Shown here: positions 1 to 64,000 of the stretch, piece after piece | Layout of the letters: every line of letters begins with the position of its first letter | Position numbering within the stretch: the stretch's first letter is position 1 | From: Minisyncoccota bacterium | GTDB taxonomy: Bacteria > Patescibacteriota > Minisyncoccia > Phycocordibacterales > JABMNX01 | Assembly: GCA_040876885.1 (NCBI GenBank) | Contig: JBBDOU010000008.1 | Location: forward strand, 42,986-106,985 | Direction of reading: 5' to 3' | DNA length: 64,000 bases | The notes under the pieces: model-generated | The model's input: only the letters and a program-made list of their open reading frames with translations | Told to the model about the DNA's origin: nothing | Databases searched by the model: none | Made by a program: the position numbers and the translations under genes

Positions 1-1182
1 ATTATTGATGCAATTGAAACATCTCTGGCCACTGCATATAAAAAAGAATACGGAAAGCGCGGACAGATTATTCGCGCGACGTTTGATTTAACAACAGGAG
101 ATACAGAATTTTTCCAAGTAAAAATAGTTGTCGATGACACGCTCGTGCGCGATGAAGAAGCGGAAGCAGAAAATGAAGATGATGTGCGTTCACGATTCAA
201 CCCAGAGCACCACATTATGATTGAAGATGCTAAGCGTATTAAAAAAGACGCAGAGCTTGATAGCGAAATCACCTTCCCCCTTGAAACTAAAGACGACTTT
301 GGGCGAATTGCCGCACAAACTGCAAAACAAGTTATCGTACAGAAAATTAGAGAAGCTGAGAAGGTATCTATTATGGAAGAATACGGAGAACGTGAAGGTG
401 ACATCATCACCGGAACAGTACAGCGACTTGAGCGTGGAAACATGTTTATTGACCTTGGACGAGCAACGGGGATTATCCCGTATGAAGAACAAATCCCTGG
501 AGAGAGATATCGTCAAGGAGAACGTCTTCGTGCATACCTATACTCAGTAGAAGAAAGTCCTCGAGGAACATTCCTTCGCATGTCACGCTCACACCCTGAC
601 TTCCTTAAGAAACTCTTTGAAATGGAAGTTCCTGAGCTTGCGTCAGGTGCTGTTGGCATTAAAGAAATAGCCCGCGAGGCAGGTTCACGTTCAAAGATCG
701 CTGTCGTTTCACACGATGAGCATATTGACCCTGTTGGTTCCTTTGTTGGACAACGTGGAGTGCGTGTTACGACTGTTATGGGGGAGCTCGGTGGAGAAAA
801 AATAGATGTTATTGAGTGGTCAGAAGACCCAAAAGAATTTATTGAAAAAGCACTCTCCCCTGCAGAAATCCTCAGCGTAACGCTTGATGAAGAAGAAAAG
901 AAAGCGACTGTTGAAGTCGCTGACGACCAACAGTCTCTCGCAATCGGAAAAGGAGGACAAAATGTTCGCCTTGCTGCAAAACTTACTGGATGGAGAATAG
1001 ATATTCACTCTCTTGGCGGAGACACTAAAGAAATTACCCCTGAAGAAGTGCCTGCTACAGAGAAAGTAGCTCCAGAAGCAACAGTAGAAGCACCAGCAAT
1101 TGAAACTGAAGAACCAGTTACAGAAAGTGAGGTAGCAACTGAGGCACCAGAAGCAGAAGAAAAACCTAAAGAAGAAGCGTAA
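1..1182 (+). CDS. nusA: Transcription termination/antitermination factor NusA (5' end cut by window edge)
   Basis: Frame-1 translation is open from base 1 (IIDAIETSLATAYKKEYGKRG...) and joins track ORF 145..1182; S1-like segment and two KH-like motifs (IAIGKGGQNVRLAAKLTGWRI); acidic C-terminal tail. Confidence 0.88.
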   Translation: MIDAIETSLATAYKKEYGKRGQIIRATFDLTTGDTEFFQVKIVVDDTLVRDEEAEAENEDDVRSRFNPEHHIMIEDAKRIKKDAELDSEITFPLETKDDFGRIAAQTAKQVIVQKIREAEKVSIMEEYGEREGDIITGTVQRLERGNMFIDLGRATGIIPYEEQIPGERYRQGERLRAYLYSVEESPRGTFLRMSRSHPDFLKKLFEMEVPELASGAVGIKEIAREAGSRSKIAVVSHDEHIDPVGSFVGQRGVRVTTVMGELGGEKIDVIEWSEDPKEFIEKALSPAEILSVTLDEEEKKATVEVADDQQSLAIGKGGQNVRLAAKLTGWRIDIHSLGGDTKEITPEEVPATEKVAPEATVEAPAIETEEPVTESEVATEAPEAEEKPKEEA

Positions 1183-1255
1183 TCTAACCCACTAACACTA
1201 AAAAACCGAACGCAGAGCGTTCGGTTTTTTAGTGTTAAGTGCATCTAACAAAAAT

Positions 1256-1789
1256 TTACTTTTGACCCTTGTATCGTTCGATACAGTCCTTAATAACAAC
1301 AATGGCATCCTGAGCGTCTCCATACCCAAGCACTTTTGTTGTTCCTCGCTTTTTAAGATCCTTGTATGTGTTGAAGTGGTATTCAATTTTATTCTTCCAT
1401 TGCTCCCCCAAATCATCTAATGTCTTGATACGATCACCACTATCGTAATCAGTTGCTGGTACACAAATTATTTTATGATCTTTCTCACCATCATCTTCAA
1501 AATTAAGTACCCCGATTACTTTTGCCTCGACAACAACCCCTGTCGGAACTGGCTCAGCGGTTACGAGCAAGGTATCGAGCTCGTCATTATCTTCGTCGAG
1601 TGTTGCAGGAATAAACCCATAATTAGAAGGCTTTACAAAAATAGCGGGTTCGACTCTATCAAGCTCGAACGTTCCTTTATCTCTGTTGTATTCTATTTTC
1701 AACATAGACTTCTCTGAAATCTCAACTACCGTGTTGATTTTGAAATTATCCAAATCTCCTGGCGTATATAATGTATTGTAATCTGTCAT
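1256..1789 (-). CDS. ppa: Inorganic pyrophosphatase (family I)
   Basis: 177 aa; motifs PATLDEDNDELD, DGEKDHKIICVP and YGFIP are typical of soluble family-I PPase. Confidence 0.9.
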   Translation of the reverse strand: MTDYNTLYTPGDLDNFKINTVVEISEKSMLKIEYNRDKGTFELDRVEPAIFVKPSNYGFIPATLDEDNDELDTLLVTAEPVPTGVVVEAKVIGVLNFEDDGEKDHKIICVPATDYDSGDRIKTLDDLGEQWKNKIEYHFNTYKDLKKRGTTKVLGYGDAQDAIVVIKDCIERYKGQK

Positions 1790-1934
1790 ATATTTTCTAT
1801 GTATTATCTAAAAATGCACCTCTCGCTACAATATCTGTAACTGTGTAGACTACAGTATACCTATCAACAAAAGAAATGCACAATCCCACGTTTCTTTTGC
1901 TATACTGGTCGTATTATACATTTATATTCATCCT

Positions 1935-2786
1935 ATGAAACACGCATTACCATTTAGTCTTGTATCTACCAGTATTGTACTCGCGGTCTTTTTACTCACA
2001 CTCTCAACTGCATCAGCACAAACCACAACACAATTACGTCCCGCTGCACGCGAAGCTATCAAAAATGAACAGCCTGCACGACCACCCTCCCAGCCAGAAA
2101 ATTTCGAGAGAAAAGAAATCGAGATGCGCGCCATGGAAACAAAGATGCGTGATGATGCAATGAAAGAGGTCGAGAGTGAAGAAATGCACACTGATGACTC
2201 TCTTGAGGCAAAACCTCGAACATTTCTTGAAAAAGCACAAGCAACTCTTAAAGAAAAACGCCAAAGAGAGAATGCGGAGATAAGGATAAATGAAGATGCT
2301 CAAAGAAAGGACAACTTCTCTCGAGGCGAAGAGCCACGAGATGCAGTACTTAAAAAACAAAAAGAAGACCGCACCGTTAAGTTCCTCAGCAACATTAAAA
2401 ATAAAATGGATGCTGCAATCTCACGACTTGAAATACTTGCCGAAAGAATCGAATCAAGGATAGACAAGTTTGAAGCACGTGGAGTAGATATGACCGAAGC
2501 GCGTCGCCTTCTTGAAACAGCAAAAGAAAGTATCGCCCAGGCTGTAGAAAATATCACCACAGCGTTTGAAGAAGCGCGCGAAGTACTTGCTCTAGACCTC
2601 ACTCGAGATGCGTTTGGCGGAGTTGTATCAGAGCTATCAAAAGCAAAAGAAAACCTCCGCGCCGCGCATAGCGTACTCATTCAAGTAGTACGTACTATGA
2701 AAAACAGTATTTCAAATGAAGAAACTCCTGAGGATACAAACGTCGAAAAAGATGCGCCGGATTCAAATAGCCTTGAAAATAATTAA
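1935..2786 (+). CDS. Secreted coiled-coil protein, unknown function
   Basis: N-terminal signal peptide (LAVFLLTLSTASAQT), then a long charged, heptad-like K/E/R-rich region. Confidence 0.6.
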   Translation: MKHALPFSLVSTSIVLAVFLLTLSTASAQTTTQLRPAAREAIKNEQPARPPSQPENFERKEIEMRAMETKMRDDAMKEVESEEMHTDDSLEAKPRTFLEKAQATLKEKRQRENAEIRINEDAQRKDNFSRGEEPRDAVLKKQKEDRTVKFLSNIKNKMDAAISRLEILAERIESRIDKFEARGVDMTEARRLLETAKESIAQAVENITTAFEEAREVLALDLTRDAFGGVVSELSKAKENLRAAHSVLIQVVRTMKNSISNEETPEDTNVEKDAPDSNSLENN

Positions 2787-2813
2787 TAACCTTTGTAACT
2801 AACACCCATACGT

Positions 2814-3164
2814 ATGAATGAAGAAAATAAAAACGTGAATGAAGAGCCTGTAATGGAAACTCCTCAAGAAGACACCCCCAACACACCTCAAGGAAACAGT
2901 ACGGAAGAACATGCGTCCTCTGGCCCTCTTGTTGGGGTTGCAATTATTATTCTCGTATTAATCGTTGGCGGTATCTACTTCTGGAATACTGAGGTGAATA
3001 ACCACAAAGGAGACGCGACTCAAGAAACCTCTGCAGAAGCTACTGTAGACGCACTGAACACCCAGGGGACGTCTGATGAGGTTGCTGCAATCGAAGCTGA
3101 CCTTGATACAACTGACCTTGATAACCTCGATGCAGAGCTTGACGACCTTCTCAACGGGCTGTAG
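2814..3164 (+). CDS. Small single-pass membrane protein with acidic tails, unknown function
   Basis: 116 aa; central TM helix (LVGVAIIILVLIVGGIYFW); acidic N- and C-termini; follows the previous gene. Confidence 0.45.
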   Translation: MNEENKNVNEEPVMETPQEDTPNTPQGNSTEEHASSGPLVGVAIIILVLIVGGIYFWNTEVNNHKGDATQETSAEATVDALNTQGTSDEVAAIEADLDTTDLDNLDAELDDLLNGL

Positions 3165-3293
3165 AAACCTAAAGGAAAGCTCAAATAAACACCTCGACTC
3201 GTTGCGGTGTTTATTTTTTATGATGTTTTTGACTTTGTGGTGTACAAGCGGTAGACTGGGCAAACTTAATATCTAGTAAATAACACGTACACA

Positions 3294-4526
3294 ATGGCAA
3301 CAGAAACAGCAAAACTCTACGAAAACGTAAAAATAACAGAACTTGAAAACTCTGAAATTGAAATTGAGGGGGAAATTCCTCTTTCTTGTATTCCAGCATA
3401 TAGAACGAAAGCACTAAAAAAACTTGGTGAACACGCAAACATCGACGGTTTCCGAAAAGGGCACATTCCTGAAAAAGTACTAATAGAAAAGGTCGGAGAA
3501 GGATCACTTATGGGTGAAGTCGCTGAACTCGCGCTTGCGGACATGTATCCTACGCTTGTGCAGGATAAAAATCTTGAAGTTATTGGTGCACCACAGGTGA
3601 CCATCACAAAACTAGCCCCAGGAAACCCTATTGGATTTAAAATCAAAAGCGCCATAGTTCCTGCGTTCACACTCCCTGACTACACGACAATTGCAAAAGA
3701 AGTTATGGGCGCACCTGTAGTTGATGGTGATGCGCTTGAAGTAACTGACGCTGATGTAGAAAAAGTAATGACCGAAGTGCGTCGTGGAAAAGCGCGTTTT
3801 GAGAAAGCACAAAAACAAGCTGAAAACCCTAATACTGAAACAGGAGAACCAAAAGAAGAGCCTAAGGTAAGTGGCCCTGTTAGAACTAACGACTCCAAAA
3901 AGTCTACTTCTAACGGGGTAGGAAGCGAAACCCCGTTAGAGACAGGAACTAAAAGTTCCGAAGACTCTAACGGGGAAAACCTTCCAGAGCTTGATGATGC
4001 ATTTGTCGCAACACTTGGTGACTTTAAAACAGTGGCTGATTTTGAGAAACGAGTGCGAAGAGACCTTGAAAAAGAAAAAGAACAAAAAAATCGTGACAAG
4101 AAACGAATCACGCTTTCAGAGAAACTCATCGAAGCGACTGACATTAAACTTCCCACCATTTTAGTCTCAAGTGAGCTCGACAAGATGGTTGCGCAAATGA
4201 AAGACGACACTGCACGGATGAATATGAAATTTGAAGATTACCTTACTCATGTAAAGAAGACAGAAGCAGACCTTCGTCTTGAATGGAAAGAACAAGCAGA
4301 AAAACGGGCAACACTACAGCTCCTCCTTAATAAAATAGCTGACAAAGAAAAAATATCAGCAGACCACGATGCAGTACACAAGCAAATGGATATAATCCTC
4401 GAACACCACAAAGATGCAGACCCTCGAAACGTACATATCTATGTAGAGACTCAACTCACTAACGAAGCGGTATTCCAACTACTTGAAGAAGAAAAGAAAG
4501 AAAAAGAAACCCCAGTTGAGAAGTAA
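3294..4526 (+). CDS. tig: Trigger factor (ribosome-associated chaperone)
   Basis: N-terminal ribosome-binding signature IDGFRKGHIPEKVL; classic tig-clpP order. Confidence 0.9.
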   Translation: MATETAKLYENVKITELENSEIEIEGEIPLSCIPAYRTKALKKLGEHANIDGFRKGHIPEKVLIEKVGEGSLMGEVAELALADMYPTLVQDKNLEVIGAPQVTITKLAPGNPIGFKIKSAIVPAFTLPDYTTIAKEVMGAPVVDGDALEVTDADVEKVMTEVRRGKARFEKAQKQAENPNTETGEPKEEPKVSGPVRTNDSKKSTSNGVGSETPLETGTKSSEDSNGENLPELDDAFVATLGDFKTVADFEKRVRRDLEKEKEQKNRDKKRITLSEKLIEATDIKLPTILVSSELDKMVAQMKDDTARMNMKFEDYLTHVKKTEADLRLEWKEQAEKRATLQLLLNKIADKEKISADHDAVHKQMDIILEHHKDADPRNVHIYVETQLTNEAVFQLLEEEKKEKETPVEK

Positions 4527-4577
4527 CAGCGGTGTGCTACTATTGCATAATACTTATTGGTTTATCTAAATTAATGT

Positions 4578-5174
4578 ATGAAACACGGAGATATAAAAAA
4601 CCAACTCGTTCCCATGGTGGTTGAAAAATCACAAGGAGGTGAACGTGCATATGATATTTATTCACGCCTCTTAAAGGACCGTATTATATTCTTGGCGGGT
4701 CCTATTGATGACCACACGGCAAATCTTATCATCGCACAGCTCCTCTTCCTCGAATCTGAGGACCCAAAGAAAGATATCTCTTTCTACATCAACTCACCAG
4801 GAGGTAGCGTCTCAGACGGACTCGCGATACTTGATACTATGAACCATATAAAACCAGATGTTTCTACAGTCTGTGTCGGACTTGCAGCATCGATGGGAGC
4901 TGTACTACTTTCAGCTGGAAAGAAAGGTAAACGATTTGCACTTCCAAACGCTGAAGTGATGGTCCACCAACCATGGGGTGGAGCACAAGGACAAGCGTCA
5001 GACATTGAAATCACCGCAAAGCATATTCTTGCAACACGAGAGCGGTTAAATAAAATTCTTGCTAAAAATACTGGAAAGAGTCTTCCCCAGATAGAAAAAG
5101 ATGTCGACCGAGACTACTTTATGACCTCAGACGAAGCTAAAAAATATGGACTCGTTGACGAGGTATTGAAATAA
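4578..5174 (+). CDS. clpP: ATP-dependent Clp protease proteolytic subunit
   Basis: 198 aa; active-site region [30 protein letters not shown]; directly follows tig. Confidence 0.95.
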
Positions 5175-5185
5175 CATGTAATCGA

Positions 5186-5218
5186 AAAACGCCGTGCATA
5201 TCCTGCACGGCGTTTTTA
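5186..5218 (+). terminator. Rho-independent terminator after clpP
   Basis: Hairpin gccgtgca-tatcc-tgcacggc followed by TTTTT. Confidence 0.75.
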
Positions 5219-5671
5219 TTTATATGCATCTTTTCTTAGTGCGTACGCACCCCATAAAATAATTGCCTCTTTGACATTGAGACTTCCATTCTGGGGTAAT
5301 GTAGAAATAGTACGCGAGCTTAAAACAATACAGCGCACCGAAGCCGAGGACCCACAGAATAGTTGCTTGAATAAGATCTACAAGCACGAGTTGCATTTCC
5401 GTCTCCATTTCTAAACATTTCTATTCAAAATAGAGAACAATGCGAACAGTTAGACAATCGCAAAAACCCGTGATATATTCAGAGTGCACTGCAATAGTGT
5501 TCTTATTTAATTTAACACTGAAATCAAGCCCTTTACCTTACGTTGCTGATGTTCCTGAATGACAGAAATCCTCACGATGGCCCGTATCACCATATACTCT
5601 CTATATAGACCTTACATACTACATAAAAACCATCCGTATACTCACTATAAAGGCACGATTTTAGCCTACAT

Positions 5672-7201
5672 ATGTCATTAAAAGTAATACTGGTTCTGCT
5701 CATCGTTGCGGGACTTATCGGTATTGCAGTTGGTTACTTTCTACGTTGGCTCCATTCTCTTGGAAGACGAGGTTCAATGGAACTCGAAATCAAGCAAATG
5801 ATGCTTGAGGCACGTGACGATGCGAAAAACATCACAAAAGAAGCCGAAGCAAAAGCCGAAAAGACACTCACTGAGCTGAGTCAAGAGCTAAAAGAAGGAA
5901 GAGAACAGTTGAAGAGAACTGAAGACCGTCTTGTAAAAAAGGAGGAGCTTTTAGATAAACGACAGACAGATATCGACGCTGATGTTGAAAACCTCAAAAA
6001 GAAAATAGAAGAAGTCCGCGTATTTAAAGAAAAAGCTGAAGCGTTGGTTCTAGAACGACAACTGAGTTTAAGTAATGTTGCACATCTTAGTGCTGACGAT
6101 GCAAAAAAGGAGCTCCTTGGGCTTATTGAAAAACAGTCTGAAGAAGATATGCTTATCCGTCTTCAAAAGCTAGAAATTGAAGGGAAAGAACGTCTTGAAA
6201 GAAAAGCGCAGGATATCCTTACCACCTCTATTCACCGTCTTGGAAACTCAGTGATTGACGATATTATGTCTACGTCAGTGAAAATTCCATCTGATGAAGT
6301 TAAAGGAAAGATAATTGGAAAAGAAGGTCGTAATATAAAAGCATTTGAACGGGCAACCGGCGTTGACGTCATTATTGATGACACACCACACACAATAAAT
6401 ATCTCATCATTTGACCCGATTCGTCGTCATGTAGCACGTATTGCACTAGAGAACCTTATCGCTGACGGACGAATTCAACCGGCAAAAATTGAAGAAGTGG
6501 TACAGAAGGCAAAAGATGAAATCAATAAGACGATTAAAGAAAAAGGTGAGCAAGCAGCGTACGAATCAGGAGTACATAATCTTGATCCACGCGTTGTCGC
6601 GATACTTGGGCGCCTTCACTTCCGTACGAGCTACGGGCAAAACGTCTTGTACCACTCAATAGAGATGGCGCACATTGCGGGAATGCTTGCAGAAGAACTT
6701 GGTGCTGACCCGTACGTTGCACGCGCTGGAGCACTCCTTCATGACATCGGTAAAGCGGTTGATCACGAGGTTCAAGGAACACATGTTGAGATAGGAAAAC
6801 GTATCTTACAAAAATTCGGAGTAGACGAGGCTATCATCAAGGCGGTTATCGCACATCACGAAGAATACCCGTACGAGACACCTGAATCTATGATAGTTCA
6901 AGTTGCTGATGCTATTTCAGGTGGACGACCTGGAGCACGTCGTGATTCTGTAGAGAACTATATACAACGTCTCGAAGAGCTTGAGGCTATAGCCAAAAAC
7001 TTCCCTGGTGTTGAAAAGAGTTACGCAATTCAGGCTGGACGAGAAATTAGAGTATTCGTAACTCCTGAGAAAGTCTCTGACTTAGAAGCTAAGAAAATGG
7101 CGCGTTCTATAGCGCTCCAGATTGAAAACGAGCTCAAATACCCAGGAGAAATTAAGGTAAATGTTATCCGAGAGTCACGCTCTATAGAGTTTGCGCGGTA
7201 A
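5672..7201 (+). CDS. rny: Ribonuclease Y
   Basis: N-terminal TM helix, coiled coil, KH domain (KGKIIGKEGRNIKAFERATGVDVIID) and HD domain (HSIEMAHIAGMLAEELG...LLHDIGK). Confidence 0.9.
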   Translation: MSLKVILVLLIVAGLIGIAVGYFLRWLHSLGRRGSMELEIKQMMLEARDDAKNITKEAEAKAEKTLTELSQELKEGREQLKRTEDRLVKKEELLDKRQTDIDADVENLKKKIEEVRVFKEKAEALVLERQLSLSNVAHLSADDAKKELLGLIEKQSEEDMLIRLQKLEIEGKERLERKAQDILTTSIHRLGNSVIDDIMSTSVKIPSDEVKGKIIGKEGRNIKAFERATGVDVIIDDTPHTINISSFDPIRRHVARIALENLIADGRIQPAKIEEVVQKAKDEINKTIKEKGEQAAYESGVHNLDPRVVAILGRLHFRTSYGQNVLYHSIEMAHIAGMLAEELGADPYVARAGALLHDIGKAVDHEVQGTHVEIGKRILQKFGVDEAIIKAVIAHHEEYPYETPESMIVQVADAISGGRPGARRDSVENYIQRLEELEAIAKNFPGVEKSYAIQAGREIRVFVTPEKVSDLEAKKMARSIALQIENELKYPGEIKVNVIRESRSIEFAR

Positions 7202-7265
7202 ATTTCTGAAGCACATTGACATAAGACACCAATACATAGCGTAATACTTGTGCAAAATACAGATA

Positions 7266-7293
7266 TTGCGCTAACAATGGGGCTCTGTATAAT
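7266..7293 (+). promoter_or_regulatory. Candidate sigma70-type promoter for hup
   Basis: TTGCGC-N16-TATAAT about 70 nt upstream of the hup start. Confidence 0.3.
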
Positions 7294-7363
7294 GATTGTG
7301 TAATTTCACAGTACAGAATGTATACATTATGTCCTGGTTATTAATGCACAAGGTCGAGATTAA

Positions 7364-7660
7364 ATGACTTTTAGCAAAACACATATGAACAAAGCAGCAA
7401 TCGTAGAAAAAGTACACGAGACGCTTGGTGGAACTAAAGCTGACGCAGAACGCGCAGTGGATACAATGGTAGGAAGTATCATTGACAGCCTTAAAGGAGG
7501 TCAGGAAGTTTCAATCGCAGGTCTTGGTATTTTTGAAGCTAAGATGCGAAGTGCACGAACTGGACGAAATCCTCGAACAGGAGAGTCAATCCAAATTCCA
7601 GCTATGCGCGTACCAAAATTCCGCGCAGCTAAAGCACTTAAAGACGCAGTAAAAAATTAA
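7364..7660 (+). CDS. hup: DNA-binding protein HU
   Basis: 98 aa; HU/IHF fold signature GLGIFEAKMRSARTGRNPRTGESIQIPAMRVPKFRAAKALKDAV. Confidence 0.9.
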   Translation: MTFSKTHMNKAAIVEKVHETLGGTKADAERAVDTMVGSIIDSLKGGQEVSIAGLGIFEAKMRSARTGRNPRTGESIQIPAMRVPKFRAAKALKDAVKN

Positions 7661-7688
7661 GCTTAATTTTTAACTTGTCACTATCTAT

Positions 7689-7716
7689 AAAAGCCTCACG
7701 AAAGTGAGGCTTTTAT
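7689..7716 (+). terminator. Rho-independent terminator after hup
   Basis: gcctcac-gaaa-gtgaggc hairpin followed by TTTT. Confidence 0.75.
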
Positions 7717-7736
7717 AGTGGAGATGTAGTTTCTTA

Positions 7737-7811
7737 AGAGAGAATCGGTCACGGTCGCTAAATGTTTTGGGGTCAAGTTTCTAAACTTGCTTTGTTAGTA
7801 GAGAGAATCGA
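7737..7811. repeat. Two partial copies of the tRNA-Gly(TCC) T-loop/3' stem flanking an 18-nt motif TTGGGGTCAAGTTTCTAA
   Basis: agagagaatcg at 7737 and 7798 matches the T-arm of the adjacent tRNA (gtagagagaatcgaac at 7932); the same 18-mer recurs at 12986. Confidence 0.5.
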
Positions 7812-7892
7812 CGACTAGTCACTAAGTAAAATTTTCGTCTTTCAGACTTAATTTTACTTAGTGCTTTTCGTCTAGCCTCAGCTAAATACAAA

Positions 7893-7920
7893 AAGACCCC
7901 ATAAAACGTGGGGTCTTTTT
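7893..7920. terminator. Bidirectional hairpin terminator just 3' of tRNA-Gly(TCC)
   Basis: agacccca-taaaacg-tggggtct with T-runs on both strands. Confidence 0.65.
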
Positions 7921-7928
7921 GTATTTTG

Positions 7929-7999
7929 TGCGGGTAGAGAGAATCGAACTCTCGTCTACTGCTTGGAAGGCAGTCATTCTACCACTAAACTATACCCGC
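7929..7999 (-). tRNA. tRNA-Gly (anticodon TCC)
   Basis: Reverse complement GCGGGTATAGTTTAGTGGTAGAATGACTGCCTTCCAAGCAGTAGACGAGAGTTCGATTCTCTCTACCCGCA folds as a cloverleaf; anticodon loop CTTCCAA. Confidence 0.9.
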
Positions 8000-8037
8000 T
8001 CTTATAACTCAACGAATGTAATCCTACCAAAATACAA

Positions 8038-8060
8038 CAAACCCCGCAATTGCGGGGTTT
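8038..8060. terminator. Bidirectional terminator hairpin (aaaccccgcaattgcggggttt)
   Basis: Perfect palindrome; T-rich on the minus-strand side, just downstream of the small acidic ORF. Confidence 0.6.
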
Positions 8061-8083
8061 GTTAGTTGAAGATTGAATAAAAA

Positions 8084-8203
8084 TTACTCAGCTGCTTCTT
8101 CTGTAGTTGCTTCTTCAACAGCTCCTTCAGTTGCTGGTGCATCTGTAGTTGCTTCTTCAGTTCCTTCTGCTCCTTCTACTACTTCGTCAAATACGAATGT
8201 CAT
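8084..8203 (-). CDS. Small acidic peptide (39 aa), unannotated
   Basis: ATG...TAA ORF MTFVFDEVVEGAEGTEEATTDAPATEGAVEEATTEEAAE, below the ORF-track length cutoff; followed by a CCCCGCA hairpin terminator; N-terminus resembles a second acidic mini-ORF at 52112..52228. Confidence 0.3.
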   Translation of the reverse strand: MTFVFDEVVEGAEGTEEATTDAPATEGAVEEATTEEAAE

Positions 8204-8407
8204 AATATTTTTTGTCTTACGTTCAAACACCATTTAAAGTGTTCGGAACACTGATAAACAAAAAGCTGGGCTTATAACCCAAGCTATGTCCATAAGTATA
8301 CATGAGACACCCGTATTGTCAATACTACATAATAAATATAATCTATTGTCAAAATCTATAATAACCCGTGTTGAAGGGCTCTTTCTTGGTGTTATACTAA
8401 ATAAACT

Positions 8408-9571
8408 ATGCCGATATTTGCACTTATTCAAGTACTCATCAGTCGTATTGTTATTACAGTGATTGCGGTTCTCTCAGTAGTAGGAATTGGGTCATTTTCT
8501 GAAGCGCCACAGCACCTCGTCATAGAGGAGAAACCGGTGTCCATACAAGAAGAAACAACGCTACCTATCGATGGAGTAGTGGACATCCGAGAGCTCTCTG
8601 AAGAGTCTCTACCCGACCCAGAAGAATCGAAGCCTAAGGAAGCAGTATCGGTCCCTATAGCTGAAGAGACAGTTGAAGTGCCAGTAACCATCCCAATTCA
8701 GGAAGTTACAGTCCCCTTGTCCTTCTCTCAAATCAACACTGATACAGCAAAGACCCTCGTGAACGTGCTGTGCACACAAAATTCAGCGGGCGCAGCGCAT
8801 CCAATCACAGGGAGTGGGGTGATTATTGACCCACGAGGTGTTGTTATCACTAACGCACACGTGGCTCAGTTTTTTCTTTTGAAAGACCATCCGGTTGAAA
8901 ATGCACTCCAATGTACTTTAAGAACAGGAAGTCCTGCTCGAAACACATATACCGCTGAACTTCTGTATATATCACCAGAATGGGTGCGCCTCCACGCAAG
9001 TGACATAAACAATACTGCCCCAAAAGGCACTGGTGAGTACGACTATGCACTCTTGCGCATTACAGGGCGTACTGATCCCCAAGCACAGCTTCCAGCAACC
9101 TTCCCGTTCGTCTCTATTGGTATACATGACGAATCCATACAAACGGGTGATCAAGCGCTCGTTGCAGCGTACCCAGCAGGCTTCCTTGGGGGAGTCTCTA
9201 TTCAAAGAGATCTGTTCTCAGTCTCGAGTGTCGCGACAATAGGAGAGCGGTTTACGTTTCTTGAAAACACCATCGACCTTATTTCCGTTGGAGGGACGGT
9301 CGTCTCACAAGGAGGTTCTTCCGGAGGAGCGGTTGTCTCACAAGAAAATACCTTGATTGGTATAATCGTCACGAGTACGCAAGCTGATACAACTGCCGAG
9401 CGTGACTTACGTGCAATAACCACGGGGTATATAAATCGCTCCCTTATTGAAAACGAAAACACGACAATCGAAGGCCTGTTGTTTGGAGATGTCTTACTTA
9501 AAGCAAGACTGTTTAACTTGGGTGTCGCACCAGCGCTCACTGCATTATTTCTCCCCTATTTAGTGCAATAA
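8408..9571 (+). CDS. Membrane-anchored trypsin-like (S1 family) serine protease
   Basis: N-terminal TM helix, acidic linker, then catalytic His (VITNAHV), Asp (DYALLRI) and Ser (GGSSGGAVV) contexts. Confidence 0.75.
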   Translation: MPIFALIQVLISRIVITVIAVLSVVGIGSFSEAPQHLVIEEKPVSIQEETTLPIDGVVDIRELSEESLPDPEESKPKEAVSVPIAEETVEVPVTIPIQEVTVPLSFSQINTDTAKTLVNVLCTQNSAGAAHPITGSGVIIDPRGVVITNAHVAQFFLLKDHPVENALQCTLRTGSPARNTYTAELLYISPEWVRLHASDINNTAPKGTGEYDYALLRITGRTDPQAQLPATFPFVSIGIHDESIQTGDQALVAAYPAGFLGGVSIQRDLFSVSSVATIGERFTFLENTIDLISVGGTVVSQGGSSGGAVVSQENTLIGIIVTSTQADTTAERDLRAITTGYINRSLIENENTTIEGLLFGDVLLKARLFNLGVAPALTALFLPYLVQ

Positions 9572-9642
9572 TATATACCGTTGACTTTCTTTTCCTCTGA
9601 GAGTAAAACTAAAATAGTATCGAGATTTGAACCAAAAATAAC

Positions 9643-9678
9643 AAAGACCTTTACACAGACGTCTGTGTAAAGGTCTTG
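9643..9678. terminator. Bidirectional palindromic terminator between convergent protease and mscS genes
   Basis: agacctttacacagacg/cgtctgtgtaaaggtct perfect inverted repeat. Confidence 0.65.
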
Positions 9679-9706
9679 CTCCGTTCCTAGGAAGACGTCT
9701 GTCAGA

Positions 9707-10762
9707 TTATTTAAGCAGATGCACTGTCTGCGTCGGGTATGCGAATTCTATCTTTTCTTTTTTAAAGGATTCCAATAACTTTATATTAAGCTCCTCTTGA
9801 AGGTCTACGTAATCGATGTATTCACGTGTTGGTATATAGTACACAACCTCATAATCAAGTGCCGAAGAAGCGAGTGCTTTGAGGTGCACTCTATCAAGCC
9901 GTGCATTCCCCACTTCAAGCCCCGCAAATATTGCTCGCACCATATCGGGAACCGCCTTTATTTTTGGAAGATCGGTCTCATATAAAATACCAAAAGAAAA
10001 CACTGCTCGCCGTTCGGTCATCTTTTTAAGGTTTTGAATACGTGCAGAGGTCAGTTCCTGATTTGAAATTACAATCTCCTCCCCCTGCAGTGCACGAAGT
10101 CGTGTTGTTTTAATACCAATCTTTTCTACTGTACCTGAGTGCTCTCCTACAATAACAAAGTCACCTACCTCAAATGGTTTGTCGAAGTAAATCGCAAACG
10201 AGCTAAACAAATCAGAGAGAATATTCTGCATTGCAAGCGCAATCGCAATACCTCCAATACCAAGACCGGCGACAAGTGAGGTAATGTTAATTCCAAGGTT
10301 TGAAATAACTGCAAGAATCGCAATAATCCACAATCCCCATTTCACTGCACTCCCTAAGAATCGATATGCTTTTTGTCCATCTTTCCCTTCCCGCTTCGCC
10401 CACTTTTCTAATGTGTAATCAATAAGCACATGGAGTGCGGTTACTACCTGGTAGGCAATTACAACAAAAATTAACCCGTCAATCACCCTATCGATAGTAG
10501 TGGTGAAAGATAAGTATTGCAGTGCAAAATACACCGAAAGCATGTAATAAAATGCAGGCTTCACACTTCTGATAATGCGAATTAACGTATCATCAATATC
10601 AGTCTCGGTCTTTTTAGCAAGACTCTCTAGGCGTTTCAAAATCCCCCACTGTAGAAATCTAAATACGAGTGTCAGCACGATAAAAATACCGAGCGCCAAC
10701 AGGTACGCCTGAAGACTATTACCAAAAAATACATACTCACTCCTTTGTAACATTTCAATCAT
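9707..10762 (-). CDS. Mechanosensitive ion channel, MscS family
   Basis: 351 aa; several TM helices followed by the MscS beta-domain region GDFVIVGEHSGTVEKIGIKTTRLRALQGEEIVISN. Confidence 0.85.
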   Translation of the reverse strand: MIEMLQRSEYVFFGNSLQAYLLALGIFIVLTLVFRFLQWGILKRLESLAKKTETDIDDTLIRIIRSVKPAFYYMLSVYFALQYLSFTTTIDRVIDGLIFVVIAYQVVTALHVLIDYTLEKWAKREGKDGQKAYRFLGSAVKWGLWIIAILAVISNLGINITSLVAGLGIGGIAIALAMQNILSDLFSSFAIYFDKPFEVGDFVIVGEHSGTVEKIGIKTTRLRALQGEEIVISNQELTSARIQNLKKMTERRAVFSFGILYETDLPKIKAVPDMVRAIFAGLEVGNARLDRVHLKALASSALDYEVVYYIPTREYIDYVDLQEELNIKLLESFKKEKIEFAYPTQTVHLLK

Positions 10763-10997
10763 ATAATCTTAGTATATCAAAAATTAAAGACTTTTTAAAA
10801 AGTATGCCACAGGTAAGCGTCTTCCTTAATATGAGATCATGGGATATGTCTTGACTATCTCTAAGTTCGTAAACCCACTAAGAGTGGCGGGACACAACTC
10901 AGCCTTTCCTCGCTTCGTGCGTGATTCCGCCGTTCGTGACTTTGTTTTATTTATAAAACAAGAAACACTCCTGTGGTGAATCCCAGTACTTCGCGCA

Positions 10998-11045
10998 CAT
11001 GAAAACAAAAAGATGACTAAAGCTAGCCATCTTTTTGTTTTCATG
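10998..11045 (-). terminator. Long hairpin immediately 3' of tRNA-Pro (18-bp perfect inverted repeat)
   Basis: catgaaaacaaaaagatg ... catctttttgttttcatg. Confidence 0.6.
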
Positions 11046-11118
11046 TCGGGATGCCGGGATTCGAACCCGGAGTCGCCCGCTCCCAAAGCGGGAATGTTAG
11101 CCGTTACACTACATCCCG
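11046..11118 (-). tRNA. tRNA-Pro (anticodon TGG)
   Basis: Reverse complement CGGGATGTAGTGTAACGGCTAACATTCCCGCTTTGGGAGCGGGCGACTCCGGGTTCGAATCCCGGCATCCCGA; anticodon loop TTTGGGA. Confidence 0.88.
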
Positions 11119-11416
11119 ATATACGACTCTCCTGCTTGCAAAATCACTCTCACTGCAATTGCAAAATCATACCATAAAAACTAAATACTACTAGCGTTCC
11201 GCCTCAAATTATAAAAAGCTCGTCAACGTATGTGCTGACGAGCTTCCTGTTTATTATTTCTGATTATTGCTTATTCTTTACTGCGCATATAATTAAAAAT
11301 ATAATACATAAGTTTAAAAATACTAATTCCATCTCTCCTCCTTTTTCCAAGTGTATATGTTCCCCTCTGCTCTTATATAAGTATGCAACCTACTGATTAG
11401 TTACATATGTGTCTTA

Positions 11417-11450
11417 TAAAGGACATATTGTATACACAAAATGTCCTTTA
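11417..11450. repeat. Inverted half-sites TAAAGGACAT-N14-ATGTCCTTTA (same half-site as the palindromes at 15841-15901)
   Basis: Exact 10-nt half-sites in everted orientation, adjacent to the yraN terminator. Confidence 0.5.
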
Positions 11451-11459
11451 TAAAAATAC

Positions 11460-11494
11460 CCTCTCTTTGGCGGTCCGACCGCCAAAGAGAGGGT
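11460..11494 (-). terminator. Terminator of the HD-yraN operon
   Basis: Perfect palindrome ccctctctttggcggtc/gaccgccaaagagaggg followed by a T-rich run on the minus strand. Confidence 0.7.
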
Positions 11495-11495
11495 A

Positions 11496-11903
11496 CTATA
11501 TGATGATATCTTCAATATACCTGCACTTCGCTTCCCTGTTCTTAATATCAAGAAAAACTGCTATCACGTCAAATTGCCATTCTTCCTCGTATTTCTTCTC
11601 CAAAAGATATGTTTGGATAGTACGTGAAAGCCGTTCGAGTTTCTTTTTATGTATATTCTCCTCAGGCCTATACTCATCAAGTGTTTCATGAGAAACAGCT
11701 CGTATACTCTCACGTGAAACTGTTTTTACTTCTATAAAATGTACTATACCCTTATTTTTAGCGATAATATCAATCTCACCCCACTTTTTCCAGTAGTTTT
11801 GCTGTACTATACTAAATCCCTGTTTCATAAGAAACCTACATGCGGTCTCCTCCCCTAGTCTTCCAACTTCATTGTGAGATATCTCCTTCATGTATTTAAG
11901 CAA
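11496..11903 (-). CDS. yraN: YraN-family (UPF0102) predicted endonuclease
   Basis: 135 aa; GEIDIIAK motif and size typical of UPF0102. Confidence 0.7.
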   Translation of the reverse strand: MLKYMKEISHNEVGRLGEETACRFLMKQGFSIVQQNYWKKWGEIDIIAKNKGIVHFIEVKTVSRESIRAVSHETLDEYRPEENIHKKKLERLSRTIQTYLLEKKYEEEWQFDVIAVFLDIKNREAKCRYIEDIII

Positions 11904-12494
11904 CTAATCCTGTTCCACGTGAAACATATCTTTATGTTCCTCTAAAATTAGAAGTAACTCCTTATAATACGCCTCTATTTCAGGTGAAACAGCTATCTTA
12001 GTGGTTTTCCCGTCAATAAGCATTTGGAGTGTCACTTTATGTTTTTTCCAGTTTCTCCCCTTATCGAGGTATACATTAATTATTGGAAGTAACTTGTCGA
12101 GTGCATACACAAATCTGCCCTCATTATCAATTTGATTCTCATAATCTTCTATAGTTTCATGAAAATCAGGGAATTCTGGAAACTCTTTGTTTAGCCGGAT
12201 AGCTGATTGCTTTTCGCGTTCCTTTTTTTCGATATTATCAGACTCAGAGCGGTAAAACCACGTATCTCCTGCGTAAACCTCAACAAAGTCATGAACAAGA
12301 GCGTATTTGATAATAAGATCCTTGTTTAACGTGTACTTCCCTTCAGAAAGTATGTACCAAGCGGTCATAGCAAGTTGGTAACTGTGCTCGGCATCGTTTT
12401 CATTTCTATCCAATCCAGTAGCATAAATCAAGCGTTCTACATCCCTAAATTTATTTATAAGTGTTACGAATTTAAAAATCGAGTCAATGTTCAT
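11904..12494 (-). CDS. HD-domain phosphohydrolase (YfbR-like 5'-deoxynucleotidase family)
   Basis: HD motif context AEHSYQLAM...LVHDFVEVYAGD; 196 aa. Confidence 0.75.
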   Translation of the reverse strand: MNIDSIFKFVTLINKFRDVERLIYATGLDRNENDAEHSYQLAMTAWYILSEGKYTLNKDLIIKYALVHDFVEVYAGDTWFYRSESDNIEKKEREKQSAIRLNKEFPEFPDFHETIEDYENQIDNEGRFVYALDKLLPIINVYLDKGRNWKKHKVTLQMLIDGKTTKIAVSPEIEAYYKELLLILEEHKDMFHVEQD

Positions 12495-12582
12495 ACTTTT
12501 AAGTATACATCAAAAATTAAGAAAAAAGTCTCAGTGTTACACATGAAACGTGTGATATAAAGTATAAACACATCAATATACT

Positions 12583-12596
12583 GTTTCACGTGAAAC
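12583..12596. promoter_or_regulatory. Perfect 14-bp palindrome GTTTCACGTGAAAC upstream of the HD gene; two further copies of CACGTGAAAC inside the operon
   Basis: Also ccacgtgaaac at 11925 and tcacgtgaaac at 11699. Confidence 0.4.
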
Positions 12597-12796
12597 ACTT
12601 GTTAGTGGAAAAATGATGTCTTTAAAATAACCATGTTTACAGCCATATTTTATAAAAGACAGTATTTTCATGTCCTTTTAATCCACACTATACACAGAGT
12701 TATCCCCAAAAAACAGTAAAAATGGCTTATTTTCTAGGCCTATTTAGGACAAATAAAGGACAGGTATTAAAGATATTCGTCTTGTAGTCAATAAAA

Positions 12797-12824
12797 AAGA
12801 CCCTCTGGGTACAGGAGTCTTTTT
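12797..12824 (-). terminator. Imperfect hairpin plus T-run 3' of tRNA-Gly(GCC)
   Basis: aagaccctctgggtacaggagtcttttt; shares the tttttgtattttgtgcgg flank with the tRNA-Gly(TCC) locus. Confidence 0.4.
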
Positions 12825-12832
12825 GTATTTTG

Positions 12833-12903
12833 TGCGGCCAGGGGTAATCGAAACCCCGACTCATCCTTGGCAAGGACGTGTTATACCACTTAACCATGGC
12901 CGC
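12833..12903 (-). tRNA. tRNA-Gly (anticodon GCC)
   Basis: Reverse complement GCGGCCATGGTTAAGTGGTATAACACGTCCTTGCCAAGGATGAGTCGGGGTTTCGATTACCCCTGGCCGCA; perfect D-stem; anticodon loop TTGCCAA. Confidence 0.88.
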
Positions 12904-13007
12904 AAGTGGAGATATTATACTATGTAAATATGTTATTCCAAATTTAAACAGGGAAGTCTGTGGCGCAGATTTATAAGTGATAGTTGTTGGGGTCAAGTTT
13001 CTAAGTT

Positions 13008-13292
13008 CGCCAGGATTCGAACCTTACAGATTCAGTACAGGTTGGCGATATTTTTACAAAATATCTGACAACCTTTTCGAATCCTCTTAGTCGCTACAAA
13101 CAAAATCACCCAATGTTCTCACATCGGGTTCATTTGTTTGTTGTGCGCCTACCAGGATTCGAACCTTACAGATTCAGTACAGGTTGGCGATATTTTTACA
13201 AAATATCTGACAACCTTTTCGAATCCTCTTAGTCGCTACAAACAAAATCACCCAATGTTCTCACATCGGGTTCATTTGTTTGTTGTGCGCCT
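13008..13292. repeat. 142-bp tandem duplication (two units) each carrying the 3' half of tRNA-Arg (T-loop to discriminator) plus 119 bp of downstream spacer
   Basis: caggattcga recurs at 13011, 13153 and 13295 (period 142); units are identical and run directly into the intact tRNA-Arg; the most distal copy (13008-13022) diverges after CCTGG. Confidence 0.85.
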
Positions 13293-13357
13293 ACCAGGAT
13301 TCGAACCCAGAATAACGGTTCCGAAGACCGTTGTGATATCCATTTCACCATAGGCGC
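13286..13357 (-). tRNA. tRNA-Arg (anticodon TCG)
   Basis: Reverse complement GCGCCTATGGTGAAATGGATATCACAACGGTCTTCGGAACCGTTATTCTGGGTTCGAATCCTGGTAGGCGCA; perfect acceptor stem; anticodon loop CTTCGGA. Confidence 0.85.
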
Positions 13358-13420
13358 AGTGATACGGAAGAATTATACGCTATATTCGCTTCACAACCAA
13401 ATATGTAATAAAATAGAAAC

Positions 13421-14899
13421 ATGTCAACTATTACACACTCACAAATTCCAAAAGAAATACAAGCGGTAACAGAAGCGCTCGAGAAGGCTGGTTTTGAAGC
13501 GTACCTTATTGGTGGCTGTGTCCGTGACCTCCTTATTGGACGCACCCCTAAGGACTGGGACGTGACCACAAACGCACACCCAGAAAAAATTCAAGAACTT
13601 TTTGAAGAGACATTTTATGAAAACGATTACGGAACAGTGGGTGTTGTTAACGAAACTGAAAACGCGTCACTCAAAGTCGTTGAAATAACTCCATACCGAC
13701 TTGAGACGACATATTCCGATGCACGCCGCCCCGATTCGATTCAGTTCTCAGAGAACCTTGAGGACGACTTAAAGCGTCGAGACTTCACTATGAACGCGAT
13801 AGCCTACAGTGTTTCAACAGGGGGGCTCACAGACCCATATAACGGACAGTCAGACCTTAACGGTAAGAGTATCACCGCTGTAGGAGACCCCTTTGAACGA
13901 TTTGAAGAAGATGCACTTCGCATGCTTCGCGCAATACGGCTCTCAGCGGAACTTGGTTTTACTATTGAAACAAAAACAGCCGAAGCAATTGCAAAGTCTG
14001 CTCCACAGCTTGGAAAAATTGCAAAAGAAAGAATTCGAGATGAATTTCTTCGTATTGTAATGTCTGATAACCCAATGCACGCGCTCATTATTTCAGAAAA
14101 ACTAGGACTACTTCCGTATATTGCACCTGATTTAGAGCGGGGGATTGGTATAGAACAAAACCAAGCACACACCTACGATGTGTTCGAGCATCTCCTGCGC
14201 ACCATGCAACACGGTGCTGATATGCATTGGAATATAGACGTGCGGTTAGCGGGACTCTATCACGATATTTCAAAACCAGAGACACGGAGATGGTCAAAAG
14301 AGAAGGAAGACTGGACGTTTTATGGACATGAGGTTGTTGGCGCACGAGTCGCAAGACGAGCATTTCAAGATTTAAAATTACCAAAGAAACAAACCGACAA
14401 ATTAGTCACAATGGTCCGGTGGCACATGTTTTTCTCTGACCCTGAAAAAATTACACTCTCGGCAGTCAGACGTATGATTAGAAATGTTGGTGAAGAAAAC
14501 ATCTGGGACCTGCTTAACCTGCGTATTTGTGACCGTATTGGTTCGGGGCGTCCTAAAGCACAGCCATTTCGATTTAGAAAATATAAATCAATGGTTGACG
14601 AGGCACTTCGTGACCCTATTTCAGTCGGCATGCTTAAAATAGACGGCGCGGGTGTTATGGAAATCACCGGAGAGAAACCTGGACCACGACTTGGGTACAT
14701 ACTCCACGCGCTTCTTGAGGAGGTGCTTGATGATCCTAAGAGAAACACCGAGGCGTATTTAGAAAAAAAGATAAAAGAGTTACAAGAACTTCCTGAGGAA
14801 ACACTTAAGGCGCACGGAGAACAGGGAAAGCGGAAAAGGGAGGAGTTTGAAGAGGAAGCGGTGAAAGAAATCCGTAAAAAACACTGGGTAGACAAGTAA
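13421..14899 (+). CDS. cca: CCA-adding tRNA nucleotidyltransferase with C-terminal HD domain
   Basis: Pol-beta NTase head signature GGCVRDLLIGRTPKDWDV, RRDFTMNA motif, HD region (YHDISKP). Confidence 0.9.
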   Translation: MSTITHSQIPKEIQAVTEALEKAGFEAYLIGGCVRDLLIGRTPKDWDVTTNAHPEKIQELFEETFYENDYGTVGVVNETENASLKVVEITPYRLETTYSDARRPDSIQFSENLEDDLKRRDFTMNAIAYSVSTGGLTDPYNGQSDLNGKSITAVGDPFERFEEDALRMLRAIRLSAELGFTIETKTAEAIAKSAPQLGKIAKERIRDEFLRIVMSDNPMHALIISEKLGLLPYIAPDLERGIGIEQNQAHTYDVFEHLLRTMQHGADMHWNIDVRLAGLYHDISKPETRRWSKEKEDWTFYGHEVVGARVARRAFQDLKLPKKQTDKLVTMVRWHMFFSDPEKITLSAVRRMIRNVGEENIWDLLNLRICDRIGSGRPKAQPFRFRKYKSMVDEALRDPISVGMLKIDGAGVMEITGEKPGPRLGYILHALLEEVLDDPKRNTEAYLEKKIKELQELPEETLKAHGEQGKRKREEFEEEAVKEIRKKHWVDK

Positions 14900-14923
14900 T
14901 TTATTACACGTAATAAAAAGAAA

Positions 14924-14954
14924 GACGCCATCCAAGATTGGATGGCGTTTTTAT
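14924..14954. terminator. Bidirectional terminator between convergent cca and nudix genes
   Basis: gacgccatccaa-gattggatggcgt hairpin followed by TTTTTATTT. Confidence 0.7.
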
Positions 14955-14977
14955 TTCGTGTTATATCGTTTTCGAGA

Positions 14978-15484
14978 TTAAGCACTTTTTTTCAGAGTAT
15001 CTTGAATCTCTTTTTTGACCCCCACACGATACAGTAGATCATCGTGGTTGGGCAAAAGGTCTGGGAGTCCATCAACGCGTGAAAAAAAGTTTTCGACGGG
15101 ACACGTGACGACGATTTCCCCTTCATCACCGACCTTTTTAAGTGGATTTTGCTTCCATTCTTCACCAGAATAGTGCTTCACCACCAGAAACAAGTACCGG
15201 TCGTAGTCACCTTTGTCTTCTTTAGAGCGAAAAGTGACCGTGTCAGGGTCTACAATCCCAGTTTCTTCAGCAACTTCACGTATGACGGTTTTGAATGGAT
15301 CGTTTTTGTCACACGGGTCAACATTTCCGCCGGGCAACTTGCGGTAGACGGTACCTCTTTTTTCTGGGTCATCGTGTACCATGACGAAAAGAAGTTGCCG
15401 AGGCAAGAAGATTAACGCAACAGAAGAATAGCTCCGGCCAGCAAGGGCGGATGGGCACTCAGGCCCACTAAGCGTTCCAACCAT
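14978..15484 (-). CDS. NUDIX hydrolase
   Basis: Nudix box context KLPGGNVD...VIREVAEETGI; possibly starts at the internal Met (MVHDDPEK). Confidence 0.8.
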   Translation of the reverse strand: MVGTLSGPECPSALAGRSYSSVALIFLPRQLLFVMVHDDPEKRGTVYRKLPGGNVDPCDKNDPFKTVIREVAEETGIVDPDTVTFRSKEDKGDYDRYLFLVVKHYSGEEWKQNPLKKVGDEGEIVVTCPVENFFSRVDGLPDLLPNHDDLLYRVGVKKEIQDTLKKSA

Positions 15485-15535
15485 TTGAAAGTTCCCCTTT
15501 TTATGGTTGACCCATCCTATGATGAATCTGTAATC

Positions 15536-15564
15536 ATTTTAGCATAAAAAGGTGTGCGAGTCAA
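15536..15564 (-). promoter_or_regulatory. Candidate promoter for the NUDIX gene (TTGACT-N17-TAAAAT on the minus strand)
   Basis: Read on the minus strand, about 50 nt upstream of the start codon. Confidence 0.4.
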
Positions 15565-15840
15565 GTTTCAGTATATAAAATAAAGCCGCTTTAGTGCGGG
15601 TTTCGGTATTAGGAGATTGGGCAAAAAATATCCGAAGGGTGCGTTAAAGCGACTTTGTCTACAAACTATCTCAGTAAAAGAACTGTCTTAAGAGTCAACA
15701 TACCCGATAATTCCAATACGCCGAAGCGTTATAATGTTAGTGTAAAAGGGATTGTTGTATTCCTCTCAAGGTGCCTCAGACTAAAATAAGTCTGTGAAAC
15801 TCTCTGAAAGATCTAAGAACGAACTTCTGAGTATTAGTAT

Positions 15841-15901
15841 ATGTCCTTTAGAAAAAGAGTAAAGGACATGGGTGTGGATAAATGTCCTTTATAAAGGACA
15901 T
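15841..15901. repeat. Two tandem copies of the palindromic element ATGTCCTTTA/TAAAGGACAT, each followed by GGGTG
   Basis: 15841-15869 is an inverted repeat with a 9-nt spacer; 15882-15901 is a perfect 20-bp palindrome; the same half-sites occur at 11417-11450. Confidence 0.7.
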
Positions 15902-15910
15902 GGGTGTTTT

Positions 15911-16288
15911 TTACCGATAATCCTCCCAAATACCAGCAAATACGCCCGCATAGTGCACTACTACATAAAGAAAGAACACATACCCAATAACCCCAACAAT
16001 AAGGACAAGTAGTGATGTATTGATGATTTCCTTACGGCGTTTCTTTGCTTCATCAAGAGTACACACACCCTTTTGTTTGTAGAAATAAAATAAAGTGGAT
16101 GCGACAAGAAGTAGTAACCCTACTCCTCGAAACGCCCACTTATATTCACCATAAAATGTATCAGAGAGAGAACTTGCGAAACTCACTGTTGAGAGCCCAA
16201 ACAAGACAAGGACGAGCGGACTTAAGCAACATAATGACGCGACAACCACCGGGAGACCGGTAACCTTAAGAAGTTCTTTTATTTTCAT
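15911..16288 (-). CDS. Small polytopic membrane protein, unknown function
   Basis: 125 aa with three or four hydrophobic helices. Confidence 0.5.
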   Translation of the reverse strand: MKIKELLKVTGLPVVVASLCCLSPLVLVLFGLSTVSFASSLSDTFYGEYKWAFRGVGLLLLVASTLFYFYKQKGVCTLDEAKKRRKEIINTSLLVLIVGVIGYVFFLYVVVHYAGVFAGIWEDYR

Positions 16289-16331
16289 ATTGATAAGTGT
16301 AGCGTATTGAGTGTTTCAATGTCAAGTTTAC

Positions 16332-16360
16332 TTGACATCAACATGTGGACTTCCTACAAT
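16332..16360 (+). promoter_or_regulatory. Candidate promoter TTGACA-N17-TACAAT ending 7 nt before the msrAB ATG, overlapped by a 9+9 palindrome (atgtcaagt-tt-acttgacat)
   Basis: Consensus-like hexamers with exact spacing; near-leaderless geometry. Confidence 0.45.
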
Positions 16361-16367
16361 AGACGCT

Positions 16368-17558
16368 ATGAACCATAGAATAAAGAACATGTTGTTGCCG
16401 TTTCTCCTTATCGCACTAATCCCAATCCTTATCTGGGGGTACGGGTGGTATCAGGGAAAGGTGTCGCCAAGTGAAGCAGACATGTCTGAAGTTATAGTGG
16501 GCGAAGCGGTTGGATATTTTGCTGGTGGGTGTTTCTGGTGTACTGAAAGTGATTTTGAAAAACTATCGGGGGTAACCGACGTTGTCTCTGGATACATGGG
16601 AGGGGATAGTGAGCATCCAAGCTACGTGCAAGTTGCAGGTGGAGAGAGTGGTCATCGAGAAGTGGTGAAGGTGACGTATAATCCAAACGAAGTGAGTTAT
16701 CGAAGGCTCGTCCTCGATCTCTTAAAACACACCGATCCAACTGACGAAGGTGGCTCGTTCTACGACCGAGGACATCAATACACGTCTGCGGTGTACTACC
16801 AAACGGAAGAAGAGAAGGCTATCGCGGAAGCAGTCCTCACGGAGATCGACACACTTGATGTGTATGAAAAACCTACTGTAACGAGTGTTGAACCTGCAGG
16901 AACATTCTGGGTGGCAGAAGACTACCACCAGGACTACTACAAGAAGAATCCTCGACAATACCAATACTACCGGACCGGTTCAGGGCGAGATGCATTTATA
17001 CAATCAGTGTGGGGGGACGGCATGCATGATGCGTTATTTATAGAGGAGATAATGAACGAATTAAATATAGGTAACAAAGGTAGTGCGGGAACGGATACTA
17101 TAAAGAATTCCTGGATAAATTTTGAGAAGCCAAGTGACGCAGTGCTCAAAAGCACCCTTACTGAACTTCAGTATTATGTAACACAAAAAGAGGGGACCGA
17201 GACTCCTTTTAAAAATGAGTACTGGGACAACCACGAGGAAGGTATTTATGTGGATGTCGTTTCAGGAGAACCTCTTTTTTCTTCAACTGATAAATTTGAT
17301 TCAGGTACAGGGTGGCCAAGCTTCTTAAAACCAATTGACTATAGCTTTGTGACCGAGCATAAAGATTACAAACTTATTATTCCACGTACGGAGATACGCA
17401 GTAAGATTGCGAATTCTCACCTTGGGCACATTATCCTTGATGGACCAATTGAGAACGATGGAATCCGCTACTGTATGAACTCTGCAGCACTTCGTTTCGT
17501 ACCAAAAAAAGACCTCAAAGCAGAAGGTCTTGGTGAGTATGCGAGCCTGTTTAAATAA
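16368..17558 (+). CDS. msrAB: Peptide methionine sulfoxide reductase MsrA-MsrB fusion with N-terminal membrane anchor
   Basis: MsrA active site GGCFWCTE; MsrB zinc/catalytic region ([10 protein letters not shown]...[11 protein letters not shown]); start taken at MNHRIKN, which precedes the TM helix. Confidence 0.88.
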
Positions 17559-17588
17559 CCACCTCACCGCCAGCTTCTTTCCACTGCA
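17508..17588. repeat. 81-bp direct repeat, copy 1 (3' end of msrAB plus truncated 3' end of the rhodanese gene)
   Basis: Matches 18151..18231 with 2 mismatches. Confidence 0.9.
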
Positions 17589-17624
17589 CAATATCTTACT
17601 CCAGTGGAAGGACTCAAGCTTTTC

Positions 17625-18158
17625 TTATTTTTGCACAAAAATAAAATCTTCGTCACCTTTCCAAAAATCATCTAGATGCTTATGGTCTCCAACGAGCCAA
17701 ATAAAATTATCACCTCCATGCACTACTCGGAACTGACTCTCGTGATTTTCTGAGTCAAATTGAGATTCCATTCCAATTTGTAATGATTCTAATCTTGGTT
17801 GATGTAAATATTGAATTCTTAACTGAGGACCAACCTCTAAAGGACATATTTCTAGCCCAGCTTCAGTAGCCTTTTTATATATATCTTTTCTATAAGCTCC
17901 ATTAGAGAACCCTAAACCTGAAGGAGTGATCCTAACTAAATCTACTTTCTTTTCGGTTTTGGACATCGTGAAAGATTCACTATGTAAAACATCCTCCGCC
18001 CAGCTACCTATCCTAAATCCTTTCTCTTTAATAGCCCTCTTTAGTTCCTCCACGTTTTTATACGTACCAATGTTAATAGTCTTCCAAACTTGAAATCTTT
18101 TCATGTCTTTAGTATACCAAAGCTTTAAAAGTACCATGCTGAGGTATAAAAAAGACAT
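17625..18158 (-). CDS. Orphan protein of unknown function carried on the insertion between the 81-bp repeats
   Basis: ORF lies entirely between the repeat copies; first ATG is inside repeat copy 2 and an alternative start is MKRFQV (18104); no recognisable motifs. Confidence 0.5.
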   Translation of the reverse strand: MSFLYLSMVLLKLWYTKDMKRFQVWKTINIGTYKNVEELKRAIKEKGFRIGSWAEDVLHSESFTMSKTEKKVDLVRITPSGLGFSNGAYRKDIYKKATEAGLEICPLEVGPQLRIQYLHQPRLESLQIGMESQFDSENHESQFRVVHGGDNFIWLVGDHKHLDDFWKGDEDFIFVQK

Positions 18159-18231
18159 CAAAGCAGAAGGTCTTGGTGAGTATGTGAGCCTGTTTAAATA
18201 ACCACCTCACCGCCAGCTTCTTTCCACTGCA
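18151..18231. repeat. 81-bp direct repeat, copy 2 (pseudo 3' end of msrAB plus the functional 3' end of the rhodanese gene)
   Basis: aaagacatcaaagcagaaggtcttggtgagtatgtgagcctgtttaaataaccacctcaccgccagcttctttccactgca. Confidence 0.9.
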
Positions 18232-18496
18232 TGATACCGTGCGCGTTCTCGACGTGAGTAAAGCCTGCTTCTTCTAAGATTTCCTTAGCTCTTCCTGCGC
18301 GTCCTCCAGCATTACATGCGGTATATATTTTCATGTCTTTAGGTATGTTTGGTAATTCACCGTTTTCAAACCGTTCGAACTCAAACCGTGTGGCGAGCTT
18401 CGCGTGTCCTGTGTCCCACTCTTCGTCTCTTCTTAAATCAAGAAATACCGCCTCTCCAGATTCAACTTCTTTTGTTATTTTTTCTATATCTATCAT
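18194..18496 (-). CDS. Rhodanese-like single-domain sulfurtransferase
   Basis: 100 aa; active-site loop YTACNAGGRAGRA. Confidence 0.75.
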   Translation of the reverse strand: MIDIEKITKEVESGEAVFLDLRRDEEWDTGHAKLATRFEFERFENGELPNIPKDMKIYTACNAGGRAGRAKEILEEAGFTHVENAHGIMQWKEAGGEVVI

Positions 18497-18505
18497 ATTA
18501 TTTAT

Positions 18506-18904
18506 TTACGTTGGTCTGTTATTTTTTCTAAAAGTAATCCTGTATACAAAGTACCCAATGAGTCCTAACTGAATGGTGGGAGTGAGTCCTACCACAAGGA
18601 AGGGTACTAACGGCATCATGTATGTATACTCCCAACGCTCAATCCCCAGTGCCCAGTATTCGATACCTACAGATACGATCACCCCGCCAAGAATAAGTAA
18701 ACTCGGATACCGTCTTGATATAGCAAAAAGTTGTAGTGCAAAAATTAATGCGAGTATTATTACCGCGTCAACAAATGCTGCCCTAAACAACATAAGTTCT
18801 GTTATAGGCTCTCCTTTATAGTGAACATACAAAAAGTGATGCGCGTTCTCCCAAATGAGATTTAATCCAAACGCGTAGATAAAAACGAGAAACCATTTTT
18901 TCAT
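18506..18904 (-). CDS. Polytopic membrane protein, unknown function
   Basis: 132 aa with four hydrophobic helices. Confidence 0.5.
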   Translation of the reverse strand: MKKWFLVFIYAFGLNLIWENAHHFLYVHYKGEPITELMLFRAAFVDAVIILALIFALQLFAISRRYPSLLILGGVIVSVGIEYWALGIERWEYTYMMPLVPFLVVGLTPTIQLGLIGYFVYRITFRKNNRPT

Positions 18905-18933
18905 ACCAAGCAGTATACCAAAATTAGAAATAT

Positions 18934-19734
18934 CTACAGATCTATTTCAATACTCACAGGGCAGTGGTCTGAGCCCATCACCTCTTTATGAATAGTTGCT
19001 TGAGTAAGCTTTGGTACAAGTTTTTTACTGACAAAAAAATAGTCAATACGCCACCCAACGTTTCGTGCGCGAGAGTTTTGCCAATGTGTCCACCATGAAT
19101 AGTGACCATTCCCTTCTGGAGTGAAGTGACGAAAGGTATCAACGAATCCAACGTCAACCATACGGTTGACACCGTCTCGCTCTTCGTTGGTGAATCCATG
19201 CTTTCCTTCGTTTGGTTTTGGATGTGCAAGGTCTTGTTCCTCATGCGCTACATTGAGGTCACCACAAAAAATGACCGGTTTCTTCTTCTGAAGCACTGCA
19301 CAGTATTCAAGAAATGCAGGATCCCAGTTTTCATGACGGAGCTTTAAGCGGCTTAAATCACCTTTTGAATTTGGCGTGTACACGGTCACCACAAAAAATT
19401 TTTTAAACTCAGCCGTGATGACACGACCTTCTGTGTTTGGATTACCATATCCATCGTCTTTAATCTTGTACTTCTTTGCGATGTCAGTCGGTATATCATT
19501 GACTACAGACAGCGGTTTTTCTTTTGTGAAAATTGCGGTACCTGAATATCCTTTTTTTACTGCTGAGTTCCAGTACTCAGTGTAGTCAGGTAAATCAACA
19601 GGGGACTGGTCAGGTTGTGCCTTGGTTTCCTGAAGACATAGGATATCTGGTGTATGTTTCTTAACAAACGGAATAAAGAGTCCTTTATTGTGAACTGCGC
19701 GTATTCCATTTACATTCCATGACATTATTTTCAT
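18934..19734 (-). CDS. xth: Exodeoxyribonuclease III / AP endonuclease
   Basis: MKIMSWNVNGIRA N-terminus, ILCLQETK, C-terminal SDHCPV; start placed at MKIMSW rather than the longer track ORF. Confidence 0.88.
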   Translation of the reverse strand: MKIMSWNVNGIRAVHNKGLFIPFVKKHTPDILCLQETKAQPDQSPVDLPDYTEYWNSAVKKGYSGTAIFTKEKPLSVVNDIPTDIAKKYKIKDDGYGNPNTEGRVITAEFKKFFVVTVYTPNSKGDLSRLKLRHENWDPAFLEYCAVLQKKKPVIFCGDLNVAHEEQDLAHPKPNEGKHGFTNEERDGVNRMVDVGFVDTFRHFTPEGNGHYSWWTHWQNSRARNVGWRIDYFFVSKKLVPKLTQATIHKEVMGSDHCPVSIEIDL

Positions 19735-19750
19735 TACCATCGAGTATACC

Positions 19751-19786
19751 ATGAACAAAAAACACCTCACCTTCCAGAAGGTGAGG
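19751..19786. terminator. Bidirectional hairpin terminator (acacctcaccttc-caga-aggtgaggtgt)
   Basis: Perfect stem flanked by A- and T-runs. Confidence 0.65.
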
Positions 19787-19806
19787 TGTTTTTATGTATG
19801 TATTTC

Positions 19807-20214
19807 CTACAAGAGAAAACCTTGGTAAACAAAATAGATTCCGAGAACTACAGAAACGACTCCCATGAGTCGGGCCATGTGTGCTCCCATAAAGGCTTCA
19901 ATCATTGCCGAGATTGTCTTCTGTGGAAGAAGCATCATCAGTACTCCTTCTACGACTACAACCCAACCAATAAGAGAAACGAGTACTTCTAGAAGTCCGT
20001 CCCACACGTTGTGGTTAAGAACTAAAAGAAGACCTACAACAAGCGCAATTGCTCCATCAAAGTAGGGAAGAAGATAACTTCGTTTCGCTTCCTGCATTGC
20101 TCCCTTCATACGAGCTGGGTTTAAAAGCATACCTACTCCTGCTACGAGAAAGTACACCCCCATAACCTGAGCAAGAAATAATGTAATATCCATCATATAT
20201 ATATGTATGAGCAT
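19807..20214 (-). CDS. Polytopic membrane protein, unknown function
   Basis: 135 aa, four predicted TM helices. Confidence 0.5.
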   Translation of the reverse strand: MLIHIYMMDITLFLAQVMGVYFLVAGVGMLLNPARMKGAMQEAKRSYLLPYFDGAIALVVGLLLVLNHNVWDGLLEVLVSLIGWVVVVEGVLMMLLPQKTISAMIEAFMGAHMARLMGVVSVVLGIYFVYQGFLL

Positions 20215-20412
20215 CTAGTAAATACCGACCTCTGTATATATACTACTGCCGGTGGTGAATATAAAGATAGTCTGTCTCTGTGGATAGAAACCTTTCATGA
20301 AAAACATTTGTTTGTAGAGAAAGAGAGGAGATCTTTATGAATACCGATGTGCAAAGTGCTATCACTTTTATTGAAACGACCGGGAGATATGTTCCTATTG
20401 CCGTACCAATAA

Positions 20413-20446
20413 TAAAAACCTAGCGATATATCGCTAGGTTTTTATT
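20413..20446. terminator. Bidirectional terminator (aaaaacctagcgatatatcgctaggttttt)
   Basis: Perfect palindrome flanked by A- and T-runs. Confidence 0.7.
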
Positions 20447-20582
20447 ATTGTTGTACGACTTCACTCGATACGTCAGAAAAAATCTTTGGACGTACTGAGT
20501 GCGCTCTGGAAACCGCACGCGACGCTCATCTTGGGGCAATTTAGTGGCGTACTTATGAGTGGACCTTTGTTTTAATATCCAA

Positions 20583-21521
20583 CTACTTTCTGCCTTTACC
20601 ATGAAACTGTTTATGTATATCGTGAAGATGTTTATCGGTTACGTGGGTGTAAATCTGAGTCGTCGCGATATTTGCGTGTCCTAAGAGTGCCTGCACTGAA
20701 CGGAGGTCTGCGCCGTTTTGTAGCAAGTCAGTCGCAAATGAGTGTCGGAGCGTGTGTGGTGTCACTCGCTTATCAATCCCTGCTTTGATTGCATATTGTT
20801 TCACTAAACGTTCTACTCCTCGTGTTGAGAGTCGCATGGAACCACTTTCAGTCTCTGCGCGTTTTGCACCACGACCTAAGTAAATAAAGAGTGCCTCATC
20901 AGTGTCTTTTCTTTTATCTAAATATTTTTTAATCGCACTTTTTGCTCCGAGCGATATAAATACTGGACGTACTTTGCCACCTTTACCACGCACAGAGATT
21001 TCGTCACGACTCCAATCAAGATATCGCGAGAGGGAACACAGCTCTGACACACGAAGTCCTGTAGAGAAGAGAAGCTCGAGTATTGCTCTATCGCGGAGTG
21101 CCTTCACCTCGTCTCCCTCGGGGGACTTAAGGAGTCTTTGAAGTTCTGTTGATGAAATGAGACTCAAGTCCCGTGGGGTTTCTTTTGCAAGCTCTATCGT
21201 GTCAGGAGGAAGGACCTCAAAACCACGTTTCACAAGATATTTTAGGAATTGACGAAGCGCAATAAGATAATAATTCTGTGTACGCCGATTAAGCCCCGCA
21301 CGGTTCAGTTCAAGTCGATATTTTCGTATCTTTTCAGTTGTAATATCTTGTACTTCTTTAGCCCCCGAAAAAACAAAAAACCGAGTGACGTACCGGTTAT
21401 AATTTTCAACCGTCTTGAGTGCACGACCACGCTCAATCTCAATATATTCGAGATATTCTTGCTTGAGTGACTTTAAGTTCTGCGCCATTATATTTATTAT
21501 AGCAGTTATTGTGCGACCCAT
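20583..21521 (-). CDS. xerC: Tyrosine site-specific recombinase (XerC/XerD family)
   Basis: C-terminal catalytic region HTLRHSFATDLLQNGADLRSVQALLGHANIATTQIYTHV. Confidence 0.85.
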   Translation of the reverse strand: MGRTITAIINIMAQNLKSLKQEYLEYIEIERGRALKTVENYNRYVTRFFVFSGAKEVQDITTEKIRKYRLELNRAGLNRRTQNYYLIALRQFLKYLVKRGFEVLPPDTIELAKETPRDLSLISSTELQRLLKSPEGDEVKALRDRAILELLFSTGLRVSELCSLSRYLDWSRDEISVRGKGGKVRPVFISLGAKSAIKKYLDKRKDTDEALFIYLGRGAKRAETESGSMRLSTRGVERLVKQYAIKAGIDKRVTPHTLRHSFATDLLQNGADLRSVQALLGHANIATTQIYTHVTDKHLHDIHKQFHGKGRK

Positions 21522-21829
21522 ATATCTTATGAAGACCTTCCGTCTGAATTAGATAAATGGGGAGTGCTACAGTAAGCCGACTATATTTTCTTGGAGATGA
21601 AATCGGCGAAATTAACCTAACTTTCTTAGCGGTGAAACCGATTTAGAAAATAGGAGACGTATGGACCGACCATATATAAACTCAACAGGGAGCAAATGTA
21701 AGAACATCACTAACTTCCATAGACAGAAACATCCATAAAAAAGCTCATTAAGGTCATACTAAAACAGTAGCTTCTATAGAATAAGCCATATATTATAGGT
21801 ACTAAGACTACCAAAGCACGCGAAAAACC

Positions 21830-21858
21830 TTGCAAATAGCCATATTCTATGCTACTAT
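21830..21858 (+). promoter_or_regulatory. Candidate promoter TTGCAA-N17-TACTAT ending 6 nt before the rpsO ATG
   Basis: Hexamers and spacing as stated; no Shine-Dalgarno space. Confidence 0.4.
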
Positions 21859-21864
21859 GTCCCC

Positions 21865-22131
21865 ATGTTAACTAAACAGAAAAAAGCACGAGCAGTTAAA
21901 ACCGTCCAGAAACATGAGACTGACACGGGCTCTTCTGAGGTGCAAGTGGCACTCCTTTCAAAGAAAATTGATGCACTTGCCCTACATCTGAAGAAAAACA
22001 ACAAAGATAAGCACTCACGAAGAGGGCTTCTCCAGATGGTTGCGGATAGACGCAAGCACCTAAAATACCTTGAAACAAACAATAAGCGTTCTTATACGGC
22101 ACTTATTAAAAAGCTTGGTTTGAAGAAATAA
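21865..22131 (+). CDS. rpsO: 30S ribosomal protein S15
   Basis: 88 aa; TGSSEVQVALLSKKIDALALHLKKNNKDKHSRRGLLQMVADRRKHLKYL. Confidence 0.9.
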   Translation: MLTKQKKARAVKTVQKHETDTGSSEVQVALLSKKIDALALHLKKNNKDKHSRRGLLQMVADRRKHLKYLETNNKRSYTALIKKLGLKK

Positions 22132-22320
22132 TTCTCTATAGTTATTTCTTAATTTACTTATTCTTATACTTATTTTGATTTTATAAGTAAGTCTTTTATA
22201 CTTTAAGGAGGTCGTTTCGTTAGCGATACATAACGATATGTTGTTTTGTGTACATTTTTACTCGTGCGCATTCTGAGCGTTAACATTTTATAAGCATTAA
22301 TTTCATTTACAATAAAATAT

Positions 22321-22854
22321 ATGGCTGTTATTAAACATAAAGAACAGCGCGTTGGTGTTTTTATCGATACGCAAAATCTTTACCATAGCGCAAAAAATTT
22401 ATATAAAGCCAAAGTTAACTTTGGAAATGTTTTGAAACAAGCAGTTGCGGGACGTCAACTCATTAGAGCTCGGGCATACGTGGTAACAACAGAAAGTGGC
22501 GAAGAACAAAACTTCTTTGAAGCACTTGAAAAGCTTGGTATCGAAATAAAAACAAAAGACCTGCAGGTCTTTTATGGAGGCGCAAAAAAAGCAGACTGGG
22601 ATGTGGGTATGGCTGTTGATGCTATCTCAATGGCATCAAAATTAGATGCGGTGGTACTCGCGACAGGTGATGGAGACTTTAACCCACTTGTTGAATACCT
22701 TCAGTACAATGAGGGATGCCAAGTAGAGGTTATTTCATTTGGTAAATCTACCTCATCAACACTTCGCGAGCTTGCTGATGATTTCTATGACCTCTGCGAT
22801 GATCACAAAAAATATCTCATTGGAGGCTCAAACTGGAAACTTCCACGTCCGTAA
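22321..22854 (+). CDS. NYN-domain (LabA/YacP-like) predicted RNase
   Basis: RVGVFIDTQNLY opening, ATGDGDFNPLV aspartate cluster. Confidence 0.7.
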   Translation: MAVIKHKEQRVGVFIDTQNLYHSAKNLYKAKVNFGNVLKQAVAGRQLIRARAYVVTTESGEEQNFFEALEKLGIEIKTKDLQVFYGGAKKADWDVGMAVDAISMASKLDAVVLATGDGDFNPLVEYLQYNEGCQVEVISFGKSTSSTLRELADDFYDLCDDHKKYLIGGSNWKLPRP

Positions 22855-22881
22855 CGCCTTATAGCGTTTCACGCTTCAAAA

Positions 22882-22906
22882 CTCACTCACCTATGAGTGG
22901 GTTTTG
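22882..22906 (+). terminator. Terminator after the NYN-domain gene
   Basis: ctcactca-ccta-tgagtggg hairpin followed by TTTTGTGATTTT. Confidence 0.55.
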
Positions 22907-22991
22907 TGATTTTATATAATTACACATCCCTCTGTTATAATAAAGGAAACAAAAAAATTAACCCTGCAGAGAAATAACACTCCGTATATCT

Positions 22992-24050
22992 ATGAGCACC
23001 GAACCAGAAAAAAAATTTAGCCTTAATGACGAAGTAGACGCAAAATTTGCGCCAATGCGGTCTCTATCTTCTTTTCCTGGAGAAGAAAATAGAGCTTCTC
23101 TTGATGAAGATTTTGACAGCAGTATTGTACAGAATGGGAAACCAAAAGCTCCGCTCCGTGGAGGCATAAAGAGGGTGCGAACATACAAGGAAGATATCGC
23201 AGAAGCTGTTAAGAACCAGAAAGCTTCCGTAACAAGTATTGCGGCAGCAGAAGAGAGGAGAAGGACGGGTATTCCGCAAGATGTACTTGAAAAAAAACCA
23301 CGGGACATAAAAAGAACCCTCACGGTACTCGGCAGTATCCTCCTACTCCTCATAGGAATAGGGGTTATTGCTTTTTTCTACTTTTTTTATGAAAAAGAAT
23401 CAGTGGTTATACAACAAGAAATTCCTTCGTTAGTTTTTGCAGAGAGCCAAGAAGAAATCAATGTCACCAAGAAAACAGCCCGTGAGATTCTCCAACAATT
23501 ATATACTTCACGAAATACAACACAGCTCCCACTTGGACAAGTCTCTCACCTATACCTTACAGAATCCACGGAGACACCAGAAGGTACGTATACTCAGTTA
23601 ATTACCACTGAGGCACTCCTTACAAAAATACAAGCACAGGTAAGTGGCTCATTTTTGCGTTCACTTGAGCCGTCTTTTATGCTCGGCGTACATGTATTTA
23701 ATAACAACCAACCGTTTATCATCCTTAAATCAAATTCTTACCAACATGCTTTTGCGGGGATGCTCGAATGGGAGCGAACACTGTATGACGACCTCTTCCT
23801 GTTTACAGGATTAAAGAACGATCCAGTTTTAGGAGCACCAATAGACCCCCAAACCGGTAACGAAATTGTGCTCAGCGAAGTATTTGAAGATAGAATAGTA
23901 AAAAATATCGATGTGCGGGCGCTCACTGATGAAAGTGGAGTAATCAAATTCCTCTATGCATTTCCTGATCAAAAAACCCTGATTATAACTACTAATGAGA
24001 ATACGCTTATTGAAATAATTACACGACTTAACTCAGTCAGAGTGTTCTAA
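22992..24050 (+). CDS. Single-pass membrane protein, unknown function
   Basis: Acidic N-terminal region, one TM helix (LTVLGSILLLLIGIGVIAFFYFF), extracytoplasmic C-terminal domain. Confidence 0.55.
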   Translation: MSTEPEKKFSLNDEVDAKFAPMRSLSSFPGEENRASLDEDFDSSIVQNGKPKAPLRGGIKRVRTYKEDIAEAVKNQKASVTSIAAAEERRRTGIPQDVLEKKPRDIKRTLTVLGSILLLLIGIGVIAFFYFFYEKESVVIQQEIPSLVFAESQEEINVTKKTAREILQQLYTSRNTTQLPLGQVSHLYLTESTETPEGTYTQLITTEALLTKIQAQVSGSFLRSLEPSFMLGVHVFNNNQPFIILKSNSYQHAFAGMLEWERTLYDDLFLFTGLKNDPVLGAPIDPQTGNEIVLSEVFEDRIVKNIDVRALTDESGVIKFLYAFPDQKTLIITTNENTLIEIITRLNSVRVF

Positions 24051-24122
24051 TAGTAATTGCGCTTGCTAGAAACTAATCCTCTGCTATGATTTTACTATAA
24101 TAAAAATCATTAACTAACTGAT

Positions 24123-24491
24123 ATGGAAATTGATACACAAAAATTTAAAGAAAAACTTACTACTGAGATGGAAACACTTTCTGGAGAACTGCAGAAAATA
24201 GCGCGTGTCAATCCTGATAGCGAAAAAGAAGACTGGGAAGCAAAGGGTGCACAAGAAGGGGTTGGTCAAGCGGACCCAAATGAACGTGCTGACGCACAGG
24301 AAGAGTACGAACTTAACAACACACTCCTTAAAGATATCGAAATGCGATATAACAATGTAAAAGAAGCACTGACGCGCATAGAAGACGGTACATATGGTGT
24401 TTGTTCTGTAAGTGGGGAGCCTATTGAAATAGATCGTCTTGAGGCAAATCCTGCAGCAACCACTTGCAAGGCTCACATGAACGAAGTGTAA
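24123..24491 (+). CDS. DksA/TraR-family protein with a degenerate zinc finger
   Basis: Coiled-coil N-terminus; C-terminal GTYGVCSVSGEPIEIDRLEANPAATTCKAH keeps only 2 of the 4 usual Cys. Confidence 0.6.
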   Translation: MEIDTQKFKEKLTTEMETLSGELQKIARVNPDSEKEDWEAKGAQEGVGQADPNERADAQEEYELNNTLLKDIEMRYNNVKEALTRIEDGTYGVCSVSGEPIEIDRLEANPAATTCKAHMNEV

Positions 24492-24503
24492 TATTCCTAC
24501 GGT

Positions 24504-25997
24504 ATGAGTTTTGCGAAAGTATACAGTGCACAGACATCATACTTAGAAGCTCATATAATTGATATCGAAGTAGACCTTTCAAAAGGTCTTCATTCGTTTG
24601 GAATTGTTGGACTTCCTGGTAAAGCTGTCGAAGAATCTCGAGACAGGGTGTCAGCAGCAATTAAAAATTCTGGCTTTAAATCTCCTAAAAGTAAAAACCA
24701 AAAGGTGGTTATTTCTCTTGCGCCCGCAGATATAAAAAAAGAAGGTCCTGCATTCGACTTAGGCATAGCACTTGCATACCTCCTTGCGACAGAAGACATC
24801 ACATTTAACCCAACGGGACTTTTGTTTTTAGGAGAGCTCTCTCTTGATGGAGAACTTCGTCCGATACATGGAATCTTGCCACTTATACGGAAGGCAAAGC
24901 AGGTTGGATTTAGAGAAGTCTTTGTACCATTTGAAAATAGTAAAGAAGCTGGTCTTATTGAGGGAGTTGATATCTATCCAGCAAAAACACTCTCTGAAGT
25001 AATTCTTCACCTAGACACAGAGCACACAGAGCACGCACAGCTCACGAAACAACAAAAAACCGAGGTGCAGTACGATATTCCTGAGAGCGCAATTGATTTT
25101 GGTGACATACGCTCACAAGAAAGTGCCAAACGTGGACTCCTTATCGCAGCATCGGGGCGTCATAACATTATGCTCTATGGACCGCCGGGCACAGGAAAGA
25201 CAATGCTTGCACGAGCGTTTAATAACATCCTTCCAAACCTTTCATTTGAAGAATGTTTAGAGGTGACATCAATCCACTCAATTGCCGGAGTACTCTCTGG
25301 ACCATTGATTACACTCCCTCCATTTCGGAGCCCGCACCACACCGCATCCTACGTATCTCTTGTTGGCGGTGGAGCAACGCCAAAGCCTGGTGAAATAACC
25401 CTTGCGCATCGTGGTGTTCTTTTTCTCGATGAGTTCCCTGAGTTTGAACGCCGGACTATCGAAGCGCTCCGCCAGCCACTTGAAGAGCGGACGGTCACCG
25501 TGGTTCGTGCAAAGGGGTCTGCACTTTTCCCTGCAAACTTTATTTTAGTTGCCGCAATGAACCCCCCAGAAAAAGATGGTATAGCACAAGGAAGGTTTGA
25601 AAAGAAAATATCTGGACCAATTATAGACCGCGTCGATATGTGGATTGAAGTTGGAAACATTGACCACAAAACACTCTCTGTGGAAGGAGACTCACCACGA
25701 GAATCAGAAGGACTTAGGAGACAAGTGCTCGAAGCACGAAAAAAACAAAGCAAACGTTTTGGGGTAGCAAAATGCAATAGTGAGATGACAGTACGTGAAC
25801 TTGCGTGCCACGTTACCCTAGAAGGACCGGTCCGAGATATCCTCAATAGTGCCGCTACAAAACTAAACCTCTCACCGCGCGCATATCACCGTGTTATCAA
25901 ACTTGCCCGAACTATCGCAGACATAGAAGATGCGAACGAGGTTGAGGAAGGACATATTCTCGAAGCGCTTCAGTACCGTCCGCGAAGTTTTTTGTAA
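24504..25997 (+). CDS. comM: YifB/ComM-family Mg-chelatase-like AAA ATPase
   Basis: Lon-like N-domain, Walker A GPPGTGKTMLAR, Walker B VLFLDEFPEF. Confidence 0.85.
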   Translation: MSFAKVYSAQTSYLEAHIIDIEVDLSKGLHSFGIVGLPGKAVEESRDRVSAAIKNSGFKSPKSKNQKVVISLAPADIKKEGPAFDLGIALAYLLATEDITFNPTGLLFLGELSLDGELRPIHGILPLIRKAKQVGFREVFVPFENSKEAGLIEGVDIYPAKTLSEVILHLDTEHTEHAQLTKQQKTEVQYDIPESAIDFGDIRSQESAKRGLLIAASGRHNIMLYGPPGTGKTMLARAFNNILPNLSFEECLEVTSIHSIAGVLSGPLITLPPFRSPHHTASYVSLVGGGATPKPGEITLAHRGVLFLDEFPEFERRTIEALRQPLEERTVTVVRAKGSALFPANFILVAAMNPPEKDGIAQGRFEKKISGPIIDRVDMWIEVGNIDHKTLSVEGDSPRESEGLRRQVLEARKKQSKRFGVAKCNSEMTVRELACHVTLEGPVRDILNSAATKLNLSPRAYHRVIKLARTIADIEDANEVEEGHILEALQYRPRSFL

Positions 25998-26056
25998 CCT
26001 TTTAAATATCGTGTTTGTTTATACCAGAAGAAACACGTGTTCTTGGAGGACGTCTA

Positions 26057-26245
26057 ATGCATAGACATAAAAAGGTTTCACCGCATGAAGATACGCTCTT
26101 AAGTCGTGCCTGCGCACTCGAAGTGTATCTAACAGAAATCCGTGACCATATAGAAAATGACGAAATAGAATCTGCAAAAGAAATAATTGATACAGTACTT
26201 CGTGTCCTCGTACGAGTGACACTAAAAAACGACTCAAAAAATTGA
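26057..26245 (+). CDS. Small hypothetical protein
   Basis: GGAGG Shine-Dalgarno 9 nt upstream of ATG at 26057; fills the gap before a terminator; no motifs. Confidence 0.3.
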   Translation: MHRHKKVSPHEDTLLSRACALEVYLTEIRDHIENDEIESAKEIIDTVLRVLVRVTLKNDSKN

Positions 26246-26252
26246 GTCGTTT
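26228..26252. terminator. Hairpin terminator (aacgactcaa-aaaa-ttgagtcgtt)
   Basis: Perfect stem between comM and the small ORF on one side and the convergent M23 peptidase gene on the other. Confidence 0.6.
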
Positions 26253-26273
26253 ACTGCTTTATATCTCACTTAT

Positions 26274-27308
26274 TTAAAATGGGTTCTTCGCTCCACGAAC
26301 CTCAAAGTGAAGATGTGATCCTGTTGAACGTCCTGTACTTCCAACATACCCAATAACCTGACCTTGCACGACACGTTGCCCACTATAGACAATTACCGTC
26401 GACATGTGGGAATACAGGGTCTGTGTTCCGTTACCATGACGAATCACGGCATATGTTCCGTACCCACCGTTCCATCCACCATTTCGAACGACAATAACGT
26501 CACCTGTAGCTGAGGCAAGAATTGGAGTTCCTGATGGAGCAGCAAGGTCGACACCGTTATATCCATGAATCCCCTGTGATTTTCGCCCACCAACAATCGG
26601 TCGCATATAGTATCCAGAATATGATGAACTGTTTGAACCGGTGACTACCTGTGTTGTTGCTTTATAGACTGGTGCCTCCACCTCTCCACCTGGCACGGTG
26701 ATAACATCTCCAACGGCAAGAATTACATTTTCCGTAATGTCGTTATATTGTAGAACTTCGTTGAAATCTCCTTTGTATTTCTTAGCAATACTCTGTAGGG
26801 TGTCTCCTTTCTCTACAATGTGCTGTACTCCAGACACAGGAAGAATAACGAGCGTTTGTCCTTCTTTAATAAGAGAACCTTTCTTAATGTCGTTCGCCCA
26901 AATAATTGTACCCGTTGTGACGTTAAACATTTTAGCTATTTGAGAAAGCGAATCTCCTTCACGAACAACATAAATACTAATACGCCCTCCATGCTGTGGG
27001 CGAACCTCAACATCAGCAAGCGTTCCTGTTGGTCCTGTTTCAGAAAGCAGTGCAGAACCGTCTACAACAGTAATATCACCTCCTCCTTTTGCAGGGTTTG
27101 GGTCAACGTTACGAGCAGCTTTTAATACTAGCGCATTTTGAGAATTATATTCTGAATCAACCACACGTGCCGTATCAGATAAAAAAGAGGATATAAAAGA
27201 AACAATCCCCGCATGCGTAGGGGTTGGGGATATAAATAAGAGCGCAATGACAATGCTACATAATGAAAAAACAGCGGTACTGAGCCGTGCATGTTTCTTT
27301 TTTATCAT
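26274..27308 (-). CDS. LysM-LysM-M23 peptidoglycan endopeptidase
   Basis: Signal/TM N-terminus; two LysM motifs (GDSLSQIAKMF..., GDTLQSIAKKY...); M23 HxxxD/HxH region (GIHGYNGVDLAAPSGTP...GSHLHFEV). Confidence 0.85.
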   Translation of the reverse strand: MIKKKHARLSTAVFSLCSIVIALLFISPTPTHAGIVSFISSFLSDTARVVDSEYNSQNALVLKAARNVDPNPAKGGGDITVVDGSALLSETGPTGTLADVEVRPQHGGRISIYVVREGDSLSQIAKMFNVTTGTIIWANDIKKGSLIKEGQTLVILPVSGVQHIVEKGDTLQSIAKKYKGDFNEVLQYNDITENVILAVGDVITVPGGEVEAPVYKATTQVVTGSNSSSYSGYYMRPIVGGRKSQGIHGYNGVDLAAPSGTPILASATGDVIVVRNGGWNGGYGTYAVIRHGNGTQTLYSHMSTVIVYSGQRVVQGQVIGYVGSTGRSTGSHLHFEVRGAKNPF

Positions 27309-27572
27309 CTGATGAGTTTCCTTACTATATAAGGGGTCAGAATCCTGTGGATTTGAGTTGATAAGTTAAATGTTATGAGAAAAACCCGAACGGTCACATC
27401 TGGAATGGCTTAGTTAAGCCATGAAAATAATCCCGCTATTCAGTACCTACCCACTATATCTTCTACTCATTAAAAGTCAACGAGTAATACACACCAAAAG
27501 AAACTGCCTATTATAGCCTTATGTTAAGCCATTTTTAGGCGCTTTCACACAAAACTATGCTATAGTTTTTTA

Positions 27573-29525
27573 GTGAATTACCTAGACGACTTAAATGAAA
27601 AACAGCGAGCTGCGGTCCTCCATAAAGAGGGTCCACTCCTTATAATCGCTGGTGCTGGTGCTGGAAAGACGCGAGTACTTGCGCATCGCATATTGCACCT
27701 TCTAAAAAACGGAATCCTACCGGAAGAAATCCTTGCAGTAACGTTTACTAACAAATCTGCAAAGGAGATGCGAGAGCGAGTTATTGATTTAATCAATAAT
27801 GACAGGGATTTAAACCTTCCGGTTTCTCAATCTGCACAAAAGACTCCAACACCTTTTGTTTCTACCTTTCATGCACTTGGTGTACACATTATAAAAGAGA
27901 ACGCAGTGCTTTTAGGACTGAAACGTCACTTTAGTATCTTTGATCGGTCAGATTCAATACGTGCGATTAAAGAATCTATGAAGAAAAGTGACATAGACCA
28001 AAAGCAATTCGAACCAAGGAAGATTCTCGGACTTATTTCTCGTGCAAAAGGTGACGGCGTCTCACTTGCCCGCTATCAAGAAGGTGCGGGAAATGACTAT
28101 ATGAAAAAAATTGTTTCTCTGGTATGGGAAAAATATGAAACGATATTAAAAGGCGAGTGTTCGCTTGATTTCGACGACCTACTCCTTAAGACCGTGACCC
28201 TCCTTGAAACAAATGAAAAGGTCAGAAAACATTATTGTGGTATTTGGAAATATCTTCTTATAGACGAGTACCAAGACACAAACAAAGTACAATACAGAAT
28301 TTCAGAACTTCTTGCAGGAGATACGAAAAACATCTGCGTTGTGGGAGACATCGATCAAAATATTTACAGCTGGCGAGGAGCTGATATTCAAAATTTACTC
28401 GATTTTGAAAAAACATATCCAAACACCACGACCGTCCTCCTTGAGCAAAACTACCGTTCCTCGCAAAATATCCTCGGTGCATCAAATGCCATCATTGAAA
28501 AAAACAAAAATCGACTTGAGAAAAAATTATTCACCGAACAGGGGCGTGGAGAGAAAATCATGGTCGCAGGTAACTACGACGAAGAAGCCGAGGCACATTT
28601 TATTACTGAAAAAGTTGAGACACTTGTCAGAGGAGGGGTATCGCATAAAGAAATCGCGGTCCTATATCGCACAAACTTTCAGTCACGAATCCTCGAGGAA
28701 GTTTTCTTATATCAAGATATTCCGTATCAGGTTCTCGGCACTCGATTCTTTGAGAGAAAGGAAGTCAAAGACATACTCTCATTTATGCGAGCCGCGTATA
28801 ATCCAGAAAATACCGCCGATATAAAGCGCGTTATCGATGTCCCTCCTCGGGGGATTGGAAAAGTGACACTCCTGCGCATGATAGAGAAACGTGAAGATGA
28901 GCTCTCTTCTGCAATGAGAAAACGGGTCGAAGATTTCAAGAACCTCCTACTCCGTATCCGGGAATACGGGGGAGCGCATGCACCATCTGAAACAGTCCTT
29001 TTTATTTTAAAGGAAAGCGGACTTGAAGCGACTCTTAAAGAAGGTGTAGGAAGCCACAAGGAAGAAAACCTTGAACGGCTACAAAACGTATACGAACTCA
29101 AGACACTCGCAGAGAAATATGACACACTACCACCAGATCAAGGAATAGAAAAACTACTTGAAGACGCCGCGCTTGCAACGGACCAAGATTCACTAGAAAA
29201 AGAAAACGACGCGGTGAAGCTTATGACCGTCCATGCGTCAAAAGGGCTCGAATTTGATTATGTATTTATCTCTGGACTTGAAGAAGATTTGTTTCCGCAA
29301 CAATCTAGTGACGATAGAGACACCGAAGAAGAACGGAGACTATTTTACGTTGCACTTACTCGGGCACGAAAAAAAGTATTTCTCACGTTTGCATCAACCC
29401 GTATGATCTTTGGTTCACGAGAGGTTCGACTCCCTTCTGATTTTATCAATGATATCCCTGATGAGTTTCTTGAAGTAGAGGGGGATGCACCACAGTCGCG
29501 TGGGGAATTACTGACGATAGAATAA
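27573..29525 (+). CDS. pcrA: ATP-dependent DNA helicase PcrA/UvrD family
   Basis: Motif I AGAGAGKTRVLAHR, motif II LLIDEYQDTN, motif V/VI region (VALTRARKKVFL). Confidence 0.9.
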   Translation: MNYLDDLNEKQRAAVLHKEGPLLIIAGAGAGKTRVLAHRILHLLKNGILPEEILAVTFTNKSAKEMRERVIDLINNDRDLNLPVSQSAQKTPTPFVSTFHALGVHIIKENAVLLGLKRHFSIFDRSDSIRAIKESMKKSDIDQKQFEPRKILGLISRAKGDGVSLARYQEGAGNDYMKKIVSLVWEKYETILKGECSLDFDDLLLKTVTLLETNEKVRKHYCGIWKYLLIDEYQDTNKVQYRISELLAGDTKNICVVGDIDQNIYSWRGADIQNLLDFEKTYPNTTTVLLEQNYRSSQNILGASNAIIEKNKNRLEKKLFTEQGRGEKIMVAGNYDEEAEAHFITEKVETLVRGGVSHKEIAVLYRTNFQSRILEEVFLYQDIPYQVLGTRFFERKEVKDILSFMRAAYNPENTADIKRVIDVPPRGIGKVTLLRMIEKREDELSSAMRKRVEDFKNLLLRIREYGGAHAPSETVLFILKESGLEATLKEGVGSHKEENLERLQNVYELKTLAEKYDTLPPDQGIEKLLEDAALATDQDSLEKENDAVKLMTVHASKGLEFDYVFISGLEEDLFPQQSSDDRDTEEERRLFYVALTRARKKVFLTFASTRMIFGSREVRLPSDFINDIPDEFLEVEGDAPQSRGELLTIE

Positions 29526-29529
29526 TTAT

Positions 29530-30306
29530 ATGTTTGCAAAAAAATCACTCGGGCAACACTTTCTTATCGCCCCACTCATAATTACAAAGACTGTATCGGC
29601 AGGTACTGTAACCCACGATGACGTTGTCCTTGAAATTGGTCCCGGTAATGGTGCGCTCACTAAAGAACTTCTCCTTACGGCAAAAAAAGTTGTTGCTGTT
29701 GAAAAAGACAGGGCGTTGGTAGAGAAATTAGAAGTAGTTTTTAAAAAAGAAATAGAAAATGGGTCCCTTGAACTTATTCATGACGATATTTTATTATGCG
29801 ATTTTGAAACGTTACAACTTCCTGCTTCATATAAAGTTGTCGCAAATATCCCCTACTACATCACCGGGATTCTTATTCGAACCCTCCTCACAAACAAAAT
29901 AAAACCAAAAACAATCGTTCTTATTGTTCAGAAAGAAATAGCTGAACGTATTGCACGTGACAAAAAAGAAAGCCTGCTTTCACTCAGTGTTAAAGCATAC
30001 GGAACACCGCGATACATTGGAACTATAAAAGCAGGCGCTTTTAACCCCCCTCCTAAGGTGGATTCTGCCATACTTCTTATTGAAAATATCTCCTTGGGCT
30101 TTTTCGACACAATCTCAGAAGAATCCTTCTTTACAGCCATAAAAGCAGGCTTCTCAAGCAAAAGAAAACAGGTAATCAACAACCTTGAGAAGATAGAAAA
30201 CAGAGAAAAAATCGTGCGCGTGTTTGAAAAACTATCCTTAAACCAGAAGATTAGAGCAGAAGATATCACCCTTGGGGTCTGGAAGGATATTCTAACAACG
30301 CTTTAG
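29530..30306 (+). CDS. rsmA: 16S rRNA (adenine1518/1519-N6)-dimethyltransferase
   Basis: FAKKSLGQHFL opening, SAM motif VVLEIGPGNGALT, NIPYYIT. Confidence 0.9.
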   Translation: MFAKKSLGQHFLIAPLIITKTVSAGTVTHDDVVLEIGPGNGALTKELLLTAKKVVAVEKDRALVEKLEVVFKKEIENGSLELIHDDILLCDFETLQLPASYKVVANIPYYITGILIRTLLTNKIKPKTIVLIVQKEIAERIARDKKESLLSLSVKAYGTPRYIGTIKAGAFNPPPKVDSAILLIENISLGFFDTISEESFFTAIKAGFSSKRKQVINNLEKIENREKIVRVFEKLSLNQKIRAEDITLGVWKDILTTL

Positions 30307-30327
30307 GATGCTTTGAGTTTAACGGAA

Positions 30328-30678
30328 TTAGATCCCGCCACTTGAACCAACAATCATCATAATAGGACCCGCGCCAATATAAAATTGGCCCAAGAAACAA
30401 AGTCCGGGAGGGCCCGCATTGCCAAGAACCCAACGAGGGACCGATGGGGGACCATATAAATATGTTCGGGTTGCTAGTGTATACATATACTCACCGCCAA
30501 CAGGTGGACCAATAAGCGCAAGGAGTCCCGTGTTACACGGCTTTGTTATTAAGGTTCTACCGCCAAATGGAATCAGCGCATGTGCTTGAAATGGAAGTAA
30601 TAAAATTCCAATAATACATAAAAGAAGCGCCAGTGTAGGTAGTCGTCTTTGTAAAAAAAGAATTACAAAATATCTCAT
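30328..30678 (-). CDS. Small secreted Gly/Pro-rich protein with two Cys and a hydrophobic C-terminus, unknown function
   Basis: Signal peptide ending QAHA; mature about 80 aa; divergent from the T4SS-like cluster. Confidence 0.45.
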   Translation of the reverse strand: MRYFVILFLQRRLPTLALLLCIIGILLLPFQAHALIPFGGRTLITKPCNTGLLALIGPPVGGEYMYTLATRTYLYGPPSVPRWVLGNAGPPGLCFLGQFYIGAGPIMMIVGSSGGI

Positions 30679-30715
30679 ACTAAAAAGTATACCTTCTAAA
30701 TGGTATACTCACCAC

Positions 30716-31453
30716 ATGCATCTTCAGATTAGGCAAATGGGTACGCTTGCAATACTACTTGCGCTCTTTATAGCGGTAACAATTTATTTATTTCCAAGAG
30801 AAGACTCGCCACAAAGCACACAAGGCACCCTAAAAGGTATTTCAGTCTCTAACGCAAAAAAAACAGGTACTCAAACGGGGTATACTTCTCTTTCGTCGAC
30901 TGAGGGAGGTGTGCTCCATACGGGAGGTACGTCTATTTTCAATAAAACAACCCTGCAAGAATTTTTAAATACAAACACAGATGAGCGTACTGCTACAATC
31001 ACCGGAACGGACTCGGGCGAAGAAGAAGTACTGAGCGCATTAAAAGACTATGGGAATAGCGCTGGTGCTATTATAAAAAGTCACCTAAGCGAGAGTCGTG
31101 ACGAGGCAGGTGTACTCGACAAGTTTATAACAACTCCAAAAAATATCGAAGCACAGAACGACTTTAAAGCGCTTCTCAATGACTACCGTGCAGTTGGTCA
31201 CGAACTTAACGCACTTGTACCGCCTACAGTACTCGACATGCACCACAAAAAATTTGCCGACGTCTATATACATATAGGGGACTCGATGGAGCAACTTTTA
31301 TACAGTGCTATCAGTAGTGAAGACGCAGACACATACAACGAAAATATTACCTTATATATTGATGCGTATGTACACGTTGCAGAAACCTTACGTGTGTACG
31401 GGGTGACATTTAACGCAGACGAACCCGGGTCCCTATTCACACTTCCGTTCTAG
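30716..31453 (+). CDS. Membrane-anchored protein, unknown function (first gene of the T4SS-like cluster)
   Basis: N-terminal TM helix, Ser/Thr/Gly-rich linker, globular C-terminal domain. Confidence 0.55.
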   Translation: MHLQIRQMGTLAILLALFIAVTIYLFPREDSPQSTQGTLKGISVSNAKKTGTQTGYTSLSSTEGGVLHTGGTSIFNKTTLQEFLNTNTDERTATITGTDSGEEEVLSALKDYGNSAGAIIKSHLSESRDEAGVLDKFITTPKNIEAQNDFKALLNDYRAVGHELNALVPPTVLDMHHKKFADVYIHIGDSMEQLLYSAISSEDADTYNENITLYIDAYVHVAETLRVYGVTFNADEPGSLFTLPF

Positions 31454-31480
31454 GAATGTACGGCTAAACACTGCTATACT

Positions 31481-32398
31481 GTGGTTATGAACGGGCGTTT
31501 CTTAAAGAAAAACGTTGTACTTGTAGCTGTTGTTACTGGTGCACTACTTATCAGTGCCTCTTTTGTATTAGTAGCGCTAAAACACAAAGGAGCAGTGACG
31601 ACAAAGGGAGTAGCAGTAAATAAAAATCTTGAGCAAATAGTTACCCAGACGGTTTCTGTAGATTCAGACAATGATGGGCTTAAAGACTGGGAGGAAATTC
31701 TTTTTGGGACGGACCCGCAAAACCCAGACTCAGACAATGACGGGATTCTAGACGGACAAGAAGAAGATATTGCACAAACGCCAGGGTCTATAGACAGAGA
31801 GAAAGTAGAAGCGCTTGCACATACTGATAAACTCGCCTTCCAGCTTTTTGAGGGATATATTGACTTGAAACAACGGCGCTATTTAGGAACAAATATTGAA
31901 GAAAATTTTGTCGCTGGACTTGTTGAAGACAGTCTTCCTGAAATTTCTTACACCCAATACTCCTCGAAAGATTTTACAATAGATACAAAGGCCACACCAA
32001 GTGAAAAGGAACGAGTACGTACCTACCGGTCAGCACTTAATGTTGCCTGGAGCCCTTTATTCCTTGTAAAAGAAGACGAGCTCATTACATTTACCCGAAT
32101 CGTAGAGGATGGTGATAAGAAAGGAATAGCGAAACTACAATTTGCAAAAGAAAAGTACGAAGAAGCAATCAAAAACATGCTTCGTGTTTCTGTACCGAGC
32201 GATGCAGTCACACTACACACAGATATACTCAATGGATTTAGTTTTTTTATTGGAGTTCTTGATACAATGATACAAGTAGAAAATGATCCCTTATCTGCAC
32301 TTGTTGCAGTTGAAGGATACGCCGAAGGGGAGGGGCGCATACGGGCATCAATTGAACGCTTCAAGACTTACTTGCTACTAAAAGGAATAACAAAATAA
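31481..32398 (+). CDS. Membrane-anchored protein with thrombospondin-type-3-like Ca-binding repeats
   Basis: N-terminal TM helix; DSDNDGLKDWEE...DPQNPDSDNDGILDGQEED. Confidence 0.55.
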   Translation: MVMNGRFLKKNVVLVAVVTGALLISASFVLVALKHKGAVTTKGVAVNKNLEQIVTQTVSVDSDNDGLKDWEEILFGTDPQNPDSDNDGILDGQEEDIAQTPGSIDREKVEALAHTDKLAFQLFEGYIDLKQRRYLGTNIEENFVAGLVEDSLPEISYTQYSSKDFTIDTKATPSEKERVRTYRSALNVAWSPLFLVKEDELITFTRIVEDGDKKGIAKLQFAKEKYEEAIKNMLRVSVPSDAVTLHTDILNGFSFFIGVLDTMIQVENDPLSALVAVEGYAEGEGRIRASIERFKTYLLLKGITK

Positions 32399-34047
32399 TG
32401 AATACCATTTCTAAAAACATACTCACCCTACTCATAGTGTTTGCGCTTTGTGTTCCTTTTGGTTTATCCTCGACTACCTATACCGCTCACGCTCAATCAA
32501 CGAGTGGGGCAGATGCTGGAGGTAACCCTGATCTTGGAGGGGACGACACTGCTGATGATGCTGCTATATCTTCCGCAGGAGGCATCCTCTCCTGTCTTGC
32601 TGGTGGATATATAGATGGTTTCTTAGGGGCTGGTGCGAGTGCAATTGGACTAGTAGTTCCTGTTAACGATTCTCTGGTAACCTCAAACACCGGAACAATA
32701 AAAAACAAAGATTGTGTTCTTGATGGACTGACGACTGTTGTGCGTGATGTATTAATATCAAGCATGACTCGAAGTATTGTAAATTGGATTAATGGCGGCT
32801 TTGACGGAAACCCAGCATTTATAACCGACCTCGAAGGATTCTTATTAGATGTAGGGGATCAGGTCGTAGGAACATACATCGAAGGTTCAGAGCTTGCCTT
32901 CCTTTGTAGTCCCTTTCAATTAGATGTGCGTATTAGCCTTGCGCTTGACTACTACACCAACGCCCGCGACCGTGTCTCATGTACCTTAACAGGAGTAATC
33001 GAAAACCTTAACGATTCTTTTGATGACCTCTCATCAAAAAACTCATGGGACTCATGGCTTGAGCTTTCGGTAAACCCACACAACAATCCGTACGGATCAT
33101 TTTTGGCTTCAAGACAAGCGATGCGTCAATCCATCGCCTCTGCGCAAAACAACCAACAAAGCATCCTTAATTGGGGTAGTGGATTTCGTTCTTATGAAGT
33201 CTGCGATACTGCTGGAGTACAAGACCCTAATGACAGTGCGAACATCTCCGTGGGGAACTTTAATTGTAGAATTGCGACTCCTGGAGTTGTTATTAACGAA
33301 CAACTCAGCCAAACCTTAGGTTCAGGGTTCAGGCAACTTGAGCTTGCTGATGAAATAAATGAGATTATTGGGGCGCTTCTTGGACAACTCTCAAAACAAG
33401 TTCTCGGCGGTTCTCGATCAGGTCTATCTGGGTTAAGTAGTAGTCGTTATGGGCGACCTTCTTATGTTAATCAGCTCGTGAGCGCTTCTAACGAAAAATC
33501 TGAATCAGAATTCCGTAGCTACGGAACAAGTGTTGTTGACGGGTCAATTAACACAGAAAGTCAACTTATCACGAGTAAAAAAGTGTCACTCGCTCGACTT
33601 AATGCATCAGAAACATTATTAAAATCTCTTGCCGTATGTTATGAAGGGAAACTCTCAACCACACAAAACCCAACACTTACTCCCGAAGAAAGAACTACCG
33701 CAACCGAGGGTATGAACACTGCAAGCTCAACTATTGCTGCGAGCATAACACCACTACAAAAACTTATCACGGATGATATAGCACACGCTGAAAATAATAT
33801 CTCCAAGCTTCTTGTTATTAAAGAGAATCTAAAAAATACAACCTCCCAAGCTGGCGTCGACCGAGTCCTCGCAAACGAACTTGACCCGCTCGTTAAAGAT
33901 AAAATCATCCACTCCCAACCCGATTTTGTTATTGCAACACAACAAAAAGAAGACATCAGTAGTATCACGGACGCAATGAACACGGCAACAAATGCAAACC
34001 TCACGACGTGTTCTGCATTTCCTGTACGGGGGACTAATCAAAACTAA
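32398..34047 (+). CDS. Large secreted protein (549 aa), unknown function; candidate surface or pilus-tip component
   Basis: Signal peptide ending AHAQ; Gly/Asp-rich region; no TM helix; start overlaps the stop of the previous gene. Confidence 0.55.
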   Translation: MNTISKNILTLLIVFALCVPFGLSSTTYTAHAQSTSGADAGGNPDLGGDDTADDAAISSAGGILSCLAGGYIDGFLGAGASAIGLVVPVNDSLVTSNTGTIKNKDCVLDGLTTVVRDVLISSMTRSIVNWINGGFDGNPAFITDLEGFLLDVGDQVVGTYIEGSELAFLCSPFQLDVRISLALDYYTNARDRVSCTLTGVIENLNDSFDDLSSKNSWDSWLELSVNPHNNPYGSFLASRQAMRQSIASAQNNQQSILNWGSGFRSYEVCDTAGVQDPNDSANISVGNFNCRIATPGVVINEQLSQTLGSGFRQLELADEINEIIGALLGQLSKQVLGGSRSGLSGLSSSRYGRPSYVNQLVSASNEKSESEFRSYGTSVVDGSINTESQLITSKKVSLARLNASETLLKSLAVCYEGKLSTTQNPTLTPEERTTATEGMNTASSTIAASITPLQKLITDDIAHAENNISKLLVIKENLKNTTSQAGVDRVLANELDPLVKDKIIHSQPDFVIATQQKEDISSITDAMNTATNANLTTCSAFPVRGTNQN

Positions 34048-34053
34048 CATTTC

Positions 34054-36165
34054 ATGAAACGTATTATCTTTATCAGCCTTATACTCACACTACTCTACGT
34101 ACCAGTATCATTTAACCTTGATACTACGAATAACTTTGAACCTTTAATAGCAAATGCTAACCATAGTGACGAGCAACACCCGGGTATTGTAGGAGAGGAT
34201 ACTTCGCCACAATCAGGATCTCTGACAACAGATAGTAGCGGAGTTACACGAGAGGCATTTAGCCCTATCTCTAATGCATTTAACGAGTTTATGGAGAATG
34301 TTGCGCTTCTCCCAATCTTTATTTCAGGTTTTTTTGTGTATGTGGCAGGGGCACTTTTTGACGTATCAATACTAGAGACAGTTAGTAGACTTGGGGTGCA
34401 TTTCAGCGCTGTGGATGGAATTAATATTGCATGGGGGACACTTCGAGACTTAGCGAACATACTCTTTATATTTGGACTTCTGACAATTGCGATATCCACA
34501 ATCCTGGGCCTATCTGGTTTTGGGTATAAGAAACTACTCGCTCGGCTTATTATTGTCGCACTATTAATAAACTTCAGTCTCTTCTTCACCAAATTTGTGA
34601 TAGACGCTTCAAATATTTTTGCGCTTCAATTCTATCAACAACTTTCTGTACCAGACGCCGATGGTACTCGGAGCATCTCAAATATTTTTAGACACGCACT
34701 TGGACTCGACACACTGTGGAGCACGGAAACTGTACTTAATAGACTTAACCAACTTAACTATAACTCTAGTGGAGGATTCGGCTTAATGTTTCTCTACTCA
34801 ATATTTACTTCAATATTCTTATTTATCACCGCATTTGTATTTATGTTTGGTGCAATTTTGCTTATTGTTCGTGCTGTTGGATTTATACTACTTGCTATCC
34901 TTTCTCCCGTTGCTTTCGCGGCGTACGTTCTACCCACAACTCAGAAGTGGACCGACATGTGGTGGAAAAAACTCTGGGAGTACGCTATTTTTGCGCCAGC
35001 ATTTCTCTTGATGTTGTGGATTACCGCATCCATTATTCCAAGTATTACCGCGACTTTCGCACCAAACGGAGGGGGGTTGCTTGAGGCTATTTCATCAAAT
35101 CCTGAGGAACGCATCGGGAGTGTGAGTATGATACTTAATTTTATTATTTTGATATCACTACTCATTGCTTCAATTGTTATTTCCAATAAACTTTCTATTG
35201 CGGGTTCAGAAAAACTTACCAAAATGGGTAAGAGCCTTGGCAAATTTGGTGCAGGAAAAGCACTCGCACTTCCTTTTGGCCTCACAGCAGCACTTGGCAG
35301 GAATCTTCCGGGACGCGGTCTTAGAGCATTAAGTAACTCACAAGGACTAAAGGATGTTGCTTCTGGTAAACGAAACTTTAAACCATTAGCGGGCGATGGG
35401 GTTTTTGCTAGAGGTGCAAACATAGCAGCTAATAAGATAGCCCAGAAGAGCGCTGAGTATGGGCTAAAAGGAGCACGGGTTGGTGCCGATGCAAACTTTG
35501 ATGCACGCGCCTTCCCTGGAGCTGGAGCTGTTATAAAAAGCACTGGATTAAACCTAGGGAAGCCAAGAAAAGGTGGGTATGAGACTACAATTAAAAAACA
35601 AGTTGAGGACAGGAAGAAATTTGGAGAGTCATTAGGTAACGACTCAGTAACTCAAGATGCGTTAATAAAACCTCTAGAAAAAGAACAAGGAGAAATCAAA
35701 GGACGCAAAAAAGAACAGGAAGGAGAGAAGACCGAAGATCAAAATAGGATAAAAAATCTTAGTCGACAAAAACAAGCGCTCGTACGGGATGGAAAAGAAT
35801 ATTCAAACGAAATGAACGCGCTTGATGTAGAGCTAAACAAAGCAGAATCAAAACTTGCAGACACAGAGAACACGCTGAAGAGAATTGGCGATGAGGAAAA
35901 GAAAATCAAAGAACAGCTTGACGCAGTAAATAATATCGGAAAAGAAAGAGCTAAAAGTTTTGCTCAGATGTTGGCTTCAGAAAAGACTGTTGATACGCTT
36001 TGGTTTAAAGTTCCTAGAAAAAATAAAGAAGCAGGGATTGCAATGATGAAGGGGAAAAGTGACGAAGATAAACTAATAGAAGGCCTTACAAAAAAAATGA
36101 AAAAAGAAAAAAAAGAGAGCGATACAGATGATGACGGGGAATCTTCTGAAAAGAAAGAGAGCTAA
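34054..36165 (+). CDS. VirB6/TrbL-like polytopic membrane protein with a long charged coiled-coil C-terminal tail
   Basis: Signal/TM N-terminus, about 7 TM helices between residues 90 and 370, then 300 aa of K/E-rich coiled coil; topology and position next to VirB3/VirB4-like genes. Confidence 0.5.
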   Translation: MKRIIFISLILTLLYVPVSFNLDTTNNFEPLIANANHSDEQHPGIVGEDTSPQSGSLTTDSSGVTREAFSPISNAFNEFMENVALLPIFISGFFVYVAGALFDVSILETVSRLGVHFSAVDGINIAWGTLRDLANILFIFGLLTIAISTILGLSGFGYKKLLARLIIVALLINFSLFFTKFVIDASNIFALQFYQQLSVPDADGTRSISNIFRHALGLDTLWSTETVLNRLNQLNYNSSGGFGLMFLYSIFTSIFLFITAFVFMFGAILLIVRAVGFILLAILSPVAFAAYVLPTTQKWTDMWWKKLWEYAIFAPAFLLMLWITASIIPSITATFAPNGGGLLEAISSNPEERIGSVSMILNFIILISLLIASIVISNKLSIAGSEKLTKMGKSLGKFGAGKALALPFGLTAALGRNLPGRGLRALSNSQGLKDVASGKRNFKPLAGDGVFARGANIAANKIAQKSAEYGLKGARVGADANFDARAFPGAGAVIKSTGLNLGKPRKGGYETTIKKQVEDRKKFGESLGNDSVTQDALIKPLEKEQGEIKGRKKEQEGEKTEDQNRIKNLSRQKQALVRDGKEYSNEMNALDVELNKAESKLADTENTLKRIGDEEKKIKEQLDAVNNIGKERAKSFAQMLASEKTVDTLWFKVPRKNKEAGIAMMKGKSDEDKLIEGLTKKMKKEKKESDTDDDGESSEKKES

Positions 36166-36177
36166 ACAAACACTATT

Positions 36178-36645
36178 ATGGAACACCATGCACCCACTAT
36201 TCTAGAAAAACAATTTGATAAGCTTCCGAAGCAATTACAGGCCTTTATCAGTTCTGGAAACCTTACACGTACTTTAGAAGATATCGGCAAGGATCATACT
36301 TTAAGTGACCGAGAACAAACCGGGTTAGAAAACACCTCGCTCATGATTCTTTTAGGACTCGAGCCACTCAGTGAACTTAAAAACCACTTAATGCAAAAAT
36401 ACGCATTGACTGAAGAAAAGGCAGAGAGTGTCTCTGATGATTTCTCTGCAAAAGTAATTACCCCGCTGGAACAAGATTTGCGTAATTTCCTAGAAAATGA
36501 ACGCCAAGAGGAAATATCAAACCCTATGGAAGAGTCGACTGTACAACCATTGTTATCTAAAGACGACACCGACAGAGTACGTGCACTCCTTCGAGAAAAT
36601 GCCAAGACAGTAAGTATTAAAAATATTATTGCTAACATTGAATAA
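36178..36645 (+). CDS. Cytoplasmic protein, unknown function (paralog A)
   Basis: 155 aa; shares a KLPxQLQ...H.L...Q...LEN....LLG.E pattern with the next gene. Confidence 0.5.
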   Translation: MEHHAPTILEKQFDKLPKQLQAFISSGNLTRTLEDIGKDHTLSDREQTGLENTSLMILLGLEPLSELKNHLMQKYALTEEKAESVSDDFSAKVITPLEQDLRNFLENERQEEISNPMEESTVQPLLSKDDTDRVRALLRENAKTVSIKNIIANIE

Positions 36646-36646
36646 T

Positions 36647-37159
36647 ATGAACGACGTAAATATTCACACAACACTCAAGGAGCAGTTTAAAAAACTCCCG
36701 CCAAAACTGCAAGAAGCAATCACATCAACAGAAATTGCTGAAAAACTTCGTGCAATAGCTCAAAAACATAGGCTCCATATAGACCAAGGACAGATACTTG
36801 AAAATGAGACTTATATGGTACTTCTTGGGATAGAGCAGGCGGGGGCATATGAAAAAAATCTACAAAAAGAACTTACTATACCAACTGAAGTCGCACAAAA
36901 GATATACACTGATGTGGCAAAAGACATTTTCTTAGTAATACGCGACACATTAAAAGAGGCGACAACTACCGAGAAGCCAACACAAGTGCCTGATCCTGAG
37001 GCCCAAACTGTACACGCCCAGGAAACAAGTCCATTTACAACAAATACTGACACAGCTCACAATAAACTTGAGTCAGTAGTGAGAAAACAAAGTAAAGATT
37101 TTGAGATTTCTCCCAGAAAAACATACACAACAGACCCCTACCGAGAATCGATAGAGTAA
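36647..37159 (+). CDS. Cytoplasmic protein, unknown function (paralog B)
   Basis: Start set at MNDVNIH immediately after the upstream stop; shares the pattern described for paralog A. Confidence 0.5.
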   Translation: MNDVNIHTTLKEQFKKLPPKLQEAITSTEIAEKLRAIAQKHRLHIDQGQILENETYMVLLGIEQAGAYEKNLQKELTIPTEVAQKIYTDVAKDIFLVIRDTLKEATTTEKPTQVPDPEAQTVHAQETSPFTTNTDTAHNKLESVVRKQSKDFEISPRKTYTTDPYRESIE

Positions 37160-37222
37160 AAAGTACTAAGAAAAAGTGTATAGCGCACTTAAATAGGGAG
37201 ACAAATACAGTATAATAAAGAC

Positions 37223-37648
37223 ATGCGCTACCAAGTGCCGCAGTTTATTGATGTAGAAGATAGAATATTTGGCCCACTAACCATCAAGCAATTCGTCTAC
37301 TTGGCTGGAGGTGCTGGTATTTCTTTTGTTTTATGGAGGTTATTTCCTATCATTGTTGCACTTATCATCATTGCTCCGGTAGTTGCGCTCTCTTTAGGGC
37401 TTGCTTTTTATAAAGTAAATGACCGCCCACTAATCACCACAATAGAATATGCGCTTGGGTACCTCTTTGGGAAAAAACTCTACTTATGGGAGACGAGTAA
37501 AAAACTTCCGAAAGAAGCGACAGCAAAAGTAACCAAAGAAAACGAGCTCATCTCAGTACCTAAGCTCTCAGACAGTAAGTTAAAAGACCTCTCATGGAGT
37601 CTCGATATAAAAGAAAATATACACTCTTCAGAAAATAATACTATTTAA
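37223..37648 (+). CDS. VirB3/PrgI-like small membrane protein
   Basis: 141 aa; VPQFIDVEDRIFGPLTIKQFVYLAGGAG followed by a TM helix; directly precedes the VirB4 region. Confidence 0.45.
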   Translation: MRYQVPQFIDVEDRIFGPLTIKQFVYLAGGAGISFVLWRLFPIIVALIIIAPVVALSLGLAFYKVNDRPLITTIEYALGYLFGKKLYLWETSKKLPKEATAKVTKENELISVPKLSDSKLKDLSWSLDIKENIHSSENNTI

Positions 37649-37650
37649 CT

Positions 37651-38310
37651 ATGGCTCAAGCAGACACAAAAGCTTCACAAGATTTTGTTCCCGTTCAGGA
37701 AATACGGGATGGTATTGTGGTGTTGAAAGACGGCTCACTTCGGGGAATTCTGCTTGCATCATCCATAAACTTCGCACTTAAGTCTACCGACGAACAAAAT
37801 GCCGTTGTTTCTCAATTTCAAAATCTTTTGAACTCACTAGAATTTTCAATACAAATATCTATACAGTCACGAGAACTCGACATCAGACCGTACGTGGCGC
37901 TTTTAGAAAAACAGCTCGAAAACAACACTAATGATCTTATGCAAATCCAAATACGAGAGTACATAGAGTTCGTAAAGAATTTTGTTGATGTCTCTAGTAT
38001 CATGACTAAAAATTTCTTTATTGTTGTTCCATACCAAAAACCCGCACTACAGTCGATGGGCACTAACCCTGTTTCAAAATTATTTGGGAAGACAAACACA
38101 GCTCAAGAAGACTCAGCAAATTTTGAAGAGGCTGTTTCACAACTCGAACAAAGAATGTCAGTCGTCGAGCAAGGACTTGCTCGCTCAGGAGTACGAACCC
38201 TTCGATTAGGTACCGAAGAAGTGATAGAGCTTTACTATAAGATTTTCAATCCTGGAGAGCAGGAAAAACCAATTAATCTTAACCAAGAGAGTATAATGCA
38301 ACAACAGTAA
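37651..38310 (+). CDS. Soluble T4SS-associated protein, unknown function
   Basis: 219 aa, no TM helix; translationally coupled between the VirB3-like and VirB4 genes (1-nt gaps). Confidence 0.4.
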   Translation: MAQADTKASQDFVPVQEIRDGIVVLKDGSLRGILLASSINFALKSTDEQNAVVSQFQNLLNSLEFSIQISIQSRELDIRPYVALLEKQLENNTNDLMQIQIREYIEFVKNFVDVSSIMTKNFFIVVPYQKPALQSMGTNPVSKLFGKTNTAQEDSANFEEAVSQLEQRMSVVEQGLARSGVRTLRLGTEEVIELYYKIFNPGEQEKPINLNQESIMQQQ

Positions 38311-38311
38311 T

Positions 38312-40141
38312 ATGGCACTTCTAGACTTTTTCAGAAAAAATAAAAGAGAAGTAAGTAGTGACATCGTTCCTATTCTTCCTGAGGAAATTTATCGAGCAGG
38401 AGCGCTTGAACTTAAAGACATTATCGCTCCCTCGGCGCTAAAGATAACTCCAAAAGAGCTCCACCTAGGGGACAAAATTGCACGTACATTCTTTGTTATA
38501 TCCTACCCAAGATTCTTGAACAGTAGCTGGTTTTCTCCTGTTATTAACCTCGATAAAGTATTCGACATATCTATCACCGTACATCCCATAGATACTGCGG
38601 GAGTCCTCCGTAAATTTCAGAAAAAAGTTGCAGAAATCCAAAGCCAGATAATAAGCAGAGAAGAGAAAGGACTCGTGCGTGACCCAAAGCTTGATACCGC
38701 CCACCAAGACCTTGAACAACTTCGTGAACAGCTCCAGCAAGCACAGGAGAAGATATTTGATGTGGGTCTTTATATAACAATTTATGGAAACTCAGTAGAG
38801 GAATTAGACAAAACAGAATCAGAAATCAAATCTATGCTCGAGTCGAAACTCATTTACCTTAAACCAGCACTCTTCCAACAAGAGCAAGGATTTCTAAGTG
38901 TCCTTCCCTCAGGAACCGATAAGCTTATGGTCCATTCAAAGCTAAACTCAGCACCTCTTTCAAGTATCTTTCCGTTTGTATCTTTCGACTTAACCTCAGA
39001 CAAAGGAATCCTCTACGGAATAAACCGCCACAACTCAAGTCTGGTACTCTTTGACCGATTCTCTCTTGAAAACTATAACTCAGTAACCTTTGCTAAGTCT
39101 GGTTCTGGTAAGTCATATGCAACAAAACTCGAAATCCTTCGTACGCTTATGTTTGACACGGAAGTCATTGTCATCGACCCTGAGCGAGAATATGAATACA
39201 TGGCAGAAGCAACAGGGGGGAGGCACTTTAATATTTCTTTAAGCTCAGAACACCACATCAATCCATTTGATTTACCGACTCCACGAGAAGATGAAAACCC
39301 TTCAGACATATTGCGCTCAAACATTATCACGCTTGTTGGACTCTTCCGTATTATGCTTGGTGGACTCACTCCAGAAGAAGACGCAATAATTGATAGGGCG
39401 ATAACTGAAACGTACGCACTAAAAGACATCACCGCTCAATCAGACTTTAGCAACGTAGAGCCTCCACTTCTTTCTGATTTTGAAATGGTTCTTGGTGGCA
39501 TGGAAGGAAGTGAGTCTCTTGTACAGCGACTCTCTAAATACACCCGAGGAACATGGTCTGGCTTTATCAACCAACCAACCAACGTTGATATCAATAAAAA
39601 ATTCGTCGTGTTCTCTGTTCGAGACATGGAGGACGATCTTAAGCCAGTTGCAATGTACATTGTGACGCACTTTATATGGAATATGGTCCGAAAAGAACTT
39701 AAAAAGAGGCTCCTTGTCATCGACGAGGCGTGGTGGATGATGAAATCAGAAGACACCGCTTCGTTCCTGTTTAGTATTGCTAAGCGTGGTAGGAAGTACT
39801 ACCTGGGACTTGCTACTATCACGCAGGACGTGAGTGACTTCCTAAGCTCACCCTATGGGCTTCCGATGATCAGCAACTCTTCAATACAGATGCTTATGAA
39901 GCAGTCTCCAACCTCAGCTGACCTGGTACAAGAAACCTTTAAACTTAGTGACGAAGAGAAATATCTCCTCCTTGAGTCTGATGTTGGAGAGGGGATATTC
40001 TTTGCGGGACTTAAACATGTCGCTATTAAGGTTATCGCTTCATACACTGAAGACCAGATTATAACTTCAGACCCATCTCAAGTCCTCGCAATACGGAAAA
40101 ATAAAGAAGTTCTGAGACAACAAAAGGGATCCGCAACGTAA
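38312..40141 (+). CDS. virB4: VirB4/TrbE/ConE-family type IV secretion ATPase
   Basis: N-terminal ...YPRFL... domain, Walker A FAKSGSGKSYATK, Walker B LLVIDEAWWMM, C-terminal IATITQ-type motif region. Confidence 0.85.
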   Translation: MALLDFFRKNKREVSSDIVPILPEEIYRAGALELKDIIAPSALKITPKELHLGDKIARTFFVISYPRFLNSSWFSPVINLDKVFDISITVHPIDTAGVLRKFQKKVAEIQSQIISREEKGLVRDPKLDTAHQDLEQLREQLQQAQEKIFDVGLYITIYGNSVEELDKTESEIKSMLESKLIYLKPALFQQEQGFLSVLPSGTDKLMVHSKLNSAPLSSIFPFVSFDLTSDKGILYGINRHNSSLVLFDRFSLENYNSVTFAKSGSGKSYATKLEILRTLMFDTEVIVIDPEREYEYMAEATGGRHFNISLSSEHHINPFDLPTPREDENPSDILRSNIITLVGLFRIMLGGLTPEEDAIIDRAITETYALKDITAQSDFSNVEPPLLSDFEMVLGGMEGSESLVQRLSKYTRGTWSGFINQPTNVDINKKFVVFSVRDMEDDLKPVAMYIVTHFIWNMVRKELKKRLLVIDEAWWMMKSEDTASFLFSIAKRGRKYYLGLATITQDVSDFLSSPYGLPMISNSSIQMLMKQSPTSADLVQETFKLSDEEKYLLLESDVGEGIFFAGLKHVAIKVIASYTEDQIITSDPSQVLAIRKNKEVLRQQKGSAT

Positions 40142-40153
40142 ACACATTTTAGT

Positions 40154-40543
40154 ATGTCTGACACCAAAGGCTTCAACCCAAGAATATCTAATCTCCTAGC
40201 AGTAGTACTTATCACTATTGCTATTTTCGTTGATATCACACAAGCCTTACTGAGCGTTATTGGATTTTTAATCTTGGGAGTTGCATTAAACACACTAATA
40301 TCTGCATGCATGACCATGTTTTTTGGTATAGTATTTATTATGAACGGTGTTTCTTTTTTCAGTTCACGACGACTTGCTGTAACAGGTACAGCGCTCCTTA
40401 TTGAGGCGATACCGCTCCTTAACAATCTTCCTACCTGGACCATGTACACAGTAGTCGCGGTAAAGAACGTACGAAAAGAAGACAAGGAGCGGTGGCTAGA
40501 AAAAAACAGCAGCGCGTACAAAAAAGGAAGCTTCACTCAATAA
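40154..40543 (+). CDS. Small membrane protein (3-4 TM), unknown function
   Basis: 129 aa, hydrophobic, within the cluster. Confidence 0.5.
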   Translation: MSDTKGFNPRISNLLAVVLITIAIFVDITQALLSVIGFLILGVALNTLISACMTMFFGIVFIMNGVSFFSSRRLAVTGTALLIEAIPLLNNLPTWTMYTVVAVKNVRKEDKERWLEKNSSAYKKGSFTQ

Positions 40544-40569
40544 AATAAAACTACAAACGCAATCTAACT

Positions 40570-41598
40570 ATGCTTAAAAAACTTTACAAAAAAACCCTCC
40601 TTTTCATTACCCCACTTCTCTTAGTTGCACCTTTTTTTGTTTCAGCACAGATTATTCCTGATTTTGGAAGTACATTACTGCTTACTATTACACCAACATA
40701 CCCAAGTCCAGAAGAAGGCGTCACTGTTTCTATAGAAAGTTTTTCCGCAGACTTACATAATTCAAATATTTCATGGTTTTTGGATACCAAGCTCGTACAA
40801 GAAGCTGTCGGCATCACCTCTTTTACTTTTACCGCAGGGGCCTTGGGGAGCCCGACAAGAATTGACGTTGTCGCACAAGAGCCAGGAGCTCCACTTTTGA
40901 GCGAAACGGTCTATGTCCGCCCAACAGATATGGATATCCTCTGGCAAGGGGATACATTCACACACCCGCTCTACAGAGGGAAACGTCTCCCCACAACAGG
41001 AAGTGCAATTAACGTTGAAGTTATCCCTCATTTTATAAATGAGTTTGGGAGGAAGTTTGCAACAAGTGAACTGACATACGTATGGAGCGTTGAAGGTAAA
41101 AAACTAACCCACGCGTCCGGACGAGGAGAAAACACAATAACGATAACCCAAAACAAGCCAATAAAAAATATACCCATTGAGATTGAGGTAGCGTCTCCAG
41201 ACGGGCTCATCACAAGAAAAGAATCACTGCAAATACCAATAGAAACCAGCGCGTTACATATTTATGAAAACAACCCACTTCTTGGGATTCTTTTCAATAA
41301 AGCAGTAAACAGTCTATACTCATTAGTAGGGCAAGAAACCAATTTTATAGCCTATCCTTTCTTTATGTCCGCTGTTGATAGAAATGATTCATCCCTTCAG
41401 TACTCGTGGAGTCTTGATGGGAAACCAATCACCTTAGGAGAAGATACAGGAAGTATCACCGTCAGTCACGAAGGAGGGGTGCGCGGAACCGCCTTAATTA
41501 AAGTCGGTGCGCGTAACACTAAAGAAATTTTTCAAAAAAGTGACGTGGAGTTTAGTATAGAGTTTGGTAACAGTCCTTCGTCAGGTTTCAGTTTTTAA
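40570..41598 (+). CDS. Secreted protein, unknown function
   Basis: Signal peptide (LLLVAPFFVSAQ); about 310-aa mature beta-rich domain. Confidence 0.55.
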   Translation: MLKKLYKKTLLFITPLLLVAPFFVSAQIIPDFGSTLLLTITPTYPSPEEGVTVSIESFSADLHNSNISWFLDTKLVQEAVGITSFTFTAGALGSPTRIDVVAQEPGAPLLSETVYVRPTDMDILWQGDTFTHPLYRGKRLPTTGSAINVEVIPHFINEFGRKFATSELTYVWSVEGKKLTHASGRGENTITITQNKPIKNIPIEIEVASPDGLITRKESLQIPIETSALHIYENNPLLGILFNKAVNSLYSLVGQETNFIAYPFFMSAVDRNDSSLQYSWSLDGKPITLGEDTGSITVSHEGGVRGTALIKVGARNTKEIFQKSDVEFSIEFGNSPSSGFSF

Positions 41599-41601
41599 TA
41601 C

Positions 41602-42111
41602 ATGGTAAAAATGCACATCCATAAAAAAACATTTTCAAAAATAGGCCATCTCGCAACCTTTTCTTTTGTGTTTCTTTTATTACCTATACTTGTGTTCGGG
41701 GCAGGTGAAGCATTTGTTCCCCTTACTGATGGAGGGATTCCTGGCGTATCATCTGGTGTTGAGTTCAAAGACTTCTTAAACGCAGTATTTAAGCTCGGCC
41801 TTGCTATTGCAGTGACGCTTGCGGTTATTATGATAACTGTAGGAGGTTTAGAGTACATGACCACAGATTCTGTAAATAATAAGAGTTCCGGGAAAGAAAA
41901 GATACAAAATGCACTTATGGGGCTCCTGATTGCTCTCATGATTTGGATTATTCTCTTTACTATCAACCCAAATCTCCTCAATATTGATTTAAAAATAGGT
42001 ACCGGCAGTGGAGCGCCTACTGATTACGAGTTGGAAGATTATAGTTCAATACCTACGACAAATTTACGTGGAGGTAATGTACTAGACTACGAGGGAGACG
42101 CGTACCCTTAA
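41602..42111 (+). CDS. VirB2/TrbC-like putative pilin
   Basis: Signal peptide, then two hydrophobic helices separated by a short polar loop (LGLAIAVTLAVIMITVGGL ... ALMGLLIALMIWIILFTI); topology-only call. Confidence 0.35.
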   Translation: MVKMHIHKKTFSKIGHLATFSFVFLLLPILVFGAGEAFVPLTDGGIPGVSSGVEFKDFLNAVFKLGLAIAVTLAVIMITVGGLEYMTTDSVNNKSSGKEKIQNALMGLLIALMIWIILFTINPNLLNIDLKIGTGSGAPTDYELEDYSSIPTTNLRGGNVLDYEGDAYP

Positions 42112-42152
42112 AGAATCTTTACGGAGACCTTTTTAATACAGTAAACAAGATT

Positions 42153-43340
42153 ATGACCACTCAAAGAAAAATCCTTACACTTATCATTATTGTTTTTATA
42201 CTTATTATTGGTGGGCTATTCTTTTTGTACCAATCGTTTGTACAAACAGACACAGAGCCCACTGGAAATGGCACTGGGGGTACGGGGAGCGGAGGAAGTA
42301 TACTATTTCCAAATACTGGACAAGGAGAGACATCAGGAATAGGTACCACAACAGGACCGTCTTCAATAGCAACACTACGGCAAATATCAAGTGTTCCAGT
42401 TTCGGGTGCAGTAATATTTACGGACGAGGAGACTGCTGTAATTAGGTACGTTGAACGCTCGTCTGGTCATATATTTGAAACAACCAGCACATCATTGGAG
42501 CTAAATCGCATATCTAATACGACTATACCTCGAATTCAAAGAAGTTTCTGGGCGCCAGACGGTAGTACGGTTATCTTGCAATACTTAGATGAAAATGAAA
42601 CTCTTAAAAGTTTTTATGGAAAGGTGGCACCTGAAACTGGTGCGCTTGAAGGATGGTTTCTTGGAAATAATATCTCTGATGTAGCAGTAGCTCCTGACGG
42701 AGATATGCTCTATGTACAGAAGATTGGTGGTGGAGTGCAGGGGATTATCTCTAATTTTGATGGAACTAATAGCGCTACTATATTTTCATCCACCCAGCGT
42801 GACTGGCGTCCATTGTGGATGGGTAAAGAAGTAACCTTCACTACAAATCCAGCACGAGATATCACTGGGTTTATGTATCAAATACAAAAAGGGGAGTATA
42901 AAAAAATTCTTTCGCGTGATGGGTTGATTACTAATATAAACCCCGATGGTGGAAATATACTCTTCTCGTTAAGTAATTCTAGAGAAACAAATCTCTTTGT
43001 ATACAATCAAAAAACAAAAGAAACTGTCGAGGTCCCTTTTAGAACCTTAGCTGAAAAATGTGCGTGGTCTGGCAACACCGTTGTCTTCTGCGCTTCACCC
43101 CACAGAGTTACAGAAGGGATTGTCCCTGACGACTGGTACAAGGGATCCCTTTCATTTTCTGATGACATTTGGTCATATAACACTGAAACAGACGAAGCAC
43201 AGTTGGTGTATGACGCGCTTTCTAATGAGCAAATATTTGACGCTATAAACCTCCGCATCGACAGCGAAGGAAAAGTACTGCTCTTTACTGATAAAAATAA
43301 CCTAACTCTCTGGGCCCTTTCTCTTAAGGAGCGCCTATAA
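42153..43340 (+). CDS. Membrane-anchored protein with Gly-rich linker and beta-rich ectodomain, unknown function
   Basis: N-terminal TM helix (ILTLIIIVFILIIGGLFFLY); GTGGTGSGGS linker. Confidence 0.5.
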   Translation: MTTQRKILTLIIIVFILIIGGLFFLYQSFVQTDTEPTGNGTGGTGSGGSILFPNTGQGETSGIGTTTGPSSIATLRQISSVPVSGAVIFTDEETAVIRYVERSSGHIFETTSTSLELNRISNTTIPRIQRSFWAPDGSTVILQYLDENETLKSFYGKVAPETGALEGWFLGNNISDVAVAPDGDMLYVQKIGGGVQGIISNFDGTNSATIFSSTQRDWRPLWMGKEVTFTTNPARDITGFMYQIQKGEYKKILSRDGLITNINPDGGNILFSLSNSRETNLFVYNQKTKETVEVPFRTLAEKCAWSGNTVVFCASPHRVTEGIVPDDWYKGSLSFSDDIWSYNTETDEAQLVYDALSNEQIFDAINLRIDSEGKVLLFTDKNNLTLWALSLKERL

Positions 43341-43793
43341 TTCAGTGTACTGTAAAACAACCCTCCGCAGTCTCCCTTCACCAACAGAAGTGGTTTCTAT
43401 ATGTGCATTTTTTGTAAAAAGAGAGTGTATAACCATCCTTTCGTACGCATTCATTGGCCCTAGCTCTACATTTCGTTTAAATGCGCGCGCCCTTTCAGCA
43501 AGAAGTAGTGCGCTTGTTTCTAAGTCTTGTAATTTTTTTTCTTGATAGCTATTAATGTCTATTAAAAACTGTTCCTCCTTTCCTATTTCTTTAAAAAGTA
43601 TGCCCTTAATAAGGTGATTCAGTGCTTGTATAATTTCACTTAATGTCTCGTCAGTTAACACCCTGTCTTTTGTTTTTATTGAAAAAATAGGATGAAGCAC
43701 ATGAGGTTTAATCTCAATAGCATCAGGAATAATGTCTAACCTCTCTAAAAATTTTCTGATTCCTTCTTCAATTTTTTCGTGAGTATCCATCAT
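43335..43793 (-). CDS. jag: Jag/KhpB R3H-domain RNA-binding protein
   Basis: R3H motif LGPMNAYERMVIHSLF; conserved position downstream of yidC. Confidence 0.8.
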   Translation of the reverse strand: MMDTHEKIEEGIRKFLERLDIIPDAIEIKPHVLHPIFSIKTKDRVLTDETLSEIIQALNHLIKGILFKEIGKEEQFLIDINSYQEKKLQDLETSALLLAERARAFKRNVELGPMNAYERMVIHSLFTKNAHIETTSVGEGRLRRVVLQYTEL

Positions 43794-43805
43794 TTGTTAT
43801 TATCA

Positions 43806-44567
43806 TTACGTCTGCGCTATGTCTGATGTCCCGTCTTTAATTTCAGCACTCTGTACCATGCGTTTTCGTACAAAGATTTCCTGGAGAATTGCAAAAATAT
43901 TACTGGTTGTCCAATACAGTGCTATCGCAGCTGAGATTGAATACGAAATCACCCCAATAATAACGGGGAGCACGTACCGCATTTGTATCTGCATACTTCT
44001 TGCTAAATCATTTTTAAATGACTGCTCTTTATTTTTAGTATCAAACTTAGGAAAAGAAATCCGCGTATGGATAAATTGAGTAACCCCGGCGAGAACTGCG
44101 AGGACAATACTCTTACCTGCCATATCAACAAAACCAATAAAATTCATATTCACCATATCCGGAACGCTGACAAATGAATATAAGATGTCCGCATTAATTT
44201 CAGGAAACCCTCCTTTAAAAAACACCCAATACAATCCGAAAATAATCGGGAGTTGTATAAGAAGCGGTAAAATCATAGCGAACGGATTAATCCTCTTTTC
44301 CTTATACAGAGCCATCGTCTTTTGCGCTTGCTCTTGTTTATTGTCTTTGTACGTCTCTCTGATCTCTTCGAGTTCTGGTTTAACCGCGTTCATCATGATT
44401 TGTGAACGGATTGCACTCTGCGCAAGCGGGAGGAGGATGAGCTTCACTCCTATCGTCAAAATAACCACCGCGATACCCATATCAGCGTAGGGGATATGGT
44501 TTATAAGGAAGACGAGACTGTTATACAGTGGATCATAAATCACTGTGGAAAAAAGATATGAAAACAT
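43806..44567 (-). CDS. yidC: Membrane protein insertase YidC (short form)
   Basis: 253 aa; five TM helices; conserved rnpA-yidC-jag order. Confidence 0.88.
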   Translation of the reverse strand: MFSYLFSTVIYDPLYNSLVFLINHIPYADMGIAVVILTIGVKLILLPLAQSAIRSQIMMNAVKPELEEIRETYKDNKQEQAQKTMALYKEKRINPFAMILPLLIQLPIIFGLYWVFFKGGFPEINADILYSFVSVPDMVNMNFIGFVDMAGKSIVLAVLAGVTQFIHTRISFPKFDTKNKEQSFKNDLARSMQIQMRYVLPVIIGVISYSISAAIALYWTTSNIFAILQEIFVRKRMVQSAEIKDGTSDIAQT

Positions 44568-44603
44568 GAGGCAATTTTAACGCACTCACCCATCTTCCAC
44601 AAC

Positions 44604-44909
44604 TTATATTTTTTTTATGAGATAACTAATTTCTTCACGCAACTCTTTTTTTGATATGTCTTGTGCGCCTTTTTTTGTATAAAAAATAGCTTCTATAGGA
44701 TAAGGAGCTACTTCTTCAAATAAACCCCGCACACGTCTTCTCAGGAGGTTTCTCGCGGTAGCGTGTTTTATAGTCTTTTTTGAAATAACGACCCGAACCT
44801 GTGTTTTTTTAACACCGAGCTTCACCGCCCGTAATGAAAGGTGTGGGGAACTAAATAAACCGCCTGATTTCATGACGGTTTTAAAAAATGTCTCTGTTTT
44901 TTCTCTCAT
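44604..44909 (-). CDS. rnpA: Ribonuclease P protein component
   Basis: 101 aa basic protein; RNLLRRRVRGLF motif; immediately downstream of rpmH. Confidence 0.85.
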   Translation of the reverse strand: MREKTETFFKTVMKSGGLFSSPHLSLRAVKLGVKKTQVRVVISKKTIKHATARNLLRRRVRGLFEEVAPYPIEAIFYTKKGAQDISKKELREEISYLIKKI

Positions 44910-44915
44910 GAGGCT

Positions 44916-45050
44916 TTATACAGTAAGACTCGCTCGTCCCTTTTGACGGCGTCTTTTAAGGACATTTTGACCAGTTGAGGTTGCAGCTCGACCCAAAAAA
45001 CCATGGGCTCGTTTGCGCTTCCTGTTTTTAGGATTGTATGTTTGTGACAT
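44916..45050 (-). CDS. rpmH: 50S ribosomal protein L34
   Basis: Minus-strand [47 protein letters not shown] (44 aa), missed by the track; the track ORF 44906..45088 is a different frame. Confidence 0.85.
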
Positions 45051-45322
45051 AAGGACGTTAGTATACGATACAATGACACACTTTTCAAGGAAAACGTACC
45101 AGCGCTCTAAAAACCAGCTTTAGTAAGAATATTGGTCCCTTCACAACCACCTAAAGGGGTGCGTATCTTCCTATACACAATTTATACACAACTTATGAAC
45201 ATAATCATTCAAAGTGCACAAGTTCTATCATCTCCCCACTTCTATATAATAAGGATTATATATTTTTATATGCCTGATTTCTAAACTAGGCATAAAAATA
45301 CTTATGGAGTAACTACGATACT
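45051..45322. promoter_or_regulatory. oriC-proximal DnaA-box region and dnaA promoter region
   Basis: Degenerate DnaA boxes CTATACACA (45171) and TTATACACA (45182); tgtgggaat immediately at the dnaA start; rpmH-dnaA divergent arrangement. Confidence 0.5.
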
Positions 45323-46675
45323 GTGGGAATAAAACAACTTTGGGAAAATACACTTGTCGATATTGAACTGAGTATTTCAAAAGCAAACTTTAGTACTTGG
45401 TTTAAAAACACATCTATTCATAAAATAGATTCTGGTGTTGTGTATTTAGGGGTTCCTAATCAATTTGTTAAAGACTGGCTCTCAAATAAGTACCATAAAG
45501 ACATTTTAAAGACACTACGAAGTTTTTCTACAGAGGTGCGCGGTCTTGAATATATTATCTCTAAGGACCAAAAAGGCGCCCTCCATAAAAACCCCACGTC
45601 TGTAAAAGAATTTAACCAAAACTCAGTGGGGGAGCTCCCACTTGATGATTTTTATATTAATAAAAACGATAACTTAAACCCCCGGTATACATTTGATACA
45701 TTTGTAGTGGGGCCTTTCAATCAGCTTGCACACGCGGCAGCTCAGGTTATTACACAAAAACCAGGTATTGTGTACAACCCACTCTTTATTTATGGTTCGA
45801 CGGGACACGGTAAGACCCACCTTATACAATCAGTAGGGAATTATATTAAAAAAGTTAACCCAAATAGAAAAGTATTCTATGTAACCTCTGAACGGTTCGC
45901 GGTTGATTATCTTAATTCAGTTCAGGAAGGGAAAGCAAACACTTTTAAAGAGAAGTACCGACAATATGACGTTCTTATTATGGACGATATACAATTCCTC
46001 TCTGATAAAGAGAAGACCCAAGAGGAACTATTCCATTTATTTAATGCGTTATACGACAACAATAAGCAAATAATTTTTTCTTCTGATAAACACCCTAACT
46101 ACATTCCAGGGCTTGAAGACAGGCTAAAATCACGGTTTAACGCTGGTATGATTGCGGATATCCCTGCACCAGATCATGAGTCACGTATGGCGATTCTGAA
46201 ATCTAAAACTGCACAGAATAATTTTCTACTCCCTGATGACTTAGTTTCGTATATTTCAAGTGAGGTTCAGGGGAATATTAGAGAGTTAGAAGGTGTCTTA
46301 AACTCAATAATTTTTCAATCACAAGTAAAAGGGAGAATCCCCAACCAAACAGAAATTCGGGCGATTATTAAAAACAGCTCTAAACCTAAAAAATCAGTAT
46401 CAGCAAAAGATGTGATTAAAAAGATTGCTGATTTTTATGAAATAAACGAAAACAGTATCTACGAAAAGACTCGAAAAAAAGAAATTGTTAAACCAAGACA
46501 GCTAATTATGTATATCTTGCGAGAAGATTTTGGTGTGTCTTATCCAAGTATTGGAGAAAAATTAGGAGGAAGAGACCACACAACAGTAATACACTCTTGT
46601 GAGAAAATTAAAAACGACCTAAAAACAAACCCGACCCTTGGGCAGGAGATAGACCAAATACGGGCATTGTTATAA
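45323..46675 (+). CDS. dnaA: Chromosomal replication initiator DnaA
   Basis: Walker A GSTGHGKTHL, AAA+ sensor motifs, C-terminal DNA-binding domain. Confidence 0.95.
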   Translation: MGIKQLWENTLVDIELSISKANFSTWFKNTSIHKIDSGVVYLGVPNQFVKDWLSNKYHKDILKTLRSFSTEVRGLEYIISKDQKGALHKNPTSVKEFNQNSVGELPLDDFYINKNDNLNPRYTFDTFVVGPFNQLAHAAAQVITQKPGIVYNPLFIYGSTGHGKTHLIQSVGNYIKKVNPNRKVFYVTSERFAVDYLNSVQEGKANTFKEKYRQYDVLIMDDIQFLSDKEKTQEELFHLFNALYDNNKQIIFSSDKHPNYIPGLEDRLKSRFNAGMIADIPAPDHESRMAILKSKTAQNNFLLPDDLVSYISSEVQGNIRELEGVLNSIIFQSQVKGRIPNQTEIRAIIKNSSKPKKSVSAKDVIKKIADFYEINENSIYEKTRKKEIVKPRQLIMYILREDFGVSYPSIGEKLGGRDHTTVIHSCEKIKNDLKTNPTLGQEIDQIRALL

Positions 46676-46889
46676 ATAAAAACATGTTCATTGACTGTGG
46701 AAAAAAAGTTAATATATAAAAAGTAATCAACAAGAGTATTATGAAAAAAGAAACCTATAAAATAAAATCAACTTTTTATACACACGTTGTTGGTAAATTA
46801 TTTAACAGAATATACTTATTTATAAACATTAAAAATACTTTTCAACATATACACAGTACTAATAGTAATAATAAATTATATATACATAT
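46676..46889. promoter_or_regulatory. AT-rich dnaA-dnaN intergenic region; candidate DNA-unwinding element of oriC
   Basis: About 80% A+T with a further TTATACACA box (46777) and tgtggaaaa. Confidence 0.45.
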
Positions 46890-47993
46890 ATGAAAATAAC
46901 CTGTGAAAAAAAAGATCTATTAAACAGCTTAGTTATTACAGAAAAAATAACTGGTACTAATCCAACACTACCAATCCTTAGTTGTGTGTTATTAATTGTG
47001 AAAGATTCAATTCTTACTGTACGTTCAACAAATCTTGAGCTTGGTATTGAAGTATATATACCAGTCACTTCAGAAGAAGATGGAATAGTTGCTATTCCGG
47101 GTCATATTTTTTATAACACTATACAAAATACACACGATAATTCTATTACTCTTGAAACACAAAAAGATACACTTGTTATTCAAACAAAACATAGTAAAAC
47201 AGTACTTAATACACAAATATATGATGATTTTCCATCATTACCAATAATTCAAAACAACACAACATATACATTAAAAACAGAGAATATTATTAAAGGTATA
47301 GAATCAGTTGTGTATAGTGCGTCTAATTCAACTATTAAACCAGAGCTTTCAAGTGTGTATGTGTATGAACATGATAATAAAATATTTTTTGTTGCAACAG
47401 ACTCTTTTCGATTAGCTGAGAAAACAACACATATTAAAGAAAAAAATACACTTAACCAATCATTTCTACTTCCATTAAGAAACGCATTAGAGGTGGTGAG
47501 AATTTTAAACCAATTACCAGATGATAATATTTTAATTAAAGTAGATAATAACCAAATATCCCTTGAAGGTAAAAATTTATTTATCACATCAAGAATTATT
47601 GATGGTGTATTTCCTGACTATAAACAAATTATTCCTAAAGATTATATTTCAGAGGTAATTGTATTAAAACAGGATTTAGTTAATGTTTTTAAGAAAATAA
47701 GTATTTTTTCTGATAAATTTGGACAGATATCTATCGATATACAACCAAAGAAAAAAAACGTGACCATACATACAAATAACAATACAATAGGGAAAACAAG
47801 TGATGGTATTGATGCTGCGGTGACTGGAGAAGCGTTGGTAATGAGTTTTAATTACCGATATATATACGATTGTCTTACCTCAATACATTCAGACAGTATT
47901 ACGTTACTTTTTACTGGTATTGGTAAACCACTTATTATAAAAGGTGTCTCTGATGAGTCATTTTTGTATCTCGTAATGCCGATGAATAAGTAA
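46890..47993 (+). CDS. dnaN: DNA polymerase III beta sliding clamp
   Basis: 367 aa with three-domain clamp architecture (MKITCEKKDLLNSL..., C-terminal LVMPM); directly after dnaA; about 28% GC. Confidence 0.88.
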   Translation: MKITCEKKDLLNSLVITEKITGTNPTLPILSCVLLIVKDSILTVRSTNLELGIEVYIPVTSEEDGIVAIPGHIFYNTIQNTHDNSITLETQKDTLVIQTKHSKTVLNTQIYDDFPSLPIIQNNTTYTLKTENIIKGIESVVYSASNSTIKPELSSVYVYEHDNKIFFVATDSFRLAEKTTHIKEKNTLNQSFLLPLRNALEVVRILNQLPDDNILIKVDNNQISLEGKNLFITSRIIDGVFPDYKQIIPKDYISEVIVLKQDLVNVFKKISIFSDKFGQISIDIQPKKKNVTIHTNNNTIGKTSDGIDAAVTGEALVMSFNYRYIYDCLTSIHSDSITLLFTGIGKPLIIKGVSDESFLYLVMPMNK

Positions 47994-48013
47994 CATAGAA
48001 AAAGATTCAAAAT

Positions 48014-48268
48014 ATGAAAACTATTGGCGATTTTTTTAAGAAATTTTCTCACATAAAACCAACAGCTCGGGTTATTAGAAAAATAATGGTAAGTATTCTC
48101 GATAAAAAAAATATACCAATTACAGAAGATGAGATTGTGTATAGTAGTGGAATTATATATATAAAAAGCAACCAGAGTGTAAAAAACGAGGTATTTATAC
48201 TTAAACAGACTCTTTTAAAAGAGTTGGAAGAAGGCCTTAATAGGAAAACGGTGACTGATATTCGTTAG
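48014..48268 (+). CDS. Small hypothetical protein downstream of dnaN
   Basis: 84 aa, AT-rich like dnaN; no motifs. Confidence 0.3.
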   Translation: MKTIGDFFKKFSHIKPTARVIRKIMVSILDKKNIPITEDEIVYSSGIIYIKSNQSVKNEVFILKQTLLKELEEGLNRKTVTDIR

Positions 48269-50757
48269 AACTGTATTTTCAAGAATGATTCGGTACTGTT
48301 TTTATTGAAAACAGAGTCGTAGATAACTGCAGTCGCTGTATTTTCTGTATTAATATTTTCTAATGTAAATGGGGAGAATGTGAAAGAAAATGGGTGTGTG
48401 TTTGATGAACCAATAAAGACACCATTAATAAAATAATCAACTTTTTTAATAGGAAAAACGTTAGTATAAGAAACTGCTAACGTAAGCGGCGAATCAATAG
48501 GTTTTGGCGTGTCTTCGTTTATTGAAGTAAAACGTACTGTGGGTTTGTTTTGGGGCGTATGGAGGGTGTCTACTGCTGTTGGGGCAGCACCTCCTCCAAG
48601 TATATTATTTTTTATAACCCATTCTTGTATCGGCCACTCCCATAAAGTATATTGAGGATCATTTTCTGGCGCTTTGGGTATCGCTCCGTGAGGTTTGTTT
48701 TTATCCACCCAGTGAAGAATAGAGTGCACACGAGTAACAACCCGAGTTTCCCGAGTTTCTTCTGGTGTAAATTCAGTTGCCAAGTTTCCTGAAATTGAAT
48801 CTATAATATATTGTTCACTGCCTCTCCATTCACCTTTTAAAACAGGTTTTATTTCTTCAGTGTTGCCCACGACTGGTTTTTTAAAGGATTCATTAGGAAA
48901 CGTTGGGAGTGCTACGCGCATAAACTCATTCCAAAGCGGTGCAATAGTGAAGCCCGCAACTTTTTTCTCCATAGGAGAGTTGTCGTTATTTCCTGCCCAA
49001 GCGCCAACGGCTATTGTTGGTGAGTAACCCACTATCCATGCGTCCCTAAAATCGTTTGTGGTACCTGTTTTTGAGGCAACATCATAGTCTTCAAAATACA
49101 AAGGTGATCGAGCGCCAAATGCTGGTGTCCGAGCTTCATTATCAGAGAGTACATCAGATATTTGTCGAGCGATTTGCGGTTCAAGCACTTGTGCTGGGTG
49201 CGCGCGGAATTCTTCTACAACGACTCCGTTTGTGTCTTCTATTTTGAGTATACCCGTGTAGGAATTCTTTACGCCATCATTTGCAAATACACTATATGCG
49301 CTTGTTATATCAAGCGGTGTGACTTCACCCCCTCCAAGTACTAACGTGAGTCCGTATCTCCCCACATCAGAGAGTGTCGTCAGTCCCATGTCGCGGGCGG
49401 TATTAAGAGAATCACTTAATCCTGATAGGTACAGAGCTTTTACTGCGGGTATGTTGATTGATTGGGCGAGTGCCTCACGAAATGTTATTGGCCCATGAAA
49501 GACCCCATCATAGTTTCCTGGGGAGTAGCAATTGTCTTCACTGGTAATGTTGTCTGGGGCACAATTTGTTGAGAATTGTGTTTTTAAGTCGAATACAACT
49601 GTGTCTGGTGTATACCCTTTCTTAAATGCCGTTGCGTATACAAAGGGTTTAAATGCAGAACCCGGTTGTCGTTTTGCAAGAGCAATATTAAAGTTTCCAT
49701 CTATTTCCTCATCAAAATAATCACGTGATCCGACCATAACAAGTATCTGACCTGTCTTAGGGTCAATTGCAGTGAGCGATGCATTTTCTGCGTTAAAGTT
49801 TTCTTCGTTTTCAAACGCGTAGCGCTTCACAATTTCTTCTGCTTTTTCTTGTAGTGGGTAATCAATTGTTGTTATTACTTTAAACCCTCTTTCTTCAAGC
49901 GCTCTTTTACCGTATTTATTTTCTAAATATTCCCTAATGAAAAATACAAAATGAGGAGCTTTAATACCAATGTCTTCTTGTGGTTTAAACGTGACCACTT
50001 CTTCTTTAGCATGAGTATACTCCTCCTCAGTAATGAAATTATTTTCAAACATCTTAAAGAGCACGAGGTTTTTTCGGGTTTCTAGTTTGTCTCGGTTGTT
50101 TCCGTGGGGTGAATAGTATGTTGGTGCTTGCGGGAGTGCTGCTAAGTATGCTGATTCGGTCAGTGAGAGTTCCACAGCAGATTTTCCAAAAAAAGCACGA
50201 CTCGCTTCTTCAATTCCATAGAGGTTTCCGCCGTATGGGGACTCATTTAGGTATAAGGCGAGAATCTCTTCTTTATTGAGTATTTTTTCGAGTTTAATAG
50301 AAAGAATCCACTCTTTTAATTTTCTTGATATCTTACGTTCGTTTGTTAAGAGAGAGTTTTTAACAACCTGTTGTGTGATAGTTGAACCACCCTGCACTCC
50401 TTTACCGCGAAGTGGCTGAATAAAGACCGCTCGAAACGTAGCGATAGGCCGAACACCAAAATGATTATAAAATTCTGCATCCTCTATAGCGATGGTAGCG
50501 TTTTTTATATTTCGTGAGATGTCTTCATAGGGAATAACTGTTCTTCTAACATTTTGATGTAGGTCGAAGAGAAGAATTTCTCCAGTTCGGTCGTAGATTT
50601 TTGTTGATTGCTCTACTTTCCTTTTCTCAAAAGACTGTAAGTCTGGTATCTCAAGGGTTGCGCCCCACAGGATAATACTGCCAGCTATAAGGAGCCCAAG
50701 TGCAAGGAAAAATACAATGGAGGTACGCAGAAAAGTACCTTTTCTTTTCTTTATCAT
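48265..50757 (-). CDS. Class A penicillin-binding protein (PBP1A-type glycosyltransferase-transpeptidase)
   Basis: N-terminal TM helix; GT51 motifs (EDAEFYNHFGV, GGSTITQQVVKN); transpeptidase SxxK/SxN/KTG motifs; C-terminal extension. Confidence 0.9.
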   Translation of the reverse strand: MIKKRKGTFLRTSIVFFLALGLLIAGSIILWGATLEIPDLQSFEKRKVEQSTKIYDRTGEILLFDLHQNVRRTVIPYEDISRNIKNATIAIEDAEFYNHFGVRPIATFRAVFIQPLRGKGVQGGSTITQQVVKNSLLTNERKISRKLKEWILSIKLEKILNKEEILALYLNESPYGGNLYGIEEASRAFFGKSAVELSLTESAYLAALPQAPTYYSPHGNNRDKLETRKNLVLFKMFENNFITEEEYTHAKEEVVTFKPQEDIGIKAPHFVFFIREYLENKYGKRALEERGFKVITTIDYPLQEKAEEIVKRYAFENEENFNAENASLTAIDPKTGQILVMVGSRDYFDEEIDGNFNIALAKRQPGSAFKPFVYATAFKKGYTPDTVVFDLKTQFSTNCAPDNITSEDNCYSPGNYDGVFHGPITFREALAQSINIPAVKALYLSGLSDSLNTARDMGLTTLSDVGRYGLTLVLGGGEVTPLDITSAYSVFANDGVKNSYTGILKIEDTNGVVVEEFRAHPAQVLEPQIARQISDVLSDNEARTPAFGARSPLYFEDYDVASKTGTTNDFRDAWIVGYSPTIAVGAWAGNNDNSPMEKKVAGFTIAPLWNEFMRVALPTFPNESFKKPVVGNTEEIKPVLKGEWRGSEQYIIDSISGNLATEFTPEETRETRVVTRVHSILHWVDKNKPHGAIPKAPENDPQYTLWEWPIQEWVIKNNILGGGAAPTAVDTLHTPQNKPTVRFTSINEDTPKPIDSPLTLAVSYTNVFPIKKVDYFINGVFIGSSNTHPFSFTFSPFTLENINTENTATAVIYDSVFNKNSTESFLKIQF

Positions 50758-50814
50758 AATAGTGAATCAATAGTAGCACAGACTCTCTAGGGCTGGAATT
50801 CGCTCTAGAATATA

Positions 50815-52056
50815 GTGAGTACTTCGTGCTACAGTAGGTGTATGTTTGGGTTACGAAGTCTAAAACAAAAACCAGTAGATACTGAGGTGTCTAAAGTAGA
50901 GGAAATTCTCGCTCGGGGAGTTTCTCAGGTTGTCGATATGGAAGCATTGCGAAAGAAACTCCTCTCTGGACGAAGACTTCGTATAAAACTTGGTATTGAC
51001 CCCACAAGCCCTCATTTACATATCGGCCGAGCTGTCTCACTTTTAAAACTAAGAGATTTTCAAGAGCTTGGACATACTATTGTGCTTATTATCGGAGACA
51101 CTACAGGTGTTATCGGAGACACCTCGGATAAAGACAGTGAACGCCCACTTCTTACAAGAGATGCCGTTAGAGAGAATGCAAAGACATATTTTAAACAAGC
51201 GGGAAAAGTTTTAGATATGAGTGCGGTTGAGAAGCATTACAACTCAACGTGGCTTTCAAAGCTTTCTTATAATGAAATTGGCGAGCACGCAGATCAATTT
51301 TCTGTTGCGGACTTTGTCGCTCGCGACAATATTAAAAAAAGACTTGATGGTGGTAAGCGAGTTTCTTTACGGGAAATACTCTATCCTCTTATGCAGGGTT
51401 ACGATAGTGTTGCGGTACACGCAGATGTTGAGATAGGTGGAAATGATCAATGGTTTAACCTTCTCGCCGGACGAAAACTTCAGTCTCGATTTAACCAAGA
51501 ACCGCAGGATATTGTTACCACAAACTTAATTCTCGGCACTGATGGTAGAAAAATGAGTTCAAGTTGGGGTAACACCATAAATTTAACCGACTCACCAAAA
51601 GACATGTACGGAAAAATTATGAGTATACCGGACGAGCTGATTGTTCCGTATTTTATTCACTGCACTCGAGTTGAGAACAATCGTATTCAGGATATAGAAA
51701 AAAAAATGGAGAAGGGGGATAATCCACGGGACTATAAGATGGAGCTCGCAAAGACAATTGTTGCGCTTTACCACACAGAGAAAGATGCACAAAAATCTGA
51801 AGAAGATTTTGTAAAAAAATTCCAAAATAAAGATGTGTCAGATGCGCGAGTAGTGTCTGTAAAAAGCAACACACTCCTTAAGGACGTCTTTGTGGCGGAA
51901 GGGGTGGTATCTTCTAGAAATGAATTTAATCGATTAGTAGCGTCTGGTGCTGTGAGTGTTGTTGGCGCTGATAAGGTATCTGACCTTAAAGAGATAGCAA
52001 CAGACAACACATACAAAATAGGGAAGCGAAGGTCGCTCACTATCGAGATTATTTAA
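50815..52056 (+). CDS. tyrS: Tyrosyl-tRNA synthetase
   Basis: HIGH-type motif (PHLHIGRAV), KMSKS variant KMSSSWGNT, C-terminal S4 domain. Confidence 0.9.
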   Translation: MSTSCYSRCMFGLRSLKQKPVDTEVSKVEEILARGVSQVVDMEALRKKLLSGRRLRIKLGIDPTSPHLHIGRAVSLLKLRDFQELGHTIVLIIGDTTGVIGDTSDKDSERPLLTRDAVRENAKTYFKQAGKVLDMSAVEKHYNSTWLSKLSYNEIGEHADQFSVADFVARDNIKKRLDGGKRVSLREILYPLMQGYDSVAVHADVEIGGNDQWFNLLAGRKLQSRFNQEPQDIVTTNLILGTDGRKMSSSWGNTINLTDSPKDMYGKIMSIPDELIVPYFIHCTRVENNRIQDIEKKMEKGDNPRDYKMELAKTIVALYHTEKDAQKSEEDFVKKFQNKDVSDARVVSVKSNTLLKDVFVAEGVVSSRNEFNRLVASGAVSVVGADKVSDLKEIATDNTYKIGKRRSLTIEII

Positions 52057-52061
52057 TGTAA

Positions 52062-52094
52062 GTAAAAACCCCGCACACAAGTGCGGGGTTTTTA
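52062..52094. terminator. Bidirectional terminator aaaaaccccgcacacaagtgcggggttttt
   Basis: Perfect stem with flanking A- and T-runs. Confidence 0.75.
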
Positions 52095-52111
52095 CTTAAA
52101 GAAGATTAGGA

Positions 52112-52228
52112 CTACTCTTCGTCATCGTCTCCATCTGTGTCTGTATCTAGGTCCATATCATCGTCTCCATCTGTGTCTGTATCTAGGTCCAAGTCGTCAT
52201 CTTCTAGCTCATCGTCAAAATAAAACAT
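52112..52228 (-). CDS. Small, highly acidic repeat peptide (38 aa), unannotated
   Basis: ATG...TAG ORF MFYFDDELEDDDLDLDTDTDGDDDMDLDTDTDGDDDEE, below the ORF-track length cutoff; lies immediately upstream of the CCCCGCA terminator. Confidence 0.3.
   Translation of the reverse strand: MFYFDDELEDDDLDLDTDTDGDDDMDLDTDTDGDDDEE
52120..52191. repeat. 36/37-bp tandem direct repeat (x2) inside the acidic mini-ORF
   Basis: atcgtctccatctgtgtctgtatctaggtcca occurs twice in tandem. Confidence 0.8.
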
Positions 52229-52442
52229 ACGTTTTTTATTTTAAATTTTAAATTTATACTAACCGACCCACAATCGTAAGAGTTTACGAAAATGTGACCC
52301 TATAGTTGTACCAGAACTTAGTACTTTTTCAATACCCCAATATTTTTTTTGTGGATAATCTGTGTATATCTCAAAAAACACAAACGAGGCTTCTGTTAAG
52401 CGACCTGCTCTGGCACTTCCATTTTTATACTCGCTCCACTCG

Positions 52443-52925
52443 TTAAAAAATAAGTCGCTCTGATGCGAGGCACGTAAGCCCAACAGCAATTGCATCATAC
52501 TCATCATCGAGTGCTATTTCCTTCCGTATTTCAATAAGGTGAGGGATCATTTTTGCCACCTGCTCTTTAGTGCTTTTCCCATAGCCAGATACCGCACTTT
52601 TGATCTGAAGGGGGGTATATTCAAAGATTAAAAGGTTTTCTTTTTTAGCTATATAGGTGATAACACCAATAACTTCTGTGACTGAAAGCGCTGTTTTTTG
52701 GTTTGTATTAAAAAAAAGCTGTTCTATCGCAATCACGTTTGGGGAGTATGTCTCAATAAGTCTTTCAATCTCTAATCCAATTTGGAGTAGGCGATCTTTG
52801 AAGGAGTCTTGTGTATCTGTCCTAAAGCAGTCTGAATACAAAAGAGTATCCTTTGGGGTATTTGTTTTTTCTATAATCGCAATACCAAGTCGTTCGTACC
52901 CCGGATCTATTGAAAGGACTCTCAT
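52443..52925 (-). CDS. ruvC: Holliday junction resolvase RuvC
   Basis: MRVLSIDPGYERLGIAIIE opening; catalytic acidic residues in RuvC spacing. Confidence 0.85.
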   Translation of the reverse strand: MRVLSIDPGYERLGIAIIEKTNTPKDTLLYSDCFRTDTQDSFKDRLLQIGLEIERLIETYSPNVIAIEQLFFNTNQKTALSVTEVIGVITYIAKKENLLIFEYTPLQIKSAVSGYGKSTKEQVAKMIPHLIEIRKEIALDDEYDAIAVGLTCLASERLIF

Positions 52926-52931
52926 AATTTT

Positions 52932-53480
52932 TTAATGAGATTCGTCACGCACCCGTTCATTAGTGAAAACATCTTGGACATCATCATGGTCAAGAATTGT
53001 TTCAATTAAACGTTCAAGCTTTTCGTTGTCATCTTTTGAAATCTCAACGGTTGTCTTAGCGGTGTACTCATCAGTATCTTTCTGAAATGCCCATGATGCT
53101 GCACCTGGAGCCGCAAGGGTAAGTCCTTGTTTCGTAAGCAGGTGTTTTATTTCAGCAGCAGTTCTGTTTCGATTATCAGTGAACCCTGAAATCATTATCG
53201 CCACTCCACCTGGGCCGTATACTTCATACAAAAGTGCTTCAAGCGCAACGCCCGTATCGTTTTTCCCTTTCTGTACCGCACGTGCAATATTGTCGTTTGG
53301 CATATTTGCTTGTTTTGCTTTCTCTATTGCAGCTCGAAGTCCTGGAGAGTTTTCGTCACCCTTTGCTTGTTTAGATTCAACAACAATAAGTTTTCCCAGC
53401 TTCCCAAAAATTTTGCTTTTCTGTGCGTCAGTTGCTGCTTTTTTATGTTTAATTTTTGACCATTTATTATGTCCACTCAT
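52932..53480 (-). CDS. yebC: YebC/PmpR-family regulatory protein (short form)
   Basis: MSGHNKWSKIKHKKAATDAQKSKIF N-terminus; conserved yebC-ruvC neighbourhood. Confidence 0.85.
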   Translation of the reverse strand: MSGHNKWSKIKHKKAATDAQKSKIFGKLGKLIVVESKQAKGDENSPGLRAAIEKAKQANMPNDNIARAVQKGKNDTGVALEALLYEVYGPGGVAIMISGFTDNRNRTAAEIKHLLTKQGLTLAAPGAASWAFQKDTDEYTAKTTVEISKDDNEKLERLIETILDHDDVQDVFTNERVRDESH

Positions 53481-53495
53481 AGTGTATCGGTGATG

Positions 53496-54533
53496 TTATA
53501 AAAGTGTAGTATGTCTCGGTGCTTGTTTTAGGTGTGTGTACGCCCGTTCTGTTACGACTCTTCCTCGTGGAGTTCTCTCAATAAGCCCTAGTTGTAGGAG
53601 ATATGGTTCGTGGACCTCCTCAATAGTCCCTTGCTCTTCTGATGTTGCTGCGGCAATGGTGCTCAGTCCGACTGGACCACCGTTGAACTTAGTGATGATA
53701 ATTTCAAGGAGTGCTCTGTCGGCCTGGTTGAGCCCGAGTGCATCTATTTGGAGTAATGAAAGCGCTTGGTCCACCATGTCTTTCTTTAGAGGCAGGTCTT
53801 TTACTTGGGCGAAGTCTCGACAGCGCTTCAAGAGAAAGTTTGCAGTTCGCGGTGTAAAGCGACTTCGTCGTGCGATCTCCGCAACGCTTTCACTATCGAT
53901 AGTAACACCTAATATTTTTGCGGAACGTTTCAAAATACTCTCAATCTCTTCATCGCTGTAATAGTTGAGACGGAATGTTCCTCCAGAAAACCGTGAGCGC
54001 AACGGAGACGAGAGTAGTGAGATACGCGTGGTTGCTGCGATAAGGGTAAATGGAGGGAGTTCTAGTTGGATTGTTCTTGCAGAAGGACCTTTCCCGATAA
54101 TAATGTCGAGTGCACCTGATTCCATAGCAGGGTAGAGTATTTCCTCAATTGTTTTATTAAGTCGATGTATCTCATCAATAAAAAGAATATCTCCAGGGTT
54201 CAGGTTTGTGAGAATTGCAGCAAGGTCACCGACGCGTTCTATTGCGGGGCCAGAGGTGATTTTAATTTGTGCTCCGATTTCACCTGCAATAAGGTGCGCG
54301 AGTGTTGTTTTCCCTAACCCAGGGGGTCCATAAAATAAAATATGCTCAGGAGGGTGTTCTCTCTGGCGAGCGGCAGTTAATAATATTTTTACGTTGTCTT
54401 TGAGGTTAGATTGCCCTATGTATTCGTCCCATTTATGAGGCCTGAGTGTTTGGTCAAGGAACGCTCGGTCAGTGGAGTCGAGGTTTCGCTCTTTTTCAGT
54501 AGTCGTATGAGGTTCTGGCTTAAGGGTTGACAT
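53496..54533 (-). CDS. ruvB: Holliday junction branch-migration helicase RuvB
   Basis: Walker [16 protein letters not shown], Walker [11 protein letters not shown], sensor and winged-helix regions. Confidence 0.95.
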
Positions 54534-54757
54534 AGACTTTCTTTTATGTTAACATAGTTGAGTAACCACAAATAACGTATGTAGTGTGGTTTTTCTTTTT
54601 AATCCTTATTATAAACCCCTAAACAATTTAGCTCCGCGCTTTGAATCAGTTTCGAGGACGTCATGGTCTTACCTTAGGGTAAGCAGCTGTTTCCATCCTT
54701 AGATTTTTGATTGACTTTAGGTCTCCTAAAGTATTGCTTAGGGATTTATGCTTGGGA

Positions 54758-56506
54758 TTATAATTTTGAATTTTCTCCCTTATATTTTAGACTAGCATTT
54801 ATCTCTTCTAAATCAATAACCCGTTGTAGTTCTGAAAGAGAAGTGACACCTTGTAAAGCCTTAAGGACCCCATCTTGAGCCATAGTCAGAATTCCCTGTT
54901 TTTGGGCAGCCCGAGTGATTTCATGTTCGCTTGGGTTTTCTGTTACGAGTCGCTCTATTTCCTCATCAACAACAATTGCTTCAAATATCCCGATACGTCC
55001 TTTATATGCATTAGGGGTTTCTTCTGTTGCTTCAAAAATAACGTCCCTTTTTTCTGGAACGAGTGTCTTGTCGTAAATTGAATCAAGTATTGCGTCCACG
55101 AGCTCTTTGTTTCGTCCAGTGAGTGGCACTTCTTTTTTATAGTCATCTTTAAGTTTTCTGACGAGTCGTTGTGCCATAGCGATATTCACTGCTGATCCGA
55201 TAATTTTTGGATTAACGCCAAGATCAATAAGTCGAGGAAATGTTCCCGCAGCATTGTTTGTGTGGAGCGTAGAGAATACTAAGTGCCCCGTAAGGGCGGC
55301 GTTTACTGCGGTTGATGCCACCTCTTTATCTCGGATTTCTCCCACCATAATAATATCCGGGTCTTGTCGCAGTGTTGAGCGAAGCCCGCTTGCAAACGTG
55401 TAATGCTCACCTTCTGTTTGGGTCTGCACAATACCGGGAAGGTGGTACTCAATAGGGTTTTCTATGGTGATGATTTTAATATCAGGGCTGTGTACTTTCC
55501 TTAAGAAGGCATAGAGAGTTGTGGTCTTACCAGAGCCCGTAGGTCCTGTGTTAAGAATCATTCCATTTGGACGTCGCACTTCGCGCTCAAGAATCTTTTG
55601 TAGATTTAGAGGAATACCAAGCGCTTCCATCTCAACGCCAATAGCATTTGGGTCAAGGATACGCATGACGACAGATTCTCCATACGCTCCAGGGAGGATT
55701 GAGGTACGCATTTCAACATCTTTTTCATGAATTGAGACACTAAATCTGCCGTCCTGCGCTGCATTATGTCTATTGAGTTTTAATCCAGAAATAAGTTTAA
55801 GTCGGGATAAGAGTAGGGTGTAGGTTTCAATATCAAAAGAAAGTACGTCAGTAAGGACTCCGTCAAGTCGGTATCGAAGCCGTACGTATGTTTCCTCAGG
55901 TTCTATGTGCACGTCTGAGGCGTGGAGACCCATAGCACCCGCAAGCACTGCCTCAAGGATTCTTGAAATTCGATAAGACTTTTTCATCTGCATAACCCCT
56001 TCGATGTATGTTTTTACATCAGGTATGGATTTAAGTTTTTCAATAAGCGAAACAATTTCCTCTCCCGATATATCAAGGACACCCGCCTTAGACTCTGTTG
56101 AAAATGAAAGGTCTTTGTACCGCTCCCACGCACGTTCTAAGCTTGCTCGAGACACCATAAATACGTTGACTTCGTAGCCAAGTTTTTCAAGGTCTTTAAT
56201 GATACGCTGTACCTCTTTCTTCCCAGGAGCGCGCACCGCAAGAGAGAGGCGTTTCGCTACTTTATGAAAACCGGCCACCTCAAAAGCGCGGGCCTCATCT
56301 TCTTTAACAAGACGAAGTGCGTCAGTACTAATAGATGTCTGAGAAAGGTCGATGTAGTTCACCCCATATTTACTTGAAAGGATTTTTGCTAACGCCTCTT
56401 CTTCTTCAAGTCGGAGTTTCAATACACGCTCTTCTTGTTCTGATTCATCAAATGTGGCCATATTTATGGCTTCATTGTAGTCTTTTTTATCCGTTCCAAC
56501 AAACAA
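54758..56506 (-). CDS. pilB: PilB/GspE-family secretion (type IV pilus assembly) ATPase
   Basis: N-terminal GSPII-like domain; Walker A GPTGSGKTTTL; Asp box and His box; about 570 aa; start may be the internal MATFDE. Confidence 0.88.
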   Translation of the reverse strand: MFVGTDKKDYNEAINMATFDESEQEERVLKLRLEEEEALAKILSSKYGVNYIDLSQTSISTDALRLVKEDEARAFEVAGFHKVAKRLSLAVRAPGKKEVQRIIKDLEKLGYEVNVFMVSRASLERAWERYKDLSFSTESKAGVLDISGEEIVSLIEKLKSIPDVKTYIEGVMQMKKSYRISRILEAVLAGAMGLHASDVHIEPEETYVRLRYRLDGVLTDVLSFDIETYTLLLSRLKLISGLKLNRHNAAQDGRFSVSIHEKDVEMRTSILPGAYGESVVMRILDPNAIGVEMEALGIPLNLQKILEREVRRPNGMILNTGPTGSGKTTTLYAFLRKVHSPDIKIITIENPIEYHLPGIVQTQTEGEHYTFASGLRSTLRQDPDIIMVGEIRDKEVASTAVNAALTGHLVFSTLHTNNAAGTFPRLIDLGVNPKIIGSAVNIAMAQRLVRKLKDDYKKEVPLTGRNKELVDAILDSIYDKTLVPEKRDVIFEATEETPNAYKGRIGIFEAIVVDEEIERLVTENPSEHEITRAAQKQGILTMAQDGVLKALQGVTSLSELQRVIDLEEINASLKYKGENSKL

Positions 56507-56615
56507 GAGTGGTGCATAGCACTATTGACAAACAGTATTGATTTGTGATATAATTAATATAGAAATGAAGGGTGTGCGATTGTGCATAGCCCCACCAAAA
56601 TTAGAGGATAAAGTC

Positions 56616-57023
56616 ATGAAGTGCCTTAAATCTTTCGTTACTGTACTGGCATTTTTTCTTCTGACAGCGTGCGCAGTCCAGGGAGTTCAAACACAACAAC
56701 CCCTCCCATTACCGTCGTCACTTGCTGAGAAGGTGGCGGACTGCACGTTCAACTTCGGAAACCGCGAAGGCGCGCTCTGGAGTTGTGAGAGTAAGGTCAA
56801 CTTGACCATTGCCGAAGCCGTTCTCGTTGAACAGTGGGCGCGTCAAAAAGATGCTGAAATTCTTGCGCTTCAGCGTCCACAGGTCAACTTCTCTCTTTTT
56901 GGGGTGAGGAACACTTCAAACAAAGTGACAACGTCACACTTTGACCGGAAACACTACGGCCTGAGGGACCAAGAGCATCGTTACCGCCGTAACCCAGAAA
57001 GATGGGTGTGGCGCCCTAATTGA
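56616..57023 (+). CDS. Putative lipoprotein, unknown function
   Basis: GAGGA Shine-Dalgarno then MKCLKSFVTVLAFFLLTAC lipobox-like signal. Confidence 0.5.
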   Translation: MKCLKSFVTVLAFFLLTACAVQGVQTQQPLPLPSSLAEKVADCTFNFGNREGALWSCESKVNLTIAEAVLVEQWARQKDAEILALQRPQVNFSLFGVRNTSNKVTTSHFDRKHYGLRDQEHRYRRNPERWVWRPN

Positions 57024-57043
57024 GACACTTTTAGTATCAGGGA

Positions 57044-57094
57044 TAAGGCGGACAGTTATGCAGTAAGCATAGACTTGTCCGCCTTTTTATTTTC
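57044..57094 (+). terminator. Rho-independent terminator
   Basis: aaggcggacag ... cttgtccgcctt hairpin followed by TTTTTATTTT. Confidence 0.6.
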
Positions 57095-57129
57095 AAACGG
57101 ATTTCTCCAAGAGGTGTTAAAATATATAC

Positions 57130-57579
57130 ATGACAGAGATTACTGAGGCAGAGCTCAATACTGAGGCAGAAAATTTTCTAGAGAGTCTTTCCCCGCAAAA
57201 AACTGCGACCGTTGTGGGTTTGTATGGTGATTTAGGTGCGGGAAAAACAACATTTACAAAAGCACTTGCTCGCGCGCTTGGTGTTGATGAGACGGTGACG
57301 AGCCCAACCTTTGTGCTTGAAAAAATATACTCGCTTGCCAATCAAAAACAAGCACGTGGTTTTTCACAGCTTGTACATATTGACGCGTACCGTTTAGAGG
57401 AAAGTAAGGAGCTTAAACAATTAAATTGGAACACGTATATAGTGGACCCAAAAAATATTATCGTAGTTGAGTGGGCTGATAGAGTTGCGGAATTTCTTCC
57501 AGAGGATATAAAAAAGGTAACGCTTGCGGTAGTTGGTGGTAGCGCAGAGAGTTTGGTCAGAAATATTTCATATGCCTAA
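57130..57579 (+). CDS. tsaE: tRNA t6A37 biosynthesis ATPase TsaE (YjeE)
   Basis: Walker A GDLGAGKTTFTK followed by SPTFVL. Confidence 0.85.
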   Translation: MTEITEAELNTEAENFLESLSPQKTATVVGLYGDLGAGKTTFTKALARALGVDETVTSPTFVLEKIYSLANQKQARGFSQLVHIDAYRLEESKELKQLNWNTYIVDPKNIIVVEWADRVAEFLPEDIKKVTLAVVGGSAESLVRNISYA

Positions 57580-59971
57580 AAAAGTAGGGACAAAAAACAA
57601 ACGAGTGGTACTTCTTGATGCACACGCAATACTCCATCGAGCGTACCATGCGCTTCCTGACTTTGCTTCAAACGCAGGAGAGCCAACAGGTGCGCTCTAC
57701 GGACTCACCTCAATGTTGATGAAAATTGTGCAGGATCTTAATCCTGACTATATGATTGCGTGCTATGACCTCCCCGAGCCAACCTTTCGACACGATGTGT
57801 ATAAAGAGTATAAAGGAGGCCGTGCAAAGACAGATGATGCGTTGATTGCTCAGATGAACCGCTCCCGAGATATCTTTACGGTATTTAATATTCCTATTTA
57901 TGAAAAAGCTGGGTTTGAGGCCGACGATATTTTAGGAACAATTGTTGAGCAAACAAAAGATCTTAAAGCGGTCGAAATAATTATTGCTTCAGGCGACATG
58001 GACACGTTGCAGTTAGTTGATAAGAAAAAGGTGCAGGTGTACACCCTTAAAAAGGGTATCAACGACACTATTTTATACGATGAAAAAGCGGTAGTTGAGC
58101 GTTTTGGTTTTAAACCAGCATTACTTCCTGACTACAAAGGGCTTCGCGGTGACCCGTCGGACAACATTATCGGGATTCCAGGAATTGGTGAAAAGACTGG
58201 AAGTATTTTGATTCAGGAGTTTGGTTCAATCGAATCTATATATAAAAAACTAAAAAAGAGCCACACTCCTTTTGAAAAGGCAGGTATAAAAACAAGAATC
58301 ATTGGTCTTTTAGAGGATAATGAAGAAGAGGCACTTTTTTCAAAAATGCTTGCGCTGATTCGACGTGACGTACCGATAACATTTGCACTTCCCGAGCACC
58401 GTTGGCGGGAACGTATTGATATTAAAGAAGCACTTAAGCTTTTTGAAGTGTTGTCGTTTCGAACACTTGGCGAACGGTTTAAACTTTTATTTTCTGAGAA
58501 AGGAGCGGTAGATGAAATAGTTGCGGAGCCCAGTAAACCGCGGGAGACTGTTGATGAGGCACTCCTTAAAGAAACAGCGGTTGCGCTCTGGGTACTGCGC
58601 TCTGACAAGACAAACCCGACGCTTGAGGATATTTTACAGTTTGCAAATACGGACTCATTTGCCGATGCGCGAAAAAAAATACACGCATGTATTAAAGAAC
58701 AGAAACTCGAAAAAATATATGAAGATATTGAAAAGCCACTGATTCCTATTACTGATTTGATGCGAGTGCGCGGGATTGAAATAGATGTTCCGTACTTGAA
58801 AACACTTTCAAAGGAGTATCACAAGGAGCTCGTAAGACTTGAGAAAAAAATCTATACGCACGCGGGTGCAGAGTTTAATATTAGTTCTCCAAAACAACTT
58901 GGCGAAATCTTATTTGAAAAAATGGGACTGACGGTAAAAAACCAAAAGAAGACAGGAACAGGGCAGAAGTCTACAAAAGAATCAGAGCTTGAAAAAATGA
59001 AAGTGCTACATCCGATTATTGCGGATATTCTTGCGTACCGCGAGTTACGAAAACTACTTACCACATACATCGACAATATACCTGACATGGTCGAAAAAGA
59101 CGGACGGCTTCACGCAGAGTTTTTACAAACAGGAACGACCACCGGGAGAATGGCATCGCATAATCCAAACCTACAAAACATCCCCATAAAGACGGAGCTC
59201 GGGCGACGCATTAGGAATGCATTTGTTGCGAAAAAAGGATATCAGTTTATTGCCGCAGATTATTCCCAGATTGAATTACGATGTGCGGCACTCCTTTCTG
59301 GGGATGAGAAACTTACAGAAGTTTTTGTAACGAATGGCGATGTGCACACGACCGTTGCAAGCGAAGTGTTTGGTGTCCCACCAGAGCAGGTGGACTATGA
59401 AATGCGAAGGCGCGCTAAGGTAATTAACTTTGGAATTATTTACGGCATGGGAGTAAATTCTTTACGACAGTCTTTAGGAAAAGACACCACCACAAAAGCA
59501 GAGGCACAGACGTTTTATAATGAATACTTTAAACAGTTTAGTACGCTCGCACACTACCTAGAGAGTGTTAAAGCTCAAGCAGCCCGAACGGGGTACACCG
59601 AAACATACTTTGGCAGAAAGCGATATTTTGAAGGAATTAAATCAAAAGTTCCTTTCATACGGGCGTCAGCAGAACGGATGGCAATTAATGCGCCGATTCA
59701 AGGGACAGAAGCTGACATTGTTAAGTACGCGACAATACATATTGATGCGTATATTAAGAAAAATAAATTAGAATGTGATGCAGGACTCCTTCTTCAGATT
59801 CATGATGAACTTGTGTACGAGGTAAAGAAAAGTGCCGTGAAGGAAGTCGCGGGCGCTATTAAACATATCATGGAGTCGGTGTTGCCCCCTGAAGAAACGA
59901 ACGGCATTCTTTTTAAGGCAGATATATCAGTAGGAAATAATTGGGGTGAAATGAAAAGGCTTGATATATAA
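57572..59971 (+). CDS. polA: DNA polymerase I (5'-3' exonuclease plus polymerase domains)
   Basis: Start at MPKKVGTK; FEN/5'-exonuclease N-terminus; polymerase motif A (IAADYSQIELR), motif B (RRRAKVINFGIIYG), motif C (LQIHDELV). Confidence 0.9.
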   Translation: MPKKVGTKNKRVVLLDAHAILHRAYHALPDFASNAGEPTGALYGLTSMLMKIVQDLNPDYMIACYDLPEPTFRHDVYKEYKGGRAKTDDALIAQMNRSRDIFTVFNIPIYEKAGFEADDILGTIVEQTKDLKAVEIIIASGDMDTLQLVDKKKVQVYTLKKGINDTILYDEKAVVERFGFKPALLPDYKGLRGDPSDNIIGIPGIGEKTGSILIQEFGSIESIYKKLKKSHTPFEKAGIKTRIIGLLEDNEEEALFSKMLALIRRDVPITFALPEHRWRERIDIKEALKLFEVLSFRTLGERFKLLFSEKGAVDEIVAEPSKPRETVDEALLKETAVALWVLRSDKTNPTLEDILQFANTDSFADARKKIHACIKEQKLEKIYEDIEKPLIPITDLMRVRGIEIDVPYLKTLSKEYHKELVRLEKKIYTHAGAEFNISSPKQLGEILFEKMGLTVKNQKKTGTGQKSTKESELEKMKVLHPIIADILAYRELRKLLTTYIDNIPDMVEKDGRLHAEFLQTGTTTGRMASHNPNLQNIPIKTELGRRIRNAFVAKKGYQFIAADYSQIELRCAALLSGDEKLTEVFVTNGDVHTTVASEVFGVPPEQVDYEMRRRAKVINFGIIYGMGVNSLRQSLGKDTTTKAEAQTFYNEYFKQFSTLAHYLESVKAQAARTGYTETYFGRKRYFEGIKSKVPFIRASAERMAINAPIQGTEADIVKYATIHIDAYIKKNKLECDAGLLLQIHDELVYEVKKSAVKEVAGAIKHIMESVLPPEETNGILFKADISVGNNWGEMKRLDI

Positions 59972-60252
59972 CGTACAGTATGGTTTATTGCTTCTAGGCA
60001 GTTTTAAAAGGCATGGTTAAAAGGTAGTTTTAAAAGATATGGGAGGAATATATGACACAGAGGATTCCGTTGCAAATTGGTCCTGCGCAGTCACAATTTC
60101 CTAGAGACATAGGGTGGCGCAAGAAAAAATTACTCTTTCGAGAGTTGTTGTTTGGGGTGTTCTTTTGGGGTGGTGTCGGTATCATGAGTGCTCTTCGCGA
60201 CACCTCGAAAAATCTTAAAAAAAGATTCTCTCGGGATTAAAATTATTCTCTA

Positions 60253-60286
60253 AAAAAGGGGCATACGTGCCCCTTTTTCTTTTTTA
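60253..60286 (+). terminator. Rho-independent terminator
   Basis: aaaaggggcatacgtgcccctttttcttttt. Confidence 0.65.
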
Positions 60287-60310
60287 TATCTCGCTTGATA
60301 TACTATTATT

Positions 60311-61024
60311 ATGATTTATCTCCTCCACGGAAACGATATACAAACTTCGAGAAAGAAGCTCCACACACTTCTTGATGGGCTTACTCAGAAACGTCCTGAT
60401 GCTGAACACTTTCACATACACACAGAGAACAGAAAAGAATTTTCTATCGCGGAGCTTATTGGGTCCAGAGGGCTTTTTGAAGAGAAGTACATTGTCATAC
60501 TCGATGGTCTTTTTATAGATAAAGAGGAGAGAGAGACACTTCTTACTTCCCTTAAAGAGATGCAAAGCGCTGAGCACATATTTATCTTTCTAGAAGGAAA
60601 GCTCGATAAAAAAACAATCACACGTTTTGAGAAATATGCAGAGAAGATCCAAGAATGCAGTGTCGCTGAAATAAAGAAAGAGCGTTTTAACACATTTTCT
60701 TTAACTGATGCGTTAGGGAAGCGTGATAAAAAGGGTTTATGGACACTGTATCAGCGAGCGAAAGCCGAACACATTGCGGACGAAGAGATTCACGGTATTC
60801 TGTTTTGGCAGGTAAAGAGTATGCTTCTCTCACTGCAAAGCGCTCACGCAAAGGAAGCGGGACTCAACCCTTTTGTGTACACGAAGTCAAAAGGTTTTCT
60901 AAAGAACTATTCTGACGCTGAGGTTCGGGCACTTTCTCAGAGACTGGTTGCACTCTCGCATGATGCTCGCAGGGGAATACATGAATTTGATATAGCGCTT
61001 GAAAGATTTATTTTAACGCTGTAG
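60311..61024 (+). CDS. holA: DNA polymerase III delta subunit-like protein (short)
   Basis: IYLLHGNDIQTSRKKLHTLLD opening typical of HolA; 237 aa; weak overall. Confidence 0.45.
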   Translation: MIYLLHGNDIQTSRKKLHTLLDGLTQKRPDAEHFHIHTENRKEFSIAELIGSRGLFEEKYIVILDGLFIDKEERETLLTSLKEMQSAEHIFIFLEGKLDKKTITRFEKYAEKIQECSVAEIKKERFNTFSLTDALGKRDKKGLWTLYQRAKAEHIADEEIHGILFWQVKSMLLSLQSAHAKEAGLNPFVYTKSKGFLKNYSDAEVRALSQRLVALSHDARRGIHEFDIALERFILTL

Positions 61025-61190
61025 AGCTGTTTTTTAAAACATCAAGGATGTCCTCTGTTGTTTAAAAATAAACGTCACAGGTATCGGTGGTGTTTATCTC
61101 ATGGAGGCATTTTTTTGTTTTTATGATATGGTGTATGGGTTGATTTTTGAGTTGTGAGTAGAACCAGCATTTGGTACCATATAAAGGCAA

Positions 61191-61263
61191 CCGCCCGTAG
61201 CTCAGTTGGTAGAGCAGCTCCCTTTTAAGGAGAATGTCGTAGGTTCAAGTCCTACCGGGCGGA
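61191..61263 (+). tRNA. tRNA-Lys (anticodon TTT)
   Basis: CCGCCCGTAGCTCAGTTGGTAGAGCAGCTCCCTTTTAAGGAGAATGTCGTAGGTTCAAGTCCTACCGGGCGGA; anticodon loop CTTTTAA. Confidence 0.85.
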
Positions 61264-61264
61264 C

Positions 61265-62095
61265 ATGAATGAGTTTAAACAGCAGTGTATTAAGTTGAGA
61301 GAAAAAGACCACACACTTTCTGAAATCATGCAGATAACAGGAAGGTCAAAAACATCTATCTATTTTCACATACAGAACATTGCACTTAGTTCTCTAAAAC
61401 AGAAAGAAATTCGAGATGCAAGTCGCACGAGAGTTCTTGATCTTTCACAAGCAAGGAAAGGTAAAAGCAAAAAACCTTTTAAGAAGTTTCCTCAGTGGAA
61501 CATTCAGGCAGTTTCTTTGGTGGCACACTTACTTTTTGGTGGAGAAATTCAGTCAAATAAATGTGTCTATAGTAACCGAAGCGTTGCTTTATGTAAGAAG
61601 GTCGAAAATTCTATGTGTCTGTTTTATGATTTTGAGCCTAAACGGCGGTATAACAAACAGACGGGAGTAACAAGTATCAGTTATTTTAATGTTGAGCTTA
61701 CATCATATCTTAAGCATAAAGCGAAGGCATTGCTTATTGAGATTGAATTTTTTCCTGAAGAATTTAAGCGAGAATTTTTGCGCGCATTTTTTGACGATGA
61801 AGGGTGTATAGATTTTAAACCTCATAGCGGTACGCGACGAGTTCGTGGGTATCAAAAAGATACAACAATACTATATCTTGTGTGGAAACTTCTTCGAGAT
61901 TTTAATATTAACGCAAAGATTCAACTTCCTAATGAAGTCGTAATATCAAAAAAAGAAAATTTACTAAAGTTTCAAAAAGAAATAGGTTTTTCTATTGGAG
62001 TTAAAATGAATGGAAATAGACCAAATAGCGTCTGGAAAAAACATATGGAAAAAAGTGATATTCTTAAAAAGGCTATAGACTCGTACGGTTCTTAA
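61265..62095 (+). CDS. Free-standing double-motif LAGLIDADG homing endonuclease with N-terminal HTH
   Basis: Motif 2 FLRAFFDDEGCI is canonical; motif 1 LVAHLLFGGEI is degenerate; HTH LSEIMQITGRSKTSIYFHI; begins 2 nt after tRNA-Lys. Confidence 0.65.
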   Translation: MNEFKQQCIKLREKDHTLSEIMQITGRSKTSIYFHIQNIALSSLKQKEIRDASRTRVLDLSQARKGKSKKPFKKFPQWNIQAVSLVAHLLFGGEIQSNKCVYSNRSVALCKKVENSMCLFYDFEPKRRYNKQTGVTSISYFNVELTSYLKHKAKALLIEIEFFPEEFKREFLRAFFDDEGCIDFKPHSGTRRVRGYQKDTTILYLVWKLLRDFNINAKIQLPNEVVISKKENLLKFQKEIGFSIGVKMNGNRPNSVWKKHMEKSDILKKAIDSYGS

Positions 62096-62103
62096 AAATA
62101 ACT

Positions 62104-62508
62104 TTATAACGGTAAGTCTACTGCGGGAGCTCCAGCACCAGTAAGGAGGAGAGAAAGAAAGATTGCAAAAAGAAGAATATAGAATATCCGTTCATGAGGG
62201 ACGAGGACTGGAAACTCTTTTTTAAACCAGAGGAGTTTTAGTGCATAGAGTCCACCAAGAAGCGCCATAACCTGTGTAAGAAATCCTGCAATAAGAAAGA
62301 GTCCAAGCACAACCTCAAAGAGTCCGCCGAAAACAATAAAGATTGTTGTGGGTGACCCAAGTCGAGCGTACAGTTTTTCAACAAGCGTCTCTCTTTGAGT
62401 AGTAAGGTGTCCCCATCCTATGTGGAGCAGATAGGCACCAACAACAACACGAAGAATAAACGGTGCGAAGATGCCAAAAATTAAGAGTGATGGAAAAATA
62501 CTTAACAT
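62104..62508 (-). CDS. DoxX-family membrane protein
   Basis: LRVVVGAYLLHIGWGHL ... LIAGFLTQVMALLGGLYALKLL; start set at MLSIFPSL, since the longer track ORF would overlap the convergent SpoU gene. Confidence 0.5.
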   Translation of the reverse strand: MLSIFPSLLIFGIFAPFILRVVVGAYLLHIGWGHLTTQRETLVEKLYARLGSPTTIFIVFGGLFEVVLGLFLIAGFLTQVMALLGGLYALKLLWFKKEFPVLVPHERIFYILLFAIFLSLLLTGAGAPAVDLPL

Positions 62509-62581
62509 AAATATATTGCTAGTATACCACGACTCCTTTATAGGAAACCACCGTTTCTGTGTGGTACCCTGCATAGACACT

Positions 62582-63046
62582 ATGAAAGAAACACACATTA
62601 TCTTGCACAATATACGAAGCGCTCTTAATGTAGGGTCCATATTTCGCTCTGCCGACGGGGCTGGTGTTTCAAAGATACATCTCACGGGGTATTCACCAAC
62701 GCCTATTGATAGGTTTGGGAGAAATGAAGCAACGATTGCAAAAACAGCGCTTGGTGCAGAGCATTCGGTTTCTTGGGAGCAGGGAGAAATACAGACAGTA
62801 CTTCGTACACTCAAAGATTCTGGATATTTAATCGTGGGAGTCGAGCAAACTGCAGACGCGAAGAACTACAAAGAGTTTATAGCCAGAGGGAAAACAGTTT
62901 TTATATTTGGAAACGAAGTTGGGGGTCTTGAGGATGAGGTTCTTAGGGTGTGTGATGAGACTATTGAAATTCCAATGCGTGGAGAGAAGGAGTCTTTAAA
63001 TGTTGCGGTTGTCGCGGGTATTATCTTGTTTAACTACACACCTTAG
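62582..63046 (+). CDS. SpoU/TrmH-family RNA 2'-O-methyltransferase
   Basis: NVGSIFRSADGAGV, IFGNEVGGL, ESLNVAVVAGIILF; start at MKETHIILHN. Confidence 0.8.
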   Translation: MKETHIILHNIRSALNVGSIFRSADGAGVSKIHLTGYSPTPIDRFGRNEATIAKTALGAEHSVSWEQGEIQTVLRTLKDSGYLIVGVEQTADAKNYKEFIARGKTVFIFGNEVGGLEDEVLRVCDETIEIPMRGEKESLNVAVVAGIILFNYTP

Positions 63047-63993
63047 TAGTTAAAGACGTCAACAGTCTTTCCGTCAGCATCAAGAAGACGAATAATGTCA
63101 CGGCTACCCCAAATCTCTCGGTCGTGTTTTAGATAGACACGCCACTCAGGGCTAAAGAAATCGCTATCATTTCTATGATTTTCTACGCAACTTGAGTAGT
63201 GTATCTCTTCAGTAATAAACACTGCGCAGGAATCAGAAAACCCTAGTGGTAGTGCTTCAAGGGGCATAGAGCATCGGTCTAAGTCTTCGATATATGAAAG
63301 ACACGCATCTCCAAAACGAAGTGGGTCACTTTCTGAAAATCTGAATTCGTCTTCAGGTAATGGGCATTGCTTTTGAATTGACGGGGTGAAGTCTTGGAAT
63401 TGTTCGAAGTATCCTGAGCATTTATTTATCTGGAAAGAGACTCCCGTAGGTGAATGACCTGTTAGGAGATATATTTTTTCTCGGTGGCCCGCCATAAGTG
63501 GCTGTTCTATATTTACCGTTCCTGAGGTAGATATTTTTGTGGCTTTAGGAATAGAGACCACTTCGTTAGAGATCATACTTTGTAGTTTCCAACCAGTAAG
63601 CGAAACAGGCGCTGTCAGTGAATATGCTGTTGAGAGTTCAACGTATTCCGTAAGTGGAGATGTTTCTCTTGGCCCGTTTGATGTTTTTTGAATACGTACC
63701 TGGCCCCAGTACGGAGATGTTTCTCCAAAGTCTCGAGTGCGTCCAAACTCCTCTACAATACGCGCATATTCTGCGTCAGCTTTTGAAGTACTACTGTCTC
63801 CTTGGCTAACAGGTGGAAAGAAGTTGCTTACTCCGGAGAAGATACTTTCTTTTGCGTTAAAATTAACCGTGCTCGTACTCGCTTTGTCTGCGCCACCTGA
63901 AAACACCCAAAAAATTCCAAGGATAATCACAAGAGAAGCAACCAACATAAAATCTCCACCCGCTTCTCCTGTGTTTCTTTTTTTAAACCACAC
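63043..63993 (-). CDS. Membrane-anchored protein, unknown function
   Basis: N-terminal TM helix (FMLVASLVIILGIFWVF); 316 aa; no motifs recognised. Confidence 0.45.
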   Translation of the reverse strand: MWFKKRNTGEAGGDFMLVASLVIILGIFWVFSGGADKASTSTVNFNAKESIFSGVSNFFPPVSQGDSSTSKADAEYARIVEEFGRTRDFGETSPYWGQVRIQKTSNGPRETSPLTEYVELSTAYSLTAPVSLTGWKLQSMISNEVVSIPKATKISTSGTVNIEQPLMAGHREKIYLLTGHSPTGVSFQINKCSGYFEQFQDFTPSIQKQCPLPEDEFRFSESDPLRFGDACLSYIEDLDRCSMPLEALPLGFSDSCAVFITEEIHYSSCVENHRNDSDFFSPEWRVYLKHDREIWGSRDIIRLLDADGKTVDVFNY

Positions 63994-64000
63994 TGTTTCT

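What the first reader, a model, noticed from the sequence alone, without database searches (positions are those of the whole stretch)
15841..15901. Recurring 20-bp palindrome ATGTCCTTTA/TAAAGGACAT at three sites
Two tandem copies sit downstream of a small membrane-protein gene in a 350-bp ORF-free region (15560-15910). One is a perfect 20-bp palindrome and the other is split by 9 nt. Each is followed by GGGTG. A third copy with the half-sites everted around a 14-nt spacer sits at 11417-11450, beside the yraN terminator. Exact reuse of a 10-nt half-site at three loci suggests a dimeric DNA-binding-protein operator or a REP-like miniature repeat. It is not a canonical terminator, because no T-run abuts the stem.
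Basis: seen in the sequence. Interest (0 to 1): 0.5.

Follow-up and report, generated by a model that had tools for sequence, protein, structure and literature searches.

The report
Promoter operator boxes beside DnaA box
The repeated 10-base word is real: in many ultra-small Patescibacteria (CPR) it is a protein-binding-type motif that sits with a DnaA box on the promoter of an unannotated structured RNA gene next to the tRNA CCA-adding enzyme gene, and the protein that reads it is unknown.

Summary
The core TGTCCTTTA occurs 8 times in the window against 0.76 expected, all between 11.4 and 17.8 kb.

The window is a Patescibacteria MAG contig. The same word recurs in many other Patescibacteria, always in one ~5 kb domain around the cca gene, so it is not a dispersed REP/MITE-type repeat.

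The split palindrome (15841-15869) is a sigma-70-type promoter on the minus strand. One half-site carries the -35 (TTTACT) and the other abuts the -10 (TATACT). A perfect DnaA box (15873-15881) lies 4 nt upstream, and the perfect palindrome (15882-15901) lies just beyond it.

The promoter points into the "ORF-free" 350 bp. I read that stretch as a ~255-nt structured non-coding RNA gene with a boxA-like motif and its own terminator. No Rfam family matches it.

In most lineages the second promoter site is a direct repeat, not an inverted one. The recognised unit is therefore the half-site, not a strict dyad.

GC3 skew places oriC at dnaA, 30 kb away. The binding protein is not identified, and neither regulation nor transcription has been shown experimentally.

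The parts
15841..15869 (.). Split palindrome A (ATGTCCTTTA-N9-TAAAGGACAT). It coincides with the core promoter of the minus-strand RNA gene.
   Evidence: Promoter geometry. Footprint alignment.
15858..15863 (-). -35 hexamer TTTACT (consensus TTTACA in other genomes), formed by the 3' end of one half-site plus two spacer bases.
   Evidence: TTTACT-16-TATACT.: -35 is TTTACA in 36/42, TTTACG in 4 and TTTACT in 2.
15836..15841 (-). -10 hexamer TATACT, directly abutting GGACA of the other half-site.
   Evidence: the hexamer after GGACA is TAnnnT in 42/42 oriented loci. One search finds the same in 33 loci chosen by cca homology.
15873..15881 (-). Perfect DnaA box TTATCCACA, 4 nt upstream of the -35 half-site.
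   Evidence: The fixed 3-4 nt spacing to TGTCCTTTAC is conserved in 33 of 53 promoter-like modules (about 1% expected by chance).
15882..15901 (.). Perfect 20-bp palindrome B (N0), the upstream auxiliary site. Close relatives carry only the single half-site TAAA(G/A)GACAT here.
   Evidence: N0 palindromes occur in the same position in other lineages.
15575..15829 (-). Predicted non-coding RNA gene of about 255 nt. The TSS is inferred about 7 nt after the -10. It ends in a long hairpin (15582-15656) plus a T run.
   Evidence: No ORF. MFE z-score -3.1. Homologues in L065, L124 and L125 show 9 compensatory pairs out of 33. No Rfam family matches.
15674..15685 (-). boxA-like motif CAGTTCTTTTAC inside the RNA. 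A weaker copy, GTTCGTTCTTAG, lies at 15813-15824.
   Evidence: [GT][CT]TCTTT occurs in the first 150 nt of 34/43 predicted transcripts, against about 2 in shuffles.
11407..11453 (.). Site C: everted half-sites forming an 18-nt-arm hairpin (11414-11431/11436-11453), plus a degenerate 20-mer at 11407-11426. It lies directly 3' of the yraN terminator hairpin (11457-11495).
   Evidence: An equivalent everted pair follows yraN in the relative L125.
12653..12763 (+). Cluster 2: TAAAAGACAG-N7-ATGTCCTTT fused to the DnaA-like boxes TAATCCACA (12679) and TTATCCCCA (12700), then TAAAGGACAG (12754). It lies 55 nt from a parS site.
   Evidence: The same arrangement occurs in L125, L112, L101, L013, L041, L064 and L050.
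12582..12597 (.). parS consensus site TGTTTCACGTGAAACA. A second copy, TGTTCCACGTGAAACA, lies at 11911-11926. This is context, not part of the motif.
   Evidence: I24, D11. parS-like sites recur beside the clusters in other loci. The identification as parS rests on my knowledge of the consensus.
17838..17847 (-). Lone half-site inside a 178-aa ORF. Probably chance.
   Evidence: 0.76 copies expected by chance in the window.

Best explanation
The 9-10 bp word (core TGTCCTTTA) is the recognition unit of a sequence-specific DNA-binding protein of Patescibacteria that has not been identified. Its sites are concentrated in one conserved chromosomal neighbourhood: yraN, parS, tRNAs, cca, a non-coding RNA gene and xth. 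In this genome that neighbourhood lies about 30 kb from oriC.

At 15836-15901 the sites are built into a composite control region on the minus strand. The order is palindrome B, then a DnaA box, then 4 nt, then a half-site carrying the -35, then a spacer filled by the inverted half-site, then the -10.

This promoter drives a ~255-nt structured, boxA-containing, terminator-ended non-coding RNA that occupies the 'ORF-free' region.

Inferred mechanism: the protein, bound to the two promoter half-sites, occupies the -35 and the spacer and so controls RNA polymerase access. Repression is the simplest reading. Activation in the manner of PhoB or MerR is also possible. DnaA bound about 45-53 nt upstream of the inferred start, together with the upstream site(s), would modulate this by cooperative contacts or looping.

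Shown: the motif, its enrichment and confinement, the promoter geometry, the DnaA-box linkage, and the conserved structured RNA. Inferred: actual binding, the sign of regulation, and the transcription start.
For: Enrichment and confinement:
- 8 exact cores in the window against 0.76 expected.
- 210 exact cores in 727 kb of 80 loci chosen only by cca homology, against 7-9 expected.
- These sit 0-1 kb after the cca stop (1.84 per kb), inside cca, and up to 2.5 kb upstream (densest at 1-2.5 kb), with almost none elsewhere.

Genome scan:
- It returned 119 or more loci, about 80 of them Patescibacteria.
- Spacers peak at 0, 9 and 10 nt.

Promoter geometry, oriented independently by the DnaA box:
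- TAnnnT directly after GGACA in 42/42 loci.
- TTTACA as the -35 in 36/42.
- Spacing of 16-17 nt.
- The same module occurs in 33/80 unbiased loci, and in 32/33 it lies opposite to cca, 270-960 nt after its stop.

Footprint: among the window, L124, L125, L065 and L027 (L027 matches L125 almost base for base) the boxes are invariant while the spacers and flanks differ.

Flexible orientation: direct repeats in about 27 loci and inverted repeats in 4.

The RNA:
- No ORF.
- Terminators on the same strand.
- Compensatory pairs: 14 of 63 and 9 of 33.
- boxA-like motif in 34/43 predicted transcripts.
Against: - No binding protein was identified. No transcription-factor gene is conserved in the neighbourhood, and none is obvious in the window.
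- There are no expression data, so the promoter, the start site and the RNA are predictions.
- In 14 of 46 perfect-type palindromes the flanks extend the complementarity by 4-13 non-conserved bp. This points to selection on a hairpin or cruciform, not only on a protein site.
- The full module was found in only 33 of 80 cca loci, so it is common but not universal.
- The RNAs of different lineages are positionally equivalent but were not shown to be homologous. A model of the window RNA's 3' domain finds only close relatives.
- The motif-selected set is biased by the exact-match search.
Confidence: 0.6

Rival explanations
1. The palindromes act mainly as nucleic-acid structures. They would be RNA hairpins at the 3' end of the upstream gene (terminator, insulator or mRNA stabiliser), or DNA cruciforms, and not protein sites.
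For: - They lie directly after the stop codon of the MerT-like gene.
- The hairpins are moderately stable: -8.8, -10.4 and -20.1 kcal/mol, with z-scores of -4 to -8.
- B followed by GGGTGTTTTT is listed as terminator-like on the plus strand.
- Flanks of perfect palindromes in other genomes covary to extend the stem in 14/46 cases, against 0.18 expected.
- Site C follows the yraN terminator.
Against: - Structure alone does not explain why the same 9-10 nt are kept across classes of Patescibacteria.
- It does not explain why most lineages use direct repeats or single copies that cannot form a hairpin.
- It does not explain the fixed register with the -35, the -10 and the DnaA box.
- There is no U tract on the minus strand, and the stems are A+T-rich.
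Confidence: 0.15
2. The boxes, together with the DnaA boxes and the nearby parS sites, form a replication-control or chromosome-organisation locus. This would be a DnaA-titrating or DnaA-reactivating site like datA/DARS, or a DnaA-box cluster outside oriC. Promoter control would be secondary.
For: - DnaA boxes are an integral part of both clusters, at fixed spacing.
- parS consensus sites lie 55-100 nt away.
- The sites form a multi-site ~5 kb domain that extends inside the cca ORF, where the word is written in two reading frames.
- The locus is about 30 kb from dnaA/oriC.
Against: - This is purely architectural inference.
- DnaA boxes are not enriched in the window as a whole.
- Only one or two boxes occur per module.
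- The precise register with a promoter argues that transcription control is at least one real function.
Confidence: 0.2
3. The module is (part of) the chromosomal replication origin.
For: A perfect DnaA box lies between the palindromes. Relatives carry tandem boxes in 10-bp phase. DnaA-box clusters flank cca on both sides, and parS sites are nearby.
Against: - The cumulative G-C minimum is at 45-47 kb.
- GC3 skew of genes changes sign there regardless of gene strand, exactly at rpmH-rnpA-yidC | dnaA-dnaN.
- There is no skew switch at 12-16 kb.
- No A+T-rich unwinding element or DnaA-trio array follows the boxes (read from the sequence).
Confidence: 0.03
4. A REP/BIME- or MITE-like mobile miniature repeat, or a DNA-uptake sequence.
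For: A short word reused as inverted pairs downstream of genes. Superficially similar arrays exist in Cytobacillus and Bacillus genomes.
Against: - All window copies lie within 6.4 kb.
- In 80 unbiased loci the copies are confined to the cca domain.
- There is one locus per Patescibacteria genome in the scan, in conserved synteny.
- No RAYT or transposase gene was seen.
- Viral contigs gave only 3 hits.
Confidence: 0.02

Closest known systems
Response-regulator boxes that overlap or replace the -35 (PhoB pho box CTGTCAT-N4-CTGTCAT; WalR TGTWAH-N5-TGTWAH; MtrA boxes at the mycobacterial oriC and dnaA promoter). Consensus sequences are recalled from my own knowledge.
   Same: TGT-initiated 6-9 bp units repeated about once per helical turn (12-bp period in most lineages). 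They sit over the -35 and spacer, a few bp upstream of the -10. MtrA is a precedent for such a regulator acting beside DnaA boxes.
   Different: The sequence differs. The period is 12 bp, not 11 bp. This genome uses inverted units, whereas this family typically uses direct repeats. No response-regulator gene was found in the window or neighbourhood. Binding was not tested.
CIRCE/HrcA operator (TTAGCACTC-N9-GAGTGCTAA), from my own knowledge
   Same: A 9-10 bp inverted repeat with a 9-nt spacer. It is conserved almost letter for letter across very distant lineages, overlaps a promoter region, and can form a hairpin in RNA.
   Different: The sequence differs. It controls a non-coding RNA gene, not chaperone operons. 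Orientation and spacing are variable (0, 9, 10 nt, direct, everted). It is coupled to a DnaA box.
DnaA-box clusters outside oriC with accessory-protein sites (E. coli datA and DARS1/2 with IHF/Fis sites; B. subtilis DnaA-box clusters), from my own knowledge
   Same: Consensus DnaA boxes tens of kb from oriC, flanked by sites for a second protein, and conserved in position.
   Different: Only 1-3 boxes. They are embedded in a promoter. No evidence of an effect on DnaA. The accessory motif is new.
REP/BIME elements and MITEs
   Same: Short palindromic units downstream of genes, sometimes in pairs.
   Different: Not dispersed. One syntenic locus per genome. No associated transposase. Fixed register with promoter elements.
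rRNA-operon-type boxA antitermination leaders (for the RNA downstream), from my own knowledge
   Same: A GYTCTTT(A/G)A motif lies near the 5' end of an untranslated transcript.
   Different: No rRNA or tRNA follows. The unit is a 250-450 nt RNA that ends at its own terminator.

Membership tests
Sigma-70-type promoter | -35-like and -10-like hexamers 16-18 bp apart, conserved in orthologous positions | tested here: met
   The window has TTTACT-16-TATACT. TAnnnT in 42/42 and TTTAC(A/G/T) in 42/42 loci oriented by the DnaA box. Also 33 loci chosen by cca homology.
Sigma-70-type promoter | Transcript starting about 7 nt downstream of the -10 | not testable with these tools
   No transcriptome data. 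Indirect support only: same-strand terminators and a boxA-like motif.
Transcription-factor operator | Conserved sequence footprint overlapping promoter elements while the flanks diverge | tested here: met
   Alignment A4. Consensus profile.
Transcription-factor operator | Identified cognate DNA-binding protein | tested here: inconclusive
   Neighbourhood clustering found no conserved regulator. Window annotation shows only HU, YebC and NusA.
Strictly dyad-symmetric (homodimer) operator | Fixed inverted-repeat geometry in all members | tested here: not met
   Spacers of 0, 9 and 10 nt, everted pairs, and mostly direct repeats with a 12-bp period.
REP/BIME or MITE | Many copies dispersed over the genome | tested here: not met
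REP/BIME or MITE | Associated RAYT or transposase, or target-site duplications | tested here: not met
   None in the annotated 64 kb plus flanks.
Intrinsic terminator | G+C-rich stem directly followed by a U tract on the sense strand of the upstream gene | tested here: not met
   On the minus strand no T run follows A or B. The stems have 3 G-C pairs. On the plus strand B is followed by GGGTG and then a T run.
Replication origin (oriC) | GC-skew polarity switch at the site | tested here: not met
   The switch is at 45-47 kb, beside dnaA.
Replication origin (oriC) | Cluster of DnaA boxes next to an A+T-rich unwinding element or DnaA-trios | tested here: not met
   One perfect box at site A/B and two imperfect boxes at cluster 2. 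No trio array or A+T-rich element was seen.
datA/DARS-like DnaA control locus | Conserved DnaA boxes outside oriC with sites for an accessory protein | tested here: met
   (architecture only).
datA/DARS-like DnaA control locus | Changes the nucleotide state or availability of DnaA | not testable with these tools
   Needs experiments.
DNA uptake sequence | Genome-wide over-representation (about 1 per kb) | tested here: not met
CIRCE | TTAGCACTC-N9-GAGTGCTAA upstream of groE/dnaK | tested here: not met
   Different sequence and different downstream unit.
Known RNA family (for the 15575-15829 RNA) | Match to an Rfam covariance model | tested here: not met
   No match at gathering score or at E<=10 in the window, nor in 17 related loci.

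The most novel reading that the evidence does not exclude
The boxes, the DnaA boxes and the parS sites around cca form a Patescibacteria-specific, origin-proximal nucleoprotein hub. An unknown box-binding protein and DnaA would jointly control a previously undescribed boxA-containing structured RNA. The hub would also feed back on replication initiation or chromosome segregation, as a functional analogue of datA/DARS in organisms whose cell-cycle control is unknown.
Probability: 0.2. Interest if true: 0.8.

Novelty: new variant of a known kind. Interest (0 to 1): 0.62.

Why it matters
Patescibacteria make up a large share of bacterial diversity, yet almost nothing is known about their gene regulation, their non-coding RNAs or their cell-cycle control.

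This module offers three concrete handles:
- A near-invariant 9-10 bp DNA word that can be used as bait to find its binding protein.
- A DnaA box in fixed register with a promoter. This suggests a link between replication status and transcription.
- An unannotated structured RNA gene, conserved in position and carrying an rRNA-style boxA signal.

All three could be tested in any cultivable Saccharibacteria strain that proves to carry the module, and in existing metatranscriptomes.

The result also shows that the 'ORF-free' gap is a gene. Automated annotation should mark it as such.

Tried and rejected
- **oriC hypothesis.** The DnaA box and parS sites suggested it. GC3 skew and the cumulative G-C minimum at dnaA reject it.
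- **Window-wide DnaA-box enrichment.** None: 17 hits against 16.6 expected.
- **Rfam.** No family for the RNA in the window or in related loci.
- **Literature.** An exact-sequence search for either half-site found only primers. Searches on Patescibacteria origins, LexA motifs and ncRNAs found nothing describing this motif. The T4SS paper only notes that dnaA lies near the T4SS genes.
- **Regulator gene in the neighbourhood.** All-against-all clustering of 1507 ORFs from 159 loci found none. The only frequent HTH-like family (31 loci) looks like a LAGLIDADG-type homing endonuclease, judged from its sequence motif and not confirmed by a family scan. It is absent from the window.
- **Phage origin.** Only 3 hits in viral contigs.
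- **Covariance model of the RNA's 3' domain.** It finds only close relatives, so homology of the RNAs across lineages is unproven.
- **The 22-aa hydrophobic ORF downstream of site C.** Not conserved.
- **Non-Patescibacteria hits.** Cytobacillus/Bacillus tandem arrays, Paenibacillaceae intercistronic hairpins, and a proteobacterial N19 hairpin in a 5' UTR. Their contexts differ, and I treated them as unrelated families.
- **Resemblances I considered but could not test.** DnaA low-affinity sites, boxA at the DNA level, Xer/dif sites, ParB/Noc sites, WhiA (GACAC), and YraN as the binder.

Full report
**Observation**

The sequence is as described.
- ATGTCCTTTA-N9-TAAAGGACAT lies at 15841-15869.
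- The perfect 20-mer lies at 15882-15901.
- The everted pair lies at 11417-11450.
- The shared GGGTG tail is part of a 16-nt direct repeat.

Additional copies exist:
- a degenerate 20-mer at 11407-11426;
- a cluster at 12653-12763;
- a lone copy at 17838.

The 9-mer core TGTCCTTTA occurs 8 times against 0.76 expected, and no shuffle out of 100 reaches 8. All copies lie between 11.4 and 17.8 kb.

**Source and context**

The window is part of contig JBBDUD010000007.1 of the MAG GCA_040904045.1. Its gene content is typical of Patescibacteria:
- a type IV secretion cluster next to rpmH-rnpA-yidC and dnaA-dnaN;
- ruvABC and type IV pilus genes.

Around the finding, the genes run in this order: yraN and an HD-domain gene (minus), two parS-consensus palindromes, tRNA genes, cca (plus), a NUDIX gene (minus), the 350-bp gap, and a MerT-like membrane protein gene (minus). 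Further on lies xth.

**Distribution elsewhere**

I ran an exact scan of one genome per species for ATGTCCTTTA-N0-20-TAAAGGACAT.
- About 80 are Patescibacteria of many classes.
- Each genome contributed one locus, and spacers peak at 0, 9 and 10 nt.
- In these loci the palindrome lies next to DnaA boxes and between cca and xth, as in the window.

That set is biased by the query. I therefore fetched 80 metagenome loci chosen only by homology to the window's CCA-adding enzyme, at 41-82% identity.
- The exact 9-mer occurs 210 times in 727 kb, against 7-9 expected, and in 59 of 80 loci.
- It is confined to three hot spots: the first kb after the cca stop (1.84 per kb in the first 500 nt), nt 300-600 inside cca, and up to 2.5 kb upstream (densest at 1-2.5 kb).
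- Elsewhere it is practically absent.

The motif is therefore a locus-specific cluster and not a dispersed repeat. Viral contigs hold only three matches.

**Anatomy of the 15.8-15.9 kb site**

I oriented 42 loci by their DnaA box alone.
- The hexamer directly after GGACA is TAnnnT in all 42.
- The last four bases of the other half-site plus two spacer bases read TTTACA in 36, TTTACG in 4 and TTTACT in 2.
- The two hexamers are 17 or 16 bp apart.

The window has TTTACT-16-TATACT on the minus strand. So the split palindrome is a sigma-70-type core promoter. One half-site carries the -35 and the other fills the spacer up to the -10.

A consensus DnaA box ends 3-4 nt upstream of the -35 half-site. 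In the window it is a perfect TTATCCACA at 15873-15881. Further upstream lies either a single inverted half-site or, as in the window, a perfect 20-bp palindrome.

The same module occurs in 33 of the 80 unbiased loci. In 32 of those 33 it lies on the strand opposite to cca, 270-960 nt after its stop.

Among the window and its nearest relatives the boxes are invariant while the spacers and flanks have diverged. Sites C and cluster 2 are also conserved in position in a relative with 81% CCA-enzyme identity.

**The unit is the half-site**

In about 27 of the unbiased modules the second promoter site is a direct repeat (TGTCCTTTAcnnTGTCC, 12-bp period). The inverted arrangement of the window is seen only in four. 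Everted pairs occur at site C and at cluster 2, and single copies occur as well.

A strict homodimer-on-a-dyad model is therefore too narrow. The recognised unit is 9-10 bp, used in several orientations. Some plasmid repressors and some OmpR/PhoB-type regulators use their sites this way (my own knowledge).

**What the promoter drives**

The gap has no minus-strand ORF of 20 aa or more between 15575 and 15830.
- The predicted transcript (about 15829 to 15575) folds better than shuffles, with z = -3.1.
- It ends in a long hairpin plus a T run.
- It has recognisable homologues in L065, L124 and L125/L027, with 9 compensatory pairs out of 33.

In the other lineages the equivalent position holds 250-450 nt non-coding units that end in same-strand terminators. 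One well-sampled family shows 14 of 63 pairs with compensatory changes, plus hairpin-tip insertions.

A boxA-like motif ([GT][CT]TCTTT) lies in the first 150 nt of 34 of 43 predicted transcripts, against about 2 in shuffles and 13 on the opposite strand. This fits an untranslated RNA that is protected from premature termination.

No Rfam family matches, even at permissive thresholds. A covariance model of the window RNA's 3' domain finds only close relatives. The RNAs are thus shown to be positionally equivalent, not homologous.

**Is it the origin?**

No.
- The cumulative G-C curve has its minimum at 45-47 kb.
- The GC3 skew of genes changes sign there irrespective of gene strand.
- That point is exactly at rpmH-rnpA-yidC | dnaA-dnaN.
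- DnaA boxes are not enriched in the window overall.

The module is a DnaA-box-containing site about 30 kb from oriC, near parS sites.

**Structure versus protein site**

As RNA the hairpins are moderately stable: -8.8, -10.4 and -20.1 kcal/mol. They lack a U tract on the strand of the flanking genes.

In other genomes 14 of 46 perfect-type palindromes have flanks that extend the complementarity by 4-13 non-conserved bp, against 0.18 expected. Some selection, or some mechanism favouring a hairpin or cruciform, therefore exists at the upstream site.

This does not explain the letter-perfect conservation of the core. It also does not explain the direct-repeat versions or the register with the promoter. 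I keep it as a secondary, not exclusive, role.

**Mechanism proposed**

An unidentified protein binds the half-sites. At the promoter it covers the -35 and the spacer and so gates RNA polymerase. Repression is the simplest reading, but activator geometries exist. DnaA bound about 45-53 nt upstream of the inferred start, together with the upstream site(s), would add cooperative or looping contacts. This would tie expression of the RNA to DnaA status. These steps are inferred and nothing here demonstrates binding.

The broader domain comprises sites inside cca written in two reading frames, cluster 2 fused to DnaA boxes, and the parS sites. It leaves open a role in replication control or chromosome organisation.

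**Who binds?**

Unknown. No regulator gene is conserved near the locus. The window encodes HU, YebC and NusA but no response regulator. Resemblances to pho, WalR and MtrA boxes and to CIRCE are recalled from knowledge. They are leads only.

**Novelty**

I found no description of this motif or of the RNA in Rfam or in the searchable literature. Promoter-embedded operator boxes are a known kind of element. Three things appear to be new:
- near-invariance of the core across many Patescibacteria lineages;
- a DnaA box in fixed register with the promoter;
- an unannotated boxA-containing RNA as the target.

**Limits**

- The rest of this genome could not be scanned.
- No expression or binding data are available.

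Noticed in passing
window 13010-13293: A perfect 142-nt tandem duplication (13010-13151 and 13152-13293). It contains the 3' end of tRNA-Arg(tcg) and its downstream terminator hairpin, giving partial tRNA copies like those left at integration sites.
   Followed up: no
window 17505-17593 and 18148-18236: 89-nt direct repeats (96% identical) made of the 3' end of msrAB plus downstream sequence. They flank a 178-aa ORF (17625-18161, minus) with no Pfam match. This looks like an insertion with a duplicated target.
   Followed up: partly
window 11911-11926 and 12582-12597: Two palindromes matching the parS consensus (TGTTCCACGTGAAACA and TGTTTCACGTGAAACA), one at the end of the HD gene and one upstream of it. 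parS-like sites recur beside the box clusters in other loci.
   Followed up: partly
window 44900-47000: Probable oriC region: rpmH-rnpA-yidC on the minus strand, dnaA-dnaN on the plus strand, tandem TTATACACA-type boxes at about 45171-45200, low G+C, and the cumulative G-C minimum.
   Followed up: partly
window 30700-43300: A type IV secretion gene cluster (PrgI, TraC/VirB4-like, T4SS pilin) directly beside the dnaA region. This arrangement was reported for Patescibacteria in PMC12102498.
   Followed up: partly
window 11264-11332 (minus): A 22-aa hydrophobic ORF (MELVFLNLCIIFLIICAVKNKQ) with a strong Shine-Dalgarno sequence and its own terminator (11211-11247), downstream of site C. It is not conserved in the fetched loci.
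   Followed up: partly
L150 6375-6424; also L151, L146, L148, L176 (inside cca, nt 300-600): Two or three copies of TAAAGGACA inside the cca coding region, written in two different reading frames (YKGQ and IKDK). In my reading they use the less usual codons AAG and GAC, which would suggest selection at the DNA level. Codon usage was not measured. The window's cca has only a degenerate copy.
   Followed up: partly
L120 4666-5228 (Cytobacillus depressus); also L039, L079, L096: Tandem arrays with a 52-bp period of ATGTCCTTTA-N9-TAAAGGACAT followed by TAGAAT, at several intergenic sites of Bacillaceae genomes. This is the same word in a multi-copy repeat family of unknown nature.
   Followed up: partly
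L025 2860-2960; also L012, L024, L033, L086, L100, L113: In Coxiella, Rickettsia and gammaproteobacterial MAGs a 39-nt hairpin ATGTCCTTTAGG...CCTAAAGGACAT starts within the -10 of a TTGACT-17-TATCAT promoter. It ends just before an ORF starting MFLEYLDKI. This is a different conserved 5'-UTR element.
   Followed up: no
L085 5210-5884, L013 2834-3502 and 29 other loci: A ~224-aa ORF family with an N-terminal HTH-like segment and a LAGLIDADG-like motif (GLYWAEGSK) is inserted near cca and the tRNAs in 31 loci. It is absent from the window.
   Followed up: partly
L008 2566-2604, L032 4604-4643, L094 262-300: In some Patescibacteria two perfect-type palindromes are fused head to tail into 39-40 nt super-palindromes.
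   Followed up: no

Follow-up and report, generated by a model that had tools for sequence, protein, structure and literature searches.

Integrases insert at the 3' ends of genes and bring along a replacement end borne on the element, as in the case of e14 at icd and of islands at tRNA and tmRNA genes, and a classical mark of their att sites is a pair of direct repeats, 80-90 bp long, by which gene 3' ends are rebuilt. Another documented source of duplications is interchromatid integration during transformation (Johnston et al. 2013, PMC3784515), the pneumococcal cases of which are tandem duplications of 100-900 kb between IS-derived repeats (PMC3784515). As to proteins, variable proteins of diversity-generating retroelements (DGR) with a C-type-lectin fold are known from Patescibacteria, where they belong to cellular DGR clade 2 (Roux et al. 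2021, PMC8144416). How genes are gained in CPR/Patescibacteria is poorly understood, because the genomes are small and contain few recognisable mobile elements.

In an uncultivated Paceibacterota bacterium, a stretch of 64,000 nt (the window) contains a locus at which one gene appears to have been gained recently, with both joints still preserved; in every relative that was sampled, this site is different. The reading favoured here, with moderate confidence, is a one-off recombinational insertion-duplication, by which a single gene was recently gained at a hot spot between msrAB and exoIII. The event is best read as neither transposition nor homing, and the locus would thus cleanly record the gain of a gene at a variable site, without representing a new kind of mobile element; as a single case it is a useful example.

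The msrAB-rhodanese junction and its two copies

The features of the locus are the following (positions in the window):

16368..17558, plus strand: msrAB, fused MsrA-MsrB of 396 aa, intact (PF01625, PF01641; NCBI record of 396 aa; homologues)
17505..17593, no strand: direct repeat copy 1, comprising the authentic 3' end of msrAB, a terminator hairpin and a rhodanese 3' end that is only a non-functional remnant
17509..17531, minus strand: intrinsic-terminator-like hairpin (-10.3 kcal/mol), followed by a T-run at 17499-17508
17551..17593, minus strand: rhodanese 3'-end remnant, to which weak similarity may run on to about 17603
17594..18147, minus strand: insert-specific DNA of 554 nt, made up of the 159-aa gene and its flanks, 31 nt on the 3' side and 43 nt on the 5' side, the latter with a putative promoter of its own
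17625..18104, minus strand: gene of 159 aa with a C-type-lectin fold, ATG at 18104 (NCBI call, alignment of homologues)
18111..18119, minus strand: putative extended -10 promoter-like element TGGTATACT, 6 nt 5' of the ATG, read from the sequence
18148..18236, no strand: direct repeat copy 2, comprising the authentic 3' end of rhodanese, a terminator hairpin of reduced stability and an msrAB 3' end that is a non-coding remnant and carries both substitutions
18152..18174, minus strand: the same terminator hairpin repeated (-4.6 kcal/mol), separating rhodanese from the inserted gene
18194..18496, minus strand: rhodanese-domain gene of 100 aa (PF00581), intact, with its last codons inside copy 2

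A repeat search and base-by-base comparison give two direct repeats of 89 nt (17505-17593 and 18148-18236) with 96% identity at an offset of 643, which are the only dispersed direct repeats of at least 40 nt and more than 90% identity in the whole 64-kb window, so that the pair is far beyond chance. The 81-nt core (17508-17588 and 18151-18231) has exactly two mismatches, 17514 C/A and 17542 C/T, and the copies have an identical core of 45 nt. Each copy holds the last 16 codons of msrAB with the stop TAA (17556-17558) and, in antisense, the rhodanese stop (17551-17553) with the last 11-13 codons, the two reading frames overlapping by 8 nt; mismatches and content are as given in the original prediction. 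Identity with copy 2 is 44/46 over 17505-17550, 38/38 over 17551-17588 and only 7/15 over 17589-17603, resulting in a fuzzy right edge, and beyond the borders of the repeat it does not exceed chance, with 6/30 to the left and 4/21 to the right. The left border falls exactly where the T-run ends that belongs to the hairpin at 17509..17531; this hairpin lies within the msrAB coding sequence, would serve minus-strand transcripts, and has a stem that is kept in the related loci L170 and L172.

The msrAB gene ends in copy 1 and the rhodanese gene in copy 2, each gene running in frame into its copy, and the reading frames bear out that both genes are intact, as had been claimed. As both copies represent the same junction in frame with their respective gene, there must have been a contiguous junction at which msrAB and the rhodanese gene converged, followed by an insertion with duplication. 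The predicted ancestral junction thus has the support of the two in-frame copies, although the empty site was not observed in relatives. An origin by tandem duplication is rejected, since this would have given a junction from the rhodanese end to the msrAB end, and both copies have the opposite order. The two substitutions (2/84 in an 84-nt core) are both in copy 2, in the half that derives from msrAB and is non-coding, and as 17514 is a C also in L170 and L172, the base in copy 2 is derived; this position in a non-coding half, with at least one derived base, is as expected of drift after the duplication. The second hairpin is weakened because of the C to A change at 18157. The rhodanese remnant in copy 1 carries ATT GTG (IV) like L172, and the intact rhodanese gene has ATC ATG (IM).

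It could be suspected that the arrangement is an artefact of assembly, be it a chimera caused by the repeat or a small circle that was assembled into the chromosome, as the MAG derives from short reads and two k=31 Logan contigs end inside the 45-nt identical core, but this is also what is expected of a true repeat. A separately assembled second MAG, GCA_040881575.1, has both repeats and the insert in identical form, the copies differ at defined positions with each in frame with its own gene, the 45-nt core is within the span of standard 150-nt reads, and there must be real DNA that contains each of the junction sequences. Such an artefact is therefore hardly to be expected.

The inserted gene and its family

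The novel DNA measures 554-562 nt, and the 643 bp originally given as the length of the insertion are the period of the repeat. The insert may be of foreign origin; its composition deviates by only about 1-1.5 SD, with a GC content of 0.35 as compared to 0.43-0.48 in the flanks and a GC3 of the gene of 0.28-0.30 as compared to 0.352 +/- 0.05 in the genes of the window. The encoded protein has 159 aa and not the 178 aa predicted, as the extension to a TTG is supported neither by the NCBI call nor by the alignment of homologues. A simple promoter scan is insensitive to the extended -10 type, and the element TGGTATACT was therefore recognised by eye; the leaderless-type layout that it would provide precedes also the homologues in L174, L090 and L091. 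With a dN/dS of 0.08 relative to the closest homologue, the sequence indicates that the gene is functional and under purifying selection.

No Pfam, NCBIfam or PHROG entry matches the protein, and neither a nuclease nor a recombinase domain or fold is found in it, the domain searches and the lectin-like fold indicating the absence of LAGLIDADG, GIY-YIG, HNH, His-Cys and PD-(D/E)xK nuclease domains. A sequence-profile search against the PDB gave zero matches, and Foldseek against the PDB weak ones only. The gene had been regarded as an orphan, but the database search with the protein places it in a very large family of Patescibacteria with 5,962 cluster representatives, distant members of which are true DGR variable proteins with VR/TR pairs, adenine-specific mismatches and an adjacent RT. 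The supposed orphan is thus one member of a huge family of lectin-fold proteins, DGR variable proteins among them, and it appears to be a non-diversifying relative of those of Patescibacteria, diversification having apparently been left behind. A second copy of the 3' region of the gene (TR) is absent from the 64-kb window, and a DGR origin of the flanking repeat is rejected, as its mismatches show no adenine specificity, its position is outside the gene and a TR is lacking from the window.

The family could be regarded as a dedicated mobile cassette, either of a homing type or as a new element with long and variable target duplications, perhaps moving in small circles, as its members occur in many unrelated contexts, sometimes adjoining tRNA genes. 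The closest homologue, L174, has a gapped direct repeat on its flanks and an 11-mer in common with the 5' flank of the insert, which hints at some cassette-associated sequence, and the 71% identical homologue L090 lies on a circular-looking contig of 1,660 bp. Flanking repeats of 9-10 nt were found at 3 of 10 short-form loci as compared to 3% of mismatched controls, but these are low-complexity words and n is only 10. Motifs common to the insert flanks and L174 (TTTTAAAGCTT, AAAGCTTGA) are statistically suggestive but not collinear, and give no definable element boundary. The flanking repeats of L101, L103, L164 and L174 turned out to be no host gene ends but repeated promoter/5' modules of consecutive genes or tandem paralogues, and a general dispersed-repeat scan recovered mostly DGR VR/TR pairs. 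Close homologues have no conserved element termini, an IMG/VR search gave one match only, which is distant, and the protein lacks any nuclease or recombinase fold. A dedicated mobile cassette is accordingly very improbable. Around about 90 other loci of the family there are no duplicated host gene ends comparable to those of msrAB and rhodanese, and it is for this reason that the event is best read as a one-off. Of the "recombination- or homing-type" insertion originally proposed, the recombinational part remains the best reading, whereas homing does not agree with the lectin fold, the lack of a nuclease and the roughly 90 loci without duplication.

Relatives and the origin of the duplication

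In relatives with MsrAB of 71-80% identity, the flanking synteny is kept and the 159-aa gene is absent from the locus, in line with the original prediction. The interval of L170 contains two genes, X and Y, and then rhodanese, that of L172 an extra small ORF (read by eye), X, Y and rhodanese, and in L177 msrAB faces exoIII directly. As the relatives have different genes or none between msrAB and exoIII, the interval is a hot spot of gain and loss. Y (157 aa) occupies the same position, but its comparison with the 159-aa gene showed that it is a different gene and not an equivalent. None of the three sites has comparable repeats, and X and Y are not flanked by repeats. The exact empty site was not found in any database relative, the MsrAB matches jumping from 100% to 80% identity, and an MsrAB search of genome contigs gave only relatives of at most 55% identity, mostly Desulfobacterota and Vibrio, and thus contributed nothing on the empty site. 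Exact look-ups of rhodanese, the ORF and the 100%-identical MsrAB led to the same genome or to k=31 contigs that break inside the repeat, and in such contigs an empty-site haplotype is irresolvable because the 45-nt identical core exceeds k. The only recombinase nearby, a XerC-like tyrosine recombinase at 20583-21521, is 2.3 kb away and lies syntenically next to rpsO in L170, and is thus a core gene. The same window also contains att-like tandem copies of a tRNA-Arg 3' end.

If the locus arose by a one-off insertion-duplication, msrAB and rhodanese would initially have been convergent with stop codons overlapping by 8 nt and with the rhodanese-side terminator inside the last msrAB codons, and in the empty site, msrAB with 17514C/17542C would have run directly into ...CTGCATGATACC of rhodanese. 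Host recombination or repair, without any enzyme carried by the insert, would then have placed at this junction a cassette of about 555 bp that consisted of its own extended -10 promoter and the 159-aa lectin-fold gene, and with the two joints 84-89 bp apart on the target, the stretch between them would have become present on both sides. Either a circle bearing a copy of the junction could have integrated by a single crossover (Campbell-type insertion-duplication), or incoming DNA could have been integrated across two sister chromatids or by a replication template switch at microhomology, in which case the joints would be the terminator hairpin with its A-run and an imperfect microhomology in rhodanese. 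As an outcome, msrAB would keep its end in copy 1 and rhodanese its end and a terminator copy in copy 2, the new gene would lie on the same strand as rhodanese, downstream of it, with the original hairpin as its terminator, and two non-functional half-copies would drift, one change weakening the terminator between rhodanese and the new gene. A gene can apparently enter in this way between overlapping convergent genes without harm to either of them or to the shared terminator. As the event is single, its mechanism is not readable from recurrence, and the gap in MsrAB identity and the missing empty site speak against this reading.

Two other origins would account for the asymmetric differences between the copies. 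A decayed integrative element may have integrated site-specifically into the overlapping 3' ends and brought a target copy that rebuilt both genes; the repeats would then represent attL and attR, and later deletions would have removed the integrase and most of the cargo except for one gene. The repeat length and the rebuilt gene ends fit such an att architecture, the tRNA-Arg copies suggest that site-specific integration has occurred in this genome, and the element-derived halves would be that of copy 2 with both substitutions and that of copy 1 with the IV/IM difference and the fuzzy edge, a pattern that is expected if attP came from a related genome. Yet there are only 554 nt between the repeats, with one intact, selected gene and its promoter and no integrase pseudogene or other remnant, the repeat has by eye no obvious recombinase-type core (inverted arms, 6-8 bp spacer), the nearby tyrosine recombinase is syntenic in relatives, and X and Y of the relatives lack such flanking repeats. 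This origin is therefore considered unlikely.

Similarly doubtful is a two-step allele mosaic without any duplication mechanism, in which the lectin-fold gene would first have replaced most of rhodanese beside msrAB, leaving a remnant of 43-53 nt. A fragment from a sister lineage with msrAB abutting rhodanese, starting 51 nt inside msrAB, would then have been integrated by homology on the rhodanese/exoIII side and, in a homology-facilitated illegitimate recombination, by an illegitimate joint upstream of the gene. Turnover of the hot spot is clearly by gene replacement, IVQW in the copy 1 remnant, as in L172, and IMQW in the intact gene fit two alleles, and a mosaic is in agreement with the sharp left and the fuzzy right border, but two rare events would have had to occur, by way of an intermediate without rhodanese that was not found in database look-ups, and the divergence of 2/84 in the non-coding half alone is equally explained by drift after one duplication.

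A random staggered event would predict neither the T-run-exact left border nor 0/38 and then 8/15 differences on the right. It is conceivable, albeit quite unlikely, that genes are added at CPR operon ends independently of recombinases and anchored at the terminator hairpin, by template switch or strand invasion at the hairpin/T-run. New genes would then be stacked just upstream of a shared terminator and long target duplications would decay quickly, the msrAB-exoIII hot spot being the product and the present locus the one copy recent enough for its scar to be visible. As a related possibility, lectin-fold cassettes may travel as small circles (L090).

Comparison with known systems

Transposons and IS elements likewise duplicate their target directly on both sides of the insert, but by 2-14 bp and not by 84-89 bp, and here there is no transposase and no inverted repeat that pairs the insert ends; the original conclusion that this is no transposase insertion holds, as also a short target duplication is lacking. 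Homing endonuclease genes are present in some and absent from other close relatives at one conserved site, without target duplication, whereas here a duplication is present and the homologues are found at unrelated sites. Integron cassettes have attC and depend on IntI and attI, whereas this cassette has no attC-like imperfect palindrome at its end, no IntI is present, and the insert flanks are host coding sequence. DGR variable proteins resemble the 159-aa protein in sequence-profile family and fold class, but the gene in the window and its close relatives keep the C-terminal region conserved, and the flanking repeats are host gene ends that are unrelated to VR/TR repeats.

With integrase-type integration, the locus shares direct repeats (tens of bp to over 100 bp), a rebuilt gene end and a displaced pseudo-end, but there is no integrase or excisionase, only a single 159-aa gene was inserted, and two convergent genes and a terminator are rebuilt. 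No ORF of a tyrosine or serine recombinase lies between the repeats, which do not recur at other loci of the family, and as repeats that rebuild the 3' end of the target are common to both this type and recombinational insertion-duplication, they do not discriminate. From Campbell-type integration, in which a circle with a chromosomal fragment enters by a single crossover and which is put to use in insertion-duplication mutagenesis, the locus differs in that the duplicated target has only 84-89 bp, which is near the lower limit for RecA-type recombination. The topology is nevertheless that of Campbell-type or interchromatid integration, as the insert is bounded by direct copies of one contiguous target (target-insert-target), each of which continues into its own flank, and no enzyme of an element is needed for this.

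The duplicated gene junction

A repeat search returned a direct pair of 89 nt with 96% identity and a period of 643 nt (copy 1, 17505-17593, and copy 2, 18148-18236), and there is no other dispersed direct repeat of comparable quality within the 64-kb window. Compared base by base, the copies are identical at 44 of 46 positions in 17505-17550, at 38/38 in 17551-17588 and at 7 of 15 in 17589-17603, and beyond the repeat the identity is at chance level (left 6/30, right 4/21), so that the left border is sharp and the right border fuzzy. Both analyses bear out the repeat as originally predicted, including its 81-nt core with two mismatches (17514, C/A, and 17542, C/T). Each copy comprises the final 16 codons and the stop of msrAB and, in antisense, the stop and the final 11-13 codons of the rhodanese gene, the two frames overlapping by 8 nt (TTAAATAA). 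As each copy holds both gene ends, copy 1 has a dead rhodanese end and copy 2 a dead msrAB end. All three genes (msrAB, rhodanese and the insert gene) are intact.

Features at the insertion
16368-17558, plus strand: msrAB (PF01625 and PF01641), its TAA (17556-17558) within copy 1
17531-17509, minus strand: terminator-like hairpin followed by a T-run, encoded in the msrAB-derived half of the repeat
17625-18104, minus strand: insert gene, 159 aa (NCBI call)
18194-18496, minus strand: rhodanese gene (PF00581), its 3' end within copy 2

The arrangement of repeats and insert is not an artefact. The window sequence matches contig JBBDUD010000007.1 of GCA_040904045.1 (a Candidatus Paceibacterota MAG), and a second MAG, GCA_040881575.1, is identical from msrAB through both repeat copies and the insert to rhodanese. 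Two Logan contigs (k=31), one from the msrAB side and one from the rhodanese side, stop within the 45-nt identical core, as a de Bruijn graph does at a true repeat; contigs of this kind are unable to reveal an empty-site haplotype.

Tandem repeats also occur in the window. A perfect 142-nt tandem duplication (13010-13293) adjoins tRNA-Arg (13285-13357, minus strand), and its units each end in a copy of the tRNA-Arg 3' end (..CCAGGATTCGAACC), with three such ends in a row; this resembles att-site scars that integration and excision leave at a tRNA, or else a collapsed or expanded assembly repeat. A tandem repeat of two 36-nt units with 94% identity lies at 52122-52193.

The msrAB/exoIII interval in relatives

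Among MsrAB homologues, identity falls from 100% in the same organism straight to 80%. The loci of two relatives, L170 (80%) and L172 (78%), have kept the order CCA-adding enzyme / (NUDIX) / MerT-like / msrAB and, at the opposite end, rhodanese / exoIII, after which a XerC-like gene and rpsO come next in L170. Between msrAB and rhodanese both carry two unrelated minus-strand genes, X (321-325 aa) and Y (157 aa), and L172, read by eye, has an apparent extra small ORF. Y was rejected as a counterpart of the insert gene, to which it has no homology. An 8-nt overlap, again stop over stop with identical geometry, joins msrAB and X of L170 (TTAATTAA). In L177 (71%), the third of the closest relatives, msrAB faces exoIII directly and rhodanese is absent. 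A 132-aa gene without family assignment, located between rhodanese and exoIII in the window, is absent from L170 and L172.

Gene stacks between msrAB and exoIII
Window, 17505-19770, minus strand: lectin-fold gene (the insert gene), rhodanese, 132-aa gene
L170, 6169-8782, minus strand: X, Y, rhodanese
L172, 6233-9392, minus strand: apparent small ORF, X, Y, rhodanese
L177, 2601-2749: no genes

The stacks thus differ, and the lectin-fold gene was not found in the L170, L172 or L177 loci, which makes the interval a gain/loss hot spot and the lectin-fold gene a lineage-specific addition. An exact empty site, with msrAB converging directly on rhodanese, was not found among the relatives. A former empty site is implied by the structure, because both copies share the junction of the msrAB and rhodanese ends and each is in frame with its own gene, which supports the predicted insertion with duplication. 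A plain tandem duplication was rejected, as it would yield the reverse junction order.

The hairpin is located within the final msrAB codons (K-D-L-x-x-E-G-L) and would act as terminator for the convergent gene. The folding energy in copy 1 is -10.3 kcal/mol (z = -2.8). The stem is identical in the msrAB ends of the window, L170 (6127-6149) and L172 (6184-6206), with differing loops, and the hairpin is absent from the msrAB end of L177. The insert gene has the same orientation as rhodanese, has its own promoter-like element, and would end at the original hairpin. In copy 2, which lies between rhodanese and the insert gene, a C-to-A change within the stem reduces its stability to -4.6 kcal/mol, and this weakened hairpin probably allows read-through.

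The inserted gene and its family

The 554 nt between the repeats consist of a 31-nt 3' flank, the 159-aa gene and a 43-nt 5' flank, which has TGGTATACT six nt ahead of the ATG; read by eye, the same TGnTAnAnT-N6-7-ATG layout is present ahead of the homologues in L174, L090 and L091. The 178-aa, TTG-started ORF originally predicted is over-extended, since all homologues begin at or near the ATG of the NCBI call, and it is no orphan either: there are 47 homologues in the word index, at least 555 stretches of JGI metagenome contigs confirmed by tblastn, and thousands of cluster representatives (5,962 of 50%-identity clusters at E <= 1e-3, 967 at <= 1e-30). For the gene itself, Pfam, PHROG and NCBIfam gave zero matches and PADLOC a weak sub-threshold one (E 0.006). 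IMG/VR gave one distant match. A 368-aa ORF elsewhere in the window (46890-47993, plus strand; GC 0.284, GC3 0.166 versus a window mean of 0.352 +/- 0.05) is a far stronger compositional outlier than the insert gene and probably foreign.

Family members at a greater distance (42-46% identical) are true variable proteins of DGRs. In L164, where a reverse transcriptase (PF00078) lies downstream of the TR and two target paralogues are in tandem (4785-8351), 19/19 differences between TR (6760-6888) and VR (6283-6411) fall on template adenines, as do 14 of 20 against the second paralogue; in L101 (984-1106 / 2422-2544), 16 of 28 mismatches do so. Repeats of 130-138 nt, placed as VR/TR pairs would be, are present in at least seven other loci; repeats of ~130 nt, 465-535 nt apart at the gene 3' end, are seen in L102, L104, L118, L119, L137, L150 and L153. 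The pattern agrees with the cellular DGR clade confined to Patescibacteria and with the rule by which VRs are located within C-Lec folds (PMC8144416). The contig of another DGR locus, L112, has identical ends (1-123 = 2480-2602) and is circular-looking or a tandem loop. In the insert gene product, the C-terminal region is conserved among close relatives, no second copy of it exists within the window, and dN/dS against the closest homologue, in L174 (82% aa identity), is 0.08. The insert gene thus is a selected, apparently non-diversifying family member, and it is the cargo of the insertion and not its agent.

Homologues are found in unrelated contexts (ftsH/PHP, GNAT, queC, next to tRNA genes, DGR loci), with no conserved flanks past the promoter. 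In a scan of ~90 loci, flanking direct repeats were detected only in the window, L101, L103, L164 and L174, and in the latter four they stem from tandem paralogues or from promoter/5' regions repeated at consecutive genes, without duplicated host gene ends. The promoter modules ahead of consecutive genes measure 199 nt at 100% identity in L101 (227-425 / 1268-1466) and 53 nt at 96% in L103 (4662-4714 / 5585-5637; also 4767-4810). Both loci have a conserved 5'-region hairpin, GTCATAGCCAAAA...TTTTGGCTATGAC. An N-terminal module, MKYG(E/D)L(T/N)LGQIEA(I/V)VNKLGGMDG.., is common to different downstream domains. In L174 the homologue lies within a gapped direct repeat of ~55-60 nt (385-445 / 981-1045), made up of 19 exact nt, then TCYACTAGGYGGAGT and TTTTAA(A)GCT; one copy comes after the GNAT gene upstream, the other after the homologue, each followed by promoter-like sequence, and the downstream copy has TTTTAAAGCTT and AAAGCTTGA in common with both window insert flanks. 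Flanking repeats of 9-10 nt are in weak excess (3 of 10 loci versus 3% in controls), an 11-mer is common to the window insert and L174 (p ~0.001 before correction), and L090 is a circular-looking 1,660-bp contig with a family member; these weak hints, taken together, fall short of defining an element. The ends of L090 are identical (1-55 = 1661-1715, period 1,660 bp; circular-looking or a tandem loop), and its three co-oriented genes are one without assignment, a 71%-identical homologue and an AAA_28 ATPase.

Possible routes to the insertion

Transposition is excluded, as there is no transposase, there are no terminal inverted repeats, and the duplication measures 84-89 bp. Integron capture is excluded too (no attC, no IntI), as is a DGR event as the source of the repeat, whose mismatches are not adenine-specific and which lies outside the gene. 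The suggested homing-type insertion is likewise excluded, since no nuclease is encoded, the target is duplicated and sites vary. What remains is a recombinational insertion-duplication. One route would be a circle that contains a copy of the junction and enters through one crossover. The other would be integration or template switching in which the two ends of the incoming DNA are joined to two sister copies, at points separated by 84-89 bp.

Both core substitutions fall within that half of copy 2 which is non-coding. At 17514, L170 and L172 both have C, so that the change in copy 2 is clearly derived; at 17542, copy 1 equals L170 and the codon is different in L172. These substitutions are evidence for drift after the insertion event. 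A random event does not predict that the left border is the exact end of the hairpin T-run, that differences at the right border go from 0/38 to 8/15, or that the dead rhodanese end reads IV, the same as L172, and the live gene IM. These three features keep alive two other explanations: a decayed integrase element with an attP from a related genome, and a two-step mosaic, with rhodanese first replaced by the gene in one lineage and regained later as part of a fragment starting within msrAB. The left border can also be explained by selection, since survival may have been limited to products keeping a terminator for both rhodanese and the new gene.

That genes are stacked by a terminator-anchored, recombinase-independent process is very doubtful; if true, it would be of genuine interest. 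The locus is a well-preserved example, from an under-studied phylum, of a known event class, the insertion-duplication at a flexible site, and within recombinational insertion-duplication the sister-copy route is in principle comparable to interchromatid integration as demonstrated in pneumococcal transformation (PMC3784515).

Follow-up and report, generated by a model that had tools for sequence, protein, structure and literature searches.

A type IV secretion-like gene block beside dnaA in Paceibacteria, with a two-piece VirB4

The window, a stretch of 64,000 nucleotides from an ultra-small CPR/Patescibacteria organism (Minisyncoccota) lying within a 128-kb contig, contains a type IV secretion system (T4SS) gene block of 13 co-directional genes on the plus strand (30716–43340, by ORF and NCBI gene calls). 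The gaps between neighbouring genes of the block range from -1 to 63 nt, and its GC content (0.38–0.43) matches that of the flanks. On the left are a UvrD/PcrA-type helicase and RsmA, with ComM 4 kb upstream of the block; on the right are Jag(R3H), YidC, RnpA, RpmH and DnaA, in agreement with the housekeeping flanks described in the initial annotation, followed by DnaN. That annotation started the cluster at 30328. The 13 co-directional genes stand when counted from 30716, but the ORF at 30328–30678 is on the minus strand. Signal peptides, N-terminal anchors and TM-like segments were judged by hydropathy scan only. The genes, with the labels used below, are as follows.

30328..30678, minus strand: small 116-aa protein whose N-terminus has a hydrophobic segment, divergent from the cluster (ORF and NCBI gene call)
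30716..31453, plus strand: c01, 245-aa N-anchored protein, TM-like segment at residues 5–29
31487..32398, plus strand: c02, 303-aa N-anchored protein with TSP3-type DxDxDG Ca-binding repeats and a helical C-terminal domain
32398..34047, plus strand: c03, 549-aa secreted orphan protein, directly 5' of the VirB6-like c04
34054..36165, plus strand: c04, 703-aa extended protein, probably VirB6/TrbL-like, polytopic in the membrane
36178..36645, plus strand: c05, 155-aa cytoplasmic protein, paralogue of c06, TM segment absent by hydropathy scan
36647..37159, plus strand: c06, 170-aa cytoplasmic protein, paralogue of c05
37223..37648, plus strand: c07, PrgI/VirB3-family small membrane protein (Pfam PrgI, PF12666, E 1.3e-8, above the gathering score)
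37651..38310, plus strand: c08, 219-aa TrsD/TraC-like protein, a VirB4 N-terminal domain split off as its own gene
38312..40141, plus strand: c09, VirB4 ATPase of the CD1110/MPF-FATA type, C-terminal two-thirds of a canonical VirB4
40154..40543, plus strand: c10, variable accessory gene; its 129-aa product is small and polytopic in the membrane, and its first TM carries a D-x-x-Q motif
40570..41598, plus strand: c11, 342-aa secreted protein
41602..42111, plus strand: c12, VirB2-like T4SS pilin with a long leader and two hydrophobic helices
42153..43340, plus strand: c13, N-anchored protein of 395 aa that carries a TolB-like beta-propeller

The ATPase c09 passes the equivalog-level cut-off of NCBIfam conju_CD1110 (score 380 against the curated 325, E 2e-113), covering profile positions 184–733, and also matches Pfam P-loop_TraG (E 1.8e-24) and AAA_10. 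Its translation shows Walker A (KSGSGKS) and Walker B (LLVIDE) motifs, and the best PDB match is the C-terminal domain of Thermoanaerobacter VirB4 (4ag5, E 1.9e-41). The VirB4 call originally made thus held in the HMM searches. The protein encoded directly upstream of virB4, c08, is separated from it by 1 nt and aligns with the N-terminal positions of four VirB4 profiles (among them 2–117 of 752 in CD1110, 7–184 of 792 in VirB4_CagE, and 102–235 of 894 in VirB4_plasma). It matches TrsD (E 5e-8), although its matches to TrsD and to the VirB4 models all score below the curated cut-offs; its precomputed annotation is PF26593 TraC-like. It is found in 53 of 53 related Paceibacteria loci with a median identity of 60%. 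The two proteins represent complementary parts of full-length VirB4 profiles (219 + 609 = 828 aa), so that VirB4 is split over two genes, c08 for the TrsD-like N-domain and c09 for the ATPase. The PrgI/VirB3 protein c07 has a TM hairpin at residues 27–66 (hydropathy scan) and is likewise present in 53/53 loci (median identity 51%). Its family had been named correctly. Its position had not: rather than lying directly upstream of VirB4, PrgI is two genes upstream, with the 219-aa gene at 37651–38310 intervening.

The sequence of c04 falls just under the gathering score of Pfam TrbL (E 1.2e-4, 22.4 bits against 25.9), and its close homologues carry TrbL matches (PF04610/PF19590). The top hit in profile searches is R388 TrwI/VirB6 (E 0.0018). 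TrwI chains are also the top Foldseek PDB matches of the AlphaFold model (pLDDT 81.7), with probability 1.0 and TM-scores of 0.44–0.48. About six or seven TM-like segments lie between residues 79 and 384 (hydropathy scan), and the C-terminal ~300 residues form long helices and a hydrophilic tail. A polytopic VirB6/TrbL-like protein with a long tail, as first proposed, fits these data; since the sequence scores are sub-threshold (E about 1e-3 to 1e-4) and are joined by a match of a model, we regard the assignment as moderate, not strong. The gene is found in 52 of the 53 loci. The pilin candidate c12 exceeds the gathering score of Pfam PF18895 T4SS_pilin (E 5.6e-7, 30 bits against 26.6), shows a pilin topology with hydrophobic segments at 12–42, 57–87 and 100–128 (hydropathy scan), and occurs in 52/59 loci, which upholds the VirB2/TrbC-like reading. 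With VirB4, PrgI/VirB3, the VirB6/TrbL-like protein and the VirB2-like pilin all co-directional, the presence of a T4SS-like cluster is confirmed.

Of the remaining genes, c02, c03, c05/c06, c10, c11 and c13 are accessory, with c03, c11 and c13 among the conserved ones. Most components were at first thought to have no recognisable family; this is true in part, but 8 of the 13 show at least a hint of fold or family. Pfam TSP3_bac matches c02 (E 2.5e-8), which also shows profile matches to the Ca-binding repeats of Bap and lanmodulin and is found in 36/53 loci. The N-domain of c03 is conserved, contains Cys and carries the motif W-I-N-x-G-F-x-G-x-P-x-F, while its C-terminus is a long-helix bundle. 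The paralogues c05 and c06 (BLASTP E 1e-14) belong to a family with one or two copies per related genome; c05 has no family match in profile searches, and c06, with a conserved C-terminal DPYRE motif, is present in 40/53 loci. The best match of c11 is to the Ig-like domains of phage T4 Hoc (E 4.8e-4), with other weak immunoglobulin-domain matches (E 0.14–0.9); it is probably built from Ig-like beta-sandwich repeats. For c13, a partial match to the TolB propeller of TIGR02800 (E 5e-8) is accompanied by PDB TolB (E 0.008) and a faint Tricorn_N match. Both c11 and c13 are found in 59 of 59 loci. At the other extreme, c01 is poorly conserved (detected in only 6/53 loci), and 43 of 77 loci have, between VirB4 and c11, an ORF comparable to c10 (at least 80 aa, at least two TM-like segments); neither c01 nor c10 matches a family in Pfam or NCBIfam.

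The synteny of the block was compared across related genomes, and in 80 of 80 Paceibacteria loci it occupies one fixed junction in the same orientation, pcrA-rsmA-[cluster]-jag-yidC-rnpA-dnaA-dnaN. Where enough flank is available, rsmA is upstream in 45/53 loci; downstream, yidC is found in 58/59 and dnaA in 57/59. The lineage names of the 80 genomes are Kaiser-, Nomura-, Campbell-, Taylor-, Zambryski- and Adlerbacteria. Since the block sits in the same place in 80 genomes, it is a vertically inherited apparatus of the core genome, not an integrative and conjugative element (ICE). The c09 protein is 77–85% identical to the 80 orthologues. Over the same 29 genomes the median identity of VirB4 is 80% compared with 61% for DnaA, 53% for PcrA, 47% for YidC and 41% for DnaN, although the VirB4 value is inflated relative to the other genes because the 80 loci were picked by VirB4 similarity. 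Against plasmid VirB4 proteins the identity is at most 35% (best of 4,282 plasmid records), the nearest being CD1110-type proteins of Firmicutes and Actinobacteria (30–35%).

Conjugation genes were looked for across the window plus adjoining sequence, ~9 kb on the left and ~5 kb on the right. No relaxase, T4CP (VirD4/TcpA) or element-type integrase was found in window ORFs of at least 275 aa, in called genes up to 10 kb from VirB4 or in called genes 5–9 kb outside the window, which bears out the reported lack of such genes in the cluster and extends it to the sequence just outside. Apart from VirB4, the scanned genes encode secretion ATPases only of the PilB type (T2SSE), which belong to type IV pili; the pilus clusters lie in and near the window, separate from the T4SS. 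The sole recombinase is a full-length XerC/XerD-type tyrosine recombinase (20583–21521) 9 kb upstream, with the genes of ComM, an M23 peptidase, PcrA and RsmA between it and the cluster. It could be read as a trace of an ICE, as could the descent of the VirB4, PrgI, VirB6 and pilin families from conjugation machinery; the block would then be an ICE or its decaying remnant, with relaxase, coupling protein and integrase beyond the inspected region or recently lost. We consider this extremely improbable. It is largely refuted by the block's one location and orientation across 80 genomes and its housekeeping neighbours on either side, and the conservation of VirB4 above DnaA (in loci chosen by VirB4 similarity), the equal GC of block and flanks, the XerC/XerD-like nature and separation of the recombinase, and the lack of anything element-like within ~9 kb to the left or ~5 kb to the right of the window all argue against it. 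The originally proposed chromosomally fixed, non-conjugative T4SS-like apparatus is supported by synteny, GC, the missing relaxase, T4CP and integrase, and by published work (PMC10633639, PMC12102498). The genome may carry a T4CP homologue at another locus; in a 2025 survey many VirD4-like genes are located far from virB4 (PMC12102498).

A T4SS of this kind, including the lack of conjugation genes and the origin-proximal site, is already published (2023–2025 papers). In the Saccharibacterium S. epibionticum, the one organism from which essentiality is known, Wang et al. 2023 (Cell) demonstrated that epibiotic growth requires the homologous cluster SEML1_0006-0019; recognisable coupling and relaxase proteins are absent there and the pilins are essential (PMC10633639). 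Quinonero-Coronel et al. 2025 (Microb Genom) found the cluster, without relaxase, in 2,417 of 3,035 Patescibacteria genomes, and reported its MPF-FATA ancestry, its TrsD/PrgI/VirB6/VirB2 repertoire and, as the pattern of the class Paceibacteria, its location near dnaA/dnaN/rnpA/ksgA/rpmH (PMC12102498). The present block shares with this Patescibacteria-clade T4SS the VirB4, TrsD-like, PrgI/VirB3, VirB6 and VirB2-like PF18895 pilin components, the gene order VirB6...PrgI-TrsD-like-VirB4, and the chromosomal site beside those same genes with no linked relaxase or T4CP. It differs in having one pilin gene instead of the pilin array of Saccharimonadia, and no peptidase, lysozyme or NTF2-like gene inside the block. 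The Paceibacteria-specific c02, c03, c05/c06, c10, c11 and c13 are uncharacterised in both papers (PMC12102498, PMC10633639).

The MPF-FATA systems of Firmicutes used for comparison were CTn2 (CD1110-type), pCF10 (PrgH-PrgI-PrgJ) and pGO1 (TrsC-TrsD-TrsE). Like these, the block encodes a PrgI-family VirB3 together with a TrsD-like protein and has no outer-membrane core (VirB7/9/10); its VirB4 passes the CD1110 cut-off. Unlike them, it is fixed in the core genome and not on a mobile element, its VirB4 is only 30–35% identical, and relaxase, T4CP, VirB1-type hydrolase and VirB8-like protein are absent from it; its VirB2-like pilin is unusual among Gram-positive systems. The transfer genes of Mycoplasma ICEs (Mbov_0395, pilin-like; Mbov_0396, TM protein; Mbov_0397, VirB4) are also related. 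The Mbov_0397 model matches both c08 (E 1.5e-10) and c09 (E 1.1e-79), and the pilin-like and TM models weakly match c12 (E about 5e-4 to 1e-3), all under curated cut-offs, but those genes are on mobile ICEs with a coupling protein and integration functions. Taken together, the block is very probably the Paceibacteria version of the Patescibacteria-clade T4SS, a vertically inherited chromosomal descendant of the MPF-FATA conjugation systems found in single-membrane bacteria, whose linked relaxase and T4CP were lost or never present.

For this apparatus we propose that the split VirB4 hexamer would dock on VirB3/VirB6 and drive, with ATP, the extraction of pilin from the membrane. The extracted pilin would polymerise into a short pilus or conduit across the wall, of which the secreted and anchored accessory proteins would form the wall-spanning or host-contact part. 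Such a machine would operate where epibiont and host cell meet, and would not process DNA for conjugation. Its most likely role, which we put forward tentatively, would be acquiring host-derived macromolecules through the conduit.

Chromosomal systems repurposed from conjugation that lack coupling protein and relaxase are known in H. pylori ComB, archaeal Ced, Bordetella Ptl and Brucella VirB, but these belong to other MPF classes with other accessory components, and no specific homology to them was found outside the VirB4 ATPase domain. The ComB/Ced pattern, in which a VirB4-based system lacks relaxase and T4CP, raises the question of whether the apparatus is specifically a DNA-uptake machine like Helicobacter ComB or crenarchaeal Ced, importing host or environmental DNA either to supply nucleotides or for transformation. 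The authors of the 2025 survey favour import of DNA or other macromolecules (PMC12102498), and c09 has a weak, partial match to CedB (E 4e-11), but its score is 42 bits where the cut-off is 700. Neither ComB-type VirB7-10 nor CedA homologues were found in the block by Pfam/NCBIfam searches, and ComM, although only 4 kb away, is a widespread gene. In S. epibionticum, transformation needs comEC; because comEC is dispensable for growth and the T4SS is essential, the essential role of the T4SS is not ComEC-linked uptake. A dedicated DNA-uptake machine is thus, in our judgement, unlikely.

After macromolecule acquisition the next most likely direction would be effector export, itself rather doubtful. 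Exporters of effectors that lack a T4CP exist (Bordetella Ptl, Brucella VirB), and a pilin with surface Ig-like and propeller proteins would suit adhesion, so that the system might export protein effectors into the host bacterium or build an adhesive pilus only, with no import. Family searches revealed no recognisable effector or toxin gene within or adjoining the block, and the separate type IV pilus clusters could supply adhesion; we consider this pair of roles somewhat unlikely. The import reading has a more specific form. The block revealed neither a VirB8-like nor a VirB1-like component, and the conserved extracytoplasmic set comprises the helical c03, the Ig-like c11, the TolB-like propeller c13 and the Ca-binding c02. 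It is conceivable, though we hold it only loosely, that c03, c11, c13, c02, c05/c06 and c10 make up an undescribed wall-spanning and host-contact module that replaces VirB8, VirB1 and the Gram-positive adhesins and makes the conjugation motor a conduit through which host macromolecules are imported. If so, the very strong constraint on the split VirB4 would reflect an indispensable feeding role.

The block had been taken as a possible single operon. This is doubtful because of probable internal leaderless promoters. An extended -10 element, TGgTATACT (30701–30709), ends 6 nt before the ATG of c01, TATACT is found 6 nt before the ATG of c02 (31487), and TATAAT 6 nt before that of c07, where a comparable box is present in 41/77 loci. 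Such -10 boxes, of the leaderless type, point to three or more transcription units. The divergent 116-aa ORF (30328–30678), which has no Pfam or NCBIfam match and whose membership of the T4SS is uncertain, also has a TATACT box, 7 nt before its ATG, and is detected at the equivalent position in 14 of 53 related loci.

The T4SS-like block comprises 13 ORFs, c01 to c13, all on the plus strand; adjacent ORFs overlap by 1 nt at the tightest junction and lie 63 nt apart at the widest. Its GC content (0.38-0.43) is the same as that of the flanks. The initial annotation had a co-directional 13-gene cluster beginning at 30328; the 13 plus-strand ORFs stand, but that start falls in a divergent minus-strand ORF.

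30716-43340, plus strand, the block; ORF lengths in order 245, 303/305, 549, 703, 155, 170/176, 141, 219, 609, 129, 342, 166/169 and 395 aa
30328-30678, minus strand, 116-aa ORF divergent from the block, at the start coordinate first assigned to the cluster

The VirB4, PrgI, VirB6-like and pilin calls that defined the 13-kb cluster as T4SS-like are upheld by Pfam, NCBIfam and PDB profile matches. The ATPase c09 matches Pfam P-loop_TraG (E 1.8e-24), AAA_10, DUF87 and TraC_F_IV. With a score of 380 bits it passes the cut-off of 325 set for the NCBIfam equivalog 'VirB4-like conjugal transfer ATPase, CD1110 family', which confirms the VirB4 call, and it aligns with 4ag5, a solved structure of a VirB4 C-terminal domain (E 1.9e-41), and with R388 TrwK. 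Of the 752 positions in the CD1110 profile it spans just 184-733, and of TrwK just residues 286-735. PrgI had been placed directly upstream of VirB4; that place is occupied by c08 (219 aa), which fills the N-termini of the profiles (CD1110 2-117, VirB4_CagE 7-184, TrsD 12-144) and has a precomputed match to PF26593 (TraC-like). The PDB profile search of c08 gave no match, and its identity is drawn from NCBIfam and Pfam. Since c08 and c09 cover complementary parts of the VirB4 profiles, VirB4 is encoded as two pieces (219 + 609 = 828 aa). The split corresponds to the TrsD arrangement that PMC12102498 reports in Patescibacteria.

c07 belongs to the PrgI family (E 1.3e-8). The VirB6-like c04 falls slightly under the Pfam TrbL threshold, and its close homologues bear PF04610/PF19590. 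The top PDB match of a c04 profile built from 109 sequences is R388 TrwI/VirB6 (E 0.0018), and a Foldseek search with the AlphaFold model (pLDDT 81.7) places the R388 stalk TrwI chains first (probability 1.0, TMt 0.44-0.48, E 0.01-0.05). In the model the C-terminal ~300 residues form long helices, which makes c04 an 'extended VirB6'. The pilin candidate c12 matches PF18895 T4SS_pilin (E 5.6e-7) and has the topology of a VirB2-type leader followed by two helices. To judge from a hint in c12, MPF-FATA systems may not wholly lack pilin-like proteins, against the usual statement. The only NCBIfam matches of c12 are weak and fall in three Mycoplasma ICE families (MMCAP2_0566, the Mbov_0396 TM protein and the Mbov_0395 pilin-like protein); judging by locus tag, Mbov_0395 and Mbov_0396 seem adjacent to the Mycoplasma ICE VirB4 (Mbov_0397).

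Among the accessory proteins, c02 carries Ca-binding repeats of the TSP3 type, c11 has weak immunoglobulin-domain matches (best T4 Hoc, E 4.8e-4) and c13 has a TolB-like propeller (TIGR02800, E 5e-8; PDB TolB was also matched). The cytoplasmic proteins c05 and c06 are paralogues of each other (E 1e-14) and have no family; paralogy of c01 and c02 was ruled out (E 0.45). The small polytopic membrane protein c10 has a counterpart between VirB4 and c11 in 43/77 related loci. No VirB8-like (NTF2) or VirB1-like component was found among the cluster proteins by Pfam or NCBIfam, nor by PDB profile search of c02, c03, c05/c06, c08, c11 and c13. Upstream of the cluster, at a distance of 3-6 kb, are a wall hydrolase gene and a ComM/YifB-type gene.

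26274-27308, minus strand, LysM + Peptidase_M23 wall hydrolase
24504-25997, plus strand, ComM/YifB-type Mg-chelatase-like ATPase

The M23 peptidase gene is in syntenic position in just 7/53 related loci and is therefore left out of the system; it is probably no dedicated VirB1 substitute.

A VirB4 scan of the genome collection returned at least 568 relatives, of which the best 80 loci were examined, from MAGs labelled Kaiser-, Nomura-, Campbell-, Taylor-, Zambryski-, Adlerbacteria and others. When each window gene was compared with these 80 loci by tblastn, the order of the block and its flanks was near-invariant, as the initial annotation had proposed checking: pcrA-rsmA-(116-aa gene)-c02-c03-VirB6-c05/06-PrgI-c08-VirB4 on the left and VirB4-(c10)-c11-pilin/c13-jag-yidC-(rnpA)-dnaA-dnaN on the right. 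Counting only loci with enough flank (n = 53 or 59), PrgI and c08 are each present in 53/53, VirB6 in 52/53, c03 in 49/53, c11 and c13 each in 59/59, and the pilin in 52/59; the flanking rsmA, yidC and dnaA are present in 45/53, 58/59 and 57/59. Where all six marker genes occur together (29 genomes), the window proteins are matched at a median identity of 80% for VirB4, 61% for DnaA, 60% for c08, 53% for PcrA, 50% for PrgI, 48% for RsmA, 47% for YidC and 41% for DnaN. VirB4 is more conserved than DnaA in 29/29, in loci ranked by VirB4 similarity, a ranking that favours VirB4.

The block is not mobile. Pfam scans of ORFs of at least 275 aa outside the block, and the annotation within 10 kb of VirB4, gave no relaxase, T4CP or element integrase; they show only housekeeping genes in the flanks, as first described, with a XerC/D-type recombinase, ComM, the LysM-M23 peptidase and a PilB ATPase counted among them. 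The contig, followed 5 kb past the right end and ~9 kb past the left end of the window, is likewise without relaxase, T4CP (VirD4) or element integrase. The regions just beyond the ends hold housekeeping genes and a type IV pilus cluster. In the stretch ~1-7 kb beyond the left end (locus L085, 12040-18429) there is a second PilB-type (T2SSE) ATPase gene, and after it come genes for PilC (T2SSF), a CarboxypepD_reg protein and an N_methyl pilin. With two separate PilB-type ATPase genes, the genome has type IV pilus machinery besides the T4SS.

20583-21521, XerC/D-type recombinase
54758-56506, minus strand, PilB-type (T2SSE) ATPase in the window

The nearest plasmid VirB4s (Firmicutes and Actinobacteria, CD1110 type) are only 30-35% identical to that of the window.

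A large part of bacterial diversity belongs to the Patescibacteria (CPR), whose members live attached to other microbes; to our knowledge, no T4SS before theirs had been shown to be essential for its owner's survival. In Southlakia epibionticum an 'apparent T4SS' (SEML1_0006-0019) is essential for growth on the host; this system, whose pilins are essential, is similar to the conjugative systems of Gram-positive bacteria and is without recognisable coupling or relaxase proteins (Wang et al. 2023, PMC10633639). The tables of that study give the local order VirB6-like, PrgI, hypothetical protein, VirB4, the same as in the block. VirB4 occurs in 2,417/3,035 Patescibacteria genomes as a monophyletic clade nested in MPF-FATA; TrsD, PrgI/VirB3, VirB6 and VirB2-like pilins lie near it, relaxases occur in only 103 genomes, and in Paceibacteria virB4 is adjoined by dnaA, dnaN, rnpA, ksgA and rpmH (Quinonero-Coronel et al. 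2025, PMC12102498). In a 2025 review (PMC12857230) these systems are listed as a new subtype of T4SS. The synteny, the absent relaxase and T4CP and these homologous systems support the earlier view of a chromosomally fixed, non-conjugative T4SS-like apparatus rather than an ICE. All parts of that interpretation have been published before; this MAG adds one further member, and the picture is unchanged. The modest additions, of use in modelling or dissecting the machine, are the Paceibacteria-conserved accessory gene list, the split VirB4 and the probable transcription units. The system would work where epibiont and host meet, as a pilus or conduit machine that the split VirB4 powers from a platform of VirB3 and VirB6. 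We infer that its role would most plausibly, if tentatively, be acquisition of macromolecules, with effector export next, as a rather doubtful candidate.

A generic sigma-70/terminator consensus scan was uninformative (promoter counts at chance, terminators ~2 sd above shuffles) and was replaced by an analysis of the spacing from -10 box to ATG. Across 80+ loci, TATA[AC]T boxes stand 6, 7 or 8 nt from the ATG 76, 45 and 21 times, against about 5 at other spacings, and window-wide they precede many first-in-operon genes by 6-8 nt.

30704-30716, plus strand, box to ATG
31475-31487, plus strand, box to ATG
37211-37223, plus strand, box to ATG
60299-60311, plus strand, box to ATG
18917-18904, minus strand, box to ATG
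12507-12494, minus strand, box to ATG
10776-10762, minus strand, box to ATG
30701-30709, -10 box of c01 (TGgTATACT)
31475-31480, -10 box of c02
37211-37216, -10 box of PrgI

The concentration of boxes so close to the ATG implies leaderless mRNAs and suggests that these may be the normal expression mode in these Paceibacteria; a limited full-text literature search found no description of it in this group. A box stands ahead of PrgI in 41/77 loci, of VirB4 in 2/80 and of c03 in 0/54. The possibility of a single operon is disfavoured, since the predicted internal leaderless-type boxes point to at least three units, probably c01, c02-c06 and PrgI-c13. An opposite-strand box precedes the 116-aa gene. 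An inverted repeat at 30685-30710, considered as an operator or terminator, is better read as two divergent GGTATACT -10 boxes; the palindrome is not kept in the relatives inspected, one of which has an unrelated palindrome there and another one ~130 nt further on.

The cumulative GC skew has its minimum at ~45-48 kb, at dnaA (45323-46675). If oriC is at dnaA, transcription of the 13-kb block runs toward the origin and meets replication head-on, and the block's orientation relative to dnaA is the same in all related loci examined. This fits poorly with a published proposal in which a place close to the origin serves high expression. With oriC at dnaA, most other plus-strand genes left of the block would likewise be head-on. 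GC is about 0.41 elsewhere but drops to about 0.30 at 46001-48000, over dnaN and the intergenic stretch between dnaA and dnaN, which fits an AT-rich oriC beside dnaA.

Three ORFs of 283-352 aa are without a Pfam match; the second and third have no NCBIfam match either, and the first and third are called genes without a precomputed Pfam family.

1935-2786, plus strand, ORF
22992-24050, plus strand, ORF
63043-63993, minus strand, ORF

Near the right end, a homing-endonuclease-like ORF begins at the base directly after a tRNA gene, and the two may form a mobile or co-transcribed pair.

61191-61264, tRNA-Lys(UUU) gene
61265-62095, plus strand, LAGLIDADG_3 homing-endonuclease-like ORF, 276 aa
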